From positions 1 to 54,847 of the forward strand of contig JBDRCO010000029.1 in assembly GCA_043821645.1 (NCBI GenBank): a stretch of 54,847 bases of DNA, in the 5' to 3' direction. The first letter of the stretch is position 1. Each line of letters begins with the position of its first letter. The notes under the pieces were generated by a model. The model saw nothing but the letters and a program-made list of their open reading frames with translations, searched no databases and was not told where the DNA came from. The stretch is from Pseudomonadota bacterium (GTDB taxonomy: Bacteria > Myxococcota > JACRCW01 > JAFGSX01). Below are positions 1-54,847 of the stretch, one piece after another. A program made the translations under genes and the position numbers.

Positions 1-504
1 GGCGCCGGCGCCGCGGTGCTCACCGCCACCGACCAGGACAAGGGCCTGATCGACGTCTACCTGGGCGCCGATGGCAAGTACGCCGAGTCCCTGGCCGTGC
101 GCAGCATGGGCTCGCGCTGGGAGCGCTTCGTCACCGACGAGCACATCGCCGAGGGCACCATGTACCCGTACATGGAAGGCAACAAGGTGTTCAAGCACGC
201 CATCGTCAAGATGCCGCATGCGATCAAGCTCATCTGCGAGCGCAACAAGCTGTCGCCGCAGGACCTCGACGTGCTCATCGCGCACCAGGCCAACCTGCGC
301 ATCAACGAGATCGTGGGCCGCGCCCTCGAGATCGAGGACAAGGTCTTCAACAATATCCAGAAGGTCGGCAACACCACCGCCGCCTCCATCCCGCTGTGCA
401 TGCGCGACGCCCTGGACGCCGGCTTCCTCAAGCCCGGCCACCTGCTGGCGCTCACCGCCTTCGGCTCGGGCTTCACCTGGGGCTCGGCCCTGGTGCGGAT
501 GTAG
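1..504 (+). CDS. fabH: 3-oxoacyl-ACP synthase III (FabH family), C-terminal part; 5' end lies outside the window
   Basis: Contains G-x-x-VFKHA, the catalytic HQANxRI and GNTTAASIP motifs, and the C-terminal AFGSGFTWG motif. The frame is open from the window start. Confidence 0.88.
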   Translation, partial: GAGAAVLTATDQDKGLIDVYLGADGKYAESLAVRSMGSRWERFVTDEHIAEGTMYPYMEGNKVFKHAIVKMPHAIKLICERNKLSPQDLDVLIAHQANLRINEIVGRALEIEDKVFNNIQKVGNTTAASIPLCMRDALDAGFLKPGHLLALTAFGSGFTWGSALVRM

Positions 505-640
505 ACTTCACCGTCTTCTCGACGTCAGCTCCGCCTTTCCCGTCCTTCCGCGCGGACCTCACATCCGATCAGGGTTGCCCTGGGCCGCTTTGTCCGACAG
601 CATGCCCGCACTTCACACCCCAGCGACGACGAGGTGACCC

Positions 641-2572
641 ATGGCGCTCGGCCACCCCAAGGGACTGTTTCCGCTGTTCTTCACCGAGATGTGGGAGCGG
701 CTGGCCTTCTACACCATGCTGGCCATCCTGGTGCTGTACACCACCGATCTCGAGCGCGGTGGCCTGGGCTTGCCGGCCACCGAGGGCAACGAGATCTACG
801 GCATGTACCTGGCCTTCGTGTACTTCACGCCCTTCATTGGCGGCATGATCGCCGATCGCTTCATCGGCTACAGGCGCGCGGTCCTGGTGGGCGGCATCAG
901 CATGTCGACCGGGTTGTTTCTGATGAGCGTGCCGGGCTACCTGCCCTTCGTCAGCGGCCTGACCTTGCTGGTCGTCGGCAACGGCTTCTTCAAACCCAAC
1001 ATCTCGGTGATGGTCGGCAACCTCTACGAGCCGGGCGACACCAAGCGCGACGCCGGGTTCAACATCTTCTACATGGGCATCAACGTCGGCGCCTTCGTCG
1101 CGGCCTTCCTCGCCGCCAGCGTGCGCAACGAGCTGGGCTGGCTGTGGACCTTCCGGGTCGCCGGCCTCGGTCTGCTGGTCGGCCTGACCATCTTGCTGGT
1201 CAGCTGGAAGACCCTGGAGCGCGCGGACCGCCAACCCGAGAAGAACCCCGACGACACCCCCTTCAGTGTGATCCTGTACAAGATCCTCGGCCCGGCCTTG
1301 GTGGTCGGTCTGGCCGGCTACTTCCTGGCGCGCGCCTACCTGCCTGCCGACTTCGGCATGCGGCCAGCGGTGGCCGGCTTTCTCGCCGGCATGGTACCGG
1401 TGATCATCTTCTTCGTGCGCCTGGGCCTGAAGGCCAGCCCCGACGAGCGCCCGGGCCTGCTGGCCCTGCTGCCTGTGTACCTGGCCGGCGGCACCTTCTT
1501 CATGATCCTGCACCTCAACGGCAGCGCCATGACGCAGTGGGCGCGCGACAACACCGACCGCCAGGTCGAGATGCTGCCCGTGCCCAGGCAAGAGGCCCTG
1601 CCGCGCTACTACCTCAACGCCGGCGAGGACGTGCCGCGGCCGCACCCGGCCAGCCTGCTGACCGTCGACGACCTCAAGATCGCCCGCATGTATGGCCAGC
1701 AGCGCATGGACGAGGCCGCGGTGGCGGCGGTGGCTGCCCGGGGCGAGATCGAGGTGCGGGAGCTGCCCCTCGACGGCGCCGGTGCCGACCCCGCGCTGCT
1801 GCAGCGCGCCAGCAAGGTCTACGCCGACGGCGTGGTCAGCGTGCGCGAGGGCACCGACAGCCACGGCGCACCCACGGTCACCGTCGAGGTGCCCGACGGC
1901 GCCAAGCCGATCAAGCAGGTGGCCTTCGTGCGCCACCTCGACGGCAAGGACATCGCCCTCTTCGTCCTGGACAAGGCCACCTTCGACGAGATGTACCTCG
2001 GCTACCAGAAGAAGTTCGGCAAGCTGCCCCAGGCCCTCGAGCCGGGGGTCTTTCTGCGCGTGGTCAACCCCGAGGTGTACCAGAACTTCAACCCCATCTT
2101 CGTGGTCCTGGGGACCCCGCTGGTGGTGTTCTTCTTCGGCTGGATGGTGCGCCGTGGCCGCGGCATCACCACCGCGCAGAAGATCTTCGGGGGCCTGGTG
2201 CTGACCACGCTGGCGCTGCTGGTGATGGCCCTGGCCGGCTGGCTGAGCGACAACGGCAGCGTCAAGGTCGCCGGGCTGTGGCTGGGTGGCTTCTACCTCA
2301 TCGTCACCCTGGGCGAGCTGTGCCTGTCGCCCATGGGATTGTCCCTGGTCACCAAGCTCTCGCCCAAGCGCCTGGTCGGCCTGACCATGGGCGGCTGGTT
2401 TTTGGCCACCGCCTTTGGCAACAACTTCTCGGGCTTCTTCGGCGGCATACAGGGCCGCATGACGCCGGTGGGTTTCTTCCTGTTGCTGGCCGGGCTGGCG
2501 GCGCTGGCCTCGGGCTTCATCTTCATGCTGCTGCCCAGGCTCGACGCGGCGATCAAGAAGTACGGGGCCTGA
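641..2572 (+). CDS. Proton-dependent oligopeptide transporter (POT/PTR2 family, MFS) with a large soluble insertion
   Basis: N-terminal GHPKGL..FFTEMWERLAFY (ExxER) signature, GGMIADR, GNGFFKPN, GFNIFYMGINVG and ELCLSPMGLS motifs. GAGG RBS before the ATG. Confidence 0.93.
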   Translation: MALGHPKGLFPLFFTEMWERLAFYTMLAILVLYTTDLERGGLGLPATEGNEIYGMYLAFVYFTPFIGGMIADRFIGYRRAVLVGGISMSTGLFLMSVPGYLPFVSGLTLLVVGNGFFKPNISVMVGNLYEPGDTKRDAGFNIFYMGINVGAFVAAFLAASVRNELGWLWTFRVAGLGLLVGLTILLVSWKTLERADRQPEKNPDDTPFSVILYKILGPALVVGLAGYFLARAYLPADFGMRPAVAGFLAGMVPVIIFFVRLGLKASPDERPGLLALLPVYLAGGTFFMILHLNGSAMTQWARDNTDRQVEMLPVPRQEALPRYYLNAGEDVPRPHPASLLTVDDLKIARMYGQQRMDEAAVAAVAARGEIEVRELPLDGAGADPALLQRASKVYADGVVSVREGTDSHGAPTVTVEVPDGAKPIKQVAFVRHLDGKDIALFVLDKATFDEMYLGYQKKFGKLPQALEPGVFLRVVNPEVYQNFNPIFVVLGTPLVVFFFGWMVRRGRGITTAQKIFGGLVLTTLALLVMALAGWLSDNGSVKVAGLWLGGFYLIVTLGELCLSPMGLSLVTKLSPKRLVGLTMGGWFLATAFGNNFSGFFGGIQGRMTPVGFFLLLAGLAALASGFIFMLLPRLDAAIKKYGA

Positions 2573-2613
2573 GTTCGAGCTCGTCGTTGTCAGGGCCCCG
2601 CTGCAGCACCCGC

Positions 2614-4668
2614 TCAGTCCACCAGCTCGAGGCTCAGACCGAAGCTGCCGGCGTGGGTGGCGCCGAAGCCGTCGACCACCACGAAATAGTCCGCGGCGGC
2701 CTGGGTGCTGTTGACCACGCTGAGCGCCGCCCCCTCCTGGTTGCCATAGGCCAGGCAGGCGTTCTCGACGTCGCAGCTGGGCGAGATCACCAGCACGCTG
2801 TCGGTGTCGCCGCTGCCGCTCCAGCTCGTGGTCACGCTCGCGCGCAGGGTCTTGCCCGCCGGCACCTGCACCACGTAGACCTTGTCGGCACCTCCCCCCG
2901 TGCCCGCATAGGTCGTGTAGTAGGTGCAGGCCGTGCCCGCGTTGAAGTAGCGGGCGTAGAGGTTGTGCAGGCCCGTGGTGTCGCCCTGCACGGTGATCGG
3001 CAGGCTCGCGGTCTCGATGCGCTGCGCGCTGTGGCAGCTGTCGCCCGCGGGGAGCTGGGCCGCCGGCGTCAACGCCAGGTTGAGGTCGAACGAACCGCTG
3101 CTCGGGCTGCTGGCGTAGCTCGAGGTGTCCACCAGCAACAGGCGCTGCACGGCCTGGGTGCTGCCGTTGAACAGGTCCAGGTCACCGCTGCGCTGACAGC
3201 TGTGCGCCAGGTCGTCGCAGCCGGAGAGCGCGAACAGCTCGGCCTCGTACCAGTCGGCGGTGAGGCGCGCGCTGAGCAGGGTCTGCGCCGGGATCTCGAC
3301 GCTGAGGTAGAGGTCCTTGCCGCTGTTGCCCGCATAGTCGCAGGCCAGGTCGACCCCGCTGTCGGTGTAGCCGCTGCTGTCGAGCCTGTGCAGCCCGGGC
3401 TGCAGCGCGATGGGCTGGTCGCAGCTGTCGCCTCCCGCGTAGCAGCGCGAGGGCTCGCCAAAGCACTGAAACCCGGCCTCCAGGGCGCAGCCGGGGGAGC
3501 ACCCGTCCTCGGCGCGGGTGTTCCCGTCGTCACAGGCCTCGTTCGCGTCGACCACGCCGTCGCCGCAGCCCATGGCGTGGCACACGCTGACCTGTCCCGC
3601 CGCGGTGTCGCAGGCCCATCCCTCCTCGACCTGGCAGGTGGCGGAGCACCCGTCCTCGGGGGCGGTCGCGGCGTCGTCGCAGCCTTCGCCGATCTCCTGC
3701 AGCCCGTTGCCACAGACAGGGTCCTGGCACAGGACGCTCAGCTGCAGACGCGTGCTGTGGTCGAGCAGGAAGTTGCCCTTGAGATCGTAGGACAGATAGA
3801 AGGTCTCGCCGGCCAGGGCATCGAAGCTCTGCTGCTGGTTCGTGGCATAGCCGTCCTGGGGCGGCGCCACGCAGTCCAGCTCGCCGCTGCACGCCTGCCC
3901 GGCAGCGCGCAGCACGAACAGCTGGTAGGCGCGCAGCAGGCCGTCCAGGGGCGTGGCGGTCACGGTCACCCGGGTGTCCCTGTCCACGGTCAGGGCGTAC
4001 AGGGCCTCGCGGCCCTCGAAGCTGCTGTAGGGGGAGGCGTCGGGGTCGCAGCTGTAGTCGTCGATGCTAGCCAGGCCGACCAGGGTGGTGTCGACGAGGG
4101 TCCCGCTGTCGCAGTCGAGGACGCGCGCCGCCGGGCACAGGCCAGAGCCGGTGCAGGTCGGCTCGCCGTCGTCGGTGCAGCTCTGGCCGCGGCCCGTGCA
4201 GTCGACCCGGGTCTCGGCCAGGCAGGTGGAGCTCGCGCCTGCGGCGTGGGGCGCGCAGATCACCAGGGTGTCGCCCTCGCAGCGACGTGCGACCTCGCTA
4301 CAGGGCGTCAGGCCCTGGCAGGGATCGCCGGCATCGACGGGCTGGCTGACGTCGGGGAGCAGGTCCGCATCGACCGCCACCGAGACGTCCGCGCCCGGCC
4401 TCGCATCGACGGGATGGGAGCTGTCCAGCAGCGTGCTGCTGGCGCTGTCCACGGGACTCGCGTCGTCCGCAGCGGCCCGCGCGTCCGTGCCGGGGTCGCC
4501 GTCCTGCCCCGCCCAGCTGTCAGGGGTCCACTCCGCGTCGCCGCGGAGCCCACCATCGTCCCGCCCGGCGTCGGCGACCGTCGCATCCGGCGGAGCCGGT
4601 TCCACCACCAGGCAGGCCGTCGTCACCAGGGCCAGGAGCAGCGCGGTCTCGATGCTTGTCCTTCGCAC
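2614..4668 (-). CDS. Cys-rich surface lipoprotein with Myxococcus cysteine-rich repeats (DUF4215-like) and PPC-like beta-sandwich domains
   Basis: GTG start at 4668 after GGAGG. Hydrophobic signal ending TTAC, then a D/A-rich linker, two CGxG..E.CDD..EDGCS..C..E.G repeats, and C-terminal ADYFVVVDG domain. Confidence 0.8.
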   Translation of the reverse strand: MRRTSIETALLLALVTTACLVVEPAPPDATVADAGRDDGGLRGDAEWTPDSWAGQDGDPGTDARAAADDASPVDSASSTLLDSSHPVDARPGADVSVAVDADLLPDVSQPVDAGDPCQGLTPCSEVARRCEGDTLVICAPHAAGASSTCLAETRVDCTGRGQSCTDDGEPTCTGSGLCPAARVLDCDSGTLVDTTLVGLASIDDYSCDPDASPYSSFEGREALYALTVDRDTRVTVTATPLDGLLRAYQLFVLRAAGQACSGELDCVAPPQDGYATNQQQSFDALAGETFYLSYDLKGNFLLDHSTRLQLSVLCQDPVCGNGLQEIGEGCDDAATAPEDGCSATCQVEEGWACDTAAGQVSVCHAMGCGDGVVDANEACDDGNTRAEDGCSPGCALEAGFQCFGEPSRCYAGGDSCDQPIALQPGLHRLDSSGYTDSGVDLACDYAGNSGKDLYLSVEIPAQTLLSARLTADWYEAELFALSGCDDLAHSCQRSGDLDLFNGSTQAVQRLLLVDTSSYASSPSSGSFDLNLALTPAAQLPAGDSCHSAQRIETASLPITVQGDTTGLHNLYARYFNAGTACTYYTTYAGTGGGADKVYVVQVPAGKTLRASVTTSWSGSGDTDSVLVISPSCDVENACLAYGNQEGAALSVVNSTQAAADYFVVVDGFGATHAGSFGLSLELVD

Positions 4669-4709
4669 GGTGTACCTCCACTGTGCACCTGGGTGCTGCA
4701 CGGTGCCGT

Positions 4710-5861
4710 TCAATCCACACCGGGGCAGAAGCTGGCGATGCAGACCCCCTGCTCGCAGCCGCCGCTCCGGCACTCGCTGTCCTCGGCGCAGGCCTCACCC
4801 GCGCCGTGATAGGGCTCGCACAGGCCGCTGCCGAACAGGTCGCAGCTGCTGTCCTGGCAGCTGCCCAGCAGGCTGTAGCTGGCGTCGTCGTAGCAGGCCT
4901 CGCCCGCGGCCAGGGCGGCCTCGCCGTCGAGACTCCGACACTGCCCCAGGCCCTCGCTGCTGAGGTCGGCGCAGTCCAGGCCCGTAGCGCAGACCTGCAC
5001 GTCGCCGCCGAAGTACTGGCAGCGCTCGCCCTGGGCGGAGACCGCGACGCAGGTGCCGCTGTCGCCCACCAGGCTGCAGCGCGCGCTGTCCTCGGCGTCG
5101 GGCCGGCAGCACCAGGCCCGCGCCGGGTCGCAGCTGCCGTACACGGCGCCGCCGACTCCGTCGCTGAGCGCACGACAGCTTTGGCCAGGGCCGCGGCTGC
5201 GCTCGAACATGGACCTGCGCTCGTCGCCCCCCGTCGGCGGCAGGTGGGCGAAGCAGGTCGCGTCGGTGAGCGCGCTCCAGGCGTCGTCACCGCAGGCCGC
5301 GTCGCGCAGCGCGTCCAGGCACACCCGGGCAGCCGGGCCGTCGTAGGCCACCTCGCCGGCCTGGGCTGCGACCACCCAGGGTCCCAGCGGCTCCACCTGC
5401 AGCATGTCCGCCACCAGCGCCGGACAGTCCTCGGCGCTCAGCGCGGCGTCGGGCGGCAGCCGTCCCTCGAAACCCGCGTTTCGGAGCCGCTCGCTGTAGC
5501 GATAGCTGCCGAAGTAGCGCTCGCGGTGGCCGTCGCCGCAGCAGCGGAACAGCGTGCCGCAGATGGCCTGGGCCACGACCGGTACAAGGGTGTCGAGCGC
5601 CGGGCCGTCCACGCAGCGGGCCACACCGTCCACGACGCCGCAGGTGGCGTCACCGCAGTCCTGCCATTCGGCGTGCAGGCACGCATCGCTGCCCGAGCTG
5701 CAGACCAGGAGCTGGTTGTCCTGGCAACGCACCTGTGTATCCAGGCAAGCCGGATCGTCCTGACAGACTGCGTCCTCGGCCCCGGGCGCAGCGAAGCAGC
5801 CCAGCAGGCTCCCGAGCGATAGCGCCATGAAGAGACAACTTGTTGTTTTTGTTCGGTTCAT
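4710..5861 (-). CDS. Cys-rich hypothetical lipoprotein
   Basis: Signal peptide with lipobox LLGC, many Cys, GC-biased coding; GGAG upstream. Co-oriented with the downstream lipoprotein gene. Confidence 0.75.
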   Translation of the reverse strand: MNRTKTTSCLFMALSLGSLLGCFAAPGAEDAVCQDDPACLDTQVRCQDNQLLVCSSGSDACLHAEWQDCGDATCGVVDGVARCVDGPALDTLVPVVAQAICGTLFRCCGDGHRERYFGSYRYSERLRNAGFEGRLPPDAALSAEDCPALVADMLQVEPLGPWVVAAQAGEVAYDGPAARVCLDALRDAACGDDAWSALTDATCFAHLPPTGGDERRSMFERSRGPGQSCRALSDGVGGAVYGSCDPARAWCCRPDAEDSARCSLVGDSGTCVAVSAQGERCQYFGGDVQVCATGLDCADLSSEGLGQCRSLDGEAALAAGEACYDDASYSLLGSCQDSSCDLFGSGLCEPYHGAGEACAEDSECRSGGCEQGVCIASFCPGVD

Positions 5862-6281
5862 TGCTCAAACTCCGGTTTGAGGCGCAGCTTCGCCCGCGCA
5901 GCGCAGCCTGCGCATGCCCGCCTGGCATGTTGCAGAAGCCTGGTCCGAGATTCTGAGCTCTTGTTGCGAATCGGAATTAATCTGTCAAGCGGTATATTTG
6001 TATCCCAACATGCTGTTCTATAAAGAAATAGTGCTTCTATGCGAAACTATTCGCGTTCTTGACGCTGTGCGTCTTGAGATTTAACTTCCAGGTGGTAGAA
6101 AAAGAGGCTGCCAGGTAAAGCCCGTGCCCAGCGAGAAGGCAAGAGTGGTAGAAAGAACGAGATCGCTGGGGGGCGCAGGTTGAAGCGAGACAAAAAGTCG
6201 ATGTGCGCTGGATCATCTTCAGTCGCAACGGCACGGACAGCTGGACGATAATCGACCGTGTAGCCTATTGCGGAGCCTGCC

Positions 6282-7553
6282 ATGGTCACGATCAACTCCA
6301 GGGTCAACGCCCCTTCCATCCTCCGCCCTGTCGCTCCGCCCAGCTCCTACAAGCCCGCCCCCAGCCTGGAGGCGGTCGCGCGCGGCGGCACCAGTCTTCG
6401 CCTCGGTCACCAGGGCCCTGCCGTGAGCTCGCTACAGCGACAGCTCAACCAGGCCGGCGCCCAGCCACCGCTGGGTGTGAACGGCAGCTTCGATCCGGCC
6501 ACCGACCTGGCGGTCCGGACCTTCCAGCAACGCAATGGCCTCGAGGTCGACGGCAAGGCCGGGGCGCAGACCCTGAGTGCCCTGAAGAACGGCGCCAGCT
6601 TCGAGCCCTCGCCCACCACTCGTGATCGCAACGAGGCCGTGGCCAGCGTCGGTGGCAACGCGCCTGCGCCTGCGGTGAACGCCGGCGCCAGGACGCCCAA
6701 CCTGAGCTCGCGCACCCGCGCTGGCCTCGACGCCCAGCTCGGAGCCCGCGAGGCGCGCAGCTATCAGGACCTCGACAAGGCCGTGCGCCAGCAGGGGGCC
6801 GTGCTCGGCCGTGGCGACAGCGGCCCCGCCGTGGGCCAGCTGCAAGAGCGGCTCAGCACGCTCGGCTATGGCGTGGGCAAGAGCCAGGTGTTCGGAGCCC
6901 AGACCGAGAGCCAGCTGAAGAAGTTTCAGGCCGATCACCAGGTGCAGCCAACGGGCCTGGTCGGTCCCACCACCCTGGACGCCCTGGACAAGGCCGGGCG
7001 CGCCGAGCAGCAGCACGCGGCAGGCAGCCAGCGCGGCCTCGACACCCCCGTGATCAACCAGCACAGCTCGGGCAGCTACCCCGGGGGCTACTGCGCCATC
7101 ACCGCCCTGCGCATGACCCTGCGCCTCGAGGGCAAGGCCGACCCCGGGGCCGACGCTGTGGCCCTGGGCGGGGCGCACCCCTACAGCCCGGGCGGCGGCT
7201 CCAGCGGCTCGCTGCTGGCGGCGCGGGCGCGCGAGCTGGGCCTGCCCAACGCGCACTACACCACCACCGGCAGCCTCGCCGACGTCAAGGCGCAGCTGGC
7301 GCGCGGCCACGCCGTGCCCATAGGCGGCGAGGGGCGTTTCGTGGGCACCTACGCCGACGGCAGCAATCGAGTCTGGGATCATGCGTACCGCGGCGGCGGC
7401 CACTGGATGGCGGCGGTGGGCTACGACGAGGCGCGCAAGAGCTTCATCGTCAACGACCCTGACCGCGGCGCCCGCATGTACGTCAAGGAGTCCGACTTCG
7501 CACGCTTCTTCACCCCCGACGGCCCGGGCAGCGCGTGGATGATCACGTACTGA
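6282..7553 (+). CDS. Peptidoglycan-binding domain protein (two PG_binding_1-type domains) with C-terminal C39-like cysteine peptidase
   Basis: Two L.RG..GPAV..LQ..L...G......F...T...V..FQ...GL...G.AG..T..AL repeats. C-terminal putative triad: C (GYCAIT), H (GGHWM), D (NDP). GGAG RBS. Confidence 0.85.
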   Translation: MVTINSRVNAPSILRPVAPPSSYKPAPSLEAVARGGTSLRLGHQGPAVSSLQRQLNQAGAQPPLGVNGSFDPATDLAVRTFQQRNGLEVDGKAGAQTLSALKNGASFEPSPTTRDRNEAVASVGGNAPAPAVNAGARTPNLSSRTRAGLDAQLGAREARSYQDLDKAVRQQGAVLGRGDSGPAVGQLQERLSTLGYGVGKSQVFGAQTESQLKKFQADHQVQPTGLVGPTTLDALDKAGRAEQQHAAGSQRGLDTPVINQHSSGSYPGGYCAITALRMTLRLEGKADPGADAVALGGAHPYSPGGGSSGSLLAARARELGLPNAHYTTTGSLADVKAQLARGHAVPIGGEGRFVGTYADGSNRVWDHAYRGGGHWMAAVGYDEARKSFIVNDPDRGARMYVKESDFARFFTPDGPGSAWMITY

Positions 7554-7588
7554 GCATCGACACGCCGACGACGCTGGACAGGACCGTC

Positions 7589-9670
7589 ATGGCCGCCGCT
7601 CCCCGCGCTCGCCGCAGACCGCGCTGCCAAGCCGGCATCCTCACCGCGCTGCTGACCTGGCTCGCCGGCTGCCCCGAGCCGCCGACGGCACCGGCCCTGA
7701 CCCTCGCCGTGGTCGAGGGCCAGCCCGAGCTGCGGCGAGGCGAGCTGCACCTGCACCAGCTCACGACCTGGCTGCTGCTCGACGAGCAGCGGGTGGAGCT
7801 CGCCACCTGCTCGCCCGAGACCACCGCCCGGGGCAACGCGATCGTGCAGCGTGGCCGGTGCGGCGAGGTCGAGGTGCACCTGAGCCTGACCGCGCGCGAC
7901 GACGCGGTCGCGGTGGCGCAGGTGGCGCTGTGGAGCTCCCGCGATCCCCGGCCACGGCTGGGGGGCCTGGGCCTGCGCGGGCGCGTCACCGGTCCCGGCC
8001 GGCCGCGCGGCGTGTACATGGAGGGCTTCGCCTCGTGGAACGCCGCCAACTTCGTCGTCGTCGAGGAGACCAGCGACATCGAGCGCGTGGCGCGCACCGG
8101 CGACAACGACGACTACATCGCCAGCGACGCCCGCGTCAGCTGGTGGACCTCGGCCCTGGCCTACCCCGGCGCGGGCCTGGTCAGCGGCGCGCTCACGGCC
8201 GAGGCCTTCAAGACCCGGGTGCTGACCTACTATGACGCGGCGAGCGAGCGCGAGCAGGTGCAGTGGGAGCTGCGGGTGGGCGACACCGGCGACAGCGTGC
8301 CGGTGGGCAGCGCGGACACACCCCTGCGCAGCGAGGCCCTGTTCATCGGCCTGTTCGACGACGCCGCCTCGGGCCTCGACCGCTACGGCCGCGAGGTGGC
8401 GTCCACCAACGGGCTGCTGCCACAGCCCTACCAGCCCCGGGGCTGGAACTCCTGGAACACCTTCTTCTCCGACATCAGCGCCACCATCATCCTCGACGCG
8501 GCCGGGGCCGCGCGCGCCCAGCTGCCGACGCTGGCGCTCAACAACCTGCAGATCGACGACGGCTGGGAGAAGGCCTGGGGCGACTGGAACGCCAACGCGC
8601 GCTTCCCGGACGGCATGGCCGCGCTCGCGGCCCGGCTCGACGCCCAGGGCTTTGCCCCGGGCCTGTGGTGGGCGCCCTTCCTGGTCGCCGAGGAGCTGCC
8701 CCTGGTGAGCGCGCAGCCCGACTGGTTCCTGCGCGACGCGGCGGGCACGCCGCGGCTGTATCAGACGACGGGAGACGTGCACCGCTACCGCGTGCTCGAC
8801 GTCACCCACCCCGACGCCCGGGCCTTCGTGGTCGACACCTTCGCGCGCTTTGTCGACCAGGGCTACCGCTACATCAAGAGCGACTTCCTGTTCGCCGGCA
8901 CCTTCGAGGGCGCGCGCCACGATCCCGACGTCACCGCGGTGACAGCTTACCGCAACCTGTTCGGCGAGCTGGCCAGCCGGGCGGCCGAGCGCGGGGTCTA
9001 TCTGCTGGCCTGCGGCGCGCCCCTGTTGCCCAGCGTGGGGCGCTTTCACGCCATTCGCACCGGCGAGGACATCGCCGCGGCACACGGTGGCTACAGTGTG
9101 CTCTACAACAAGAACGCCTTTCGCAACGTGGCCTACCGCGCCTACCTGCGCCACGCGCTGGTCAGCGATCCCGACACCGTGTTGCTGCGCGAGCTCGCCC
9201 CCGGCGCGCAGCGCATCAACCTGACCGCGGACCTGCTGGCCGGATCGCTGCTCAATCTGGGCGATGACCTGGGTGCGCTCGACGGGCCGCGCCTCGAGCT
9301 GCTGCGCAGGGTGGCCGAGCCCCCGCTGTCCCTGGCGCTGACGGGCGCGGACGCGCAGCGGGGGTTCTGGGCGCTCGACCTGTTCGCGCAACGCGACCAG
9401 GCCTTTGCCACCAAGTTCGAGTACTTCTTGACCCCGGACGCCTATAGCGTGCCCGCCCGCTGGATGCGCCCCCTCGACGACGGAAGGCTGCTGCTGGCCC
9501 TGTTCAACTGGGACCCGGCGCCGGCGCGGGTCGAGCTGGAGCTGGCACAGCTGCGCGGCGACCGCGAAGGTCCGGTGCGCGAGCTGTGGTCAGACCGCCT
9601 GTTGCAGCCCGTCGACGGCGTGCTGCAGCTCGACCTCCCGGCCACCGACGTGCTGCTGCTGCTGCTTTGA
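7589..9670 (+). CDS. Alpha-galactosidase, GH36/GH27 clan, probably a lipoprotein (start uncertain, 7535-7589)
   Basis: GWNSWN, LQIDDGW, RFPDGM, PGLWWAPF, YIKSDF (nucleophile) and RTGED motifs; LAGC lipobox. Confidence 0.85.
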   Translation: MAAAPRARRRPRCQAGILTALLTWLAGCPEPPTAPALTLAVVEGQPELRRGELHLHQLTTWLLLDEQRVELATCSPETTARGNAIVQRGRCGEVEVHLSLTARDDAVAVAQVALWSSRDPRPRLGGLGLRGRVTGPGRPRGVYMEGFASWNAANFVVVEETSDIERVARTGDNDDYIASDARVSWWTSALAYPGAGLVSGALTAEAFKTRVLTYYDAASEREQVQWELRVGDTGDSVPVGSADTPLRSEALFIGLFDDAASGLDRYGREVASTNGLLPQPYQPRGWNSWNTFFSDISATIILDAAGAARAQLPTLALNNLQIDDGWEKAWGDWNANARFPDGMAALAARLDAQGFAPGLWWAPFLVAEELPLVSAQPDWFLRDAAGTPRLYQTTGDVHRYRVLDVTHPDARAFVVDTFARFVDQGYRYIKSDFLFAGTFEGARHDPDVTAVTAYRNLFGELASRAAERGVYLLACGAPLLPSVGRFHAIRTGEDIAAAHGGYSVLYNKNAFRNVAYRAYLRHALVSDPDTVLLRELAPGAQRINLTADLLAGSLLNLGDDLGALDGPRLELLRRVAEPPLSLALTGADAQRGFWALDLFAQRDQAFATKFEYFLTPDAYSVPARWMRPLDDGRLLLALFNWDPAPARVELELAQLRGDREGPVRELWSDRLLQPVDGVLQLDLPATDVLLLLL

Positions 9671-9755
9671 ACGAGGTGGCGTCGCCCTCCTCGTCGCGGG
9701 CGCCGCTTTGTGCTCTCATCGCGGGACCGCTGGGCGCTGCACCAGGAGGCCGGAC

Positions 9756-10538
9756 ATGGGCTCCTTCTTTCAGGATCGCCACGTCGTCGTCACCGGCGCC
9801 GGTTCGGGCATTGGCCGCGCCCTGGTGCAGGCCCTGAGCGCCCACGGAGCCCGCGTCGCCGCCCTCGACCTCAAGGCCGCGTCCCTGCAACCCCTGGCCC
9901 TGCTCCCGGGCGTGCTCCCGTTCACCGCCGACGTCGCCGATGGCCCGCGCATGGCCGAGGTGGCCAGGCAGGTGCACGCCGAGTTCGGGCGCGTGGACCT
10001 GGTCGTCGCCAACGCCGGTGTCGGCGGACTCAACCCGGGCTACGCCTTCTCGACGGAGATTCACCAGCGCACCGTCGACATCAACGTGATGGGACTGGTG
10101 CACAGCCTGGCGCCCTACATCCCCAAAATGGTCGAGCGCGGCGGCGGTCACCTGGTGGGCATCTCGTCGCTGGCCTCGTTTCGCGGCCTGCCCGGCGCGG
10201 GCTCCTACAGCTCGACCAAGGCCGCCCAGCGCATCCTGCTCGAGTCGCTACGCGTCGACCTCAAGCCGCGCGGCGTGGCCGTGAGCTGCATCTGCCCGGG
10301 CTTCGTCAAGACCGCCATGACCGAGCACGACGAGTTCCCGCTGCCATTCATGGTGCCCGTGGACAGGGCCGCGCAGCTCATCCTGCGCGCGATCCAACAC
10401 CGCCGGTCGCTGTACCTGTTCCCCTGGCCCATGCGCCTGCTCACCCTGTTCAACAGGCTGCTCCCCGACGCGCTCTTTGACTGGCTGCTGCCGCGCCTGA
10501 GCCGGGCCGACGGGACCAAGCAGGCGCGCATTTTCTAG
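9756..10538 (+). CDS. Short-chain dehydrogenase/reductase
   Basis: TGAGSGIG Rossmann motif, ANAG, S...YSSTK catalytic motif, CPGFVKT. AGGAGG RBS before ATG 9756. Confidence 0.93.
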   Translation: MGSFFQDRHVVVTGAGSGIGRALVQALSAHGARVAALDLKAASLQPLALLPGVLPFTADVADGPRMAEVARQVHAEFGRVDLVVANAGVGGLNPGYAFSTEIHQRTVDINVMGLVHSLAPYIPKMVERGGGHLVGISSLASFRGLPGAGSYSSTKAAQRILLESLRVDLKPRGVAVSCICPGFVKTAMTEHDEFPLPFMVPVDRAAQLILRAIQHRRSLYLFPWPMRLLTLFNRLLPDALFDWLLPRLSRADGTKQARIF

Positions 10539-10565
10539 GACTTCTGAAGCGTCCGGGGCAGCCGT

Positions 10566-10645
10566 GGTGTGGGGCTCCCGCGACGGGGCAAGCCTTCTTG
10601 TCCTCGCAAGCTGCGAAAAAAAGTCTTGCCCCTGCGCCCCACACC
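10566..10645. repeat. ~80 bp palindromic intergenic element, family B copy 1
   Basis: Nested inverted repeats GGTGTGGGGC/GCCCCACACC, GGGGCAAG/CTTGCCCC and TCGCA/TGCGA. Aligns by eye with the reverse complement of 14422-14495. Confidence 0.7.
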
Positions 10646-10685
10646 GTTCGATCTGTTCTGCCGAAACAGCGTCGCACGAGGGGTC

Positions 10686-11174
10686 ATGGAACACATCGCA
10701 GGCCTGGGCTTTCGCTGCTGCATGTACGTGCTGTTCGGGCTCACCCTCGAGGTGATCTTCGCCATGCACGGCATCGAGCGGATGCTGGGCTACACGCTGC
10801 AGCGGCGCGTGCCCTTCAGGTACCTCGAGGGCTTCACCACCGCCTACATGATCCCCCTGCACGGCCTGGGCATCCTGTTCGGCTTCGAGCTGGTACACGC
10901 GCTCATCCGCGACTGGTTCATCGGTCTGCGCTTCGTGGTGTGGGCCGTGCTCATCAGCGCCTGCGAGGCGCTGTACGGCTTGCTCCTCGACAAGCTGCTG
11001 GGCTTCTACCCCTGGGACTACTACGCGCAGTCGCGCTTCAAGGTCTTCGAGCGCGGCTACACCCTGTGGACCCTGATCCCGATGTGGGGCCTGGCCGGGC
11101 TCATGCTCGAGGTTTTTTCGGACCTGATGATCCACCTGACGCCGAAGGCGGTGGCGTTCTTGCTGGGAGCCTGA
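10686..11174 (+). CDS. Small membrane protein, putative ABC-transporter permease type (CmpB/DUF1113-like)
   Basis: Four hydrophobic segments; E..YG.LL....G..PWDY and WGLAG motifs; GAGG RBS. Confidence 0.65.
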   Translation: MEHIAGLGFRCCMYVLFGLTLEVIFAMHGIERMLGYTLQRRVPFRYLEGFTTAYMIPLHGLGILFGFELVHALIRDWFIGLRFVVWAVLISACEALYGLLLDKLLGFYPWDYYAQSRFKVFERGYTLWTLIPMWGLAGLMLEVFSDLMIHLTPKAVAFLLGA

Positions 11175-11224
11175 ATCGAGGATGCGAAATGCGGTGCGGG
11201 TGGCCGAACCAGATGGTCTCACCA

Positions 11225-11304
11225 GGAGGGGACTGGCACTGACCATTACATTTATTTTGCTAATATTTACATAACATTAAATACATATCTGTAAGGACAA
11301 AATG
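11225..11304. repeat. Inverted-repeat element family A, copy 1 (truncated: left arm plus AT-rich spacer; right arm lost after AAAATG)
   Basis: GGAGGGGACTGGCACTgACcATTACATTT at 11225-11253 differs from the consensus arm at 2 positions. The element ends with TCTG-N7-AAAATG, as copies 2 and 3 do before their right arms. Confidence 0.75.
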
Positions 11305-11406
11305 GGACCTCTATCCACACCGGGCGCGCCCGCCATCCATGTCGAGATGAAGGGGGCGGCTGGGCCACGGGCCCCGCGCCCGTCGGTCGACCTGACCGAG
11401 ATCGGC

Positions 11407-13830
11407 CTAGAAGTTCATTCCCAGGTTCAGCACGCCACGCAGCATGGACAGGGGCACGCCAGCGGCGGCCTGATAGCTCGGTCCGTTCGACACACCCGCG
11501 GCCTGATACCATTCCAGGCTGGCCTCGAGGCGGGGACGCAGCAGCGGATGCAGGGCGAACTCGACGCCGAGCGTGGTGAACAGGTAGGGATCCAGGGCCA
11601 TGGCGTCGTCGCGTGCCACGCTCAGCGCCTGCCCCGGGTAGCGCTGGTGGCTGATCTGCCAGGCCCCCGCACCCAGGTCGAGGTCGACCCGCAGCGCGTC
11701 GGCAGGGCGCAGCACCACACCCAGGGCCAGGTGGTTGCGCACCAGCTCCTGGTAGAGAATGTTGGGCGCATAGGCGCGCTCCAGCGAGCCGTGCAGGGTC
11801 ATCCATTCGAGCTCCAGAAGGCGCATCCGGAGCTGCAGCATCGGGGTGCCCGGCACGTCGGGAAAGTCCTCGAGGTTGGGCACCTGCCAGCCCACGAAGA
11901 GCACATCCTCATTGCCCGGTTTGTCCGTCCTGGGCTGAAAACCCACGCCCACGTGCGCCAGCACACTGCGGTGTCGCGGTGCCGAGAAGGAGGCGTAGCC
12001 CAGACCTGCCGCGGCGAACAGGTTCATCAAGCCGGGCAACACCTTGATGTAGGCATCGGCGACCAGACCGCCCAGCGAGCCCTCGGGCAGCCCCGCCCGG
12101 GTCAGCGCGTCGGGGGCCGCAGTGTCGACGAGCTGGCCCAGCTCCGCCGACGAGTCCACCACGTTGTGCTGGGTGTAGCGCCCCAGCCATAACGAGCCGC
12201 CGGCCTCGGCGCCCATCTCGTCAAGGAAGATCAGGAAGGCAGCCTGCAGCAGGTTGCTCTGGCGAGCGATGGTTTCGCCATACAGCCCCGCGCCCATGGG
12301 GATGGGAGCGCCCTGCAAGGACACGAAACGCCCGGGCTCCAAGCCGACCTCGGCGCGGTCGCGGAGCAACAGCCACCAGATGTCCTCGCCGTAGATCAGC
12401 TCGCCGTCGACGAAGCTGTCCAGCAGCAGCGGGTTCAGGGTCGCCTCCCGGCTGACGCCTGCGGCATCGTCCGGTCCGAACAGGGCCCGATAGTCGAGCT
12501 GCGCCTGGAGCTGAAACTGCCACTCGCTGTCGAGCACCTGCATCGCGACGCCAGGGACCAGCTGCGCCACGGCGTGCGGCTTCAGATACAGGTCGCTGCT
12601 GCCGTCGTTGCGCAGACCGCCGGCGTTGATGCGGTAGGGGTTGCTGTCCACACCCGCCATCGCCTGGAGCGAGAAGCGCGCGGGGCCCAGCTCCAGCGCC
12701 TCGGGCAGGCCAAGCTCAAGGCCGTCGTCGGTGTCGCTGTCCGTCGTGGACGACGATTCGACCTCGGCATCGGCGCCGGATTCACCCCCGACTTCGTCCT
12801 CGACCTCGGTTGTGGAGCCCTCGTCGGTCCGGTCCGGGCCGTCCTCGTCCGGGCTTGCCTCTGTCCGCGCCGGCGCTGCCGGTTGTGCGGCGCCCGCGGC
12901 AGTGGCGGGATCCCGATCCAGCACCAGCCTGTCCTTGTAGTCGCCACAGCTATCGCCGAACCACCTGGCGACCTTGACCTCGAGGTGATGGTCGGCGCCC
13001 TGGGGCTCGGCCAGGCAGAAGGCCACCTGCTCGGTCGAGCCCAGCACCGCCGAGACGACCAGCACATCGCCCAGCAGCTGCAGTTCGCCCACCGGAAAAC
13101 CTGTACTGGCGTCGAGCTTGCCCGAGGCCGAGCCGTCTTCGTCCACCACCAGGTGGGCGTCGTAGCTCACCGGTCCCCAGAAGCCCTTGCCCGTCCACAC
13201 GCCCTGCAACTTGCGGATGTCTGCCGCGGGAAGGGGGGCGCCGATGCGCAGTGGCTCGACCCCGGCGATCCCCTGGGGCTGGGGCCCGCAGCCCAGCCCG
13301 CCGAGGCAGGGTTGCAGCTCGAAGCTGGAATCCACGGGCTCGGCCGGGGGCAGAGCCCTGTCGTACCCGGAGCCGTGCGGCGCCTTCTTCTTGACCAGCC
13401 ACTCGACGGCCTCGGTCTTGTCCGCTTTGTCGGCGAGATCCAGCGCGGTGAAGCCCTCGTTGTTCTCGATGTCGAGGGGGGTATTGGGCATCAGCAGCAG
13501 CAGCGATCCGATGTGGCCTCCCTGGGCAGCGAGGTGCAACGGGGTGTTGCCCGCACGATCCTGGCGCCTGGCGTCGGCACCGCGCAGCAGCAACAGCTCC
13601 ACGATGTGAGTCTGGGCCACGGCGGAGTGCAGGGGTGTGGCGCCGCTCGCGGTGGTGGCGTGGATGTCAAAGCCGTCGTCGAGCATGCTGGCCACGACGT
13701 TCTCGTCGCCGATGATCACGGCCAGGTGAAGCAGCTCGGTCTTTTCTGCCTCGGTGTAGGCCTGCGCCTGGCCAGAAGTCAGCACGGCGCTCCCGCAGAG
13801 AATGAGCAGGGCAACTCGCGCACGCAGCAT
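11407..13830 (-). CDS. Secreted ankyrin-repeat protein fused to a probable outer-membrane beta-barrel
   Basis: Signal peptide (AQA), ankyrin repeats (GATPLHSA, GNTPLHLAA, GFTALDLA), acidic linker, then GVDSNPY and alternating beta-strands ending in C-terminal F. GGAG RBS before ATG 13830. Confidence 0.75.
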   Translation of the reverse strand: MLRARVALLILCGSAVLTSGQAQAYTEAEKTELLHLAVIIGDENVVASMLDDGFDIHATTASGATPLHSAVAQTHIVELLLLRGADARRQDRAGNTPLHLAAQGGHIGSLLLLMPNTPLDIENNEGFTALDLADKADKTEAVEWLVKKKAPHGSGYDRALPPAEPVDSSFELQPCLGGLGCGPQPQGIAGVEPLRIGAPLPAADIRKLQGVWTGKGFWGPVSYDAHLVVDEDGSASGKLDASTGFPVGELQLLGDVLVVSAVLGSTEQVAFCLAEPQGADHHLEVKVARWFGDSCGDYKDRLVLDRDPATAAGAAQPAAPARTEASPDEDGPDRTDEGSTTEVEDEVGGESGADAEVESSSTTDSDTDDGLELGLPEALELGPARFSLQAMAGVDSNPYRINAGGLRNDGSSDLYLKPHAVAQLVPGVAMQVLDSEWQFQLQAQLDYRALFGPDDAAGVSREATLNPLLLDSFVDGELIYGEDIWWLLLRDRAEVGLEPGRFVSLQGAPIPMGAGLYGETIARQSNLLQAAFLIFLDEMGAEAGGSLWLGRYTQHNVVDSSAELGQLVDTAAPDALTRAGLPEGSLGGLVADAYIKVLPGLMNLFAAAGLGYASFSAPRHRSVLAHVGVGFQPRTDKPGNEDVLFVGWQVPNLEDFPDVPGTPMLQLRMRLLELEWMTLHGSLERAYAPNILYQELVRNHLALGVVLRPADALRVDLDLGAGAWQISHQRYPGQALSVARDDAMALDPYLFTTLGVEFALHPLLRPRLEASLEWYQAAGVSNGPSYQAAAGVPLSMLRGVLNLGMNF

Positions 13831-13960
13831 CTCCGACTCCTCCGACGGCAGCAGTGTGGCCGTCACGCCAGGTGGATGAGGTGAGTGGTGCGCGCATTAT
13901 TTCACACACCGGGGGTGCGGGGCACCGCCGAGTGCCGCGACGTGTGGCGTCGCCCTGGCC

Positions 13961-14182
13961 TTACTCGCAGCGCTCCAGCCGCAGCCACTGGGCGCGCGTA
14001 CTGGCGTCGAGGGCGACGTAGAAGTCCCACTTCAGGTCGGCGCCTCGTCGACAGGAGCCCTGCTGCAGGCCACTGATGGCGTCGACCAGCCTGTAGGACA
14101 GGTCGTCGCGCAGGGACATGGCCGCGGCCAGGTCGGGCGGGAGGCAGTAGCTCTGCGCCACCGCCACCGGCCACAGGTTGTG
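13961..14182 (-). pseudogene. Orphan 3' fragment (last 73 codons plus stop) of an alpha-amylase homologous to 24240-26315
   Basis: Ungapped manual alignment to 24240-24461: about 173/222 nt and 57/73 aa identical. Similarity stops at the left end of repeat A copy 2. Confidence 0.9.
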
Positions 14183-14199
14183 GGGAGGGGTCTTGTGGG

Positions 14200-14339
14200 G
14201 AGGGGTCTGGCACTTACAATTACATTTATATTCTGCACGATTTCTTTTAGTTATGACGATTAGATCATCCCATTTCGATACCGCAAACAGACGCGAAGTC
14301 TGCCACAAGAAAATGTAATTGTAAGTGCCAGTCCCCCTC
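14200..14339. repeat. Inverted-repeat element family A, copy 2 (REPIN/MITE-like, 140 bp)
   Basis: Left arm GAGGGGTCTGGCACTTACAATTACATTT (14200-14227), right arm AAATGTAATTGTAAGTGCCAGTCCCCCTC (14311-14339), AT-rich 83 bp spacer. Confidence 0.92.
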
Positions 14340-14421
14340 GCGCACCTTCGCGATTCTCCATCGCCTCATCCCCGGATAGGGTTGCAGCAGAGCACTACCG
14401 AATCGCTTTGATGGAGCTTGA

Positions 14422-14495
14422 TGTGGGGGCCCAGGAAAGGCTTTTTCCAAGCTCGCGAGGACAAAAAGACTCGCCGGTGAAGGCGTGGCCCCACA
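14422..14495. repeat. ~75 bp palindromic intergenic element, family B copy 2 (inverted relative to 10566-10645)
   Basis: TGTGGGG...CCCCACA ends. The reverse-complement core CTTTTTGTCCTCGCGAGCTTGGAAAAAG matches CTTCTTGTCCTCGCAAGCTGCGAAAAAAAG at ~10594. Confidence 0.7.
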
Positions 14496-14793
14496 ACAGG
14501 GTCGAATCTTAGCGATTTCGTATGACAGGCCTGGTTGAAACCACAAGGCAACTCGCCTGCACTCCGAATTTCCCGTGGCGCCAAGATGTTCGGCCCTGCT
14601 CAGGGGTCCCCGGCCACAGGGCGGAACTGCGCGATCGCTGCCGCGCGTTGAAGATGCACCCCGCAGACCGTCGCGGGGATTTCAACGAGCGGGGGACCAT
14701 CGTCACGCGAATCACGCAACGGCCAGAGTGGCGCAGCCGACACTGCGCGATGGCTCACGCCCGAGGGACTCTCGACGGGGAGCTGGAGGTTTT

Positions 14794-15135
14794 ATGAAGA
14801 TCCAGGGGTCCGGTTCTGCGTTGCATCTTCCACGGGAAGTGGGAGATGCGTCCCAGGTCCAGGGCCTGCCCACCGGCACCCAGCCGCAGCAGACTCCCAT
14901 CACACCCGAGAACTACCTGGACAAGTTCGAGGGTGTCAAGGCTGGCCAGGCCGGCTCGCTGGCCCCGTCAGTACAGCTGCCCGAGCTCAGCTTCGACAAG
15001 CTCAGCGACCTGAAGAACGAGGTGCAGCAAAAGCTGCAGGAGACCCACCGCGGCAAGCGCGGCGGCGGCAAGAAGGGCGTGGCCGACGACGACGAGGATG
15101 CCGACGGCGACGGGATCCCCGACAATCAGCAGTAA
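14794..15135 (+). CDS. Small hypothetical protein (113 aa) with acidic C-terminal DADGDGIPD motif
   Basis: GGAGG RBS followed by ATG at 14794 and strong GC3 codon bias. DxDxDG-type Ca-binding-like tail. Confidence 0.75.
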   Translation: MKIQGSGSALHLPREVGDASQVQGLPTGTQPQQTPITPENYLDKFEGVKAGQAGSLAPSVQLPELSFDKLSDLKNEVQQKLQETHRGKRGGGKKGVADDDEDADGDGIPDNQQ

Positions 15136-15310
15136 CGCGCGCGCGATGATCTGACATGCGACGCCTCGCTTGGGGGCCGAACCAGCTCCCTGCGCGCTCG
15201 CCTACACGGCCGGGCCCACGGTGGCCCCCGATAGCCTCAAAAATCAGTGACTGTCCCCGGGCCCGGAGGCCGTGTTTCTCGGGCTGTGGCGGTCCGTGCA
15301 CGGGCGGGCC

Positions 15311-15355
15311 TTGACGTGGACCAGGCTGTCGTGTATATGTTGAATTAATATTCAA
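15311..15355 (+). promoter_or_regulatory. Putative sigma70 promoter and TetR operator
   Basis: TTGACG-N17-TATATG (15311-15339), followed by the palindrome TTGAAT-N4-ATTCAA (15340-15355) 13 bp before the TetR start codon. Confidence 0.65.
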
Positions 15356-15368
15356 TGATATATCGACC

Positions 15369-16004
15369 ATGCCGAGAAAACAGAGTACCAACGAGCAGAT
15401 GCGGGATCAGCGGCGTGCTCAGATCCTGAGCGCCTCGCTGCAGCTCTTTGCCAGCCGCGGCCTGGCGGCGACGCGCATCTGCGATATCGCCGAGGCGGTG
15501 CCCATGGCCCAGGGCCTGGTCTACCACTACTTCTCCTGCAAGGAGGAGATCTTCACGGCGCTGATCCGCCACGCCTTCGAGCGCCTGAATGCCGCCTGCC
15601 AGGAACTCGAGGCGCTGCAGGCGCCGGCGCGGGACAAGGTCGACATGGCCCTGCGTGCCCTGCTGCAAGGCTTTGCCGAGGGCGAGGATGCGGCGCGCGC
15701 ACACATGCTCATCGCCCAGGCCACAGCCTCCACGGCGATCCCCGACGAGGCGCGGGCCATCCTCGCTCGCGACAGTGCGCTGCCCTACGAGGTGATGGCC
15801 AGGATCCTGGCCCAGGGTCAGCGCGAGGGCACGATTCGCGAGGCGGACGTGCAGCAACTGGCCCTGGTGTTCTGGACCACGATCAAGGGGTTGGCCATGC
15901 ACAGGGCAGCCCATGGCCAGGCGGCGGTGATGCCGGAGGCCGAGATCCTGATGGCGCTGTTCGACGCGCCGTTGTCGACCCAGGGCGCGGCCCGGGGAGC
16001 GTGA
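15369..16004 (+). CDS. TetR/AcrR family transcriptional regulator
   Basis: N-terminal HTH: IL.ASLQLFASRGLAATRICDIAEAV.MAQGLVYHYF.CKEEIF. Confidence 0.93.
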   Translation: MPRKQSTNEQMRDQRRAQILSASLQLFASRGLAATRICDIAEAVPMAQGLVYHYFSCKEEIFTALIRHAFERLNAACQELEALQAPARDKVDMALRALLQGFAEGEDAARAHMLIAQATASTAIPDEARAILARDSALPYEVMARILAQGQREGTIREADVQQLALVFWTTIKGLAMHRAAHGQAAVMPEAEILMALFDAPLSTQGAARGA

Positions 16005-16972
16005 TCATGCCTAGCCTGCGCAGCCGACTGTTTGTCTTCGCACTCAGGTTCCGCCTGTGGTTGAAGAGCCGCCGCGGTGGCCCCGAGGTCATCACCGAGG
16101 ACACCTCCATCGCCGAGCTGCGGGCGCGGGTCGAGAAGAGCGCCGGCATGTTTGGGAAGCTGGCGCCGGGTTTCACGATCGAGCCGGTGGACATCGAGGG
16201 TCTGAACGCGGAGTGGCTGCGTCCGCCCGCAGCCGCTGGCGACAAGGCCCTGCTGTACTTTCACGGCGGCGGTCTGGTAGTGGGCTCGGCGCGCTCGCAC
16301 CGCAACATCGTGCAGAAGTTCGCGGGGGCCTGCGGCGTGCCGGCGCTGGTGTTCGACTACGGTCTGGCGCCGGAGCAGCCCTTTCCGCGGGCACTGGAGG
16401 ATTCGCTGCGCGCCTACCGCCACCTGCTCGACGGCGGTCTTGCACCTCAGGACATCGTGTTCATGGGCGACTCGGGCGGTGGAAACCTGTGCTTGAGCAT
16501 CCTGCTCGCCTGCCAGCGCGACGGCCTGCCTCTACCCGCGGCCGTGGTCGCCCTGTCGCCGTGGACGGACCTGACCAACAGCGGCGCCAGCTACCAGGAG
16601 AACCTCGAGCGCGACCACCTGACCTGGCGCAACTCGGCTGCAGTGTTCGCGCGCTACTACGCCGGCGAGCACGCCCTGGACGATCCCCTGGTGTCGCCAC
16701 TGCATGGCGACCTGCGCGGTCTGCCGCCACTGCTGCTGTTCGCGGGCTCGGACGAGCTGATGCGAGACGACAGCGTGCGCTTCGCTGACAAGGCCAGGGC
16801 CGCGGGCGTCGACGTCACCTTGCATCTGGGCGAGGGCCTGTTTCACTGCTACCCGGCCTGCGCCGGGCTGTTTCCCGAGGCCACGCAGGCGCTGCAGGTC
16901 ATCGCGCGCTTCGTGCAAGGCTACTTGGGTCTTGAGTCGGCGTCCGAACCACGGAAGCGCAGCGCAGCCTGA
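16001..16972 (+). CDS. Alpha/beta hydrolase, HSL-type esterase/lipase
   Basis: HGGG oxyanion motif, GDSGG nucleophile motif, D and H (LFHC). GTGA overlap with the TetR gene. Confidence 0.92.
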   Translation: MIMPSLRSRLFVFALRFRLWLKSRRGGPEVITEDTSIAELRARVEKSAGMFGKLAPGFTIEPVDIEGLNAEWLRPPAAAGDKALLYFHGGGLVVGSARSHRNIVQKFAGACGVPALVFDYGLAPEQPFPRALEDSLRAYRHLLDGGLAPQDIVFMGDSGGGNLCLSILLACQRDGLPLPAAVVALSPWTDLTNSGASYQENLERDHLTWRNSAAVFARYYAGEHALDDPLVSPLHGDLRGLPPLLLFAGSDELMRDDSVRFADKARAAGVDVTLHLGEGLFHCYPACAGLFPEATQALQVIARFVQGYLGLESASEPRKRSAA

Positions 16973-17027
16973 GCCCACGCAGCGGCGGAACGCGCATCAC
17001 CGGTGGCCCCTTCCGGGTGGTCGGCCC

Positions 17028-17169
17028 GGAGGGGTCTGGCACTTACTATTACATTTTATTATTTAACTATTACGAACCATTAAGACGTATTTCTATTATC
17101 CATCGCGCGCTTCTGGGCAGGCGATAAATCTGCTTCCAGAAAATGTAATTGTAAGTGCCAGTCCCCTCC
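17028..17169. repeat. Inverted-repeat element family A, copy 3 (142 bp)
   Basis: 30 bp arms at 17028-17057 and 17140-17169 with 2 mismatches; AT-rich 82 bp spacer. Confidence 0.92.
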
Positions 17170-17268
17170 TGTTGCTCCTGTTGTCTCTCCTCTCCCCCCT
17201 CGATCTGTCTGCGTCCTGCAAGCACTTTTCCTTGGCGAAGAGGAGTAGGGAGTCTGCCTGGGTTAGTT

Positions 17269-17312
17269 TTATCCGGATAATATTGACATTATAATCTACC
17301 CGGGTATATTAT
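17269..17312 (+). promoter_or_regulatory. Putative sigma70 promoter with two related palindromic operators upstream of the DUF2239 gene
   Basis: TTATCCGGATAA (17269-17280) and TACCCGGGTA (17297-17306) sit either side of TTGACA (17283-17288); TATTAT at 17307-17312. Confidence 0.65.
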
Positions 17313-17339
17313 AGAAGACCCTCAAAGGTGGAGTCAATC

Positions 17340-17960
17340 ATGCTGGATACATTAGTAACAACAGGTTGTTACGCACTATTTTGCGGGACTGAACGGATCT
17401 GCACTGGGGCCATCGGTGAGGTGGTACGCGCGGCAAAAAATTGCGTGGATAGCGGGACGACGGAGCGCGTCGCCCTGTTCGACGACAGCTCGGGCCGTGC
17501 TCTCGATATCGACTATCGCGGCACCGTCGACGAGGTGCTCGCGCGCCTGCGCGACCACCCCATGTTGCCGCAGGCCGAGCGTGAAGCGCTGGCACCGAGG
17601 GGACCTGGACGGCCCCGCCTCGGCGTGGTGGCGCGCGAGGTCACCTTGCTGCCGCGGCACTGGGACTGGCTCGGCGAACAACCCGGAGGAGCCTCGGTGG
17701 CGCTGCGCAAGCTGGTTGACATCGCCAGGCGCGAGCACGCCGCGCGCGACCTGGCGCGCAGGGCGCAGGAGGCCACGCATCGTTTCATGTGGGACATGGC
17801 AGGCAACCTGCCCCGCTTCGAGGAGGTCTCGCGCGCGTTCTATGCCCGGGATTATGCCCGCCTCGACGAGCTGCTTGCACAGTGGCCCCTGGGCATCGCC
17901 GAGCACACGCGTCACCTGGTCAAGCAACAGCGCGACCTCGAGAAGCTGGCCGCGGGCTGA
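17340..17960 (+). CDS. DUF2239 family protein
   Basis: Family-typical FDD.SGR.LDID.RG, GRPRLGVVAREVTLLPRHWDWL.EQPGGASVALRKLV and AGNLP.FEE motifs; GGAG RBS. Confidence 0.88.
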   Translation: MLDTLVTTGCYALFCGTERICTGAIGEVVRAAKNCVDSGTTERVALFDDSSGRALDIDYRGTVDEVLARLRDHPMLPQAEREALAPRGPGRPRLGVVAREVTLLPRHWDWLGEQPGGASVALRKLVDIARREHAARDLARRAQEATHRFMWDMAGNLPRFEEVSRAFYARDYARLDELLAQWPLGIAEHTRHLVKQQRDLEKLAAG

Positions 17961-18076
17961 GTTCTCGTCAGACCGCGTGGAACAGGTGCGCAGACCTCTG
18001 GCGAGGCTGAGCGCTCGAGGGAGCCCGTCGTGGATCCTCGACCGGCGGAGCTGCCATCTGACGGCGCTGGCGCGAG

Positions 18077-19006
18077 CTACTCGAAGTTACCGTGCCCGGT
18101 CAAAAGAGCGCCGGCGATGCCCGAGGCGGGCCACGCGAAGCTGTCGCTGACGACCTGACCATCGATACCGGTGAGACGGAGGGTGAACGCGCCCGCCCCG
18201 AAACCGCTCGCGTCGTTGAGCGTGCCGTCGCTGCCGCGGACCAACGCGGTGTAGCTCGCGTGGTTGGCGCTCAACACCTCGACCTTGTGCAGGGGCACGC
18301 GCGCGTTGCGCACCCACAGGCTGGTCCACCACTCGCTCGAGCCAGTCTGGAACTCGTACAGCAGGGGCCCGGTGTCGGGACAGCGTGCAAACTGCCAGCT
18401 CATGTGCCTCGGGTATTCGCCGCTGTCGAGCACAGCGTAGGCCTCGGGACTGGTGTCGATGCTGTTGGTGGTGGTCACGCCGAAGGTGACGACGCGCAGA
18501 ACGGCGGACTTACCCATGGCGGTGACGATGTGGACGCAGGTGTCGCAGGCGTCCGCCACGTCGGGGATGCCGTTCCATAGCCCGGCCAGCAAGGTGCCCT
18601 GGGCTTGCTGGATCGCGGGCGCGTAGCCCGAACCCGGCGCGCAGGCGTTGTGCCACACCGACTCCTGGTAGTCGACAGGGCCAAGATGGAATTCGCCTCC
18701 CTGGTAGGTCGGTCCGTAGGTGACGACGGTTTCGGCCGCATCCGCGGTCGCGTCGACGGGCTGCGCCGTGTCAGGAAGGGTCCGGGTGTCCGCCGCGCTG
18801 GCGTCGACGGTCTGCACCGTGTCGGGAAGGGTCCGGGTATCCGTCGCGCTGCTGCGATCCTGGCCGGTGTCAACGTGAACGGCGGTGTCCGGTCGGGCGG
18901 CGGCATCGCTGTGGGCTCCCGAATCGGGCTCGCTGTCGTCGACAGACGGGCACGCCGCAACCAACACCCCGCAGGTCACTGCGAGCATCACACAGAGTCC
19001 GCGCAT
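18077..19006 (-). CDS. Expansin-like (EXLX1-type) lipoprotein
   Basis: Lipobox VAAC and D/T-rich linker with a duplicated DTRTLPDT. DPBB-like domain, then a CBM63-like domain (GSSEWWTSLWVRNARVPLHKVEV, FTLRLTGIDGQ). Confidence 0.72.
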   Translation of the reverse strand: MRGLCVMLAVTCGVLVAACPSVDDSEPDSGAHSDAAARPDTAVHVDTGQDRSSATDTRTLPDTVQTVDASAADTRTLPDTAQPVDATADAAETVVTYGPTYQGGEFHLGPVDYQESVWHNACAPGSGYAPAIQQAQGTLLAGLWNGIPDVADACDTCVHIVTAMGKSAVLRVVTFGVTTTNSIDTSPEAYAVLDSGEYPRHMSWQFARCPDTGPLLYEFQTGSSEWWTSLWVRNARVPLHKVEVLSANHASYTALVRGSDGTLNDASGFGAGAFTLRLTGIDGQVVSDSFAWPASGIAGALLTGHGNFE

Positions 19007-19134
19007 GCCATGCTCCCCCTCCCGTATGAGTTCCACTCCAGCCGTCGGTGGATCTTACTCGCGGTTGGTGCCCGGTAAACACGATGTTATGCGCGTCGTG
19101 ACTCGAGGAAACCCCCGGCGGCGCTCGAGATCGT

Positions 19135-19374
19135 TCAGCCCAGAGCCGCTTTGTTCGCGGCAGCGCGGGAGGTGGCGGTCCGAAGCTGCTTGAGAAAGAG
19201 GTCCAGTGGCACACCGTGGACACGCGCGGCCATCCCCACCGTGAGGAATCGGGTCACAAGGCGGCGAACGCTGAAGGGTCCCACACGCCTCACGCCAAAG
19301 CTCTCCATCACCTCGGCGACGTCGCCATACGCGTCGAGGATCTTGATGACCCGGGTGTCCTTGGTGATGTCCAC
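19135..19374 (-). CDS. Small DUF1858-like protein
   Basis: ITKDTRV..IL..Y.DV.EV..SFG...TV..AARVHGV.LD..LKQL pattern; GGAGG RBS before GTG. Confidence 0.7.
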   Translation of the reverse strand: MDITKDTRVIKILDAYGDVAEVMESFGVRRVGPFSVRRLVTRFLTVGMAARVHGVPLDLFLKQLRTATSRAAANKAALG

Positions 19375-19513
19375 GCTGCCTCCGCGCCGCGAACGGTCCC
19401 GCTGTCGGGTGACCGTGCACAGGCTACAGGACTATCCAGCCCTCCCCTGCTCACGGCGCAGCCCTGGGTGGCGGAGGTCTGTCACCCGCAACGTCGCGGA
19501 TGGCAGGTCGTGT

Positions 19514-21544
19514 TCACTTCTCGGTGAAGGCGTACTCGTGCTGGGCGTCGCGGACGATGAGCGTGCGCTTGTCGCCACTGCCCACGACGAACTCGAAACC
19601 CGCGATGCCGGGAGCCGTGGTCACGAAGGACAGCGTGCCGTCGGGATTTTTCCGTGATGCGACCTCGCTGCGCCACTCACCAAAATCGAAAACCGTCGCG
19701 CCCTTTTTCTGGCTCACCGCGATCTCGCCGAGCGCGTCGCTGGTGTAGCGGCTGGCGAGCTTTGCGGCCTCGGCGGGATCTGCGGGCACGGTGAGCAGCT
19801 TGCGCTCGGCAGCCAGCTGGTCGAAGTAGCTCCTGGCCTTGGAGGCCACGAGCGCGTCGGCCTCCGGCACACCGTCGAACAAGATCTCGAGCAGCTTGCG
19901 CTGGAATGGCCACAGCAGGAGCCAGCCCGGATCGCTGTTGGTCAGCACCACCGCGCCGACGCCGTGCTCGGGCAGCCACATCATGTCGGAATAGAAGCCG
20001 ATCATGGCACCGCCGTGGTGGACCACCGGCACGCCATAGGTGGTGTCCACCTCGAGTCCCATGCCGTAGGTCGTGTTGCTGCCTATGGTCACCTGGGGCG
20101 CGCGCCGCGCCAGCAAGGTATCCCGCTCGATGTAGCGCGTGCCGTCGGGCAGCACTCCCTCGGCCAGCTCCATGGCCACGTATGCAAGCAGGTCATGGAT
20201 GTTGCTCCAGGCGGCACCGGCGGGCCGTAGGGGGAGGATGGAGTAGTTGAGCTCCATCACCGCGGCCGCTGGCTTGCCGTCGATGTCAGGAGCATGCGGC
20301 ATGGCGTGGTTGCCGCGCAGCACCCGTGCATAGTCGAAGCTGGTCGACTTCATGCCGAGCGGGCCGAACACGCGTGTCTGCATGGCCTTGTCGTAGGCAG
20401 CTCCGAGTTCGAGCTCGGGGAACGCGACGTGCCCGCCGACGAACCCACCCGCACCGGCGAGGGGGTTGGAGTACTGGAACATTTCGCCGAAGCCACTGGT
20501 TGGCTGCATGGTCGCCAGCGTCGCCAGCGCGCCGTCGGGGGTCACCCCCTTGAACTCGAACAACCACTCCATGTCCTGGCGCGGCAATCCGGTGCAGGCG
20601 CAGATCAGGTGCTTGACCTGGACCTGGCTGGTGGTGGCGTCGTCGCCAAGCTTGAACGACGGCAGCAGGCTGGTCACCGGCGTGTCCCAGGTCAGCTTCT
20701 TCTCATCGACCAGCTTGCCCAGCATGAGCGTGGTCATGGCCTTGGTGTTCGATGCGACCATGAACAGCGTCTCGGCGTCGACCTTCTGCTTTCCCCCGAG
20801 CTGACGCACGCCAAAGCCATCGGCGAACACCACCTTGCCAGCCTGGATCAGGCCCACCGCGACCCCGGGTACACCGAGCTGCTTCATCGCAGTCTGGACG
20901 AAACCGTTGAAGGCCGCGATTCGCGCGGCATCCAGGGGCTGCGCTGATTTCCCGGCAAAGGACTCGCGGCTGTGCCCCTTGGGCAGCAGCTGATCGAAGA
21001 TCAGAGCGACCTGGGCCAGGCGTTTTTCACCGACCGCCTGGGTCATGTCATAGATGGCCACGGTCCACACCTCGTTGGCCCGCCGCACGTAGACACCGAC
21101 GTCGCGCTTCTCGTTGGGTGAGGTCTGGTAGCTGTACGCGCTGCGATCGGTCCAGCCGTCCCGGTCCGGGGACGGGCTGACCACCTTGAGCGGCCACGTG
21201 ACGTCGGGCTTGTAAACCTTCCAGGCCGCGGCCACCGCTGCGTCCGCACTGCCAGCCCGCAGATCGATGAGGGCGATGCGAGAGTCTCCCTCGGGAGCTT
21301 CGAGGATGGTAGACGGGCCGCGAACGGTGATGCTCCAGCCAGCCGGCGCGATGAAGCCGTTGCCCTCGGTGGTGGTCCTCGGCGCGTCGCTGGTCAGGTG
21401 CTCGACGACGGGTTCAGGTGCCGGGGTGGGCGATTCGACGGAGGTCGAGGTCTGCGCTGGTGTCTGAGGTGTCGTCGTCTTGCAGGTGGCGAGAACGCAC
21501 GCACCGGTGATCACCGCTGCTGCGACCGAAAGGAGTCGACGCAT
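19514..21544 (-). CDS. Serine hydrolase, beta-lactamase class C/PBP-like family, lipoprotein
   Basis: SxxK (ASNTK), YxN (YSN) and HHGG motifs; signal with Cys; GGAGG before ATG 21544. Confidence 0.9.
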   Translation of the reverse strand: MRRLLSVAAAVITGACVLATCKTTTPQTPAQTSTSVESPTPAPEPVVEHLTSDAPRTTTEGNGFIAPAGWSITVRGPSTILEAPEGDSRIALIDLRAGSADAAVAAAWKVYKPDVTWPLKVVSPSPDRDGWTDRSAYSYQTSPNEKRDVGVYVRRANEVWTVAIYDMTQAVGEKRLAQVALIFDQLLPKGHSRESFAGKSAQPLDAARIAAFNGFVQTAMKQLGVPGVAVGLIQAGKVVFADGFGVRQLGGKQKVDAETLFMVASNTKAMTTLMLGKLVDEKKLTWDTPVTSLLPSFKLGDDATTSQVQVKHLICACTGLPRQDMEWLFEFKGVTPDGALATLATMQPTSGFGEMFQYSNPLAGAGGFVGGHVAFPELELGAAYDKAMQTRVFGPLGMKSTSFDYARVLRGNHAMPHAPDIDGKPAAAVMELNYSILPLRPAGAAWSNIHDLLAYVAMELAEGVLPDGTRYIERDTLLARRAPQVTIGSNTTYGMGLEVDTTYGVPVVHHGGAMIGFYSDMMWLPEHGVGAVVLTNSDPGWLLLWPFQRKLLEILFDGVPEADALVASKARSYFDQLAAERKLLTVPADPAEAAKLASRYTSDALGEIAVSQKKGATVFDFGEWRSEVASRKNPDGTLSFVTTAPGIAGFEFVVGSGDKRTLIVRDAQHEYAFTEK

Positions 21545-21771
21545 GGCAGGCCCTCCGTGTTGAGTGGCTGGATGGACCGCTCCAGAGAGCACTTGTGACC
21601 CTTCGAAGCAAGACCGGTGAACTCCCCGCGGTGTTGGGGGTCGCGCCCCGCGAGACACGACTGTTCAGAGCGTAAATGCGCACGGATTCACGGGCTGTTG
21701 CTCGCGGATTGAGAAGAAGACGAAACGAGATGAAACAAAACAAGTTGAGAGGAGATGGGATGGATCGTAGC

Positions 21772-21906
21772 AGGGGACTGGCACTTACAATTACATTTTT
21801 TTGTATCATGTTAGCCATATGTTAGCATGATAATTGGAAGTAATTCCGCTCTCAATTTAGATCGCATTTTTTCTGCTTAATATGTAATTGTAAGTGCCAG
21901 TCCCCT
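21772..21906. repeat. Inverted-repeat element family A, copy 4 (135 bp)
   Basis: Perfect 25 bp arms: AGGGGACTGGCACTTACAATTACAT (21772-21796) and ATGTAATTGTAAGTGCCAGTCCCCT (21882-21906); AT-rich spacer. Confidence 0.93.
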
Positions 21907-22134
21907 ATTTGTCCCTATTTTTAATCTTCATGTGCCCCCTATGCCCCCCCTTCCAGCGCTCATCCATGTCCCTACTACCCCGCTTTCCTTCCACGCCCTC
22001 CCGGAGCCTTCGAGCGCGCATATCCGGCATATGTTGTCCCGAAAGGCCTGGAGCTGAGATGGCCCCCCGGCGGATCCGCTCAATTCCCGGTTCGCGGGTT
22101 TGCTTCTCGAAGCGACTGCGGGCACATTGGAAGG

Positions 22135-24144
22135 ATGCACCCAGCGACCAGATCTGCAGCGCGAGCATACAGGGTGCTCCTTGCGGTGGTGGTCGTGGCA
22201 AGCGTGGCCGGCTGCGCAAGGTCCGGTTTCTGGACGCCTCATCCTCGCACTGCGGACGCCGGCGCGGATGCGGGATGCACGGGCCTGACCAGGAGCCAGG
22301 TACTCGGCGATCTGGTGCCCCCGAGCCTGCATGTGATCTCGCCGGGTGCGGCGACGGCGGTGAGCGGCACCATCGAGGTCTGCGCCGAGGCCACGGACAG
22401 CGTTCACGTCGTGGGCGTGCGCTTCTGGGTAGACGGTGCGCAGCTCGGCGCCGAGGATTCGGTGGCGCCTTACTGCCACAGCCTGGACAGCCGTCGGCTG
22501 GCCGATGGCGAGCATCAGCTGATCGCGCGAGCCCGGGACGGCGCCACCAACACGACGGCGGCGCAGCAGGTCTTCACCATCGACAACGGCCGCGTGCCTG
22601 GGGGCGACATCCACTTTGCCTGCGATTGCGCCGCAGGTGCCGACTCCGATTGCGTCCCGGGCGCGGACGCAGCCGATGGACTGGCGCCCCAGCGCGCCGT
22701 GCAGAGCACCGCAGCGGCGCAACAGGTGCTGGCCAACCTCCACTGCGGTGACGAGCTGCGATTCTGTTTGGGGGGTGCGTTCGAGCCCTCCGCCAGCTAC
22801 GTGGTCCCCTCTGTGGATTGCTCGGGAACACCCGTTCACCTCGGTGCCTACAGGGCCGCGTGGGCCAGTGGCGACGAGAAGCGGCCGCGGCTGGTGCTCA
22901 GCGGCAACAACGACGGGCTGGTGATCCATGGCAGCAGCGGCGTGGTTCGAGGACTGGTGGTCGAAGACCTGCATCTGATCTGTCCTGACTGTACCCGGCG
23001 CGGCTCGGGCTGGGGACTGGCGGTGACCGGCGCCGCGGTGCGCGACGTCGTGCTGCAGCGGCTCGAGGTGGAGGGCTTTGATTACGGGCTGTACCTGTCC
23101 GCTGCGGCCAACATCCTGGTCGAGTACGTGTCCTTTCATCATAGCCACTCGGCCGGCATCGTTGCCGGGGGGCCAGGTCTCCGTCTTCGCCACAACCTGC
23201 TGGAGTACAACGGCTGCATCGGCGCGGTGGACGACGACAGCTGCGCCGATGACTGGAGTCTGTTCGTCGGCTACTCCTTTGACGGCAGCGTGCTCGAGAT
23301 CATCGGCAACGAGATCACGCGCACCGCCGTGGACAGCCAGGGTCTGTGCCGCGGCGTGGCCCTGCGGATCAACGGAGGCAGCTACGGCGCGCGCGTCGAG
23401 GGCAATTACCTTCACGAGCCCCAGGACGGGATCCGCGAGGGTTGCAGCGGCATCGAGGCCCTGGCCAACCCGGACGGCATCCTGGAGTTCTGCGTCGGCT
23501 GCTCGATCAGCGGCAACCGCATCGAGAACCTCGCCGCAGGCATCGTGGTCAGCGCGCACGACGGCAGCCAGGTCGCGAGCAACACCGTCGCCCTGCCGCC
23601 CAACGCCGCGAGCTGGACCTCCTGCGCGGGCATCACCGTGCTGCAGCGCCTCGAAGAAGCGGACGCGGAGACCTCGGCCATCGCGGTGGTCAACAACTCC
23701 ATCGCCATCGGTCGCGACGATCCAGGCTGTACCGGGGTGCGCGTCGCTGCCGAGGGTGTCGATCACGTGGTGGCCAACAACGCGGTGCAATACACAGGTC
23801 TGGCCGACAGCTTCGACTGCTTCCGCTACGGCGACCCGGCCGTGCTGTTGCGTGCGGACCACAACCTGTGCGAGCTGTCACCCGGCGCAGGCGGATCCTG
23901 GGCCGCGGTCGGCACCTCCCGCTATCCCCTGGACGCCTGGCAAGCACGGGGCCACGACGCGGCCTCGACGGCGGAGGCGGTCGGCTTCGCAGGTGCCTTT
24001 GCGCCGCTGTACGACCTGTCACCACTCAGCTGCGATCAGGGCATGCGCGACCACGGCAGCAACCTCGACTGCCCTGACCTCGACGTCACCGGGGCGACCA
24101 GGCCGCAGGGCAGCGCCTGCGACATCGGCGCGCACGAGCGCTGA
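22135..24144 (+). CDS. Lipoprotein with Ig-like (Big) domain and right-handed parallel beta-helix
   Basis: Lipobox VAGC; V.FWVDG.....DS.APY...LDS..L.DG.H.L.A.A.D Ig-like motif; N-ladder beta-helix repeats; C-terminal D..G..RP.G..CDIGA.E motif. Confidence 0.78.
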   Translation: MHPATRSAARAYRVLLAVVVVASVAGCARSGFWTPHPRTADAGADAGCTGLTRSQVLGDLVPPSLHVISPGAATAVSGTIEVCAEATDSVHVVGVRFWVDGAQLGAEDSVAPYCHSLDSRRLADGEHQLIARARDGATNTTAAQQVFTIDNGRVPGGDIHFACDCAAGADSDCVPGADAADGLAPQRAVQSTAAAQQVLANLHCGDELRFCLGGAFEPSASYVVPSVDCSGTPVHLGAYRAAWASGDEKRPRLVLSGNNDGLVIHGSSGVVRGLVVEDLHLICPDCTRRGSGWGLAVTGAAVRDVVLQRLEVEGFDYGLYLSAAANILVEYVSFHHSHSAGIVAGGPGLRLRHNLLEYNGCIGAVDDDSCADDWSLFVGYSFDGSVLEIIGNEITRTAVDSQGLCRGVALRINGGSYGARVEGNYLHEPQDGIREGCSGIEALANPDGILEFCVGCSISGNRIENLAAGIVVSAHDGSQVASNTVALPPNAASWTSCAGITVLQRLEEADAETSAIAVVNNSIAIGRDDPGCTGVRVAAEGVDHVVANNAVQYTGLADSFDCFRYGDPAVLLRADHNLCELSPGAGGSWAAVGTSRYPLDAWQARGHDAASTAEAVGFAGAFAPLYDLSPLSCDQGMRDHGSNLDCPDLDVTGATRPQGSACDIGAHER

Positions 24145-24239
24145 GCCACCGGTCCGAGACCCCGGGGCTTCTGCTTTGCACCAACGGACTGCTGAGGAGG
24201 ATCCGGGATGATGCCTTCACGCGCTCGGCCGGACGTCAC

Positions 24240-26315
24240 TCAGTCGCAGCGCTCGAGCCGCAACCACTGCGCGCGCGTGTCCGCGTCCATGGAGACGTAG
24301 AAGTCCCACTTCAGCTCCGCACCACTGCGACACGCTCCCTGCTGCGCACCGCCGATGGCGTCCACCAGCCGGTAGCGCAGGTTGTCGCGAAGCGAGAGCG
24401 CGGCGGCCAAATCCGGCGGCAGGTAGTAGCTCTGCGCCACGTCTTGGGCCCACAGGTTGTGCACGGCGAACACCACGTTGCCGTCGTCACTCCAGCGCGC
24501 GGCAGCATAGATGCGCGGGTCCGCATCGTTGCCGTGACGCCGGCGCAGAAAGCGATAGTTGGGCGCGCGCAGGGCGCGGTTGCGGTGGTCGAGGCGAGCT
24601 TCGATCAGCTGCCGGTAGTAGCCCAGCAGCTCGCGCACCTGTGGATGGCGCTGCGGCGTGCCCACCAGGCGGCTGCGCAGCAGGTCAGAGCGGCGGAAAC
24701 CCAGCTGCCAGGGTTCGCCCAGCTCCTGCCCCATCACCAGCATGGGCGTCGAGCGCGTGCTGGCGCCAATGCCCCAGAAGCCGGCGCCGGTCCACACGTC
24801 GAAGCCCGTGCCATCGGTCAGGCGCTTCTCGTCGTGCGTCTCCAGCGCGCTCAGCACCAGGCTGTGGCCGCCGAAGCGTTGCATGTTGGACACCACCTGC
24901 TCGACGTGGGAGGCGTCCTTGATCACGCCACCACGGCCCGTCATGTCGCCGACGTAGCCCTCGGTGAGGATGTCCACCACCCGGTTCATGTCCTGCTGGT
25001 CGTGAAACTCCTCGGCCAGGTACACCGGCCGCGCCTGGCCCCGTCGCCAGGCGTAGTAGTCGACCTTGCCCAGCACGTACTTCCAGAAATTGGCGTCGAT
25101 GCCGGAGCGCTCGTCGCTGGTGTGATCGAGCCGGAAGCCGTCGACGCCGCGCGACGCCCAGTAGTTGAGGACGCGGAACAGGTACTCGCGGTTGCGCACG
25201 AACTCGTGCTGGTGGGCCGGATCCTCCTCGCGCAGGTACAGGAATTTCACATCGCGCCAGTTGTTGGTGAAGTTGTCGCCGACACCGCGCGAGGGATTGT
25301 GCCCATCGCGGCCCAGGTAGAAGCCCGGCGCCTGGTACTCGAGGAAGCTCGTGTCACAGGGGAACTGTGCTCGCTCGTGCTCGAGGGCGATGCGCCATGC
25401 GCCGTAGGCCTGCACCAGGGCCTGCCCCGAGAGCTCGGGGCATCGATCCAGCAAGGCGCCGAGCCGCTCCGCGTGCCAGGGCGAGCTGGCGGCCAGGGCC
25501 TCGAGCTGATCCGGGTCCTCGAGCAGCTGCGGACGGATGAGGTAGCTCTCCTCGGTGGCCCGGTAGTCCCACAGGGCTCGCAGGTCCTCGCCGGCCGCGA
25601 TGCGCTCGCGCACCGGCAGAAAGGCCGTGCTGTCGTAGAGCTGGTAGTTGTGGCCCAGGTGGTTGAAGGCCACGTCGAGGAACACCTTGAGGCCGCGCTG
25701 GTGCGCCTGCGCGATCAGCGCATCGAGCTCGACATTGCCATGGCACGGCACCTCGCTCGATTCGTCGCGGCCGGCCAGGATGCAGCGCCGCGCCAGGGTT
25801 CCGCGGGCGTGCAGGTAGTCGCGCACCGCGTAGGGCGAGCCGAGGTCGTCGCAGGCGTCGGGAATGCTCCAGCGATCGTTGTTGGGGAACAGCGGCATCA
25901 GCCACAGCGCGCTGGCGCCGAGCGCCTCGTCGATGTGGCGCACGGTGATGCCGCGGTCAAAGCCCGACGTGTCCTCGAGCAGGTCGTCCAGCGTGCCGAG
26001 CCTGATCTTCTTGAGCGCGTCCAGCTGACCGCAGTGCATGCCCTCGGCCCGGTAGGGGATGTCCGGTGCGACCTTGGCAGTGCAGCGCTGGCGCTGTGCT
26101 AACGAGCCCAGGTCGGGGTGGCAGGCGTTGGCCGTGCGCACCTGCAACTCGTACAGCACCATCTCGCCCGCTGCCGGATTGAGCGCGTTGTAGTCGACCG
26201 GGGCCAGCGCGCCATCGTCGCTGGCACCGGTGAGCTCGAAGGAGTCGTCCAGCGGCCCACAGGCCAGCAGCGAGAGCAGCAGCAACGGAGTGCAGGACAG
26301 CTTGGTGCGGGACAT
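24240..26315 (-). CDS. Alpha-amylase family (GH13) glycoside hydrolase, lipoprotein
   Basis: LWLMP, GSPYAVRDY, DVAFNH, DGFRLDH, YLAEEF and ETHD conserved regions; LLAC lipobox; AAGGAGG RBS. Confidence 0.9.
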   Translation of the reverse strand: MSRTKLSCTPLLLLSLLACGPLDDSFELTGASDDGALAPVDYNALNPAAGEMVLYELQVRTANACHPDLGSLAQRQRCTAKVAPDIPYRAEGMHCGQLDALKKIRLGTLDDLLEDTSGFDRGITVRHIDEALGASALWLMPLFPNNDRWSIPDACDDLGSPYAVRDYLHARGTLARRCILAGRDESSEVPCHGNVELDALIAQAHQRGLKVFLDVAFNHLGHNYQLYDSTAFLPVRERIAAGEDLRALWDYRATEESYLIRPQLLEDPDQLEALAASSPWHAERLGALLDRCPELSGQALVQAYGAWRIALEHERAQFPCDTSFLEYQAPGFYLGRDGHNPSRGVGDNFTNNWRDVKFLYLREEDPAHQHEFVRNREYLFRVLNYWASRGVDGFRLDHTSDERSGIDANFWKYVLGKVDYYAWRRGQARPVYLAEEFHDQQDMNRVVDILTEGYVGDMTGRGGVIKDASHVEQVVSNMQRFGGHSLVLSALETHDEKRLTDGTGFDVWTGAGFWGIGASTRSTPMLVMGQELGEPWQLGFRRSDLLRSRLVGTPQRHPQVRELLGYYRQLIEARLDHRNRALRAPNYRFLRRRHGNDADPRIYAAARWSDDGNVVFAVHNLWAQDVAQSYYLPPDLAAALSLRDNLRYRLVDAIGGAQQGACRSGAELKWDFYVSMDADTRAQWLRLERCD

Positions 26316-26329
26316 GATCTCCCTCCTTG

Positions 26330-26349
26330 GTAACTCTTTAGAGAGTTAC
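26330..26349. promoter_or_regulatory. Perfect inverted repeat, candidate operator upstream of the amylase gene
   Basis: GTAACTCT-TTAG-AGAGTTAC just upstream of the RBS; TTGACG on the minus strand at 26360-26365. Confidence 0.5.
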
Positions 26350-26748
26350 TAACGCCTTGCGTCAAATAGCAAGTGCTGTCCGACATTGGCCTACATTACG
26401 ACTGGATCCTGTATAATATGTTTAAAAACAAATACTTAATATTGATCTGCACGACCTCGCTGCGATCTTGGGCTGCCTTGGGAGCGAAAATTGAAAGGTC
26501 CTTGACTGCTTGAACCCGCACCGAGCTTCGAGGTCGAGCCACACACACCGACGGCAGCCGCGCTGTCGCAACCGGCCGTACGCCCTGCTCCGAGCGCAGG
26601 GAGCCGCTGTCGAAGCGCGGCCAGGATACGGCAGCGGCGGCGCGAATGATGACGTCGGCGAGTCCTCTTCACCGGTCCGTGATCTCCCTATGGCGCACGG
26701 TGCGGAGTGTGGTTCAATGGCGGCCCGCAAACTCCAGGTCCCGATGCC

Positions 26749-28266
26749 ATGCCTCCGACCTCCCCCAGCGACGATCCCCGGCACACCTTCGCCATCAGCG
26801 ACATTCACCTGTCGGATGCGCAGGTCGTGGATCCAGCCCGACCGCTGTGGAAACGCTTCAAGGGGCGCGACCTGTTCATCGACGACAGCCTGGCCCGCTG
26901 CCTGGCGCACCTGCGCGAACTGGCCGGGGCCGGAGAGCCCATCGAGCTGGTCCTCAATGGCGACATCTTCGACTTCGACTCGGTGATGGCCCTGCCCCGG
27001 TCGAGGGCCTTCCCGGTGAACTGGCTCGAGAGGCTGCGCGGTCTGGACGCCGAGCAGGACAAGTCGGTGTTCAAGATCCAGGTGATCCTGGGCGACCACC
27101 CGGCCTTCGTCACCGCGCTGCGCGAGTTCCTGAACGACGGTCACCAGGTGGCTTTCGTCATCGGCAATCACGACATGGAACTGCACTGGCCCGAAGTGCA
27201 GGCCGAGATCCGTCGCGCCCTCGACCTGACGACGGGGGCCGGTGAACGGCTGCGCTTCTGCGAGTGGTTCACCCTGAGCGGGGGCGACACGCTGCTGGAG
27301 CACGGCAACCAGTACGACAGCTACTGCGCGGCCACCGATCCCGTGCACCCGCGCATCCGCTGGCGCGGGATCGAGCGCATGCGGCTGCCTTTCGGCAACC
27401 TGGCGGGAAAACTGATGCTCAACGGCATGGGGCTGTTCAATCCTCACGTCGAGAGCAGCTTCATCCGCTCCCTGCCCGAGTACGCGGTCTTCTTCTGGCG
27501 CTACATGCTGCGAATACAGCCCTTGCTGCCCTGGACCTGGTTCTGGACCGCCTTGCTGACCCTGGTGATCACGGTGCGCGAGGGCTTGGCGCCTACGGTT
27601 CGCGACCCCTTCAGCCTCGACGAACAGGTGGAGGGGATCGCCCTGCGCGCGCGTGCCACTCCCAGGCTGGTGCGTGCCCTGCCGGCCCTGCGGGTGCGGC
27701 CGGCTTACTACAATCCGCTCAGCATTGCCCGCGAGCTGTGGCTGGACCGCGCGCTGCTGCTGGCCCTGGTTCTGTTCGGGACCTTTCAACTGTTCTCCAT
27801 CCTCAACGTCTTCGTCACCATGCCCATCTGGTGGTGGCTGGTGTTCTTCGTGCTGCTGCTGCCCCTGTTCATCCTGTACGCCCGCGGTGTCCACTCCGAC
27901 GTGGACAACTACGAGCGCGGCCTTCGTCGTTTGCTGCCGGAGGTGGCGCGGCTTGCCGGCGTCACGCGCCTGGTGATGGGCCACACCCACAAGGAGAAGC
28001 ACACCGAGATCGAGGGCGTCGAGCTGCTCAACTCAGGCACCTGGTCGCCGGCCTACCACGACGTGGAGTGCACCCGACCCTTCGGCCGTACCTGCTTCGT
28101 GTGGCTGCACCCCCAGGGCGAGGGTTCCGGTCGTGTCGCCGAGCTGCGGCAGTGGCAGGATCCCGGCTCCCAGGTGATCCCGCGCGACACAAAGGGAGCC
28201 CAGCGCCCCTCGCCCATCGTCGAGAAATTCGCGCGCATCACGGACAAGTTCAAGAGGGTGGAGTGA
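26749..28266 (+). CDS. Membrane-associated calcineurin-like metallophosphoesterase
   Basis: SDIH, NGDIFD, GNHD, EHG and GHTH motifs; hydrophobic TM block between motifs IV and V. Confidence 0.85.
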   Translation: MPPTSPSDDPRHTFAISDIHLSDAQVVDPARPLWKRFKGRDLFIDDSLARCLAHLRELAGAGEPIELVLNGDIFDFDSVMALPRSRAFPVNWLERLRGLDAEQDKSVFKIQVILGDHPAFVTALREFLNDGHQVAFVIGNHDMELHWPEVQAEIRRALDLTTGAGERLRFCEWFTLSGGDTLLEHGNQYDSYCAATDPVHPRIRWRGIERMRLPFGNLAGKLMLNGMGLFNPHVESSFIRSLPEYAVFFWRYMLRIQPLLPWTWFWTALLTLVITVREGLAPTVRDPFSLDEQVEGIALRARATPRLVRALPALRVRPAYYNPLSIARELWLDRALLLALVLFGTFQLFSILNVFVTMPIWWWLVFFVLLLPLFILYARGVHSDVDNYERGLRRLLPEVARLAGVTRLVMGHTHKEKHTEIEGVELLNSGTWSPAYHDVECTRPFGRTCFVWLHPQGEGSGRVAELRQWQDPGSQVIPRDTKGAQRPSPIVEKFARITDKFKRVE

Positions 28267-28381
28267 ATCTTCTTCGTCGACGGCGTGGTGGTGCCCCGGC
28301 CGGGCGACCAGCCGCCACCCCTTGCCCGACGCCCAGACCTGACCGACGAAGAGGTCCGTGGAGCGTACTCGGAGGGTCCCC

Positions 28382-28789
28382 ATGCAGAAACTCACTCTCG
28401 TGCTGCTCGCAGGTGCGCTGGGGATGGCCTGCGTTCCGTCGATCACACCCGGTCAGAAGGTGGAAGGCACCATAGACTTCGCGGACAACGCGAAGCAGAG
28501 CAACGCCACCGACAACACCTACTACTCGGACACCTACCGACTCGGCGGTGCCAAGGGGGACCGCTTTCACGTCGAACTCTGGGCTGACGACGGCGCGCGC
28601 ATGAACCTGGAGCAGGTGCGGGAAGAGGGCACCTACCCCGAGGACATCTGCTCCGCCTCGGGGGAGGGCCACGACGACGGCGAGGCCGAGCTGAAGTTCG
28701 ATGGTGACAATTTCTTCAACGTCTACCTGATCGACCAGGACATGACCGAGAAAGGTGTCGGCTATTCGTTCTTGTTCACCGCGCGCTAG
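28382..28789 (+). CDS. Small hypothetical lipoprotein (PPC-like beta-sandwich)
   Basis: GGAGG RBS and MQKLTLVLLAGALGMAC lipoprotein signal; YSDTY......GD.F.V.L pattern. Confidence 0.75.
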   Translation: MQKLTLVLLAGALGMACVPSITPGQKVEGTIDFADNAKQSNATDNTYYSDTYRLGGAKGDRFHVELWADDGARMNLEQVREEGTYPEDICSASGEGHDDGEAELKFDGDNFFNVYLIDQDMTEKGVGYSFLFTAR

Positions 28790-28807
28790 CGTGGGAGAGC
28801 AAGGACA

Positions 28808-30220
28808 ATGAGGACTCCGCGCCCGTCATCCGCCTGGCCCTCCCTGGCCGGTCCCGCTGTGCTTGTGCTGGCCACGGTGCTGGCGTGCGATGAGCCCGCC
28901 GTCGAGGCCCTGGCCGACCGGGGCGCCCTCGCCGACGCGGGGCACAACGACGCAGGTTCGCTCGACGCACACACGAGCGATCATGCGAGCGGGGACGCAC
29001 CGCCGACACAGGACGCGGCCCTCGCCGTGGACCGCTGGATTGCCGACGTCATGGCAGGGGATCCCGGCAGCGCGCGTCCCGACGCCGGAGCGCCCGACCT
29101 TGCCACCGTGGCGGACAGCGGGAGCGGTTTCGACGCCGGTCACCAGCTCCCCGCACCGCTGGTGCTGCTACATCTCTCGGACATCCACTTCGGCTCGGGC
29201 AGCTTCGCGGTCCCGGCCTTCGAGCTAGCCACGGACGAGATCATCCCCACCGTCGCGCCCCTGGTCACCTTCGCCAGTGGTGACCTGGTCGAGGTCGGCA
29301 ACAACGCCGAGGCCTGGGACGACTACATGGCCCACCTCGACGCCTCGGGTCTCGACGATCAGAACTTCATCGAGGTTCCCGGCAACCACGACATCTACCT
29401 GGACCTGGATCTCAGCGAGTACCTGGCGCACACCCTGGCGGGCCGCGCTGGCCATGGCACGCACGGGCTCTACAGCCTGAGCAGCGCCTGGGGCCGGCTG
29501 CGGGTGCTGGCCCTGGACACCGTCAGCAGCGGAGATCCCCTGCGCGACTCCACCGGCTACCTGGCTCCCGCGCAGGTGGACGAACTGATCGCCGTCATGG
29601 CGACCGAGACCGAGCCCGCGGCGATCACCGTGGCGCTTGGACACCACCCCATCGACATCGACGGCCTGTCGCTGTTCAACACCGACGACGACCTGCTGCG
29701 CGTGCTCGACGCCGCCGGGGCCGACGCCTACCTGTTTGGCCACCGCCACATCCACATGCTCAGCTGGCGCGGAAGCTGCCTGTTCTCCATGGCGCGCACC
29801 CTGGGCAATCCGGGCGACGCGAACGCTGCCAGTCGGGCCGGGTTCAACATCCTGGTCTACGACGACGGCCTCACGGCACGCGGCGTCCCCCTCGACGAGG
29901 CGAACATGGCCGTGCCCTGGCCCGTGGTGATGATCACGCGGCCCGCCAACCCGGCGCTGGGTTCGGGCAATCCCTGGGCCCAGCCACTCCCGCGCGCCAG
30001 CGGCGAGCAGTTGCTGCGGGCGATGGTGTTCGCACCGGGGGTGACACCCGAACCGTTGCGCTACCGCGTCGACGACGGAGCCTGGCAGACCATGCGGCGC
30101 GTCGACCGGCACTACGAGGCGCGCTTCGAGACACCGGACGCGGCGCAGTGCCAGCTCGAGGTCGAGGCCGCAACGGCGGGAGTCCTGGCCCGGGATATCC
30201 TCCACATCGACCTGCAGTAG
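28808..30220 (+). CDS. Metallophosphoesterase lipoprotein
   Basis: VLAC lipobox; HLSDIH, SGDL, PGNHD, GHHP and GHRH motifs. Confidence 0.87.
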   Translation: MRTPRPSSAWPSLAGPAVLVLATVLACDEPAVEALADRGALADAGHNDAGSLDAHTSDHASGDAPPTQDAALAVDRWIADVMAGDPGSARPDAGAPDLATVADSGSGFDAGHQLPAPLVLLHLSDIHFGSGSFAVPAFELATDEIIPTVAPLVTFASGDLVEVGNNAEAWDDYMAHLDASGLDDQNFIEVPGNHDIYLDLDLSEYLAHTLAGRAGHGTHGLYSLSSAWGRLRVLALDTVSSGDPLRDSTGYLAPAQVDELIAVMATETEPAAITVALGHHPIDIDGLSLFNTDDDLLRVLDAAGADAYLFGHRHIHMLSWRGSCLFSMARTLGNPGDANAASRAGFNILVYDDGLTARGVPLDEANMAVPWPVVMITRPANPALGSGNPWAQPLPRASGEQLLRAMVFAPGVTPEPLRYRVDDGAWQTMRRVDRHYEARFETPDAAQCQLEVEAATAGVLARDILHIDLQ

Positions 30221-30287
30221 CGGCCGGTGGGGCCAGGGCTGCGGCGTGCCCACCCCTGCGATATGTGGAGCAGCTCAAGGAGGCCCC

Positions 30288-30929
30288 ATGACACCGCTGG
30301 TCGACCCCGCCCTGGAGACCTACGCCGCCGAGCACTCGGCTGCGCTGCCGCCGCTGCTCGACGAGGTGCGCGCCTTCACCTACGCCCAGGTCGAGGACGC
30401 CCACATGATCGTGGACCGCGGCGAGGGCGCCTTTCTGCGCCTGCTGGTGCGCCTGGTACAGGCCCGCCGCGTGCTCGAGGTGGGCACTTTCACCGGCTAC
30501 AGCGCCCTGGCCATGGCCAGCGCCCTTGCCGACGACGGTCGCCTGATCACCTGCGAGCTGGATCCTCACAACGCCGACATCGCCCAGGGCTTCTTTGACC
30601 GCAGCCCCGACGGCACCAAGATCGAGCTTTGCCGCGGCCCGGCCCTGGATAGCCTGCGGGCCCTCGACGGGCCCTTTGACCTGATCTTCCTCGACGCCGA
30701 CAAGGAGAACTACCCCGCCTACCTGGAGCTGGCCGTGCCCCGGCTGCGCCCCGGTGGCCTGCTGGTGGCGGACAACGTGCTGTGGAGCGGCCGCATCATC
30801 GACGCAACCCACCAGGAGGAGACCACCCGCGCCCTGCGCCGCTTCAACGATCTGGTGCGCGAGGACGCCCGCCTGGAGCCTGTGCTGCTCACCGTGCGCG
30901 ATGGAGTCAGCGTGTCCTGGCGCTGCTGA
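30288..30929 (+). CDS. SAM-dependent O-methyltransferase (caffeoyl-CoA/COMT-like)
   Basis: VLEVGTFTGYSAL, FDLIFLDADKENY and GGLLVADNVLWSG motifs; AGGAGG RBS. Confidence 0.93.
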   Translation: MTPLVDPALETYAAEHSAALPPLLDEVRAFTYAQVEDAHMIVDRGEGAFLRLLVRLVQARRVLEVGTFTGYSALAMASALADDGRLITCELDPHNADIAQGFFDRSPDGTKIELCRGPALDSLRALDGPFDLIFLDADKENYPAYLELAVPRLRPGGLLVADNVLWSGRIIDATHQEETTRALRRFNDLVREDARLEPVLLTVRDGVSVSWRC

Positions 30930-31082
30930 TCGCGCTGCGACTTTTCTCACTTCGTGACATCCTTGGTTGGGACCGGCAGCGTGCCGGTGAGCTTGTGTGC
31001 GCGTCGTCACACCCGGGTCGAAGCGCGGTCCAAAGCGCCGCTGGCCCGGCTATGAAGCGAGAGACCTGTCCGAGGACAAAAC

Positions 31083-32945
31083 ATGCGACCATGGACCGTG
31101 ATGCTCCTGTTCTCTGCCGTCTCGGCCTGCGTGGTCGAGCACGCGACCGATGACGGTAGCTACAGGCCGGTGTTTCGTGACGCCGCCGGGAGCGACGCGG
31201 CGGCTGTCGATGCGGGCCCCGGCCATGACGCGAGCGGGACCGACCTGGGCATCCCGGACAGCGCCAGGCCGGACAGCGCGGCTCGCGACCAGCACAGCAG
31301 CGACTCCGCGAGACCTGACAGCGCAGTGGCCGACGCCACCACGGCCTGCAGCGTCGACGACAGCTACGAGCCCAACGACATCGCCAGTGAGGCCACACCC
31401 ATCAGCGTGCCGGTGCGCTTCGACAGCCTGGTGGGCTGCGACGACGACTGGTACAGCTTCACCGCGCCGGCGGGCTCCGGCGTCGAGGTCAAGCTCGAGT
31501 TCGTCGATGCCGTGGCGGACCTCGACCTCTACCTGAGCCGCGCCTCGGACGGCTCCAGCATTGACTCGTCCCTGTCCACCACCGACGACGAGCTGGTGCA
31601 GGCCCCGCTGCAGGTGACGGCCACGCCCATGCGCATCCGGGTCAGGCATTTCTCGGGCAGCAGCGCGCCATACGCCCTCGAGGTCCGCTTGCTCGGCCCC
31701 CCGGCCAACGACACCTGTGCCGCGGCCGAGAGCGTGACCCTGCCCAGCAATGGCACGTCCGCGTGGATAGACGCGAGCACGACGATGGCGTCGGATAGCA
31801 GGAGTTCCAGCACCAGCGGTTGCCAGATCCTGACGGCGGGCTCTCCAGGCCCTGACCTTTTTTACACCTTCGTGGCGCCGGCAACGGGCTTCTTGCTCGC
31901 CGAGCTGTGGGAATCGGAATGGCAGGGCGTGATCTCGGTGTTCGAAAGCTGCGGCGCGAGCACCGAGCTGGCTTGTGGCAGTGCCGCGCTCGCGGTCCCC
32001 ATCCAGGCGGGACACAGCTACGTTGTCGCAGTGGACGCGAAGTCCACGGGCAGCGGCGAGTTCTCGCTGGACTTGAGGTATCAGGCGGCCCCCACCAACG
32101 ACACCTGCGCCGGCGCCAAGACCCTGGATCCTCCGACGGATGGCTACATCCTGGTCACCAACGGTCACACCGGCACGGGGACGGATACCCGCTCGGCCAC
32201 CAGCTCGAGCGAGTACTGCCAGGCCACGGCCCGGTTCGCACCGGACCTGTACTACACCTTCATGGCGTCCCGAAATGGCACTGTGCGCGCAAAGCTCAAC
32301 GCCTGGGACTGGGACGCGAGCATGTACGTGCTCGAGGGGGGGTGCGGCGCCTCGACCGAGCTGGTCTGCAACGGCGAGTTCTACGTCAAGGATCCCCTGT
32401 GGTACCGCTTTGACGTGGTGCAGGGTCAGACCTACGTCGTGGTGGTCGATGGCTACGCCGACACCTGCTGCAGCCCAGCCAGCGGCTCTTTCGAGGTGGG
32501 GCTGGGCTACTACATCCAGCCTGCGACCCTGCAGGGAGGCGAGACCTGTGCCCAGGCCGTGCCCCTGGTGGGGAGCAGCGGCACCGTTCACGGCACGACC
32601 GAGACGGGCGTCAACGACCTGTCACCCGACGCCATGGGCTGCAACCTGGCGGCACCCGGCAACGACACCTTCTACAAGCTGACGCTGGCCCCGGGTCAGA
32701 GTGCCACCATCACCCTGCAGCATGGCGATCCCTACAAGGGGGCTGTGCTGGTCACCATGCGCGCCGATTGCCCGGTACGCGGGGACTCGTGCCTGGACGC
32801 GGAGACCTTTTCCGCGAGCGAGTTCGCCACCCAGTATATCGTCAACAGCGGCACCACGGCTGCCGACTACTTCGTCGTCGTCGACGCCTACGCGACCTAC
32901 TACGGCGAGCCTTATGACCTGAAGTGGACGATCACCGGGCCATGA
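31083..32945 (+). CDS. Multi-domain surface lipoprotein (PPC-like plus repeated NDTC..A beta-sandwich domains), paralog 1
   Basis: Lipobox VSAC-VVEHATDD; DDSYEPND/DDDWY/DLDLY PPC-type domain; repeated P.NDTC..A..DL.Y.F..Y.V.VD modules. Confidence 0.82.
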   Translation: MRPWTVMLLFSAVSACVVEHATDDGSYRPVFRDAAGSDAAAVDAGPGHDASGTDLGIPDSARPDSAARDQHSSDSARPDSAVADATTACSVDDSYEPNDIASEATPISVPVRFDSLVGCDDDWYSFTAPAGSGVEVKLEFVDAVADLDLYLSRASDGSSIDSSLSTTDDELVQAPLQVTATPMRIRVRHFSGSSAPYALEVRLLGPPANDTCAAAESVTLPSNGTSAWIDASTTMASDSRSSSTSGCQILTAGSPGPDLFYTFVAPATGFLLAELWESEWQGVISVFESCGASTELACGSAALAVPIQAGHSYVVAVDAKSTGSGEFSLDLRYQAAPTNDTCAGAKTLDPPTDGYILVTNGHTGTGTDTRSATSSSEYCQATARFAPDLYYTFMASRNGTVRAKLNAWDWDASMYVLEGGCGASTELVCNGEFYVKDPLWYRFDVVQGQTYVVVVDGYADTCCSPASGSFEVGLGYYIQPATLQGGETCAQAVPLVGSSGTVHGTTETGVNDLSPDAMGCNLAAPGNDTFYKLTLAPGQSATITLQHGDPYKGAVLVTMRADCPVRGDSCLDAETFSASEFATQYIVNSGTTAADYFVVVDAYATYYGEPYDLKWTITGP

Positions 32946-32973
32946 TCTGTCGTGGAATGTCTAAGGAGCTGTG

Positions 32974-35046
32974 ATGAACAATCTGTATCGATTCACGTTT
33001 GTTGCGTCGCTCGCTGTGCTTGCAGCCTGTCCTGTGGAGCACGCCACCGATGACAGCGGCTTCACGCCCGTGCACCACGATGCAGGCGACAGCGACGCCC
33101 TGGTGCTGGACGCTGCGGCCCCGGACCTGGTGGGACAGGACCTGACGGGCCGCGACACGGCGACTCCGGATACCCGAAGAGACGATGCGGCGGTCGTGCA
33201 GGACGCTGCCCGGGTGGATGGCGCCGGAGTGGATGGTGCCGCGGTGGATGGCGCTGTCGTCGATGGCGGTGGTGTGGATTCCAGCTCTGGAACGGATGGC
33301 TCGATGAGCGATACCGCCAGCTCGGCGGACGCGACCGCCGGCGATGCGGGCACCGCCCAGGACGTCGACGCTATCCGGGACGCCGCGGGTGTGGACGCCA
33401 CCTCTGGAACCTGCACCAGCGACGACAGCTTCGAGGAGAACGACGACGTCAGCCATGCCCCGGCGCTGGATATCTCCTTGGAGTACAACCTGACCGGGTG
33501 CGATGACGACTGGTTCTCTTTCACCGTGCCCGCCAACCAGGGGCTGGTCATTGATATTCTGTTCACGGATGCGGTGGCAGATCTCGACCTCGCGCTCTAC
33601 CGCGCCGATAACATCACGCGCTCGCTCGACACCTCGATGTCCACGTCGGACAACGAGCAGGTCAACCTGGCCCCCCAGGCTGCGGAGACCGCTCTGCTGC
33701 TCAGGGTCGATCACTATTCCGGGGGCAGCGCGCCCTACACCCTGCGCTTCACCACCTATCCACCTCCGGACAACGACAGCTGCGAGCAGGCCCAGGTGGT
33801 CACCGTGCCAGCGAATGGCAGCCAGGTCAGCGTGACAGGTTCCACCCTGGCGGCGGGCGACAGCCGGGAATCCACGATGTCCTCGTGCCACAACCCGAGC
33901 ACCGGGAGCATCACGCGCGACGTGTTCTACCAGTTCACCATGGGCGCAGGTTTGACTGGCCACGTGTTCGCGGAGCTGATCACCGACGGCTGGTACGGCG
34001 TGGTGTATGCCTTTGAAGGCGACTGCAACGCCAGCGCGGATCTGGACTGTTCCTCGAGCAGAGCGGTGTTCCCGGTGACAGGAGGGCACACGTACTATGT
34101 CGCGGTCGATGGCGAGGTAACCGGCGACGAAGGCACCTTCGAGCTGCGTTTGCACTATCGCCCCATCCCGGTCAACGACACCTGCGCCGGCGCCGAGACC
34201 TTCGTGCTGCCCACGGACGGCAGTGTGGTGCAGGTGTCCGGCGACACCGCCGAGGGCACCCACACCCTCGATGCGCAGAGCAGCTCCAGCTACTGCCAGG
34301 CCACGGTGACCTACGCGCCCGAGCTGTTCTACGCCTTCACCGCGGCCAGCACCGGAACCGTGCACCTCGAGCTGGACATGGACTGGAGGGCCTCGATCTA
34401 CGTGCAGGACGGAGCCTGTGGGGCCAGCCCCGCGGAGCACATGTGCTGGGGCATGTACAGCACCTCGCGCGTACCTCCGCTGTGGTACCGCTTCGAGGTC
34501 CAGCAGGGAGCGAGCTACACCGTGGTGGTCGACGGCTACGCCGATGTCTGCTGCAGCGAATCGCAGGGGCCTTTCACCTTGAGCGCCCGCTATGTCTTTG
34601 CACCGCCCGCGCTCCAGGGCGGGGAGACCTGCCTCGACGCGGTGGCCTTGACGGGAGCCAGCGGGAGTCTGCGCGGCGACACCAGCGGCGCCGTGCACGA
34701 CGTGTCCGCGATCGACGTGGGCTGCTACAACAGCAGCAGTGGTGGTGATCTCTTTTACAGGCTGACCGTTCCTGCCGGCCGTACGGCCACCCTGCGCGTG
34801 GAGCACAGCGAGCCCTACTTCCCCCTGCTGGCCTACGTGCTGAACAGCAACTGCCCGGTGCGCGGCGACTCCTGCATGGTCGTTGGCGGCGATGAGCTGG
34901 AACTGAAGCTGGGCAGCGGCCCCTCGTGGGGCGAGCTGGCGTGGACCAACAGCAGCACCGCCAGCGTTGACTACTTCGTGGTCATCGACGCCACGTCCTT
35001 CGGCTACGGAGAAACCTTTGACCTGTCGTGGGACATAACACCCTGA
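32974..35046 (+). CDS. Multi-domain surface lipoprotein, tandem paralog 2 of 31083-32945
   Basis: Lipobox LAAC-PVEHATDD; same domain order and long shared motifs (SSS.YCQAT...AP.L.Y.F, PLWYRF.V.QG..Y.VVVDGYAD.CCS, LQGGETC, CPVRGDSC); AAGGAG RBS. Confidence 0.85.
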   Translation: MNNLYRFTFVASLAVLAACPVEHATDDSGFTPVHHDAGDSDALVLDAAAPDLVGQDLTGRDTATPDTRRDDAAVVQDAARVDGAGVDGAAVDGAVVDGGGVDSSSGTDGSMSDTASSADATAGDAGTAQDVDAIRDAAGVDATSGTCTSDDSFEENDDVSHAPALDISLEYNLTGCDDDWFSFTVPANQGLVIDILFTDAVADLDLALYRADNITRSLDTSMSTSDNEQVNLAPQAAETALLLRVDHYSGGSAPYTLRFTTYPPPDNDSCEQAQVVTVPANGSQVSVTGSTLAAGDSRESTMSSCHNPSTGSITRDVFYQFTMGAGLTGHVFAELITDGWYGVVYAFEGDCNASADLDCSSSRAVFPVTGGHTYYVAVDGEVTGDEGTFELRLHYRPIPVNDTCAGAETFVLPTDGSVVQVSGDTAEGTHTLDAQSSSSYCQATVTYAPELFYAFTAASTGTVHLELDMDWRASIYVQDGACGASPAEHMCWGMYSTSRVPPLWYRFEVQQGASYTVVVDGYADVCCSESQGPFTLSARYVFAPPALQGGETCLDAVALTGASGSLRGDTSGAVHDVSAIDVGCYNSSSGGDLFYRLTVPAGRTATLRVEHSEPYFPLLAYVLNSNCPVRGDSCMVVGGDELELKLGSGPSWGELAWTNSSTASVDYFVVIDATSFGYGETFDLSWDITP
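33214..33279 (+). repeat. 15 bp in-frame tandem repeat (VDGAG-VDGAA-VDGAV-VDGGG-VD) in a lipoprotein linker
   Basis: GT(G/C)GATGG unit repeated four times plus a partial fifth copy. Confidence 0.8.
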
Positions 35047-35188
35047 GTGCCCTGGGTGGGCTCCTGGCGGCAGCATTTCCCGCTAGGAATCGACGCCACG
35101 CGCGTTACCATGAATGGCTCGCTCTCCATACCTGGGTCTCCCTCGGGGAACTCAAACGATGCTCACATCATGTCAAGGAGATGTGTCC

Positions 35189-36103
35189 ATGTTAGAGAAG
35201 TTGCGCCAGCTCCTGGCTCTGATCGTGGTCGCTGGAGCTCTGCTGGGGCCCACGGCGGCTCGGGCGGCCTACGTCGTTGAGCCCGTTCCCCGGATCATCC
35301 CCTACGTCGGGCACCTCGAGCACAACGGCCAGGCCGTGCATGGTGCCACAGCGATGACCTTCACCCTGTACGCCTCGCTCGCCGACTGCCAGCAGGGCAA
35401 CAACGCCAGCTGGACCGCGACCCGGGCTGCGGTGGTGGTGAATGCTGGTGCGTTCTCGGTTCTGCTCGGTGACGCCGGCGCGGGCGATCCGGCCATCCCG
35501 GACAGTCTGTTCCGGGCAGCGCCCATTGGCCTCACCATCGCGGTGGAGGGCAGCTCGCTCAGCGGCTGCCAGGCCGTGATGCCGGTGGCGCTGGCGCAGC
35601 GGAGCTCCGGGGACGTTCCCATCGGCACCGTCATCGACTGGTGGCGACCGGATGCCACCGTCGACGTCCCCGCGGGCTACAAGATCTGCGATGGCACGGC
35701 GATCAGCGAGCCGCGCTCGCCCTTCAATGGCAAGAGTGTGCCCGACCTGAGCAACAAGTTCGTGCGGGGAGTCACCAGTCCCGCGCAGATCGGCACCAGT
35801 GGCGGCCAGGACGGCGAGCTGGCGCACCAGCCCAGTGCGCACTCACATCGCTGGGCCCTCTTCAGCTCGAACGAGAACTGGTGGAGCTGGAACGACAGTG
35901 GCACCTTCGAGCAACTCATGAACTGGGGAGATGGCCTCGACAGCGCCGGCAATGGCATCTATCCCTTGGCGCACGACGGCGGGACCTCGAGCGACAGGTA
36001 TTACCGGACCGAATCTCATGAGCACGGCCACCTGCCTCCCGCTGCCGCGGATGCAAATGTCCCGGCCTATGTCGGCCTGCTCAAGCTGATGCGCATCTTC
36101 TGA
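35189..36103 (+). CDS. Secreted protein with phage tail-collar-like domain
   Basis: Signal peptide (ARA); VPIGTVI.WW......P.GY.ICDG...VPDL..KFVRG collar motif; C-terminal N.P.YV.L..LMRI as in tail-fibre tips; AAGGAG RBS. Confidence 0.72.
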   Translation: MLEKLRQLLALIVVAGALLGPTAARAAYVVEPVPRIIPYVGHLEHNGQAVHGATAMTFTLYASLADCQQGNNASWTATRAAVVVNAGAFSVLLGDAGAGDPAIPDSLFRAAPIGLTIAVEGSSLSGCQAVMPVALAQRSSGDVPIGTVIDWWRPDATVDVPAGYKICDGTAISEPRSPFNGKSVPDLSNKFVRGVTSPAQIGTSGGQDGELAHQPSAHSHRWALFSSNENWWSWNDSGTFEQLMNWGDGLDSAGNGIYPLAHDGGTSSDRYYRTESHEHGHLPPAAADANVPAYVGLLKLMRIF

Positions 36104-36324
36104 CAGCGGGCGGGCTCCGGGTGGTGTGCAAGCGGGCTGCCGCTCCCGGTGTGCTTCGAAATCGAGTTGATCCGACAACATGGTGGGGCCTCGCCTGGGC
36201 TCCCCACCGCGCGACCCATCCATACTTTTCGGTGTGCGGTGATGTGGCCGTGGCCCGACCTGGCCGGGCGCGCCCATCCCGCAACGCCAGGAGTGGACAG
36301 GGAACGCCCGGCACGGCGTCTGCG

Positions 36325-37029
36325 TCAGCGTGCTTTCGAGTTCATCGGTGCCGCCGCCGACCCCGCTCCACCTCGTGCAGCAATCCACAGGAAGAAGCCG
36401 GTGGCGACGAGAGCGATGGCGATCCACAGCACGCCCCAGAACACCGGCGGCAGCAAAAAGGCCTTCGACATGGCCCAGGCATCGGAGCCCGGTACCGTGC
36501 GCGAGATCAGATCCTCCTTGATGTCGATGACCGCGTACATCGACGAGGTCAGACCCAGAAACTTGAGCCACAGGTCGTTGATCTGCTCCGGGGCCCAGCG
36601 GCCGAGCCCGACCAGCAGCAGCCCGAAGCCGAGACCGAAGACGAAACCGAACAGGCTGCGCACGTACAGCACGGTCACCAGCAGCACCATCACGCCGAGA
36701 CCCATCGAGATCAGGCGGTCGTGACGAGTACGGGCCGCACCGACGAGAATCAGACCACCGAAGAACATGCTGCCCAGGTAGCCGGCGGGCAGCACCAGGA
36801 GGGTCCACCCTCCGCGCGACCAGCACACACCACCGAGGTTGGCGCTGAGCTCGATGCGCACGATCTCGCCGCCGCTGACCACCGCTGCCAGGCCGTGCCC
36901 CAGCTCGTGCAGCAGCACCACGAAGACCTTGATCGGGTACATGAAGGCCCAGTCCCAGAAGAACAGGGCGAGCAGGAACATGCCGATCAGGGGCCCCAGG
37001 ACCTTGAGGTCGATGCGCTGTGCGCTCAT
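36325..37029 (-). CDS. M50 family (M50B-like) membrane metallopeptidase
   Basis: HELGH zinc motif, AGYLGS and SDA motifs, multiple TM helices. Confidence 0.88.
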   Translation of the reverse strand: MSAQRIDLKVLGPLIGMFLLALFFWDWAFMYPIKVFVVLLHELGHGLAAVVSGGEIVRIELSANLGGVCWSRGGWTLLVLPAGYLGSMFFGGLILVGAARTRHDRLISMGLGVMVLLVTVLYVRSLFGFVFGLGFGLLLVGLGRWAPEQINDLWLKFLGLTSSMYAVIDIKEDLISRTVPGSDAWAMSKAFLLPPVFWGVLWIAIALVATGFFLWIAARGGAGSAAAPMNSKAR

Positions 37030-37130
37030 GTCGCTGTTATACGGCCAAGCGGTCCATGAGTTCCACCTGCCTGCGCCTGGACAGCGGGTGTTGCCGGCAG
37101 TGGCACCCTTCCACGCCTGCCGCAAGCGCG

Positions 37131-38735
37131 TCAGGCTTCCACGACAGCGTCGGGCAGCGTGAAGTAGAAGGTCGCTCCTTCGCCGGGTTTGCTGCGAGCC
37201 CAGATGCGCCCACCATGGCGGGTGATGATGCGCTGCACCGTGGCAAGGCCCACGCCCTGTCCGGGGTAGTCGCTCTGCCGGTGCAGGCGCTGGAAGGGCG
37301 CGAACAGGCGATCCGCCTGCTTCATGTCAAAGCCGACACCCGTGTCGCGGACGTATAGAACCGGCTGGCCCGGTGGAACCTCGCCGTCGAGCTCAGCCCC
37401 AAGGATCTGCCCCACTTCGATGCGCGCGTCGTCGACCAGGCGCGTGAACTTGAAGGCATTGCTCAGCAGGTTCTCCAGCGCCACCCGCAGCAGGTTGGCG
37501 TCGGCGCGCACATGCAATCCAGCCTCGATCTCGACCGCGAAACGCCGGGGAGCTGTCTCGCTGCTCAGCTCATCCACGATGACCCGACACAGGCTCGACA
37601 GGTCGATGTCCATGCGCTGCAGCTCGGCCCTCGACAGCCGGGACAGGCGCAGCAGGTCCTCTATCAACCCGGACATCTGCTCGACACCTTGCCGCATGCG
37701 CGACAGGTAGTGCAGACCCTGCTCGCCCAGGACCTCGCCAAACTCGTCCTGCAGCGCCTCGGCGAAGCCGTTGATGTGGTGCAGGGGCGAACGCAGATCG
37801 TGAGAGACGGAATACACGAAGGCCTCGAGTTCGCTGTTGACCGCCTCGAGCTGCGCGGTGCGCTCGGTCACGCGGCGTTCCAGGGCCTCGTTGAGCTCGT
37901 GCACACGCTGTTCCGCGCGCCTGCGGGCCGAGATGTCGGTGACCACGCCGAGGATCGCGCGCTCCCCCTGCAGCTCGACCTGGTCCGTCGACAGGATGCT
38001 GAACAGGCGCTGGTCGCGCTTGGTCCGCAGGGTACATTCGTAGGGCTCGACCACCTGGCCACGCGCACGCTGGGCCAGCGCTCTGGTCACGGCATCGACG
38101 CTCTCCGGAGCGATCAAGCACATGAAATCGAAAGTGTCGGCGTAGAACTCATCGCGCGAGTAGCCCAGCACAATGCAGGCTCTGGCGTTGACATAGGAGA
38201 CGTGGCCACCGCGGTTGATGAAGATGATGTTGGGCGAGCTCTCGGCCAGGGATCGGAACTTCTCCTCGCTCTCGGCGAGGGCTCGCTCGGCTTGCTTGCG
38301 CCGGGAGATATCCTGGATCACCACCTGAGCGGCTGGCTCGCCTTCGTAGGTCATGGGCGCCACCGCCACCACAGCGTCGAAGGGCTCGCCGTCGAGGCGC
38401 AGCATCTTCTCCTCGATGATCTGGCTCGACGCGCTCTTCTCGTAGACCAGAGCCACGCGCTCGCGCACTGCCGCGTGGGAGTCCGGATGCACGAAGTCCA
38501 GGATGGGCCTGCCCAGGATCAGATCTTGTTCCGGGACTTTAAAGATCTCGAGACAGGTCGGGTTGGCGTAGCGCAGCAGGCCCTGGGAATGGATGGCGAT
38601 GGCGAAGGGTGACAGCTCGACCAGGCGCTGGTAGCGCAGCTCGATCGTGCGCCCGGCCTCGACGTCCGTCGAGCTTCCAGGCGCGTCAGTGGCTCCATGC
38701 TTGCTGCCTGAGGAAGGTCCCTGTCCGGTGCTCAT
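37131..38735 (-). CDS. Cytoplasmic sensor histidine kinase with two PAS domains
   Basis: Two PAS/PAC repeats, H-box SVSHDLRSPL, N-box NLLSNAFKF, DTGVGF and G.G.GLA G-boxes; GGGGAG upstream of ATG 38735. Confidence 0.92.
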   Translation of the reverse strand: MSTGQGPSSGSKHGATDAPGSSTDVEAGRTIELRYQRLVELSPFAIAIHSQGLLRYANPTCLEIFKVPEQDLILGRPILDFVHPDSHAAVRERVALVYEKSASSQIIEEKMLRLDGEPFDAVVAVAPMTYEGEPAAQVVIQDISRRKQAERALAESEEKFRSLAESSPNIIFINRGGHVSYVNARACIVLGYSRDEFYADTFDFMCLIAPESVDAVTRALAQRARGQVVEPYECTLRTKRDQRLFSILSTDQVELQGERAILGVVTDISARRRAEQRVHELNEALERRVTERTAQLEAVNSELEAFVYSVSHDLRSPLHHINGFAEALQDEFGEVLGEQGLHYLSRMRQGVEQMSGLIEDLLRLSRLSRAELQRMDIDLSSLCRVIVDELSSETAPRRFAVEIEAGLHVRADANLLRVALENLLSNAFKFTRLVDDARIEVGQILGAELDGEVPPGQPVLYVRDTGVGFDMKQADRLFAPFQRLHRQSDYPGQGVGLATVQRIITRHGGRIWARSKPGEGATFYFTLPDAVVEA

Positions 38736-38812
38736 CACTCCCCCCCGTCGCGGGTCGAGCACGTGCACGCTGGTGGCGCCCACCGCCATCATGACGAGCC
38801 AGGCCTGGCCGG

Positions 38813-40246
38813 TCAACGCGGGCTGCGGGTCCCCTCGTGGGGCCTCGACTTGTGCCCGGCAAAAGCCACCACGGCCCCAGCGGCCGCAACGATGGCCGCG
38901 GCGACCAGCGCCGTGTGAAACCCCCGCAGCTCGGCCTCGCCCCAGGTCCGTCCGGTCTCGCCCCCGGCGACGTGAAACAAGGTCGTGGCCGTGGCCACGC
39001 CCAGGGCCATGCCGAAGTTCCGCGCCACTGCCAGCACCCCACCCGCCACACCCTGCTGCTGCCGGGGCGCCGAGCCCATGAGCGCGCTCGAGTTGGGCGA
39101 GATGAAGATGCCCGTGCCCAGTCCCATCACCACCTGCCACACGGCGACCAGCGCGACCGGACTCGTGGCGTCGAGGCTGAGCATGCCCAGCAGGCCGCCG
39201 GCCTCGAGCAGCAACCCCGCAGTGGCCAGGGGGCGCGTGCCGATGCGGTCGGACAGGCTGCCCGCGGGCGAGGCCACCAGGGCCATGACCAGCGCCTGCA
39301 CGCTGAGCAGCATGCCGGCGTGACGCGCATCCAGACCCAGAGCCTCGGTCAGGTAAAAGGGCAGCAGGATGATGGGCACGAACAGGGCGACGTAGTTGGC
39401 CATGGCGCTCGCCGCAGCACCGCTGAACGAGACCGAGCGAAACAGCTTCAGATCGAGCACGGGTGTGCGATGGCGCCGTTCGATGACGATGAAGCTCGCG
39501 AGGAGCACCAGGGCGGCCCCGGCACTGCCCAGCGTCGGGAACGAGCTCCAGCCCCAGGCGCGTCCCTCGGACAGGGTGAGCAGGAGCAAGGGCAGGCCGA
39601 ACAGCAGGGTCACCGTTCCGGGCAGGTCCAGCTCGAACGCAGGGCGGGTGGTGCGACCGGGCAGATAGCGCAGGCCCAGCGCCAGGATCACGACAGCGAC
39701 GGGAAGGTTGATGAAGAACACCCAGCGCCAGCCGACGGTGGAGACCAGCAGGCCGCTCAGGGGCGGGCCGATGGTGAGGCCGATGTAGGTGGCCGTGGCC
39801 AGGATACCCAGGGCCTTGCCGCGCTGCTGCGGGGGGAACGAGGTGGTCAGCAGGGCCGGACTCGACGCCATGACCATGGCTCCGCCCACGCCTTGCAGCG
39901 CGCGGCCGGCTACCAGCATGCCGAAGCTCGTCGCCAGACCGCAGGTCAAGGCAGCCAGGCCGAACAGGGTGAACCCTGCCAGATACAGGCGGCGATGGCC
40001 GAGCAAATCACCCAGACGTCCCGCGATGAGCAACAGCGAGGTGACGACGAGCAAAAAGCCCTGCATGACCCAGCTCGAGCGGTCGAGCGAGATCTGCAGC
40101 TCGTGGCCAATGGAGGGCAAGGCCAGGGACACCGCCGAGCCAGCCATGGCGCTGAGCAAAGTGCCAATGCCAATGACGACGAGGACCAGCCGACCGTGGA
40201 GGAACTCCGCGGAAGCCGCCGGATCTGGAGCGGCCGCAGCGTTCAC
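38813..40246 (-). CDS. MFS drug:H+ antiporter (DHA2, EmrB/QacA-like)
   Basis: About 14 TM segments; GRLGDLLGHRR motif A, GP.L.G.L...GWRW.FFINLPV, and LDLKLF motifs. Confidence 0.9.
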   Translation of the reverse strand: MNAAAAPDPAASAEFLHGRLVLVVIGIGTLLSAMAGSAVSLALPSIGHELQISLDRSSWVMQGFLLVVTSLLLIAGRLGDLLGHRRLYLAGFTLFGLAALTCGLATSFGMLVAGRALQGVGGAMVMASSPALLTTSFPPQQRGKALGILATATYIGLTIGPPLSGLLVSTVGWRWVFFINLPVAVVILALGLRYLPGRTTRPAFELDLPGTVTLLFGLPLLLLTLSEGRAWGWSSFPTLGSAGAALVLLASFIVIERRHRTPVLDLKLFRSVSFSGAAASAMANYVALFVPIILLPFYLTEALGLDARHAGMLLSVQALVMALVASPAGSLSDRIGTRPLATAGLLLEAGGLLGMLSLDATSPVALVAVWQVVMGLGTGIFISPNSSALMGSAPRQQQGVAGGVLAVARNFGMALGVATATTLFHVAGGETGRTWGEAELRGFHTALVAAAIVAAAGAVVAFAGHKSRPHEGTRSPR

Positions 40247-40247
40247 G

Positions 40248-42812
40248 TCACACCCCAATGCGCAGTAGCTGGATCAGCGGCTGGTCCACATCGCGCTCGG
40301 CCGAGACGTCGATCTGGCACTCGATCATCCAGTCCGTGGGCCCGTCTCCGTCGAGCAAGACCTGGCGCGCGGTCCACTGGCGCGGGCCGTCCTGCACCAG
40401 GGTCGTGTGTTCCGGCAGGCGCGCGGCGTGGTTGTAGACCAGCGAGGTATGCTCGTCGAAGAAGACCCTGAGGGTGCTGTCGAGGCGCGCGGCGTCCCAG
40501 GGATCTCCGTCCTCGGGGAGGCAGGCCGCCAGCGCGGCCTCCAGGTCGCGTGCGGCCAGGGACGCCACCAGACGATGCAACTCGGCGCGCACCCGGGCCG
40601 CAAACGCGCGCGGATTGACGTCGGGATCAAACAGCTGGCGACGCCTCAGGCGAGCCTCGCGCTCGGCGTCGGGCAGCACCTGCTGGGTGGGCTCGAGGAG
40701 CTGCTCCCACTCGCGCAGCAGGCTCGAGTCCACCTCGGCGAGCAGGGTGCGCAGGGTGGCCAGGATGTCCAGCACGCCCTCGTCGCGAGCGGATTCGGGA
40801 ACGTTCTGCACCAGGGTCTTGTAGGCATCGGAGAGGTAGCGCAGGAGCACACCCTCGCTGCGCTGCAGACCATACTCGCCCACGTAGTCATGAAACCGCA
40901 GACAGCGCTCGTACAGCTCGCGGGCGATGGATTTCGGGCGGATGTCCTCGTGGCCGACCCACGGATGCTTGCCGGCGAAGGCATTGAAGGTGTCGTAGAT
41001 GAACTCGCCCAGCGGTTTTGGGTGTTCGAGCTTCTGCAGCTCTTCCATGCGCTGGTCGTACTCCATGCCCTGGGCCTTGAGTTCGGCCAGGCGCTCCACG
41101 AAGAGCTTGTCGACCTGCTTTTGCAGGACCACCCGCGGGCTCTCCAGGATGGACTCGCACAGGCTCATCACGTCGAGGGCATAGCTCTCGCTGGCGTGGT
41201 CCAACCGGGGCAGGGCATCGAGCAGGAACAGGCTCAGGGTGTGGTTGAGCGAGAAGTCGCGTTGCAGATCCGCGTTGACGACGACGCGGTTGCCGCTGTC
41301 GCGGTTGCGCACCACGCTGACGATGCCACCCTGGACCAGCGAGCGAAAGAGCTGGGCCGCTCGACGCCGGTGCTGGCGCTTCTGGTGGTCCGTATCGTGG
41401 CAGCAGTCGATGAGCGCCACCAGGTCGCGGTAGCCGTTGCGATCCTGCTCGGCACCGCCTTGCAGCAGGTTGAGCAGCATGCCGTGGCCGACCTGAAACT
41501 GCGAGCGCAAGGCCTCGGGCGGCTGCTCGATCAGACGCTTGAAGGTGCCCTCGTCCCAGGCGACGAAGTTGCGCTCGGGGGGCTTCTTCTTGACCACCTT
41601 GGTGCGCTTGAGCCCTCCGCGCGCCACCTTGTCCTCGAGACGCCGGTTCTCGACCACGTGCTCGGGCGCCTGCACCACCACCCAGCCCTGCTCGTCGAAG
41701 CCCTTGCGGCCGGCACGCCCCGCGATCTGCTTGAAGTCGCGCACGCTCAGGATGCCCGTCTTTTCGCCGTCGAACTTGCACAGCTTGCTGAACAGCACGG
41801 TGCGGATGGGGATGTTGACGCCCACGCCCAGGGTGTCGGTGCCGCAGATGACCTTGAGCAGCCCATCCTGGGCCAGTTTCTCGACGAGGAGACGGTACTT
41901 TGGCAGCAGGCCGGCGTGGTGCAAGCCGATGCCAGCGACCGCGTACTTGCGCACGTCCTTGCCGTAGGGCGTGTCGAAGCGATGGCCGTACAGGGCCTGG
42001 GTGATGGCCTGCTTGGCCTCCTTGTCGACGAGCTTGGCGCTGGTCAAGGCCTGGGCCTGCTCGGCGGCGTCGCGCTGGGTGAAATGGACGATGTACACGG
42101 GTGCGCGATGGCTTTCGATCAGCTCCTCGATGCTCTCGTGGACAAAGGTCTCGCGGTACTCGAAGTCGAGGGGCACCGGGCGATCGAAGGAGCGCACCAC
42201 CGCCACCGCGCGACCCGTTCGCTTTTCCAGCGAGCGCTGGATGTCGAGCACGTCGCCCAGGGTGGCCGACATGAGCACGAAGCTGGCGCGGGTCAGCAGC
42301 AGCAGCGGCACCTGCCACGCCACACCGCGGTCGCGGTCGCCATAGTAGTGGAACTCGTCGATGACCACGGCGTCGAAGGGCACCGCAGCCCCCTCGCGCA
42401 GGGCCAGGTTGCTCAGGATCTCGGCGGTGCAGCACAGGATGGGCGCATCGCGATTGATCGAGGCGTCGCCGGTCATCATGCCCACGCGATCGGCGCCGAA
42501 CTGGTCGCACAGGGCAAAGAACTTCTCGCTGACCAGGGCCTTGATGGGCGCGGTGTAGACCGAGCGCTTTCCCTCGGCCAGGGCCTTGAAGTGCAGGGCC
42601 TCGGCCACCAGCGACTTACCCGACCCCGTGGGTGTGTTGAGGATCAAATGCTTGCCCTGGACGATCTCCAGGATCGCTTCTTCTTGCGCAGGGTACAGCT
42701 CGAGGCCGCGCCCGAGCACGGCCTCCAGGAAGCCGTTGAGGATCGCATCGGGATCGGCGGTGGCCGGCAGGTGGGCGATCAGAGGCGGCAGTGGCGACGG
42801 GGACGCGGACAT
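40248..42812 (-). CDS. Ski2-like DEAD/DEAH-box SF2 helicase with DUF3516-type C-terminus
   Basis: TPTGSGKS, YTAPIKAL, DEFH, MSAT, HHAGLLP, TDTLGVGVN and QIAGRAGR motifs. Confidence 0.93.
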   Translation of the reverse strand: MSASPSPLPPLIAHLPATADPDAILNGFLEAVLGRGLELYPAQEEAILEIVQGKHLILNTPTGSGKSLVAEALHFKALAEGKRSVYTAPIKALVSEKFFALCDQFGADRVGMMTGDASINRDAPILCCTAEILSNLALREGAAVPFDAVVIDEFHYYGDRDRGVAWQVPLLLLTRASFVLMSATLGDVLDIQRSLEKRTGRAVAVVRSFDRPVPLDFEYRETFVHESIEELIESHRAPVYIVHFTQRDAAEQAQALTSAKLVDKEAKQAITQALYGHRFDTPYGKDVRKYAVAGIGLHHAGLLPKYRLLVEKLAQDGLLKVICGTDTLGVGVNIPIRTVLFSKLCKFDGEKTGILSVRDFKQIAGRAGRKGFDEQGWVVVQAPEHVVENRRLEDKVARGGLKRTKVVKKKPPERNFVAWDEGTFKRLIEQPPEALRSQFQVGHGMLLNLLQGGAEQDRNGYRDLVALIDCCHDTDHQKRQHRRRAAQLFRSLVQGGIVSVVRNRDSGNRVVVNADLQRDFSLNHTLSLFLLDALPRLDHASESYALDVMSLCESILESPRVVLQKQVDKLFVERLAELKAQGMEYDQRMEELQKLEHPKPLGEFIYDTFNAFAGKHPWVGHEDIRPKSIARELYERCLRFHDYVGEYGLQRSEGVLLRYLSDAYKTLVQNVPESARDEGVLDILATLRTLLAEVDSSLLREWEQLLEPTQQVLPDAEREARLRRRQLFDPDVNPRAFAARVRAELHRLVASLAARDLEAALAACLPEDGDPWDAARLDSTLRVFFDEHTSLVYNHAARLPEHTTLVQDGPRQWTARQVLLDGDGPTDWMIECQIDVSAERDVDQPLIQLLRIGV

Positions 42813-42980
42813 GGCGCGCATTGTGGCACAGCGGTCCGCCGGATGAAGGGGCTTTTTCCCTGGCAGACCGGACCCGCAGGTGTGGCGCTCGTTCCGGCTT
42901 TGCGCTGAAATGGTTGCCAGACCGTTCTGGGGGGCACTTCTCGAACGGCTCAAACATCGACACCTCAGGAGACGCTCACC

Positions 42981-44330
42981 ATGGTCGTCCCGCGTCATGT
43001 CTTTTGTCGCTGCTGCACCTGCTTGCGCTTGGCGGCACTCTGCGTGCTCGCATCCACAGCCCTGGCCGGAACACCGGTCTCGGCGCGGGCAGCGCCAGGT
43101 GTGCTGGAGGGTCGCCCCGTGCCCCAGCGCGTGCTGGTCATGGACCTGCAGGCGACGGGCGTGCCCGAGGCCGTGGCCACGACCACCACGCAGCTCGTGG
43201 CCCAGCACCTTGGCCAGCGCCCGGAGCTGCAGGTGTCCACGCTGGCCGATCTGAAGGGCGCGCTCAGCCTCGAGCAGACCAAGCAACTGGTGGGATGTCG
43301 GGATGGCGCGTGTCTCGCCGACCTGCAGCGCTTCACCCAGGCGGACCTTGTGGTCGCAGGCTCGGTGGGCGCCATCGGCAAGCAGGTGCTGCTGAATCTG
43401 TCTCTTCTCGACGTCAAGGCCTCTCGTTCCCTGGCCCGGGCCAGCGACACCGTCGACGGCACCGACGCCATCGCGCCGGCCCTTCCCGGCGTGCTCGATC
43501 GCCTGTTCGGATGGCAGGGTCAGGCGGCAGGTCCACGCTACGCTCTACCCCAGGGAACGGCCCTGTCCTTCGCCGTCATGGACCTGCAGGCGACAGGTCT
43601 TGCCGAGGAGCTGGCGGTCAACCTGACCCAGGTCCTGGGCACCGAGATCAAGCGCGTCGAGGGCAGCAAGGTCATCAGCCGCGACGACATCAAGGCCATG
43701 CTGCAGCTCGAGCAGACCAAGCAGTTGCTGGCCTGCGAGGACACCTCGTGCATGGCCGAGCTCGGCGGCGCCCTGGGCGTGGACAAGCTGGTGGTGGGCC
43801 ACGTCGGCCAGCTCAATCAGAGCTATGTCATCTCGCTCAGACTCATCGATCCGGCGCGTGCCTCCGTCGACAACCGCGTCACCGAGACCTATCGCGGCAG
43901 CGCCGACCAGCTCATCGGCGCCGTGCGCCACGCCGGCCGCCAGCTCCTGGGCGTGGGCGAGGGCGCCACGGGGACCCTGGCCGTGGGTTGCAGCGAGGAG
44001 GAGGCCGAGGTCTTCGTCGACGGCGAGCTCGCGGGGGTGCTACCGCTGCCGCCGCTGCAGAGCATCGCTGCCGGTCGTCACACGGTGCGCCTGTCCCGCG
44101 ACGGCTTCTTCGACGACCAGTCCGATATCTACGTCAACCCCGGCGAGGCCGCCGTGGTGTGGGCCCAGCTCGAGGAGCGGCCCACGCCCTGGTACCAGAC
44201 CTGGTGGTTCTGGACCCTGACCGGCGGTGCGGTGCTGGCCGCGGGTACCGCCGTGGGTGTGGTGCTCGCCCTGCCCGGCGACATCCCGGATACCGCCTCG
44301 GGAACCCTCACCCTGCGAGGTGCCCCGTGA
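42981..44330 (+). CDS. Secreted protein with two tandem TolB_N/CsgG-like domains, a PEGA domain and a C-terminal hydrophobic anchor
   Basis: Signal peptide; duplicated VMDLQATG...LEQTKQL..C.D..C.A.L module; PEGA (AEVFVDG...G.HTVRLSRDGF); PWYQTWWFW plus hydrophobic stretch. Confidence 0.8.
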   Translation: MVVPRHVFCRCCTCLRLAALCVLASTALAGTPVSARAAPGVLEGRPVPQRVLVMDLQATGVPEAVATTTTQLVAQHLGQRPELQVSTLADLKGALSLEQTKQLVGCRDGACLADLQRFTQADLVVAGSVGAIGKQVLLNLSLLDVKASRSLARASDTVDGTDAIAPALPGVLDRLFGWQGQAAGPRYALPQGTALSFAVMDLQATGLAEELAVNLTQVLGTEIKRVEGSKVISRDDIKAMLQLEQTKQLLACEDTSCMAELGGALGVDKLVVGHVGQLNQSYVISLRLIDPARASVDNRVTETYRGSADQLIGAVRHAGRQLLGVGEGATGTLAVGCSEEEAEVFVDGELAGVLPLPPLQSIAAGRHTVRLSRDGFFDDQSDIYVNPGEAAVVWAQLEERPTPWYQTWWFWTLTGGAVLAAGTAVGVVLALPGDIPDTASGTLTLRGAP

Positions 44331-47300
44331 GGCCGCTGACCCTGGCCACGAGGGGCCTGTGCCTCGCGCTGCTGCTCGCCGACTGCAACAAGGACCAGCA
44401 GCCCGGCAGTTTCGAGGTCGTCTTCGACTGGAGCGCAACCTCGGCGCCCACCGCCGCGGAGTTCCCCGAGCTGTGGGTGCGGGGACGGGTCGAGCGTCGC
44501 GACGGCACCGATCGCGCAGCCTGGACCGTGGTGGCCGAGGCGGCACCGGCGGCCTATGGCTTTTCAGGGGACACGCAGCTCGCCTTCTCCGCCGTGCCCA
44601 ACGAGGCGCGCGCGCTGCTGGTGGTGGTGCTCGAGATCGCGGCGCTGCAGGAACGTGCGTCCCCGGCGACATTCTACGGCGAGTCCGAGCCCTTTGCGAT
44701 CCAGCCCGAGCAGCAGGTCGAGGTGAAGGTGCGCATGCAGACCCGGCGCGTTCCCCACGTGCCGGCCGGCACGGATCCGACCGGGGCCCTGAGCATCGTC
44801 GAGGCCGCCGCCCAGGACGGCCTGGTCGGATCCCCCGAAGTCACCCTGAGCTTCGTCGCCGAGGGCGCCAGCCAGGTCCTGGTCGCCAATGACCTGAGCT
44901 TCTCACTCCACCGCAGCCAGCGAGCCATCACCGAGCTGAGCCGTGACGGCGAGCACTACCTGTGGCGGAGCTGGAACCTCGACACCGGTCTGTGCTCGCA
45001 ACCCCCGTGCGCCGACGGCACGCGACGCGTGTACCTCAAGCTACTCAACGACGAAGGCTATGCCTCGCCCGTGCTCAGCACCCAGGCCACCGTCGACACC
45101 ACGCCGCCCCGGGTCACGCACTCGGTGGCCACGCCGCACCTGCTCAAGCTCGATGGCCAGGTGGCCTTGCAGCTCACCCTCGACGAGCCGCTCAAGGCCG
45201 GTGCCTCGCCCACCGCGAATGCCTTCACCGCCGGCAGCGCGAGCCTGGATCTGGGCCAGGCTCAGGTGAGCTCCGATCGCCTGACCCTGAGCTGGGTCTA
45301 TCGCGCCGCCGCGGGCGCCGATGGTGAATACGCATTGCGCGTCACCGGTCTGTGTGACCGCGTGAACAACTGCCACGGCTCGGCCCTGACCGAGGACGTC
45401 GATGGCCAGGCACTGTGCCCCTTCAGCGTCGATGCCACGGCGCCGATCATCGAGGTTCTGACCACCCCCAGCCCCCGCTACAGCGCCCACAGCGGGTACG
45501 ATCTGGTGCAGGTGCGCCTGCGCGCGGACCAGGCACCGCAGCGCTACGAGCTGTGGGTCGATGACGAGCGCATCAGCGACAGCTGCGCCTCGTCCACCAG
45601 TGATCCGCGCGAGATCGCGTGCAGCTACCAGGTCGTCGACGACGGCACGACGCCAGGCGGCACGCGGGTCGTCTATGCCACCATCTGGGACGCCGCAGGC
45701 AACAGCGATGGCGCCGACGCACCCATCGTCCTCGACTTCGAGCCTCCGGTGCTGCTCAGCCCCGTGGTGTCACCGGGCGTGGCCAACGCCACCAGCGCGG
45801 TGGCCGTGAGCTTCAGCTTCTCGGAACCCGTCACTGCCACCACCGTGCACTGGGACGGTCTGGGCTTCAGCGGTGGTGCCACCGGTCTCGACTTCACCTA
45901 CACCTTGCCGCCCGGAAGCGCCGGAGGCGACGGAAGTCACAGCTTCACCGTCAGCACCCGCGACCTGGTGGGCAATGCCCTGGTCGATGTGGCCGTGGGC
46001 GATCTCCACGTCGACGCGACCCTGCCTGGCCCGGTGCCCGGCAGCATCTCGGTGAGCCCGACATCGGTGCATCTGGGTGACACCTTCACCCTGGCCTTCA
46101 CCATCGACGAGGAGCTGTCGCAAGAGCCCGTGGTGCTGGTCGCGGGCCTGGCCGTGAACAGCTGCACGCGGGTCGGCCTCGACGTCACCTGCACGCACCA
46201 GCCCGCAGCCGGCGACCTCGACGGCTTCAAGGATCTCACCGTGAGCCTGGTGGATCTCGCCGAGAACCACGCCACGCATCATCTGGGCGCGGTCGAGTAC
46301 GACTCCACGCCGCCCGCCGTCATCGGCGCCAGCCTGCTGCGCGAGCCCTTCTTCGCCCCGGCACGGGACGGCCAGCGCACCTGGTTCTCGGCCACCGATC
46401 CCTTCACGGATAGCCCGGTGACGGCGCGGCTGTACGTCTTTGCCAGCGAGCGCCTGAACAACAGCCTTGTCAACGGTCGGCCCGTCCTCAGCGTGACCGG
46501 ACCTGGAAACGCGAGTCTGCCCTTCGTCCTCGACGCCGTCGACGAGGCCCTGGCCATCTTCAGCTACACCTTCGACCCCAATCCTGCGGTTCCCTACGTC
46601 GATGGCGCCTACCAGTTCACGGTGACCTGGGCCGATCTGGCACGCAACGCGACCACCCGCGTGCTTCCTGTCACCATGATGCTCGTCGCCGCAGCACCGG
46701 GACTGGGCGTGGATGTCGACCACACCGTGTACCGGCGCATCCCCTGGGGAGCCGAGGAGAGTTCTGGGGTGCCGCGTTTCTCGCTCTCCGGCAACGTCGG
46801 TGTCTCGAGCAGTGCCGTGCACGTACTGGCCTTCCGGGATACCCAGGCGCGTTCAGGCGATCAGATCGGCATGGGCGACGTCGATGCCGGCAGTGGCGAC
46901 TTCACGATCCCGGATCTGTCCGGCGGCGACGTGGATCGCGTGTACGCCGTGGCCGTGCATCGCTCGGGGGCGCGCGGGCCCGTGCAGGGCATCCGCGACG
47001 TCGAGTGGGTGGCGACCCTGGGCCGCAAGCTCGCCGGCAGCACCGCCTCCAATCCTCACCGCTTCGAGAACCTGGTCGAGTTTCCACCCATGCTCTACGC
47101 GGCCAGCAACGCCACGACGAGCGAGGTTGGTGGTGCCGCGGCGGGTGTGGGAAGCCCCGGCTGGGCCCAGGTTGCCGGTGATGCGGGCTGGACACGGGTC
47201 CGGGCACCCGATACCGAAGGCCAGGCGCAGCCCTCTCCGCGCCAAGATCACGCCATGGCCTACGACGTGGCGCGTGGTCGTTCCGTGCTCTTTGGCGGCA

Positions 47301-49489
47301 CCACCGCCGCGGGCGACGTCGACGAGACCTGGGAGTGGGATGGGCACCTGTGGCACCTGCTCGACCCCGCCACCAAGCCCCGGCCGCGACACGCGCACAG
47401 CATGGTCTACGACGAGGCCAGGGCACGGGTCGTGATGTACGGGGGCAAGACCACGTCGACAGACTGGGCCGAAACCTGGGAGTGGGATGGTCACGACTGG
47501 CTGCAGCGCTTTCCGGCGCACGATCCGTGCTGGCGACGCTTCGCCGCCATGGCCTACGACGCTTCTCGCCGTCGCGTCGTGCTGTACGGCGGTTTCAGCG
47601 ACGAGCAGGGCCGCTGTGGGCTGCCCGGTCAGCCCGATCGCAACGACGACACCTGGGAGTGGGATGGCCAGGACTGGGATCGTGTTCAACCCGTGGACAC
47701 GCCAGGCCCCCGCGAGAGCCACACCATGGCCTTTGACGCGTCTTCCAAGAAGATCGTGCTCTTTGGCGGAAACGACCTCACCGACGGGTGCTATTCGTCC
47801 GAGACCTGGCTGTGGGACGGAGCGAACTGGAGCCTGGCGACGACGACGGGGCCGAGTGCACGCTGGGGGGCCACCGCGGTCCACGATGGTGCACAGAGCC
47901 AGCTCCTGCTGTTCGGGGGCTACGCGTCGACGAGCGCGAGCCACTACGGAAATTTCGACGACACCTGGGCCTGGACAGGCACGGCCTGGACGCCGGCGGA
48001 CGGAGCGCGGAGGCCGGAGGCGCGGCACGGTCATACGGCGGTGTACGACGCCGCGAGGCAGCAGGTGTTTCTTTTCGGAGGCAACACCGGCCGCGAGCTG
48101 CCCACGGGCCCCGTCCAGCGCAGCAACTCGACCTGGCTCCGCGACCCCCGGGGCTGGCGCCAGATCCGTCCCGAGATCAGTCCCGATCCTCGCATCGATC
48201 TGGCCATGGCCTACGACGCGGTGAGCCAGAAGACCCTGCTTTACGGTGGTTCGACCTCCAGCAGCAGCTGTGACCGCACCACCTGGCTGTGGGATGGCGA
48301 GACCTGGCACGCGCTGGCGACGGCGGTGAGCCCCACGGCGTGCCACCAGCATGCCCTGGCCCATGACGTGTCCCGGGGACGCACGGTGCTGTATGGCGGC
48401 GCCCACTTCAGTGGCGTCATCAGCTACCCGGACGAGGACACCTGGGAGTGGGACGGCAGCCAGTGGTCCAAGCCCTCGGCGCTGGGCCATCCGCGCTCAC
48501 TGCGCCAAAGCGCCCTGGTCTACGACGGGCTGCGCGATCGCAGCGTGCTCTATGGCGGCCATTTCAGCTGCACTCAAAGCGAGACATGGGAGTGGCGCTT
48601 CGATGCCCTCAACTGCTTCCCGTCCGACGAGGCCTGCTGGACCCGGCTCAGCAACACAGGAGGTCCCACGAGCTGCCAGCTCTTTGCCATGGCCTACGAC
48701 GAGGGGCGCGATCGCGTCGTCCTCAACGGTGGCACCGATGCTGCGAGCGCCTGTCTCGACGAGACCTGGGAGTTCGGAGAGTGGGGCGTGCCCACCTGTG
48801 CCGTGGCCGGCGAGCCGTGCTGGGGACTGCTCTCCCCGGCGCAGCAGCCCCCGGCGCTGCAGTACCACGCCATGGTCTACGACCCCGGCCGGCAGCAGAC
48901 CCTGCTCTTCGGTGGCGGCCAGTGCGCGAACCCGCTGGTGTACACCGACGAGACCTGGGAGTGGAACGGCACGACCTGGACCCCCACCACCGTCGTCGAG
49001 AAGCCGGCTCGGCGTCAACGCCACGCCATGAGCTACGACCCGGTGCGCGGCAAGGTGGTGTTGTTCGGCGGCAACGCGGGCAGCGGGCGCGACGCCGAGA
49101 CCTGGGAGTTCGACCACGACCAGGTCCAGCCGGCGCAGGTGTTTCGCGTGGACCTGGCAGCCATGCGCCTCGATGCCACGGCCACGGTCACTGGCCTCGA
49201 TGTGCTGCTGCGCTCCGGTGCCCGCGGTGAGGTGGCCGGTTCCGCCCAGCCAGGGGCCGAGCTCCATGCCTGGCAGGGTGACCATTGGGTCAGCCTGGAC
49301 AGCAACAGCGCGCCGCTGGCGACGCCTGCGGATCTTCCCTGGAGCCCCACGGACATCAGCGTTGTCGAGCGCATGCGCGTGCGCGACACCCTGCACTTCG
49401 CGGTCACACCGCGTGGCCCCAATGGCACAGGTTTGGCCCAGGTTCGCACCGACTACGCCGAGCTGAGGCTGCGCTACCGTCTGCCCTGA
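44327..49489 (+). CDS. Giant (~1720 aa) surface lipoprotein with Ig-like repeats and 12 Kelch repeats
   Basis: GTG overlaps the upstream TGA; signal ending in Cys; repeated D.T.P / D..GN Ig-like modules; 12 (H)AMAYD..R...VLFGG...ETWEWDG units. Confidence 0.85.
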   Translation: MRPLTLATRGLCLALLLADCNKDQQPGSFEVVFDWSATSAPTAAEFPELWVRGRVERRDGTDRAAWTVVAEAAPAAYGFSGDTQLAFSAVPNEARALLVVVLEIAALQERASPATFYGESEPFAIQPEQQVEVKVRMQTRRVPHVPAGTDPTGALSIVEAAAQDGLVGSPEVTLSFVAEGASQVLVANDLSFSLHRSQRAITELSRDGEHYLWRSWNLDTGLCSQPPCADGTRRVYLKLLNDEGYASPVLSTQATVDTTPPRVTHSVATPHLLKLDGQVALQLTLDEPLKAGASPTANAFTAGSASLDLGQAQVSSDRLTLSWVYRAAAGADGEYALRVTGLCDRVNNCHGSALTEDVDGQALCPFSVDATAPIIEVLTTPSPRYSAHSGYDLVQVRLRADQAPQRYELWVDDERISDSCASSTSDPREIACSYQVVDDGTTPGGTRVVYATIWDAAGNSDGADAPIVLDFEPPVLLSPVVSPGVANATSAVAVSFSFSEPVTATTVHWDGLGFSGGATGLDFTYTLPPGSAGGDGSHSFTVSTRDLVGNALVDVAVGDLHVDATLPGPVPGSISVSPTSVHLGDTFTLAFTIDEELSQEPVVLVAGLAVNSCTRVGLDVTCTHQPAAGDLDGFKDLTVSLVDLAENHATHHLGAVEYDSTPPAVIGASLLREPFFAPARDGQRTWFSATDPFTDSPVTARLYVFASERLNNSLVNGRPVLSVTGPGNASLPFVLDAVDEALAIFSYTFDPNPAVPYVDGAYQFTVTWADLARNATTRVLPVTMMLVAAAPGLGVDVDHTVYRRIPWGAEESSGVPRFSLSGNVGVSSSAVHVLAFRDTQARSGDQIGMGDVDAGSGDFTIPDLSGGDVDRVYAVAVHRSGARGPVQGIRDVEWVATLGRKLAGSTASNPHRFENLVEFPPMLYAASNATTSEVGGAAAGVGSPGWAQVAGDAGWTRVRAPDTEGQAQPSPRQDHAMAYDVARGRSVLFGGTTAAGDVDETWEWDGHLWHLLDPATKPRPRHAHSMVYDEARARVVMYGGKTTSTDWAETWEWDGHDWLQRFPAHDPCWRRFAAMAYDASRRRVVLYGGFSDEQGRCGLPGQPDRNDDTWEWDGQDWDRVQPVDTPGPRESHTMAFDASSKKIVLFGGNDLTDGCYSSETWLWDGANWSLATTTGPSARWGATAVHDGAQSQLLLFGGYASTSASHYGNFDDTWAWTGTAWTPADGARRPEARHGHTAVYDAARQQVFLFGGNTGRELPTGPVQRSNSTWLRDPRGWRQIRPEISPDPRIDLAMAYDAVSQKTLLYGGSTSSSSCDRTTWLWDGETWHALATAVSPTACHQHALAHDVSRGRTVLYGGAHFSGVISYPDEDTWEWDGSQWSKPSALGHPRSLRQSALVYDGLRDRSVLYGGHFSCTQSETWEWRFDALNCFPSDEACWTRLSNTGGPTSCQLFAMAYDEGRDRVVLNGGTDAASACLDETWEFGEWGVPTCAVAGEPCWGLLSPAQQPPALQYHAMVYDPGRQQTLLFGGGQCANPLVYTDETWEWNGTTWTPTTVVEKPARRQRHAMSYDPVRGKVVLFGGNAGSGRDAETWEFDHDQVQPAQVFRVDLAAMRLDATATVTGLDVLLRSGARGEVAGSAQPGAELHAWQGDHWVSLDSNSAPLATPADLPWSPTDISVVERMRVRDTLHFAVTPRGPNGTGLAQVRTDYAELRLRYRLP

Positions 49490-49700
49490 CCGCTGCATCT
49501 TGCCACAGCCTGATGCAAGCTGCGGCAGCGCTGGCCCGAGGGCGCATCCCCTGACCGTGCTGACAAGCCCGTGTATCCGCCCCTTTGGGTGAATCCCTGC
49601 GCTGGCCCGCCGCTTGCTCTGCCAGGCTGCGCGGTCATCGCCACAAGCTGACCGCTACACCGTCATCAACTCCGGCCAGAGCTGGCCGCAGGAGGGAGTC

Positions 49701-50756
49701 ATGTGTACTCGTTCTCGATACGCCCTTGTCCTGTTCATTTTCTCCAGCCTCGCGCTGCAGGTCTTGGGCTGTGCGCCAAGACCGTCACATGGTCAAGGTA
49801 TCGTGGGTCTGGGCAGCTCGCGCAGCTCGCCCCGCATCATCGGGGGGGATGCCTATGCGGGCCTGCCCGCCGTGGGCGCCCTGACCTACGACGGCGCACC
49901 TTTTTGCTCTGGCACTCTCATCGCGCCTCGCCTGGTGCTCACCGCCGCGCACTGTCTCGAGAACGATGCACCCTGGCTGATCCGCTTTGCCATCGGCCCC
50001 TCGGCCTGGGAGCCCGAGGCAGAGCTGGGCGTGGTCGAACTCGAGCCACACCCGGACTACGACCCCGACACCCTCGAGGCGGACGTGGGGCTGGTGCATC
50101 TGGCCCGCGATGCTCGAGTTCCTCCGCTTCCCCTGCTGCAGCGCATGGATTCGAGCTGGATCGGCGTCGAGCTTCAGTTCGTGGGCTATGGCATGGACGC
50201 GCCTTATTCGCCCGAGCGGGTGGGCATCAAGCGCGAGGTGCGCATGCCCATCGAACGCGTCGCTCCCCTCGAGATCGAGTTCGGCGGCTACGACGCCAAC
50301 ATCTGCAACGGCGATTCGGGTGCGCCCGCGCTGTACGAGGACAGCGGACAGGTCCAGGTCGTCGGCGTCATCTCGTCGGGCGACGCCTGGTGCGAGCGCT
50401 TCGGCATCGCCACCCGGGTCGATCCCTACCTCGATTTCATCCTCGGCCGGGAGCTGGATCCTTGTGGCGGTGAAACCCTGGCTGGCCGCTGCGACTCAGA
50501 CATCGTGTGGTGGTGCGAGGATGAGGTGGTCTACAGCTGGGACTGTGGCGACGACGACAAGTACTGCGCTGTCAACGCCCAGGGCATGGCGGACTGCGCC
50601 GATGCTCCTTGCGCGGGCGAGACCTGGTACGGCCGCTGCGAGGGCCAAACCCTGGTGTGGTGTGAGAATGACCGGGTGCAGAGCCAGGACTGCCGCGAAC
50701 TCGACGCCAGTTGCGAGCTGTACGACGAGGAGGAGGGCTACTACTGCCTGGAGTAG
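49701..50756 (+). CDS. Trypsin-like S1 serine protease lipoprotein with Cys-rich C-terminal repeats
   Basis: IIGG, CSGTLI, TAAHC, D and GDSG motifs; two C.GET..GRC....WCE repeats; GGAGG RBS. Confidence 0.92.
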   Translation: MCTRSRYALVLFIFSSLALQVLGCAPRPSHGQGIVGLGSSRSSPRIIGGDAYAGLPAVGALTYDGAPFCSGTLIAPRLVLTAAHCLENDAPWLIRFAIGPSAWEPEAELGVVELEPHPDYDPDTLEADVGLVHLARDARVPPLPLLQRMDSSWIGVELQFVGYGMDAPYSPERVGIKREVRMPIERVAPLEIEFGGYDANICNGDSGAPALYEDSGQVQVVGVISSGDAWCERFGIATRVDPYLDFILGRELDPCGGETLAGRCDSDIVWWCEDEVVYSWDCGDDDKYCAVNAQGMADCADAPCAGETWYGRCEGQTLVWCENDRVQSQDCRELDASCELYDEEEGYYCLE

Positions 50757-50822
50757 TTGCTGCGCGCACGCATCAGGGGACGGAATAAGGGGTCGGGCGC
50801 CCGAGGTTCGATCGGTCGCGGC

Positions 50823-53800
50823 CTACTGCTGTGCTTGCTCCACCACGCTGGTGACCGTTCCGTTGCCGCTGCTCGCCGTGTAGGACGTGTAGCCGCCGAT
50901 GGCGAAGATGCGCGTGTAGATACGCTCCATCGCAAAGAAGGCGTGGGCAGTGTGGGGCGCCACGCTGGTGGACTGCTTGCCGCCGACCAGGTCCTGCTCC
51001 ACGTCGTAGTTCGAGGGCGCTGGCGAGCAAGCCGCCTCGTTGTTCTCCGCTCCCGGAGGACACATGGGGTAGCGATCGATGTTGCCGCCGACCTGACCGT
51101 CAAAGCCGAGCACGGCGTAAAGGTAGTTGAAATAAAGCAGGCCTTCGAGGCCAACGGCGCTGGCATAGGTACCGTTGGGCTTGTCATTGAAAGTCCAGCT
51201 CAGCAGATCGCCGTTGTTCGAGATGAAGCTGGTCTCGAACAGGTGGTCGCCTCCGCCCTCTGTGATCATGGTCTCGCCACCGGTTCCCAGCAGGGCGCGA
51301 GAGCCGTAGAGAACGGTCACGAACACCTGCTCGCCGTTCTCCTCCAGGGTGACGCCGAGGGCCGGTGGCGCGGTGAAGCCGTTGACGCAGACCGTGTCCA
51401 CGCCGTCGCAGTTCTCGTCGATGCCGTTGTTGCACATGCCCGCCGCGGGCCAGGGCAGTTCGACCACGCCGGGGTTGATGTTGGGGTTGGTGTCGTCGCA
51501 ATCCGTGCCGCCACACTCGACGCTGACGTAGCCGTCGCGGTCGCGGTCGCGCAGCTGCGGCAGCGAGCAGGGGCTGATGGCCGCGTCCCGGGTGACCGCG
51601 GCGTCCGGGATCACGCTGCCGTCGGCGGTGACGCTGCTGTCCACGGCCACGCTGCCATCCACCGGAGGCACGAAGGTATCAAAACCGGCGGCGTCAAAGC
51701 TGCAGGCCAGGTCGTTGCCGTCGCAGTTCTGATCGATGCCGTCGCCGCAGATCTCGGCGCGGCCGGGGTAGATCTCGTTGTTGAAGTCATCGCAGTCCGT
51801 GCCACCGCAGGCGATGCTGTCAAAGCCGTCAGCGTCCTGGTCGCGCTGCTGTGGCGTGTCGCAGCTGCCGGCCTGGCAGGTCGGGTCTATGCCGTCGCAG
51901 TCCTGGTCGACGCCGTCGCCACAGGGGTCCGCGGCCCCGGGGTGGATGCGTGGATCATCGTCCGCGCAATCGGTGCCGCCGCAGTCCACGGCGCGATAAC
52001 CGTCCGCGTCACGGTCCGGCACCGCGCAGGGATCCACGATGACAGGCGGCACGGGATCGCTGTGTGAACCCGCGTTGGTGACCAGGCCAAAGAACGCGCG
52101 GCCTGTACCCAGCTCAAGGTGGGCCGAGGTGGGGCTGCTCGGGTCCGCACGCTGGAACTCCCAGCCCAGCAGGTCACCCGGCGCGACATTCGAGTCGCCG
52201 AGCAGGGCCACCTCGGTGCGCTCGGTGGTGCGTTCGTAGACGCCTGAGCCGGCCCGGTCCGAGCGGCCCGCTACCATGAAGATGTAGGTCTTGAAACCGG
52301 GCTCGTCGGGACCGGGGTTGAACACGGGCACGTCAAGCACAAAAGCCTCGCCACCCTCACGAGGCATGTTGAGCTGCATGCGGGTGGGTAGGGTCTCGAA
52401 CAGCGACAGGCTGCCCCGGGCCAGGGGTAGCACCGCGTCCACGGCCGGCGCGTTGGTGTCGACGGTGTCGCCGCCGTCGGTGTAGTTCGTCGCTGTGAGC
52501 GCGCCCGTGTCGAGCAGGTAGCTCTGACCCAGGCCGTCGCCGCCAGCCTCGGTGCGGTACAGGCGATAGGCGGTGGCGCCCGGCACCGCAGACCAGCTCA
52601 GGCTGACCTCGTCCTCGCTCGCGGTGACCTCGGCCACGACGCGGTAGCCGGGGCGCGTCCACAGGGTCCCGCCTCCACCATCTGGCACCTCGGCGGCCAC
52701 GCGATAGCCGTACAGGCTTGCGGCCAGGTTGCCGCTGCCAGCCTTGGCCTGGGCGGTCAGGTTGCCCGGGGCCGGGGCCAGGTTCCCCACGCCGTCGTCG
52801 ACGAAGTGCACGAAGCTGCCGCTCGCCGGGTCGACGAAGGTGGTCAAAAAGCGCGAGGACTGGGCGCGACCGTCCGTGGCCAGGGAGCGATACACGGCGT
52901 AGAACAGGGCTCCCGGATAGCTCTCGACGCTGAGCTGCACGCGACCCTGGGCGCTGGTGCGCGCGATCACCTCGCGCGAGGCCAGGCCCTCACCGAGCTG
53001 GGTCACGGCGGCCACGCGGTAGTACCAGCCGCCCGCGGGGAGAGATCCGGTGCTGTCCAGGTAGCGTGCGCCGGTCACGCCTGGGATCGAGTCCAGGCCC
53101 AGGATCTTGGCGCGTTCCACATCCACCGTGGGCGTGGGGGTGGCGCTGTCGTCGACGGTGCCACCGATGACGTACACAAAATTCTGCACCCGCACCATCT
53201 GGTGATTCTTGCGCGGGGTGCGCAGGGTGTTGTCGATGCGCTCGCCGTTGCCGGCCGGGTTGGTCTGCTTCAACCTGGCAAACTGTCCGGGCTGGCCAAA
53301 GGGCGTCACGCTCGCGCGCTCGATGCTGTCGAGGTAGGCCGCGCTGGAGCCAACGCCACCGGAGACATAGATGTGTGCGTTGAACAGATCGTCGAAGCCC
53401 ACGGTCGAGTCATGACGGGCGCGGCCGTCGACCAGGGTCATGGCCGTGCCCGAGCCGGGGCACTGTGCGCGGTCGAACTCGAGGTACTCGCAGAAGGCGC
53501 TCAGCTTGCCATCGGCGTTGGAGGTGACGGTCATCGAGTAGTAGGTGCCAAACTGTCCGTCGGGGTTGGTCACCCGCACGGCAGCGACCAGGCCCTGGCC
53601 CAGGCCGCAGTTCGTCGCCGCGGCGGCCAGGTTGCGCCACAGCACCGTCGAGGAGTCGGCCGCGGGCGGGGTTCCCAGCTCGGGAACCAGGCAGGGCCCC
53701 ATGCCGAAGCTGGGGCTGAGCAACTCGACCACGGCGCCGGCGGTCGCGAAGTTCTTGCCCGTCAGCTTGAGGGTCCCGGGGGTGGTCAGCTGGCCAGAAC

Positions 53801-54836
53801 GAGGTCGCGCCGGATCGATGGCGTCGATGACGGGCGGCGGGATGGGGGTAATTTCGAACAGGCCGCGGCGCTGCAGGGTGAAGGTCCCGGCGTCCGTGGA
53901 CACCACGGTGTCCTCGAGCCAGAAGGCTCCCTGACCGTCGGGGTTCTCCAGGAACACGTGATACAGGCCCGTCGGCATGGCCTGGGACTCGCTGGGCACC
54001 ACCGCCACCACCTGGGTGTCGGACAGGTAGTTGACGTCGCTGGCGGCAAAGCGCCGGTTGGGGTTGTTGACGTCTATCCACAGCACATTGGGCACGGCGG
54101 CGAAGTTGCCACCGCGCACCGTGATGGCGCGGTCAGACAGCACTGTGTCGGTGATGGTTCCCGCATAAGCCGAGGTCGGCGTCACGTCGGTGACCACCGG
54201 CGGCGGCACCACGGTCACGGTGTACGGGGTGGGTGCCATGGCGGTGCGCGGCGCCGGTGAACCCGAGGGATTCTCCACCGTCACGTCGTAAGGGCCCGCC
54301 GGACGGTCACTGGGTGGACTGAGCATGGGGAAGGTCAGCTGGATGGAGGTGCCGTTGGCCGCCACCGCGCCGTTGCTGATGACCTCGGTGGCGCTCGCCT
54401 GGGTCTGGTGTGCGAAGGTCACCACCGCGCCGGGCAGGATGGCCACGCCCGTGATCACGATGTCCACGTCCTGCCCGCGCCAGCCAGCGCTCGGGAACAA
54501 GCCGGTGATGGTCAGGGTCGGTGGCGCGAGGTCCTCGCCCACGGTGTCGGCGATGGTGGCGTCGAGGCCGCTGCTGTCGCCCGCCGGGCCGTCCTGCCCG
54601 GTGGCTCCGTCTTGCCCCGTGGCCGCGTCCTGGCCTTGTCCCGTGTCGATGCCCACCAGGTCGACACCCGTCCAGTCACGGCCCGTGAGGTCCGTGCCGA
54701 CATTGGCGTCGCTCACGACGCTGCCGTCGCGGGCCCCGGCGTCCTTGCCTGGAGTGGTGGTGGTGCCGCAGTCGCACCCGGCGATCGAGAGAGTGGCACA
54801 CATGCCAGCCGAAAATGCGAGTCGCATCCATTTCAT
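50823..54836 (-). CDS. Large lipoprotein with IPT/TIG-like, Kelch-like and FN3-like domains and three MopE-like putative metal-binding repeats
   Basis: IAGC lipobox; three V.NP.G-containing TIG-like domains; IYVSGG/VYVIGG/IFAIGG Kelch blades; three D.D.DG....C.GTDC.D.....PG....C..G.D..CDG repeats. Confidence 0.83.
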   Translation of the reverse strand: MKWMRLAFSAGMCATLSIAGCDCGTTTTPGKDAGARDGSVVSDANVGTDLTGRDWTGVDLVGIDTGQGQDAATGQDGATGQDGPAGDSSGLDATIADTVGEDLAPPTLTITGLFPSAGWRGQDVDIVITGVAILPGAVVTFAHQTQASATEVISNGAVAANGTSIQLTFPMLSPPSDRPAGPYDVTVENPSGSPAPRTAMAPTPYTVTVVPPPVVTDVTPTSAYAGTITDTVLSDRAITVRGGNFAAVPNVLWIDVNNPNRRFAASDVNYLSDTQVVAVVPSESQAMPTGLYHVFLENPDGQGAFWLEDTVVSTDAGTFTLQRRGLFEITPIPPPVIDAIDPARPRSGQLTTPGTLKLTGKNFATAGAVVELLSPSFGMGPCLVPELGTPPAADSSTVLWRNLAAAATNCGLGQGLVAAVRVTNPDGQFGTYYSMTVTSNADGKLSAFCEYLEFDRAQCPGSGTAMTLVDGRARHDSTVGFDDLFNAHIYVSGGVGSSAAYLDSIERASVTPFGQPGQFARLKQTNPAGNGERIDNTLRTPRKNHQMVRVQNFVYVIGGTVDDSATPTPTVDVERAKILGLDSIPGVTGARYLDSTGSLPAGGWYYRVAAVTQLGEGLASREVIARTSAQGRVQLSVESYPGALFYAVYRSLATDGRAQSSRFLTTFVDPASGSFVHFVDDGVGNLAPAPGNLTAQAKAGSGNLAASLYGYRVAAEVPDGGGGTLWTRPGYRVVAEVTASEDEVSLSWSAVPGATAYRLYRTEAGGDGLGQSYLLDTGALTATNYTDGGDTVDTNAPAVDAVLPLARGSLSLFETLPTRMQLNMPREGGEAFVLDVPVFNPGPDEPGFKTYIFMVAGRSDRAGSGVYERTTERTEVALLGDSNVAPGDLLGWEFQRADPSSPTSAHLELGTGRAFFGLVTNAGSHSDPVPPVIVDPCAVPDRDADGYRAVDCGGTDCADDDPRIHPGAADPCGDGVDQDCDGIDPTCQAGSCDTPQQRDQDADGFDSIACGGTDCDDFNNEIYPGRAEICGDGIDQNCDGNDLACSFDAAGFDTFVPPVDGSVAVDSSVTADGSVIPDAAVTRDAAISPCSLPQLRDRDRDGYVSVECGGTDCDDTNPNINPGVVELPWPAAGMCNNGIDENCDGVDTVCVNGFTAPPALGVTLEENGEQVFVTVLYGSRALLGTGGETMITEGGGDHLFETSFISNNGDLLSWTFNDKPNGTYASAVGLEGLLYFNYLYAVLGFDGQVGGNIDRYPMCPPGAENNEAACSPAPSNYDVEQDLVGGKQSTSVAPHTAHAFFAMERIYTRIFAIGGYTSYTASSGNGTVTSVVEQAQQ

Positions 54837-54847
54837 GGCTAGACCCC

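Follow-up and report, generated by a model that had tools for sequence, protein, structure and literature searches.

Four related repeats, three of them complete (E2, E3 and E4) and one truncated (E1), lie within one 10.7-kb stretch of the window, by which we mean the whole 54.8 kb of DNA analysed. Tentatively, and with a little less than even confidence, we read them as a single family of MITE-like elements, bounded by terminal inverted repeats, mobilised in trans and inserted without target duplications. The resemblance is closest to small parasitic mobile DNA that cut one gene, and not to a proven gene-capture system.

The family can be recognised by its arm, GGGGWCTGGCACTTACAATTACATTT (26 nt), which at up to three mismatches matches the window seven times (Table 1) and 100 dinucleotide-preserving shuffles not once. 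Looser scanning (up to nine mismatches in 28, and half-arms with three to four mismatches) detected no additional arm anywhere in the window. The array reported in the initial annotation is real, and within the window the arm is, as stated there, confined to this array. The complete elements are non-coding, 133-142 bp long and set in a GC-rich, Myxococcota-like genome; their inverted arm pairs (26-30 nt, 93-96% complementary) enclose an AT-rich interior, whose length is 79-83 nt when the arms are taken in the extended form given by the repeat finder and 81-84 nt when counted between the 26-nt cores. Repeat finding and gene calls agree with the earlier description of three complete elements and one truncated copy, all four intergenic. 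E1, located between the convergent 3' ends of a membrane-protein gene and the ankyrin gene, retains approximately 50-75 nt of AT-rich interior beside its left arm, and this solo arm is the most diverged, with two mismatches in the 26-nt core vs. none or one in the other six. The clustering of four points inside 10.7 of 54.8 kb has a P of about 0.025, which is a post-hoc figure. Along the array the arms alternate in orientation and the elements themselves point the same way; E1, E2 and E3 are placed by the similarity of their interiors, E4 only by a GCAGA common to the inner edge of the right arm. It should also be noted that several spurious ORFs run through the elements (those crossing E2 belong to no Pfam family), and that recognition of the arm guards against misannotation.

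Table 1. Repeats, intervening modules, amylase-family genes and tandem duplications in the 54.8-kb window
Feature	Position	Strand	Details
Arm matches	11228+, 14202+, 14311-, 17031+, 17141-, 21773+, 21880-		26-nt core, up to 3 mismatches
E1, truncated copy	11225..11305	+	right end approximate; left arm 11225-11253; right arm absent
Module 1	11306..14198		ankyrin-repeat protein 11407-13866 (-); amylase remnant
Second-amylase remnant	13964..14182	-	last 73 codons and stop, in frame
Perfect 15-bp tandem duplication	14178..14207		spans junction of amylase remnant and E2 left arm
E2, complete	14199..14339	+	arms 14199-14227, 14311-14339; interior 83 nt, 41% GC
Module 2	14340..17027		small ORF (to 15135) in weakly coding stretch; TetR 15369-16004 (+); Abhydrolase_3 esterase 16001-16972 (+)
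E3, complete	17028..17169	+	arms 17028-17057, 17140-17169; interior 84 nt, 39% GC
Perfect 9-bp tandem duplication	17166..17183		spans E3 right arm tip and flank
Module 3	17170..21769		DUF2239 17328-17960 (+); expansin-like 18077-19036 (-); DUF1858 19135-19431 (-); beta-lactamase-family hydrolase 19514-21658 (-)
E4, complete	21770..21908	+	arms 21772-21799, 21879-21906; interior 81 nt, 32% GC
Imperfect 11/12-bp tandem duplication	21900..21922		spans E4 right arm tip and flank; direct reading
Intact amylase-family gene	24240..26345	-	701 aa; paralogue used as reference for remnant

Conservation is distributed unevenly within the elements: the arms are 94-98% identical and the AT-rich interiors 45-53% (Fisher P <= 3e-8), with the interior length kept despite the divergence in sequence, which is what the initial annotation had seen when it described arms far more conserved than their spacers. 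Its further statement that the spacers lack mutual similarity needs correction: the interiors of E2 and E3 are homologous in the same orientation (the observed score was reached by 1 of 500 shuffles) and an alignment of the whole elements over 143 nt gives 72% identity, suggesting diverged relatives whose ends were kept intact. The left interior of E1 resembles that of E3 (score reached by 13 of 500 shuffles); the interior of E4, which contains its own 12-bp hairpin, shows no significant similarity to the others. Conserved arms, interiors diverged at constant length and a solo arm that is the most diverged of all argue for the MITE-like reading; however, selection acting in place on arms that serve as host sites would explain the conservation equally well.

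The disruption of a gene is seen at one arm. A second amylase gene survives as a remnant that ends exactly at the tip of the left arm of E2 and shares 78% identity with the intact copy over residues 629-701 of the latter. Between remnant and intact paralogue dS is 0.82 and dN/dS 0.175, the latter suggesting that the remnant was a working gene during most of its divergence. The missing 5' part adjoins no other arm in the window, so that at least one further rearrangement must be assumed; a test of the DNA to the right of E2 showed that the lost 5' part is not located there. From the interpretation offered initially, a breakpoint precisely at an arm is therefore found in this one case, whereas the labels REPIN and cassette are not supported.

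Target-site duplications, named in the initial annotation as the mark of an ordinary MITE and a sign against its own interpretation, were looked for and found neither at any element nor for any pairing of elements. With offsets of +/-8 allowed, the flanks of single elements matched over at most 3 nt and those of composite left-right pairings over at most 4 nt, whereas 215 of 300 random position pairs gave a direct match of at least 4 nt, i.e. better than the element flanks. The lack of flanking direct repeats (of at least 4 nt for single elements, at least 5 nt for any left-right pairing) argues against the MITE-like reading, and it makes a typical staggered-cut DDE transposase an improbable candidate for the enzyme. 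Of four perfect short tandem duplications in the window, two straddle arm tips; the imperfect 11/12-bp duplication at the E4 tip was outside the reach of the perfect-repeat scan, which missed it.

Neither a transposase nor an integrase, recombinase, invertase or Y1 transposase was found among the 183 of 206 window ORFs scanned, in line with the initial annotation, which had noted no transposase or integrase. This counts against each of the readings that call for such an enzyme, including the one favoured here, for which the scanned ORFs provide neither an autonomous parent nor a transposase. A MITE family usually comprises many dispersed copies together with a parent that has the same ends and encodes the transposase.

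Bacterial MITEs, TIMEs and TIME-COMPs, as portrayed in an excerpt of PMC13367494, are likewise short, non-coding, bounded by terminal inverted repeats and dependent on an enzyme acting in trans; the repeats described here fall within the 50-500 bp range given there for bacterial MITEs and carry no transposase gene inside. Here as there, several copies bracket gene segments (1 to >10 kb), with truncated genes at element ends, and composite units bounded by MITEs are a known arrangement (PMC13367494, in excerpt). Unlike the MITEs and TIMEs of that excerpt, our elements lack 5-6-bp or any direct repeats, and the target-site duplication flanking each copy is missing. Also unlike MITEs and TIMEs, their interiors are strongly diverged between near-identical ends, and they have no match to plasmid-borne elements. 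A Tn3-derived miniature element (TIME) was considered and rejected: there are no 5-6-bp direct repeats and no blastn match to plasmid records. The GGGG with which the arm starts is presumably the sole resemblance to Tn3-family ends.

Single arms have neither a palindromic core nor dyad symmetry. Each arm therefore resembles an end site for one subunit, and the pair resembles transposon ends. As a MITE-like family, the repeats would be small (133-142 bp), non-coding and non-autonomous, with an AT-rich linker of 81-84 bp between terminal inverted repeats of 26-29 bp. Each arm would be bound and cut by a single enzyme subunit, the enzyme being encoded in another part of the genome, and the linker would need only AT-richness and the correct length to let both ends meet. 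Short-range movement, together with rearrangements starting at element ends, may have led to the accumulation of copies in the 10.7-kb stretch. One such rearrangement would have joined the left tip of E2 to the inside of the second amylase gene, with the remainder of that gene lost, and another would have removed the right half of E1. The MITE-like reading is supported by the number of arms found against the shuffles, by a size and terminal-inverted-repeat anatomy that fit, by the amylase paralogue broken at an outer arm tip and by the intergenic position of every copy.

Searches for copies elsewhere gave none. The arm pattern (21 specified bases, exact) has no match in a genome collection of 185,579 species. 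Sixteen related loci, all from metagenome-assembled genomes, were obtained via the flanking amylase (57-63% protein identity), and none of the 16 contains the arm at up to six mismatches or another inverted-repeat element of the same design. Synteny with these loci is absent: the amylase is the only gene matching in all 16, the best relative reaches 63% identity in one protein, and the remaining matches are an alternate-frame match to the amylase end (L006), a melibiase-like match at 29% (L011) and one at 32% to the gene at 26683 (L014). E3 has no blastn match among plasmids and phages, and when Modules 2 and 3 were compared with plasmids only the DUF2239 gene matched; identity was 69-75% among the 10 records listed out of 148. 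A search of low sensitivity for arm-encoded peptides in a protein collection (three inward and one outward frames; proteins of about 70-240 residues) revealed no other copy; in one run seven candidates shared words and none scored. Rfam at gathering scores returned nothing, and in E-value mode chance matches to plant microRNA hairpins as well as to one sRNA model far under threshold; no tRNA was found. The arm string was not found in the literature, and among the literature matches listed for MITEs in Myxococcota or myxobacteria (on mites, microbiomes and unrelated subjects) there was no relevant report. As the genome, plasmid, phage and protein searches gave no other copy, mobility and copy number are inferred from the window.

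The modules between the repeats have the sizes first given for them (2.9, 2.7 and 4.6 kb) and the gene contents first assigned (ankyrin, amylase remnant, TetR, Abhydrolase_3, DUF2239, expansin-like, DUF1858 and beta-lactamase-family), the expansin-like protein being assigned by PDB sequence matches. Two to four genes lie in each, both strands are used, and the modules have intergenic regions of their own; neighbouring genes are functionally unrelated. These are ordinary chromosomal genes, for which movement in composite units is conceivable, and we found no positive evidence for gene capture by the proposed cassette-type acquisition, given modules of several genes on two strands, arms without dyad symmetry and right arms without GTT. 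Cassettes in an integron usually consist of one promoterless ORF each and face the same way; their integrase adjoins the array, and attC sites have GTT core motifs at the outer ends. Arrays of attC sites are similar to ours in their imperfect inverted repeats, total length, variable centre and position between genes; they differ in that here the scanned ORFs include no integrase, a GTT-type core is missing, the modules are multi-gene and two-stranded, and the stems are perfect but for one T-T mismatch in E2 and E3. An integron cassette array was rejected on the first three of these grounds.

More generally, the arms could be sites for a recombinase encoded elsewhere, at which units of element plus gene module are excised, inserted and inverted. 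We consider such a site-specific recombination array unlikely. The alternating orientation of the arms, their length of 26-29 bp, as in a core site, their conservation in place, the absence of target duplications and the shared orientation of the elements (E4 again placed only by its GCAGA) would suit it, and in the excerpt of PMC13141974 the dif modules of Acinetobacter (pdif, XerC/XerD) offer a close parallel: alternating sites of about 28 bp delimit modules of unrelated genes, some modules are without ORFs, excision is pairwise, the enzyme acts in trans and duplications are absent. Content and order of dif modules differ between related replicons, with junctions inside the sites. The dif site comprises two distinct recombinase-binding arms and a 6-bp spacer within its 28 bp; the arms studied here fit in length and lack even partial dyad symmetry, which is expected of a two-subunit crossover site. 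A constant unit of 81-84 nt (~82 nt) between every pair of sites is unexpected for arbitrary modules, the array is chromosomal and Myxococcota-like, and the amylase is broken at the outer tip of an arm, not within it; the multi-gene, two-strand modules with their own intergenic regions and the right arms without a GTT core likewise argue against recombination sites. Decidedly unlikely is a chromosomal module-shuffling system in Myxococcota, comparable to dif modules or integron cassettes, in which a trans-encoded recombinase would act on a novel site of about 135 bp with two arms and the AT-rich linker would serve only the pairing of the arms.

The REP/REPIN label of the initial annotation supposes a single-copy HUH/Y1 (RAYT-type) enzyme that mobilises the element in single-stranded form, which we regard as improbable. 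REPs typically come as hundreds of extragenic copies with a linked single-copy RAYT gene. The whole element, as single-stranded DNA, does fold into a long hairpin (z -5.9 to -9.5), short tandem duplications are situated at the hairpin base, and much of the pattern described for REPINs with RAYT in an excerpt of PMC3116915 recurs here: conserved inverted arms around a spacer conserved in length and less in sequence, extragenic placement, no target duplication and decayed solo arms. By the definitions in that excerpt, however, REPs have an imperfect palindromic core and REPIN spacers the capacity to form a hairpin (PMC3116915). Here the single arms, without such a core, reach minimum free energies of only 0 to -0.6 kcal/mol, with 47 of 200 and 200 of 200 shuffles folding at least as well, and the interiors pair to no greater extent than expected by chance (z -0.03, -1.17 and -1.76); a Y1 transposase is missing from the scanned ORFs.

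Equally improbable are invertons, i.e. arm pairs around short AT-rich segments whose orientation a master invertase would reverse, thereby switching neighbouring genes on or off. An invertible promoter lies inside its segment and occurs in a population in both orientations. The same arms recur around such segments at several intergenic sites without duplications, each of the three complete copies lies upstream of one gene or more, 114-229 nt from the start, and the interior of E4 contains a sigma-70-like site directed at the hydrolase gene. No promoter-like site was found within E2 or E3, though, dyad symmetry is missing from the arms, an invertible segment is usually much longer than about 82 bp, the scanned ORFs hold no invertase, and the gene cut at an arm tip as well as the half-deleted copy are left unexplained.

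Least probable of all, we believe, are fixed, locally duplicated and non-mobile host cis-elements (paired protein-binding sites, insulators or terminator-like hairpins): arms conserved in place while interiors drift, the intergenic position of every copy and the lack of copies in the genome collection and the 16 related loci would agree with them, but 26-29 invariant nucleotides are more than a regulator half-site would usually need, the amylase gene ends prematurely where an arm tip begins, genes next to the copies have unrelated functions, and the TGGCAC in the arm was rejected as a sigma-54 promoter, since on direct reading against the sigma-54 consensus its -12 element is wrong and mis-spaced.

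If the MITE-like elements move, they would represent a new family of small mobile elements in a poorly sampled Myxococcota lineage, and their insertion without target duplications would point to an enzyme and a mechanism yet to be identified. Should they instead be recombination sites or switches, the locus would be the first example of such a system in the phylum. Directly repeated copies around groups of genes, and the gene severed at the tip of one element, would together identify this stretch as a rearrangement hotspot in a large GC-rich genome.

Seven matches to the 26-nt arm, the conserved repeat bounding the elements, were found in the whole window with at most two mismatches, as against none in 100 dinucleotide-preserving shuffles, and the inverted-repeat array proposed in the initial annotation is therefore real and non-random. 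In a repeat finder, the arm pairs appear as inverted repeats of 26-30 nt, 93-96% complementary and 79-83 nt apart. Looser scans (whole arm with up to 9 of 28 mismatches, plus half-arms) gave no extra copies in the 54.8 kb, which leaves three complete elements (E2, E3, E4) beside the truncated E1 and bears out both the layout and the confinement of the arm to these sites as first described. All four copies are intergenic and lie within AT-rich islands of a genome of about 68% GC; their clustering, four points inside 10.7 of 54.8 kb, has a P of about 0.025, which is a post-hoc figure.

Positions of arms, elements, neighbouring genes and tip duplications in the window
Feature	Position	Strand	Remark
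Arm copies	11228, 14202, 17031, 21773	+	arm-pattern match
Arm copies	14311, 17141, 21880	-	arm-pattern match
E1	left arm 11225-11253		then about 50-75 nt AT-rich, then GC-rich DNA; no right arm
E2	14199-14339		complete element
E3	17028-17169		complete element
E4	21770-21908		complete element
Ankyrin-repeat protein	11407-13866	-	gene
TetR	15369-16004		gene
Abhydrolase_3 esterase	16001-16972		gene
DUF2239	17328-17960		gene
Expansin-like protein	18077-19036		PDB match to bacterial expansins, E 2.5e-12; no Pfam match
DUF1858	19135-19431	-	gene
Beta-lactamase-family hydrolase	19514-21658	-	gene
Perfect tandem duplication	14178-14207		E2 left tip
Perfect tandem duplication	17166-17183		E3 right tip
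Imperfect tandem duplication	21900-21922		E4 right tip; read directly

The genes previously assigned to the modules between the elements were recovered by Pfam, the expansin-like protein by PDB matches. The Pfam scan covered 183 of the 206 stop-to-stop ORFs of at least 120 codons (the remaining 23 are alternate-frame ORFs at 47.4-54.8 kb); none of the 183 encodes a transposase, integrase or other recombinase, in agreement with the earlier reading, and the elements themselves have no coding capacity. A 51-bp tandem repeat (18742-18843, two copies, 88% identical) lies within the low-complexity N-terminal region of the expansin-like gene and translates into a recurring 17-residue unit. A strong sigma-70-like promoter cluster (17283-17337, both strands, 11 of 12 consensus matches) occupies an AT-rich patch outside E3, between this element and the start of DUF2239. 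To the right of E2, about 1 kb (14340-15369) shows a weak or shifting coding signal, with third-position GC of 0.5-0.75 climbing to 0.9 only at 14840-15020, and the one part that appears coding is a small C-terminal ORF with its end at 15135; this stretch may be decayed sequence. Further right, 31056-32945 and 32965-35046 are adjacent paralogues with PPC and galactose-binding-like domains that share 66% identity across about 390 nt. A second, unrelated repeat of about 80 nt, GC-rich and inverted (10563-10645, +; 14415-14500, -; 34-nt core, 82% complementary), encloses the membrane-protein gene, E1, the ankyrin gene, the amylase remnant and E2. Its copy upstream of the membrane-protein gene forms a strong RNA hairpin (-44 kcal/mol, z -4.2), unlike the one directly to the right of E2 (z -0.7), and the repeat has no Rfam match.

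The sole direct evidence of DNA breakage and joining at an arm tip is a truncated amylase. In the window's self-comparison, 13965-14182 is 78% identical to 24244-24461; read on the minus strand (14182-13964), it codes for the C-terminal 73 residues of the intact amylase at 24240-26345 (57 of 73 identical), with neither gap nor frameshift and with a stop codon after. No other amylase pieces occur in the window, the next matches having E values of at least 0.37. The two copies (dS 0.82, dN 0.14, dN/dS 0.175) diverged as working genes according to this ratio, so that the truncation came late. The homology stops at 14182, and the interval of 16 nt up to the left arm of E2, which starts at 14199, is the second half of a perfect 15-bp tandem duplication; before this duplication arose, the fragment lay right against the arm tip. 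The right flank of E2 was rejected as the missing 5' part of the gene, and at least one further rearrangement must be assumed. Two of the four perfect non-simple tandem duplications of period 8-20 in the whole window straddle arm tips and, with a roughly estimated chance of about 0.003 for each to hit one, are unlikely to be coincidence. Replication slippage at a hairpin base or failed end-processing by the enzyme of the element are both possible origins.

Between elements, the arms are 94-98% identical and the interiors (81-84 nt between the 26-nt arm cores, 32-41% GC) 45-53% (Fisher P <= 3e-8). The spacers had been thought mutually dissimilar, which is contradicted by the interiors of E2 and E3: they align in the same orientation with a score reached by one of 500 shuffles. 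The left interior parts of E1 and E3 are marginally similar (13/500), and the E4 interior shows no significant similarity to E2 and E3 (same orientation 99 and 112, flipped 11 and 152 of 500). E2 and E3 share an asymmetry at arm position 5 (left T, right A) and GCAGA follows all three right arms within 3-7 nt, so that every copy appears to be oriented alike. Four of the seven arms carry an outer GGA/TCC that lengthens the inverted repeat, and no flank conservation was seen past these three bases. The arm also carries TGGCAC (e.g. 14207-14223), the -24 element of sigma-54 promoters; such a promoter is unlikely, because the next TTAC is one base too distant and lacks the G of the consensus.

The arm pattern, with N at three variable positions, was sought in 185,579 species, each represented by one genome, and matched none of them exactly. 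Amylase-based retrieval from these genomes yielded 16 loci, all from uncultured Myxococcota-type metagenome-assembled genomes, and in none of them was the arm (at up to six mismatches), a comparable inverted-repeat element or a gene order common with the window beyond the amylase found; with its best amylase relatives at 57-63% identity and no shared gene order, the lineage has no close representative there. E3 matched nothing in plasmid and phage collections, and modules 2 (E2-E3) and 3 (E3-E4) matched plasmids, among the matches listed, only through the conserved DUF2239 gene. A low-sensitivity test, in which ORFs reading through the arms were compared with predicted proteins of about 70-240 residues, yielded no counterpart, and the arm string is absent from the literature searched. 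The element sequence family is without a match in any collection or literature searched.

Tentatively, at somewhat less than an even chance, we regard the elements as a MITE-like family mobilised in trans, whose local spread and end-associated rearrangements made the cluster. The elements would act as transposon ends with almost nothing between them, i.e. two inverted, non-palindromic end sites joined by a linker constrained in length and AT content only. One half-copy has decayed, and one gene is cut precisely at a tip. What chiefly weighs against this reading is the absence of target-site duplications: for every element and every left-right pairing, with ends shifted by up to 8 nt, none was found, the longest direct flank matches being 3 nt (single elements) and 4 nt (pairings), and a match of at least 4 nt is reached by 215 of 300 position pairs drawn at random from the window. 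An ordinary staggered-cut DDE transposase is thereby disfavoured, and the elements cannot be classed as canonical MITEs or Tn3-derived elements.

The missing duplications, together with the alternating arm orientation and the site length, would also fit a site-specific recombination array, for which dif modules, as portrayed in PMC13141974, are a close structural precedent. We consider this unlikely, as the arm contains a tandem TTACA-N-TTACA and lacks dyad symmetry, the two arms of every pair stand a constant distance of about 82 nt apart, and the amylase is broken at the arm tip, not inside the arm. A REPIN acted on by a RAYT, the label originally given, resembles our elements in how conservation is distributed and in lacking duplications, but fails on both structural features tested: an arm on its own shows no folding, and shuffled sequences fold just as well as the interiors (whole elements, as single-stranded DNA, form a stem of 26-30 bp that closes a large loop, z -5.9 to -9.5), which makes it distinctly improbable. 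Little credence can likewise be given to invertible switches, which suit the position of elements upstream of genes, but a promoter-like site is present inside E4 only and the truncated amylase stays unexplained. Fixed host sites are very improbable, leaving the cut gene unaccounted for, and integron attC sites were dismissed on core motif, gene organisation and integrase (none in the scanned ORFs).

What we describe is a small terminal-inverted-repeat element, yet one that lacks duplications and in which, as in REPINs, only the ends are conserved. The contrast between near-identical arms and strongly diverged, though homologous, interiors may reflect either arms selected in place or, as PMC3116915 describes for REPIN populations, long-lived lineages that have to retain their ends in order to go on moving. 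The cassette-like acquisition system suggested in the initial annotation finds no positive evidence and is an unlikely, though possible, reading; PMC13367494 documents composite units with MITE copies at their borders, and the genes between the copies therefore need no special capture system.

Follow-up and report, generated by a model that had tools for sequence, protein, structure and literature searches.

Elements such as e14 or phage 21 in the icd gene of Escherichia coli, and islands in tRNA genes, supply the occupied gene with a replacement 3' end, and the displaced end is left as a pseudogene. Homology-facilitated illegitimate recombination in bacteria was reportedly described by de Vries and Wackernagel, and REP sequences are said to have been recognized in 1990 by Shyamala, Schneider and Ames as the join-points of chromosomal duplications in Salmonella. 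The arm of a REP sequence carries a short palindrome of its own and a conserved head tetranucleotide, with GTAG and CGTC classes. In REPINs, inverted REP arms enclose a variable spacer, the whole element forms a hairpin, and a single transposase gene, the RAYT, is flanked by the same repeat, according to published accounts (PMC3337134, PMC5581495).

The locus described here lies in a stretch of 54,847 bases, hereafter the window, which corresponds to the entire contig C29; the metagenome bin to which C29 belongs comprises 140 contigs and 7.07 Mb (94.7% complete, 3.95% contamination). The locus contains a real, recent pseudogene stub of a GH13 (alpha-amylase family) gene at the terminus of a REPIN-type repeat, and represents a further case of a type of event already known; no new kind of mobile element or integration system is revealed. 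As in the icd prophages and the tRNA islands, there is an intact gene, an intervening block and, oriented like the intact gene, a displaced 3' end that has diverged and carries many synonymous differences. Unlike in those systems, the block is devoid of recombinase, phage or conjugation genes, and one of its borders is the terminus of a host repeat. As at the join-points of Salmonella, a small palindromic repeat is found exactly at a rearrangement joint, here with a truncated gene end adjoining it; in contrast to them, the phylum and the repeat family are different ones, and a stub occurs at 1 of 23 repeat termini. The locus provides a clean, dated case of a gene cut at zero offset by a REPIN-type terminus in a Myxococcota-like host.

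The amylase stub and its joint with the repeat

Bases 13961-14182 (- strand) translate as HNLW...RLERCE*, the stop codon being 13961-13963, and align without gaps and on the same strand with bases 24240-24461, which are the last 73 codons and the stop of the intact resident GH13 gene (24240-26315, - strand, 691 codons; Pfam Alpha-amylase PF00128, 43.7 bits against a cutoff of 22). The identity amounts to 173 of 222 nucleotides and 57 of 73 residues, in agreement with the value of about 78% given in the original prediction. The local alignment score of the two tails is 124, against 11.0 ± 1.6 in 300 shuffles, none of which scored as high, and in a search of the genome the stub is recovered as a match of 73 codons with 78% identity and an E value of 3.6e-33. 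The longest run of identity between the stub and the resident tail is 21 nt, and an identical run of 12 nt (14171-14182) is located at the inner boundary of the stub.

The homology to the intact gene sets in at the stop codon and has its last base at 14182 (...CCACAGGTTGTG). The 200 nt downstream of the stop score 11 against the matching part of the intact locus (shuffles, 10.6); on the other side, 14183-14336 and 14337-14636 score 6 and 11 against the codons upstream of 24461, which is the level of the shuffles, so that amylase homology does not continue past 14340. When the whole amylase was compared with the rest of the window by a loose tblastn search, the best E value was 0.36, so residues 1-618 of a second copy were not found there; in the remainder of the genome there is no other close piece of amylase, and the only GH13 genes, on contigs C37 and C20, are distant. 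The sole open frame across the stub begins at a TTG within the repeat, and a promoter scan of 13700-14600 gave no promoter-like site and one weak terminator-like site. The stub is a gene remnant (pseudogene) of the GH13 alpha-amylase family that has lost the first ~618 codons and from which no functional product is possible; in an annotation it should be labelled as a pseudogene fragment.

From 14183 onwards, the sequence GGGAGGGGTCT is the outer terminus of a dispersed repeat, element A, as judged by the presence of the same bases at its other copies. The end of the stub at 14182 and the terminus of the repeat at 14183 abut without a spare base, and the proposed coincidence of the end of homology with the end of the element is exact. 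The joint is spanned by a perfect 15-nt tandem duplication at 14179-14208 (TGTGGGGAGGGGTCT twice, units 14179-14193 and 14194-14208), which runs from the stub (TGTG) into the repeat terminus; because its unit consists of four amylase bases and eleven repeat bases, the duplication arose at or after the formation of the joint. Perfect or near-perfect tandem duplications of 9-15 nt are present at 7 of the 23 element A termini, compared with 23 (0.46%) of 5000 45-mers drawn at random from the genome, and terminal tandem duplication is a trait of the element A family. These duplications may result from slippage on GGGG motifs or be a by-product of the action of a transposase. Further examples are found at 17170-17195 of the window and at C5:45585-45621.

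Since the copy of element A at the joint has no near-identical source copy in the genome, the arrangement is explained by an old resident repeat joined to a fresh stub, and not by a new insertion of the repeat into the gene. The flanks of all the element A copies have nothing in common, hence no partner copy can be named. When the flank peptides of the other termini were compared with the genome no gene stub appeared, so that one terminus of 23 is concerned, and beyond it a general gene-cutting habit of element A is unsupported. A flank on contig C53 that had been considered as a second stub was rejected, given that it belongs to a full-length paralogue pair.

To the right of this copy of element A, and separated from it by 59 unique bases, lies a second, unrelated dispersed intergenic repeat, B2 (14396-14531), with copies of 84-91% identity on at least 9 other contigs (blastn). 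B2 and a further repeat, B1 (10563-10655), are related families of about 95-135 nt that flank, in inverted orientation, the module formed by the stub and the ankyrin-repeat gene next to it; B1 has about 7 copies at 88-93% identity and B2 at least 15 at 84-91%.

The joint is present in independently assembled contigs. In run X1, a contig of 3,861 nt covers 10624-14484 with 14 differences and no gaps, so that the ankyrin gene and the stub are taken in together with the complete repeat and a further 148 nt; the X1 contigs have a depth of 9 to the left of the joint and of 9-11 to its right. The joint also lies in a 151-nt contig of X4, a run of another study, which matches 14087-14237 with 3 differences. 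Pieces of 100% identity from either side of the junction are present in runs X2 and X3. This evidence consists of contigs, not of raw reads, X1 may be the source sample, and the parts of the window that are uncovered in X2-X4 carry no evidential meaning. Contigs of two studies thus bridge the junction, and the view that the repeat is tied to a real breakpoint stands, with the break at zero offset from the repeat terminus and equal depths on the two sides of the suspected chimera point at ~14180.

Element A and its putative transposase

Element A is about 135 nt long and occurs in about 11-12 copies, with 23 arms in the genome. Copy 2 (14183-14336), which adjoins the stub, is complete, with arms at 14202-14227 and 14311-14336 and an AT-rich spacer of ~83 nt. 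Copies 3 (17027-17170) and 4 (21769-21905) are complete as well, and copy 1 (11224-11305) is a half copy that has the left arm and part of the spacer and is devoid of the right arm. Each of the three complete copies of the window folds as a single long hairpin (-30.7 kcal/mol and z -6.6 for copy 2, z -7.5 for copy 3 and z -10.0 for copy 4), and the half copy shows no hairpin fold (z +1.0). The arm motif occurs 23 times genome-wide at up to three mismatches (reversed control, 0), mostly as inverted pairs ~120 nt apart, on contigs C5, C9, C29, C53, C112 and C118, and is absent from 400 other genomes of the phylum (0/400). The arms are conserved, and the spacers resemble one another about as little as shuffled sequences do (38-54 matches; shuffles, 45 ± 3.5), with the exception of a recent pair on C5 that shares 82 of 84 positions. 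The members of this pair (C5:45615-45750 and C5:49846-49981), the only copies with near-identical spacers, lie at a distance of 4.2 kb from each other, which points to a duplication or transposition that took place locally and recently. Four of the ~11-12 copies of this 7-Mb genome are gathered within 10.7 kb (window 10.5-22 kb), between small groups of unrelated accessory-type genes.

On contig C32, two arms at 2407 (+) and 3467 (-), inverted and 1,060 nt apart, enclose an ORF of 302 aa on the - strand (L019:1619-2527; C32:2400-3492 with the flanking arms), which encodes a Y1 (HUH) transposase. Over 26 nt, the arms of copies 2-4 are identical to the arms beside this gene. The ORF scores 33.5 bits with Pfam Y1_Tnp (cutoff 23) and 63.8 bits with the NCBIfam model of REP-associated tyrosine transposases (REP_Tyr_transpos, NF047646), which is under its cutoff of 80. 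Its HUH region aligns to structures of ISDra2-type TnpA, and the E. coli RAYT structure is not among the matches in solved structures. The gene is single-copy in the genome, where three other Y1 genes reach no more than 34% identity to it. The C-terminal ~170 residues of the protein match no family.

Because of its inverted arms, variable spacer and hairpin, and of the single transposase gene flanked by the same arms, element A was identified as a REPIN-like hairpin repeat and the putative non-autonomous partner of a single-copy RAYT-like (IS200/RAYT-like) Y1 transposase. Annotations should list "element A" under this description and refer to contig C32 for its transposase. The likeness to the REP/REPIN and RAYT systems of Pseudomonas fluorescens SBW25 and E. 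coli includes the two inverted arms of ~26 nt with a poorly conserved spacer of ~83 nt, the dispersed and intergenic copies that each form one hairpin, and the single-copy Y1 HUH transposase gene placed between the same arms in inverted orientation. Element A differs from these systems in its low copy number (~11 elements, 23 arms); in its arm, GGGGACTGGCACTTACAATTACATTT, which by eye has no internal REP palindrome and no GTAG or CGTC head; in the long C-terminal extension of the 302-aa transposase and its score of 63.8 against the RAYT cutoff of 80; in the Myxococcota-like host lineage; and in that one of its copies is joined to a gene stub. A limited literature search returned no description of REPIN-type repeats in Myxococcota, which is not to be taken as a claim of absence, and the literature searched held no relevant report on REP-mediated deletions.

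Selective history and relatives of the two gene ends

The 49 nucleotide differences between the stub and the resident tail are distributed as 15, 7 and 27 over codon positions 1, 2 and 3, and dS is 0.81, dN 0.14 and dN/dS 0.17 (Nei-Gojobori, own script), which bears out the earlier remark on many synonymous changes. Given these values of dS and dN/dS, the two tails belong to functional genes separated for a long time, and they diverged under purifying selection within working genes and not by the decay of a recent copy. Conservation was evaluated on 120 homologue tails, the resident tail included: the stub deviates at none of the 19 columns conserved at ≥90% and at none of the 23 conserved at ≥80%. 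Since every strongly conserved residue has been kept, the stub was cut out of a working gene recently, relative to the 22% divergence. Of 119 comparisons with the other homologues, 90 place the resident tail nearer and 15 the stub, with 14 ties, which amounts to a slight excess of change in the stub.

Among 261 homologues of the resident GH13 protein (P0002), the closest is P0003, with 80% identity overall. The tails of the three sequences are in a three-way tie: 78% between stub and resident, 79.5% between stub and P0003, and 82% between resident and P0003. Considering all homologue pairs, tails are usually below bodies in identity (72.8 ± 8% for bodies at 75-80%); the body of P0003 is 78.7% identical to the resident gene, and neither tail is out of place beside P0003. 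In the three-way alignment, 7 residue changes are unique to the stub, 5 to the resident tail and 4 to P0003, and they are interleaved along the sequence. Because the three tails are equidistant and their unique changes interleaved, there is no basis for regarding either tail as foreign, and the alignment shows no mosaic. The phylogeny of 3' ends that had been proposed as a check was built with 121 tails, and the tree has no supported branch around the stub.

In a search of 5.8 billion clustered proteins, the best tails for the stub were those of P0003 (79%), of the resident protein P0002 itself (78%) and of P0112 (77%), with none closer; the best match in JGI metagenome contigs was 69%, and no donor or empty-site allele was found. 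The body of P0112 is 59% identical to P0002, and its tail is 75-77% identical to the stub, above the maximum of 72.6% among 3,305 homologue pairs with bodies at 55-60%. A tail swap in P0112 was considered, and sliding windows without a step at codon 619 led to no conclusion.

The family is single-copy in 16 of the 16 other genomes that carry the amylase (the two matches of genome G410 are the two halves of one gene, at contig ends), so that the long retention of a paralogue would be out of the ordinary. Runs X3 and X1 contain contigs that match the amylase (24676-26159) and the beta-lactamase-family gene of the interval (19785-21244) at ~80% identity; organisms with ~80% identity in the amylase and in one interval gene thus occur in runs in which this organism is also present. 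Other joints were seen in X3 (13135 to 24535 and 23976 to 13607) and in X1 (14494 to 25193); where the length of the shorter side is listed, it is 21-24 nt (likeness setting, 80%). Those of X3 link places near the ankyrin gene to the surroundings of the amylase or of the beta-helix gene on contigs of another organism (depth ~7-8), and may be noise or a different gene order of a relative.

At E ≤ 1e-20, no amylase was detected in any of 40 relatives. A genome of the same family (G001, 82% complete) and two of the same class have homologues of 31-38% identity on short contigs, of no use for synteny. It had been suggested that relatives might have the amylase directly followed by the ankyrin gene: this order was observed at none of 16 genome loci and none of 4 metagenome loci. 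The result is of little weight, because these homologues are 57-69% identical and their 20 loci share no neighbour with the window, save a distant melibiase-like gene in L040.

The ankyrin-repeat gene (11407-13866, - strand) follows the stub after 94 nt, in the same orientation, and is an ORF of 819 codons (807 aa in the database), with Pfam Ank_2/Ank/Ank_4 matches at residues ~75-161. In a search of 1.84 billion representatives, its C-terminal 620 aa matched, apart from the protein itself, a single relative (P0242, 47% identity), and the 400 other genomes of the phylum contain none; a search with the protein was swamped by ankyrin repeats. By eye, the protein has a signal peptide and a C-terminal Phe, which hint at an outer-membrane barrel. 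Since the half copy of element A (11224-11305) adjoins the 3' end of this gene, the 2.9-kb module of ankyrin gene and stub is bounded on both sides by disturbed or complete repeats.

The interval from 14183 to 24461 (10.3 kb) encodes, according to Pfam, a TetR regulator, a hydrolase, a DUF2239 protein, a beta-lactamase-family protein and a beta-helix protein. No integrase, resolvase or transposase domain was detected in any of its 28 ORFs (38 ORFs scanned from 7.4 to 28.3 kb; Pfam, E up to 0.1). GC and GC3 give no island signal: the GC content of the window is within that of the genome (0.672 ± 0.022), and GC3 is 0.92 for the stub, 0.88 for the resident tail and 0.83-0.88 for most genes of the block, with two lower values of 0.73 and 0.78.

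A proposed recombination between two versions of the locus and its rivals

With a probability of about one half, we attribute the present layout to one recombination between two diverged versions of the amylase locus, with an illegitimate joint at the end of the repeat. The second GH13 version, working until recently and differing from the resident gene at ~22% of the bases, would have come from a sister lineage, and the outer end of the old resident REPIN-like repeat would have served as the DNA end of the illegitimate joint. Y1 (HUH) enzymes of the RAYT-like type nick single-stranded hairpin ends and would supply the break. The incomer would be either the 10.3-kb block 14183-24461 with its working tail, or the ankyrin gene with the stub. 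A single-locus event fits because the stub and the resident tail are 10.06 kb apart, on the same strand and in downstream order, and an exchange between lineages is favoured because two long-separated functional genes are found in a single-copy family. Like homology-facilitated illegitimate recombination, a homologous anchor together with an illegitimate joint would yield the present layout in a single event; in contrast to it, the anchor would here be ~22% diverged and the joint is at a repeat terminus, not at a random microhomology. Against an exchange stand the failure to find a donor or an empty-site allele among 5.8 billion proteins and the JGI contigs, the inefficiency of homologous recombination at 22% divergence, with a longest identical run of 21 nt, and a composition without island signal. 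Of the original prediction, which offered the entry of the block into the amylase gene or the import of the ankyrin gene with the amylase tail, the between-lineage exchange is favoured (dS 0.81, single copy in 16/16), and the form of an integrative element is not, as no recombinase was found in 28 ORFs.

As to what came in, we tentatively regard as possible that the ankyrin gene and the stub are the incomer, taken from the same locus of a sister lineage in which the amylase would immediately precede the ankyrin gene. This DNA would have taken the place of the region to the left of the repeat, the donor fragment breaking off after 222 nt of its amylase gene and being attached to the repeat terminus. 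The interval and its host-type repeats would then stay native, shared synteny would account for the proximity of the two tails, and the incoming gene would be the near-orphan ankyrin-barrel gene (one relative in 1.84 billion representatives, 0/400 genomes), in a 2.9-kb module that is edged by a second disturbed repeat, the half copy at 11224-11305. A slight leaning to this direction also comes from the three old repeat copies inside the interval, whose arms are of the host type. No donor was found, however, the GC3 of the ankyrin gene is an ordinary 0.87, and the left crossover is not locatable.

An explanation that requires no foreign DNA is that the genome carried two amylases ~8-10 kb apart as old paralogues, the second directly upstream of the ankyrin gene, and that a recent deletion starting from the repeat terminus took the first 618 codons of this second amylase. 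With one deletion this is the simplest mechanism; the same strand and the proximity suit an old tandem duplication, dN/dS of 0.17 suits two functional copies, the composition is native throughout, and the repeat copies of the interval carry arms of the host type. It is a serious rival, which we nevertheless judge rather unlikely: a second copy is present in 0 of the 16 other genomes and at 0 of the 16 loci within the fetched flanks, both copies would have to have escaped gene conversion for so long that the synonymous sites came near saturation (dS 0.81), and the stub is no closer to the resident tail (78%) than to P0003 of another organism (79.5%).

It is unlikely that the incomer was instead the interval 14183-24461, which would have entered by a crossover in the gene body and an illegitimate joint at the repeat end, bringing a working tail and displacing the native one, now the stub. 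This direction has the classic geometry of an intact gene, a block, a displaced 3' end in the same orientation and an old downstream gene, with the 12-nt identical run 14171-14182 at the boundary and accessory-type genes in the interval. The three repeat copies of the block, however, have old, diverged spacers and arms identical over 26 nt to those of the host transposase gene, so that an outside block would imply a donor with the same repeat family. There is furthermore no compositional shift, the resident tail is 82% identical to P0003, no worse than the body at 78.7%, although tails are usually lower, and the order amylase-ankyrin gene is found at 0 of 20 related loci.

A recent rearrangement thus took an old repeat end as its joint, and this terminus with its 15-nt stutter provides a concrete substrate for asking whether RAYT-like Y1 transposases break chromosomes. 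A broader proposal, which we consider doubtful and improbable, is that the ends of element A are active recombination ends, at which the Y1 enzyme would nick the hairpin terminus and the free end would join nearby or incoming DNA, so that genes next to such repeats would be cut, captured and exchanged between lineages. If this were true, stubs accompanied by the terminal stutter duplication would be its signature, and RAYT-type systems would be a general gene-shuffling device and not passive passengers.

A classic integrative element with its own site-specific recombinase, which would target the amylase 3' end and carry a replacement end, is very unlikely, and the comparison of the block with such elements in the original prediction is not upheld. 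A direct repeat of the target 3' end is present at both borders (13961-14182 and 24240-24461), with the 12-nt identical run at the inner one; against this, no recombinase domain was found in the 28 interval ORFs, for which reason we regard such an element as unsupported, the composition is ordinary, Rfam gave no match and no tRNA-like feature in 10000-27000, there is no match in plasmid records, and one border is a host repeat terminus and not an att arm. An assembly chimera of two organisms or loci joined at the repeat is hardly credible: although the source is a metagenome bin of 140 contigs with 3.95% contamination and sister-lineage contigs of ~80% identity are present in the same runs, the 3,861-nt contig of X1 and the 151-nt contig of X4 cross the joint, the depths match, and the sequence shared at the joint is only 15 nt, too short for a graph mis-join to be likely.

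Elsewhere in the window, 47231-49088 holds a coding array of 8 diverged repeats with a period of ~147-159 nt and the motifs AMAYD...GG and WEWDG, which has the look of a Kelch or beta-propeller-type protein.
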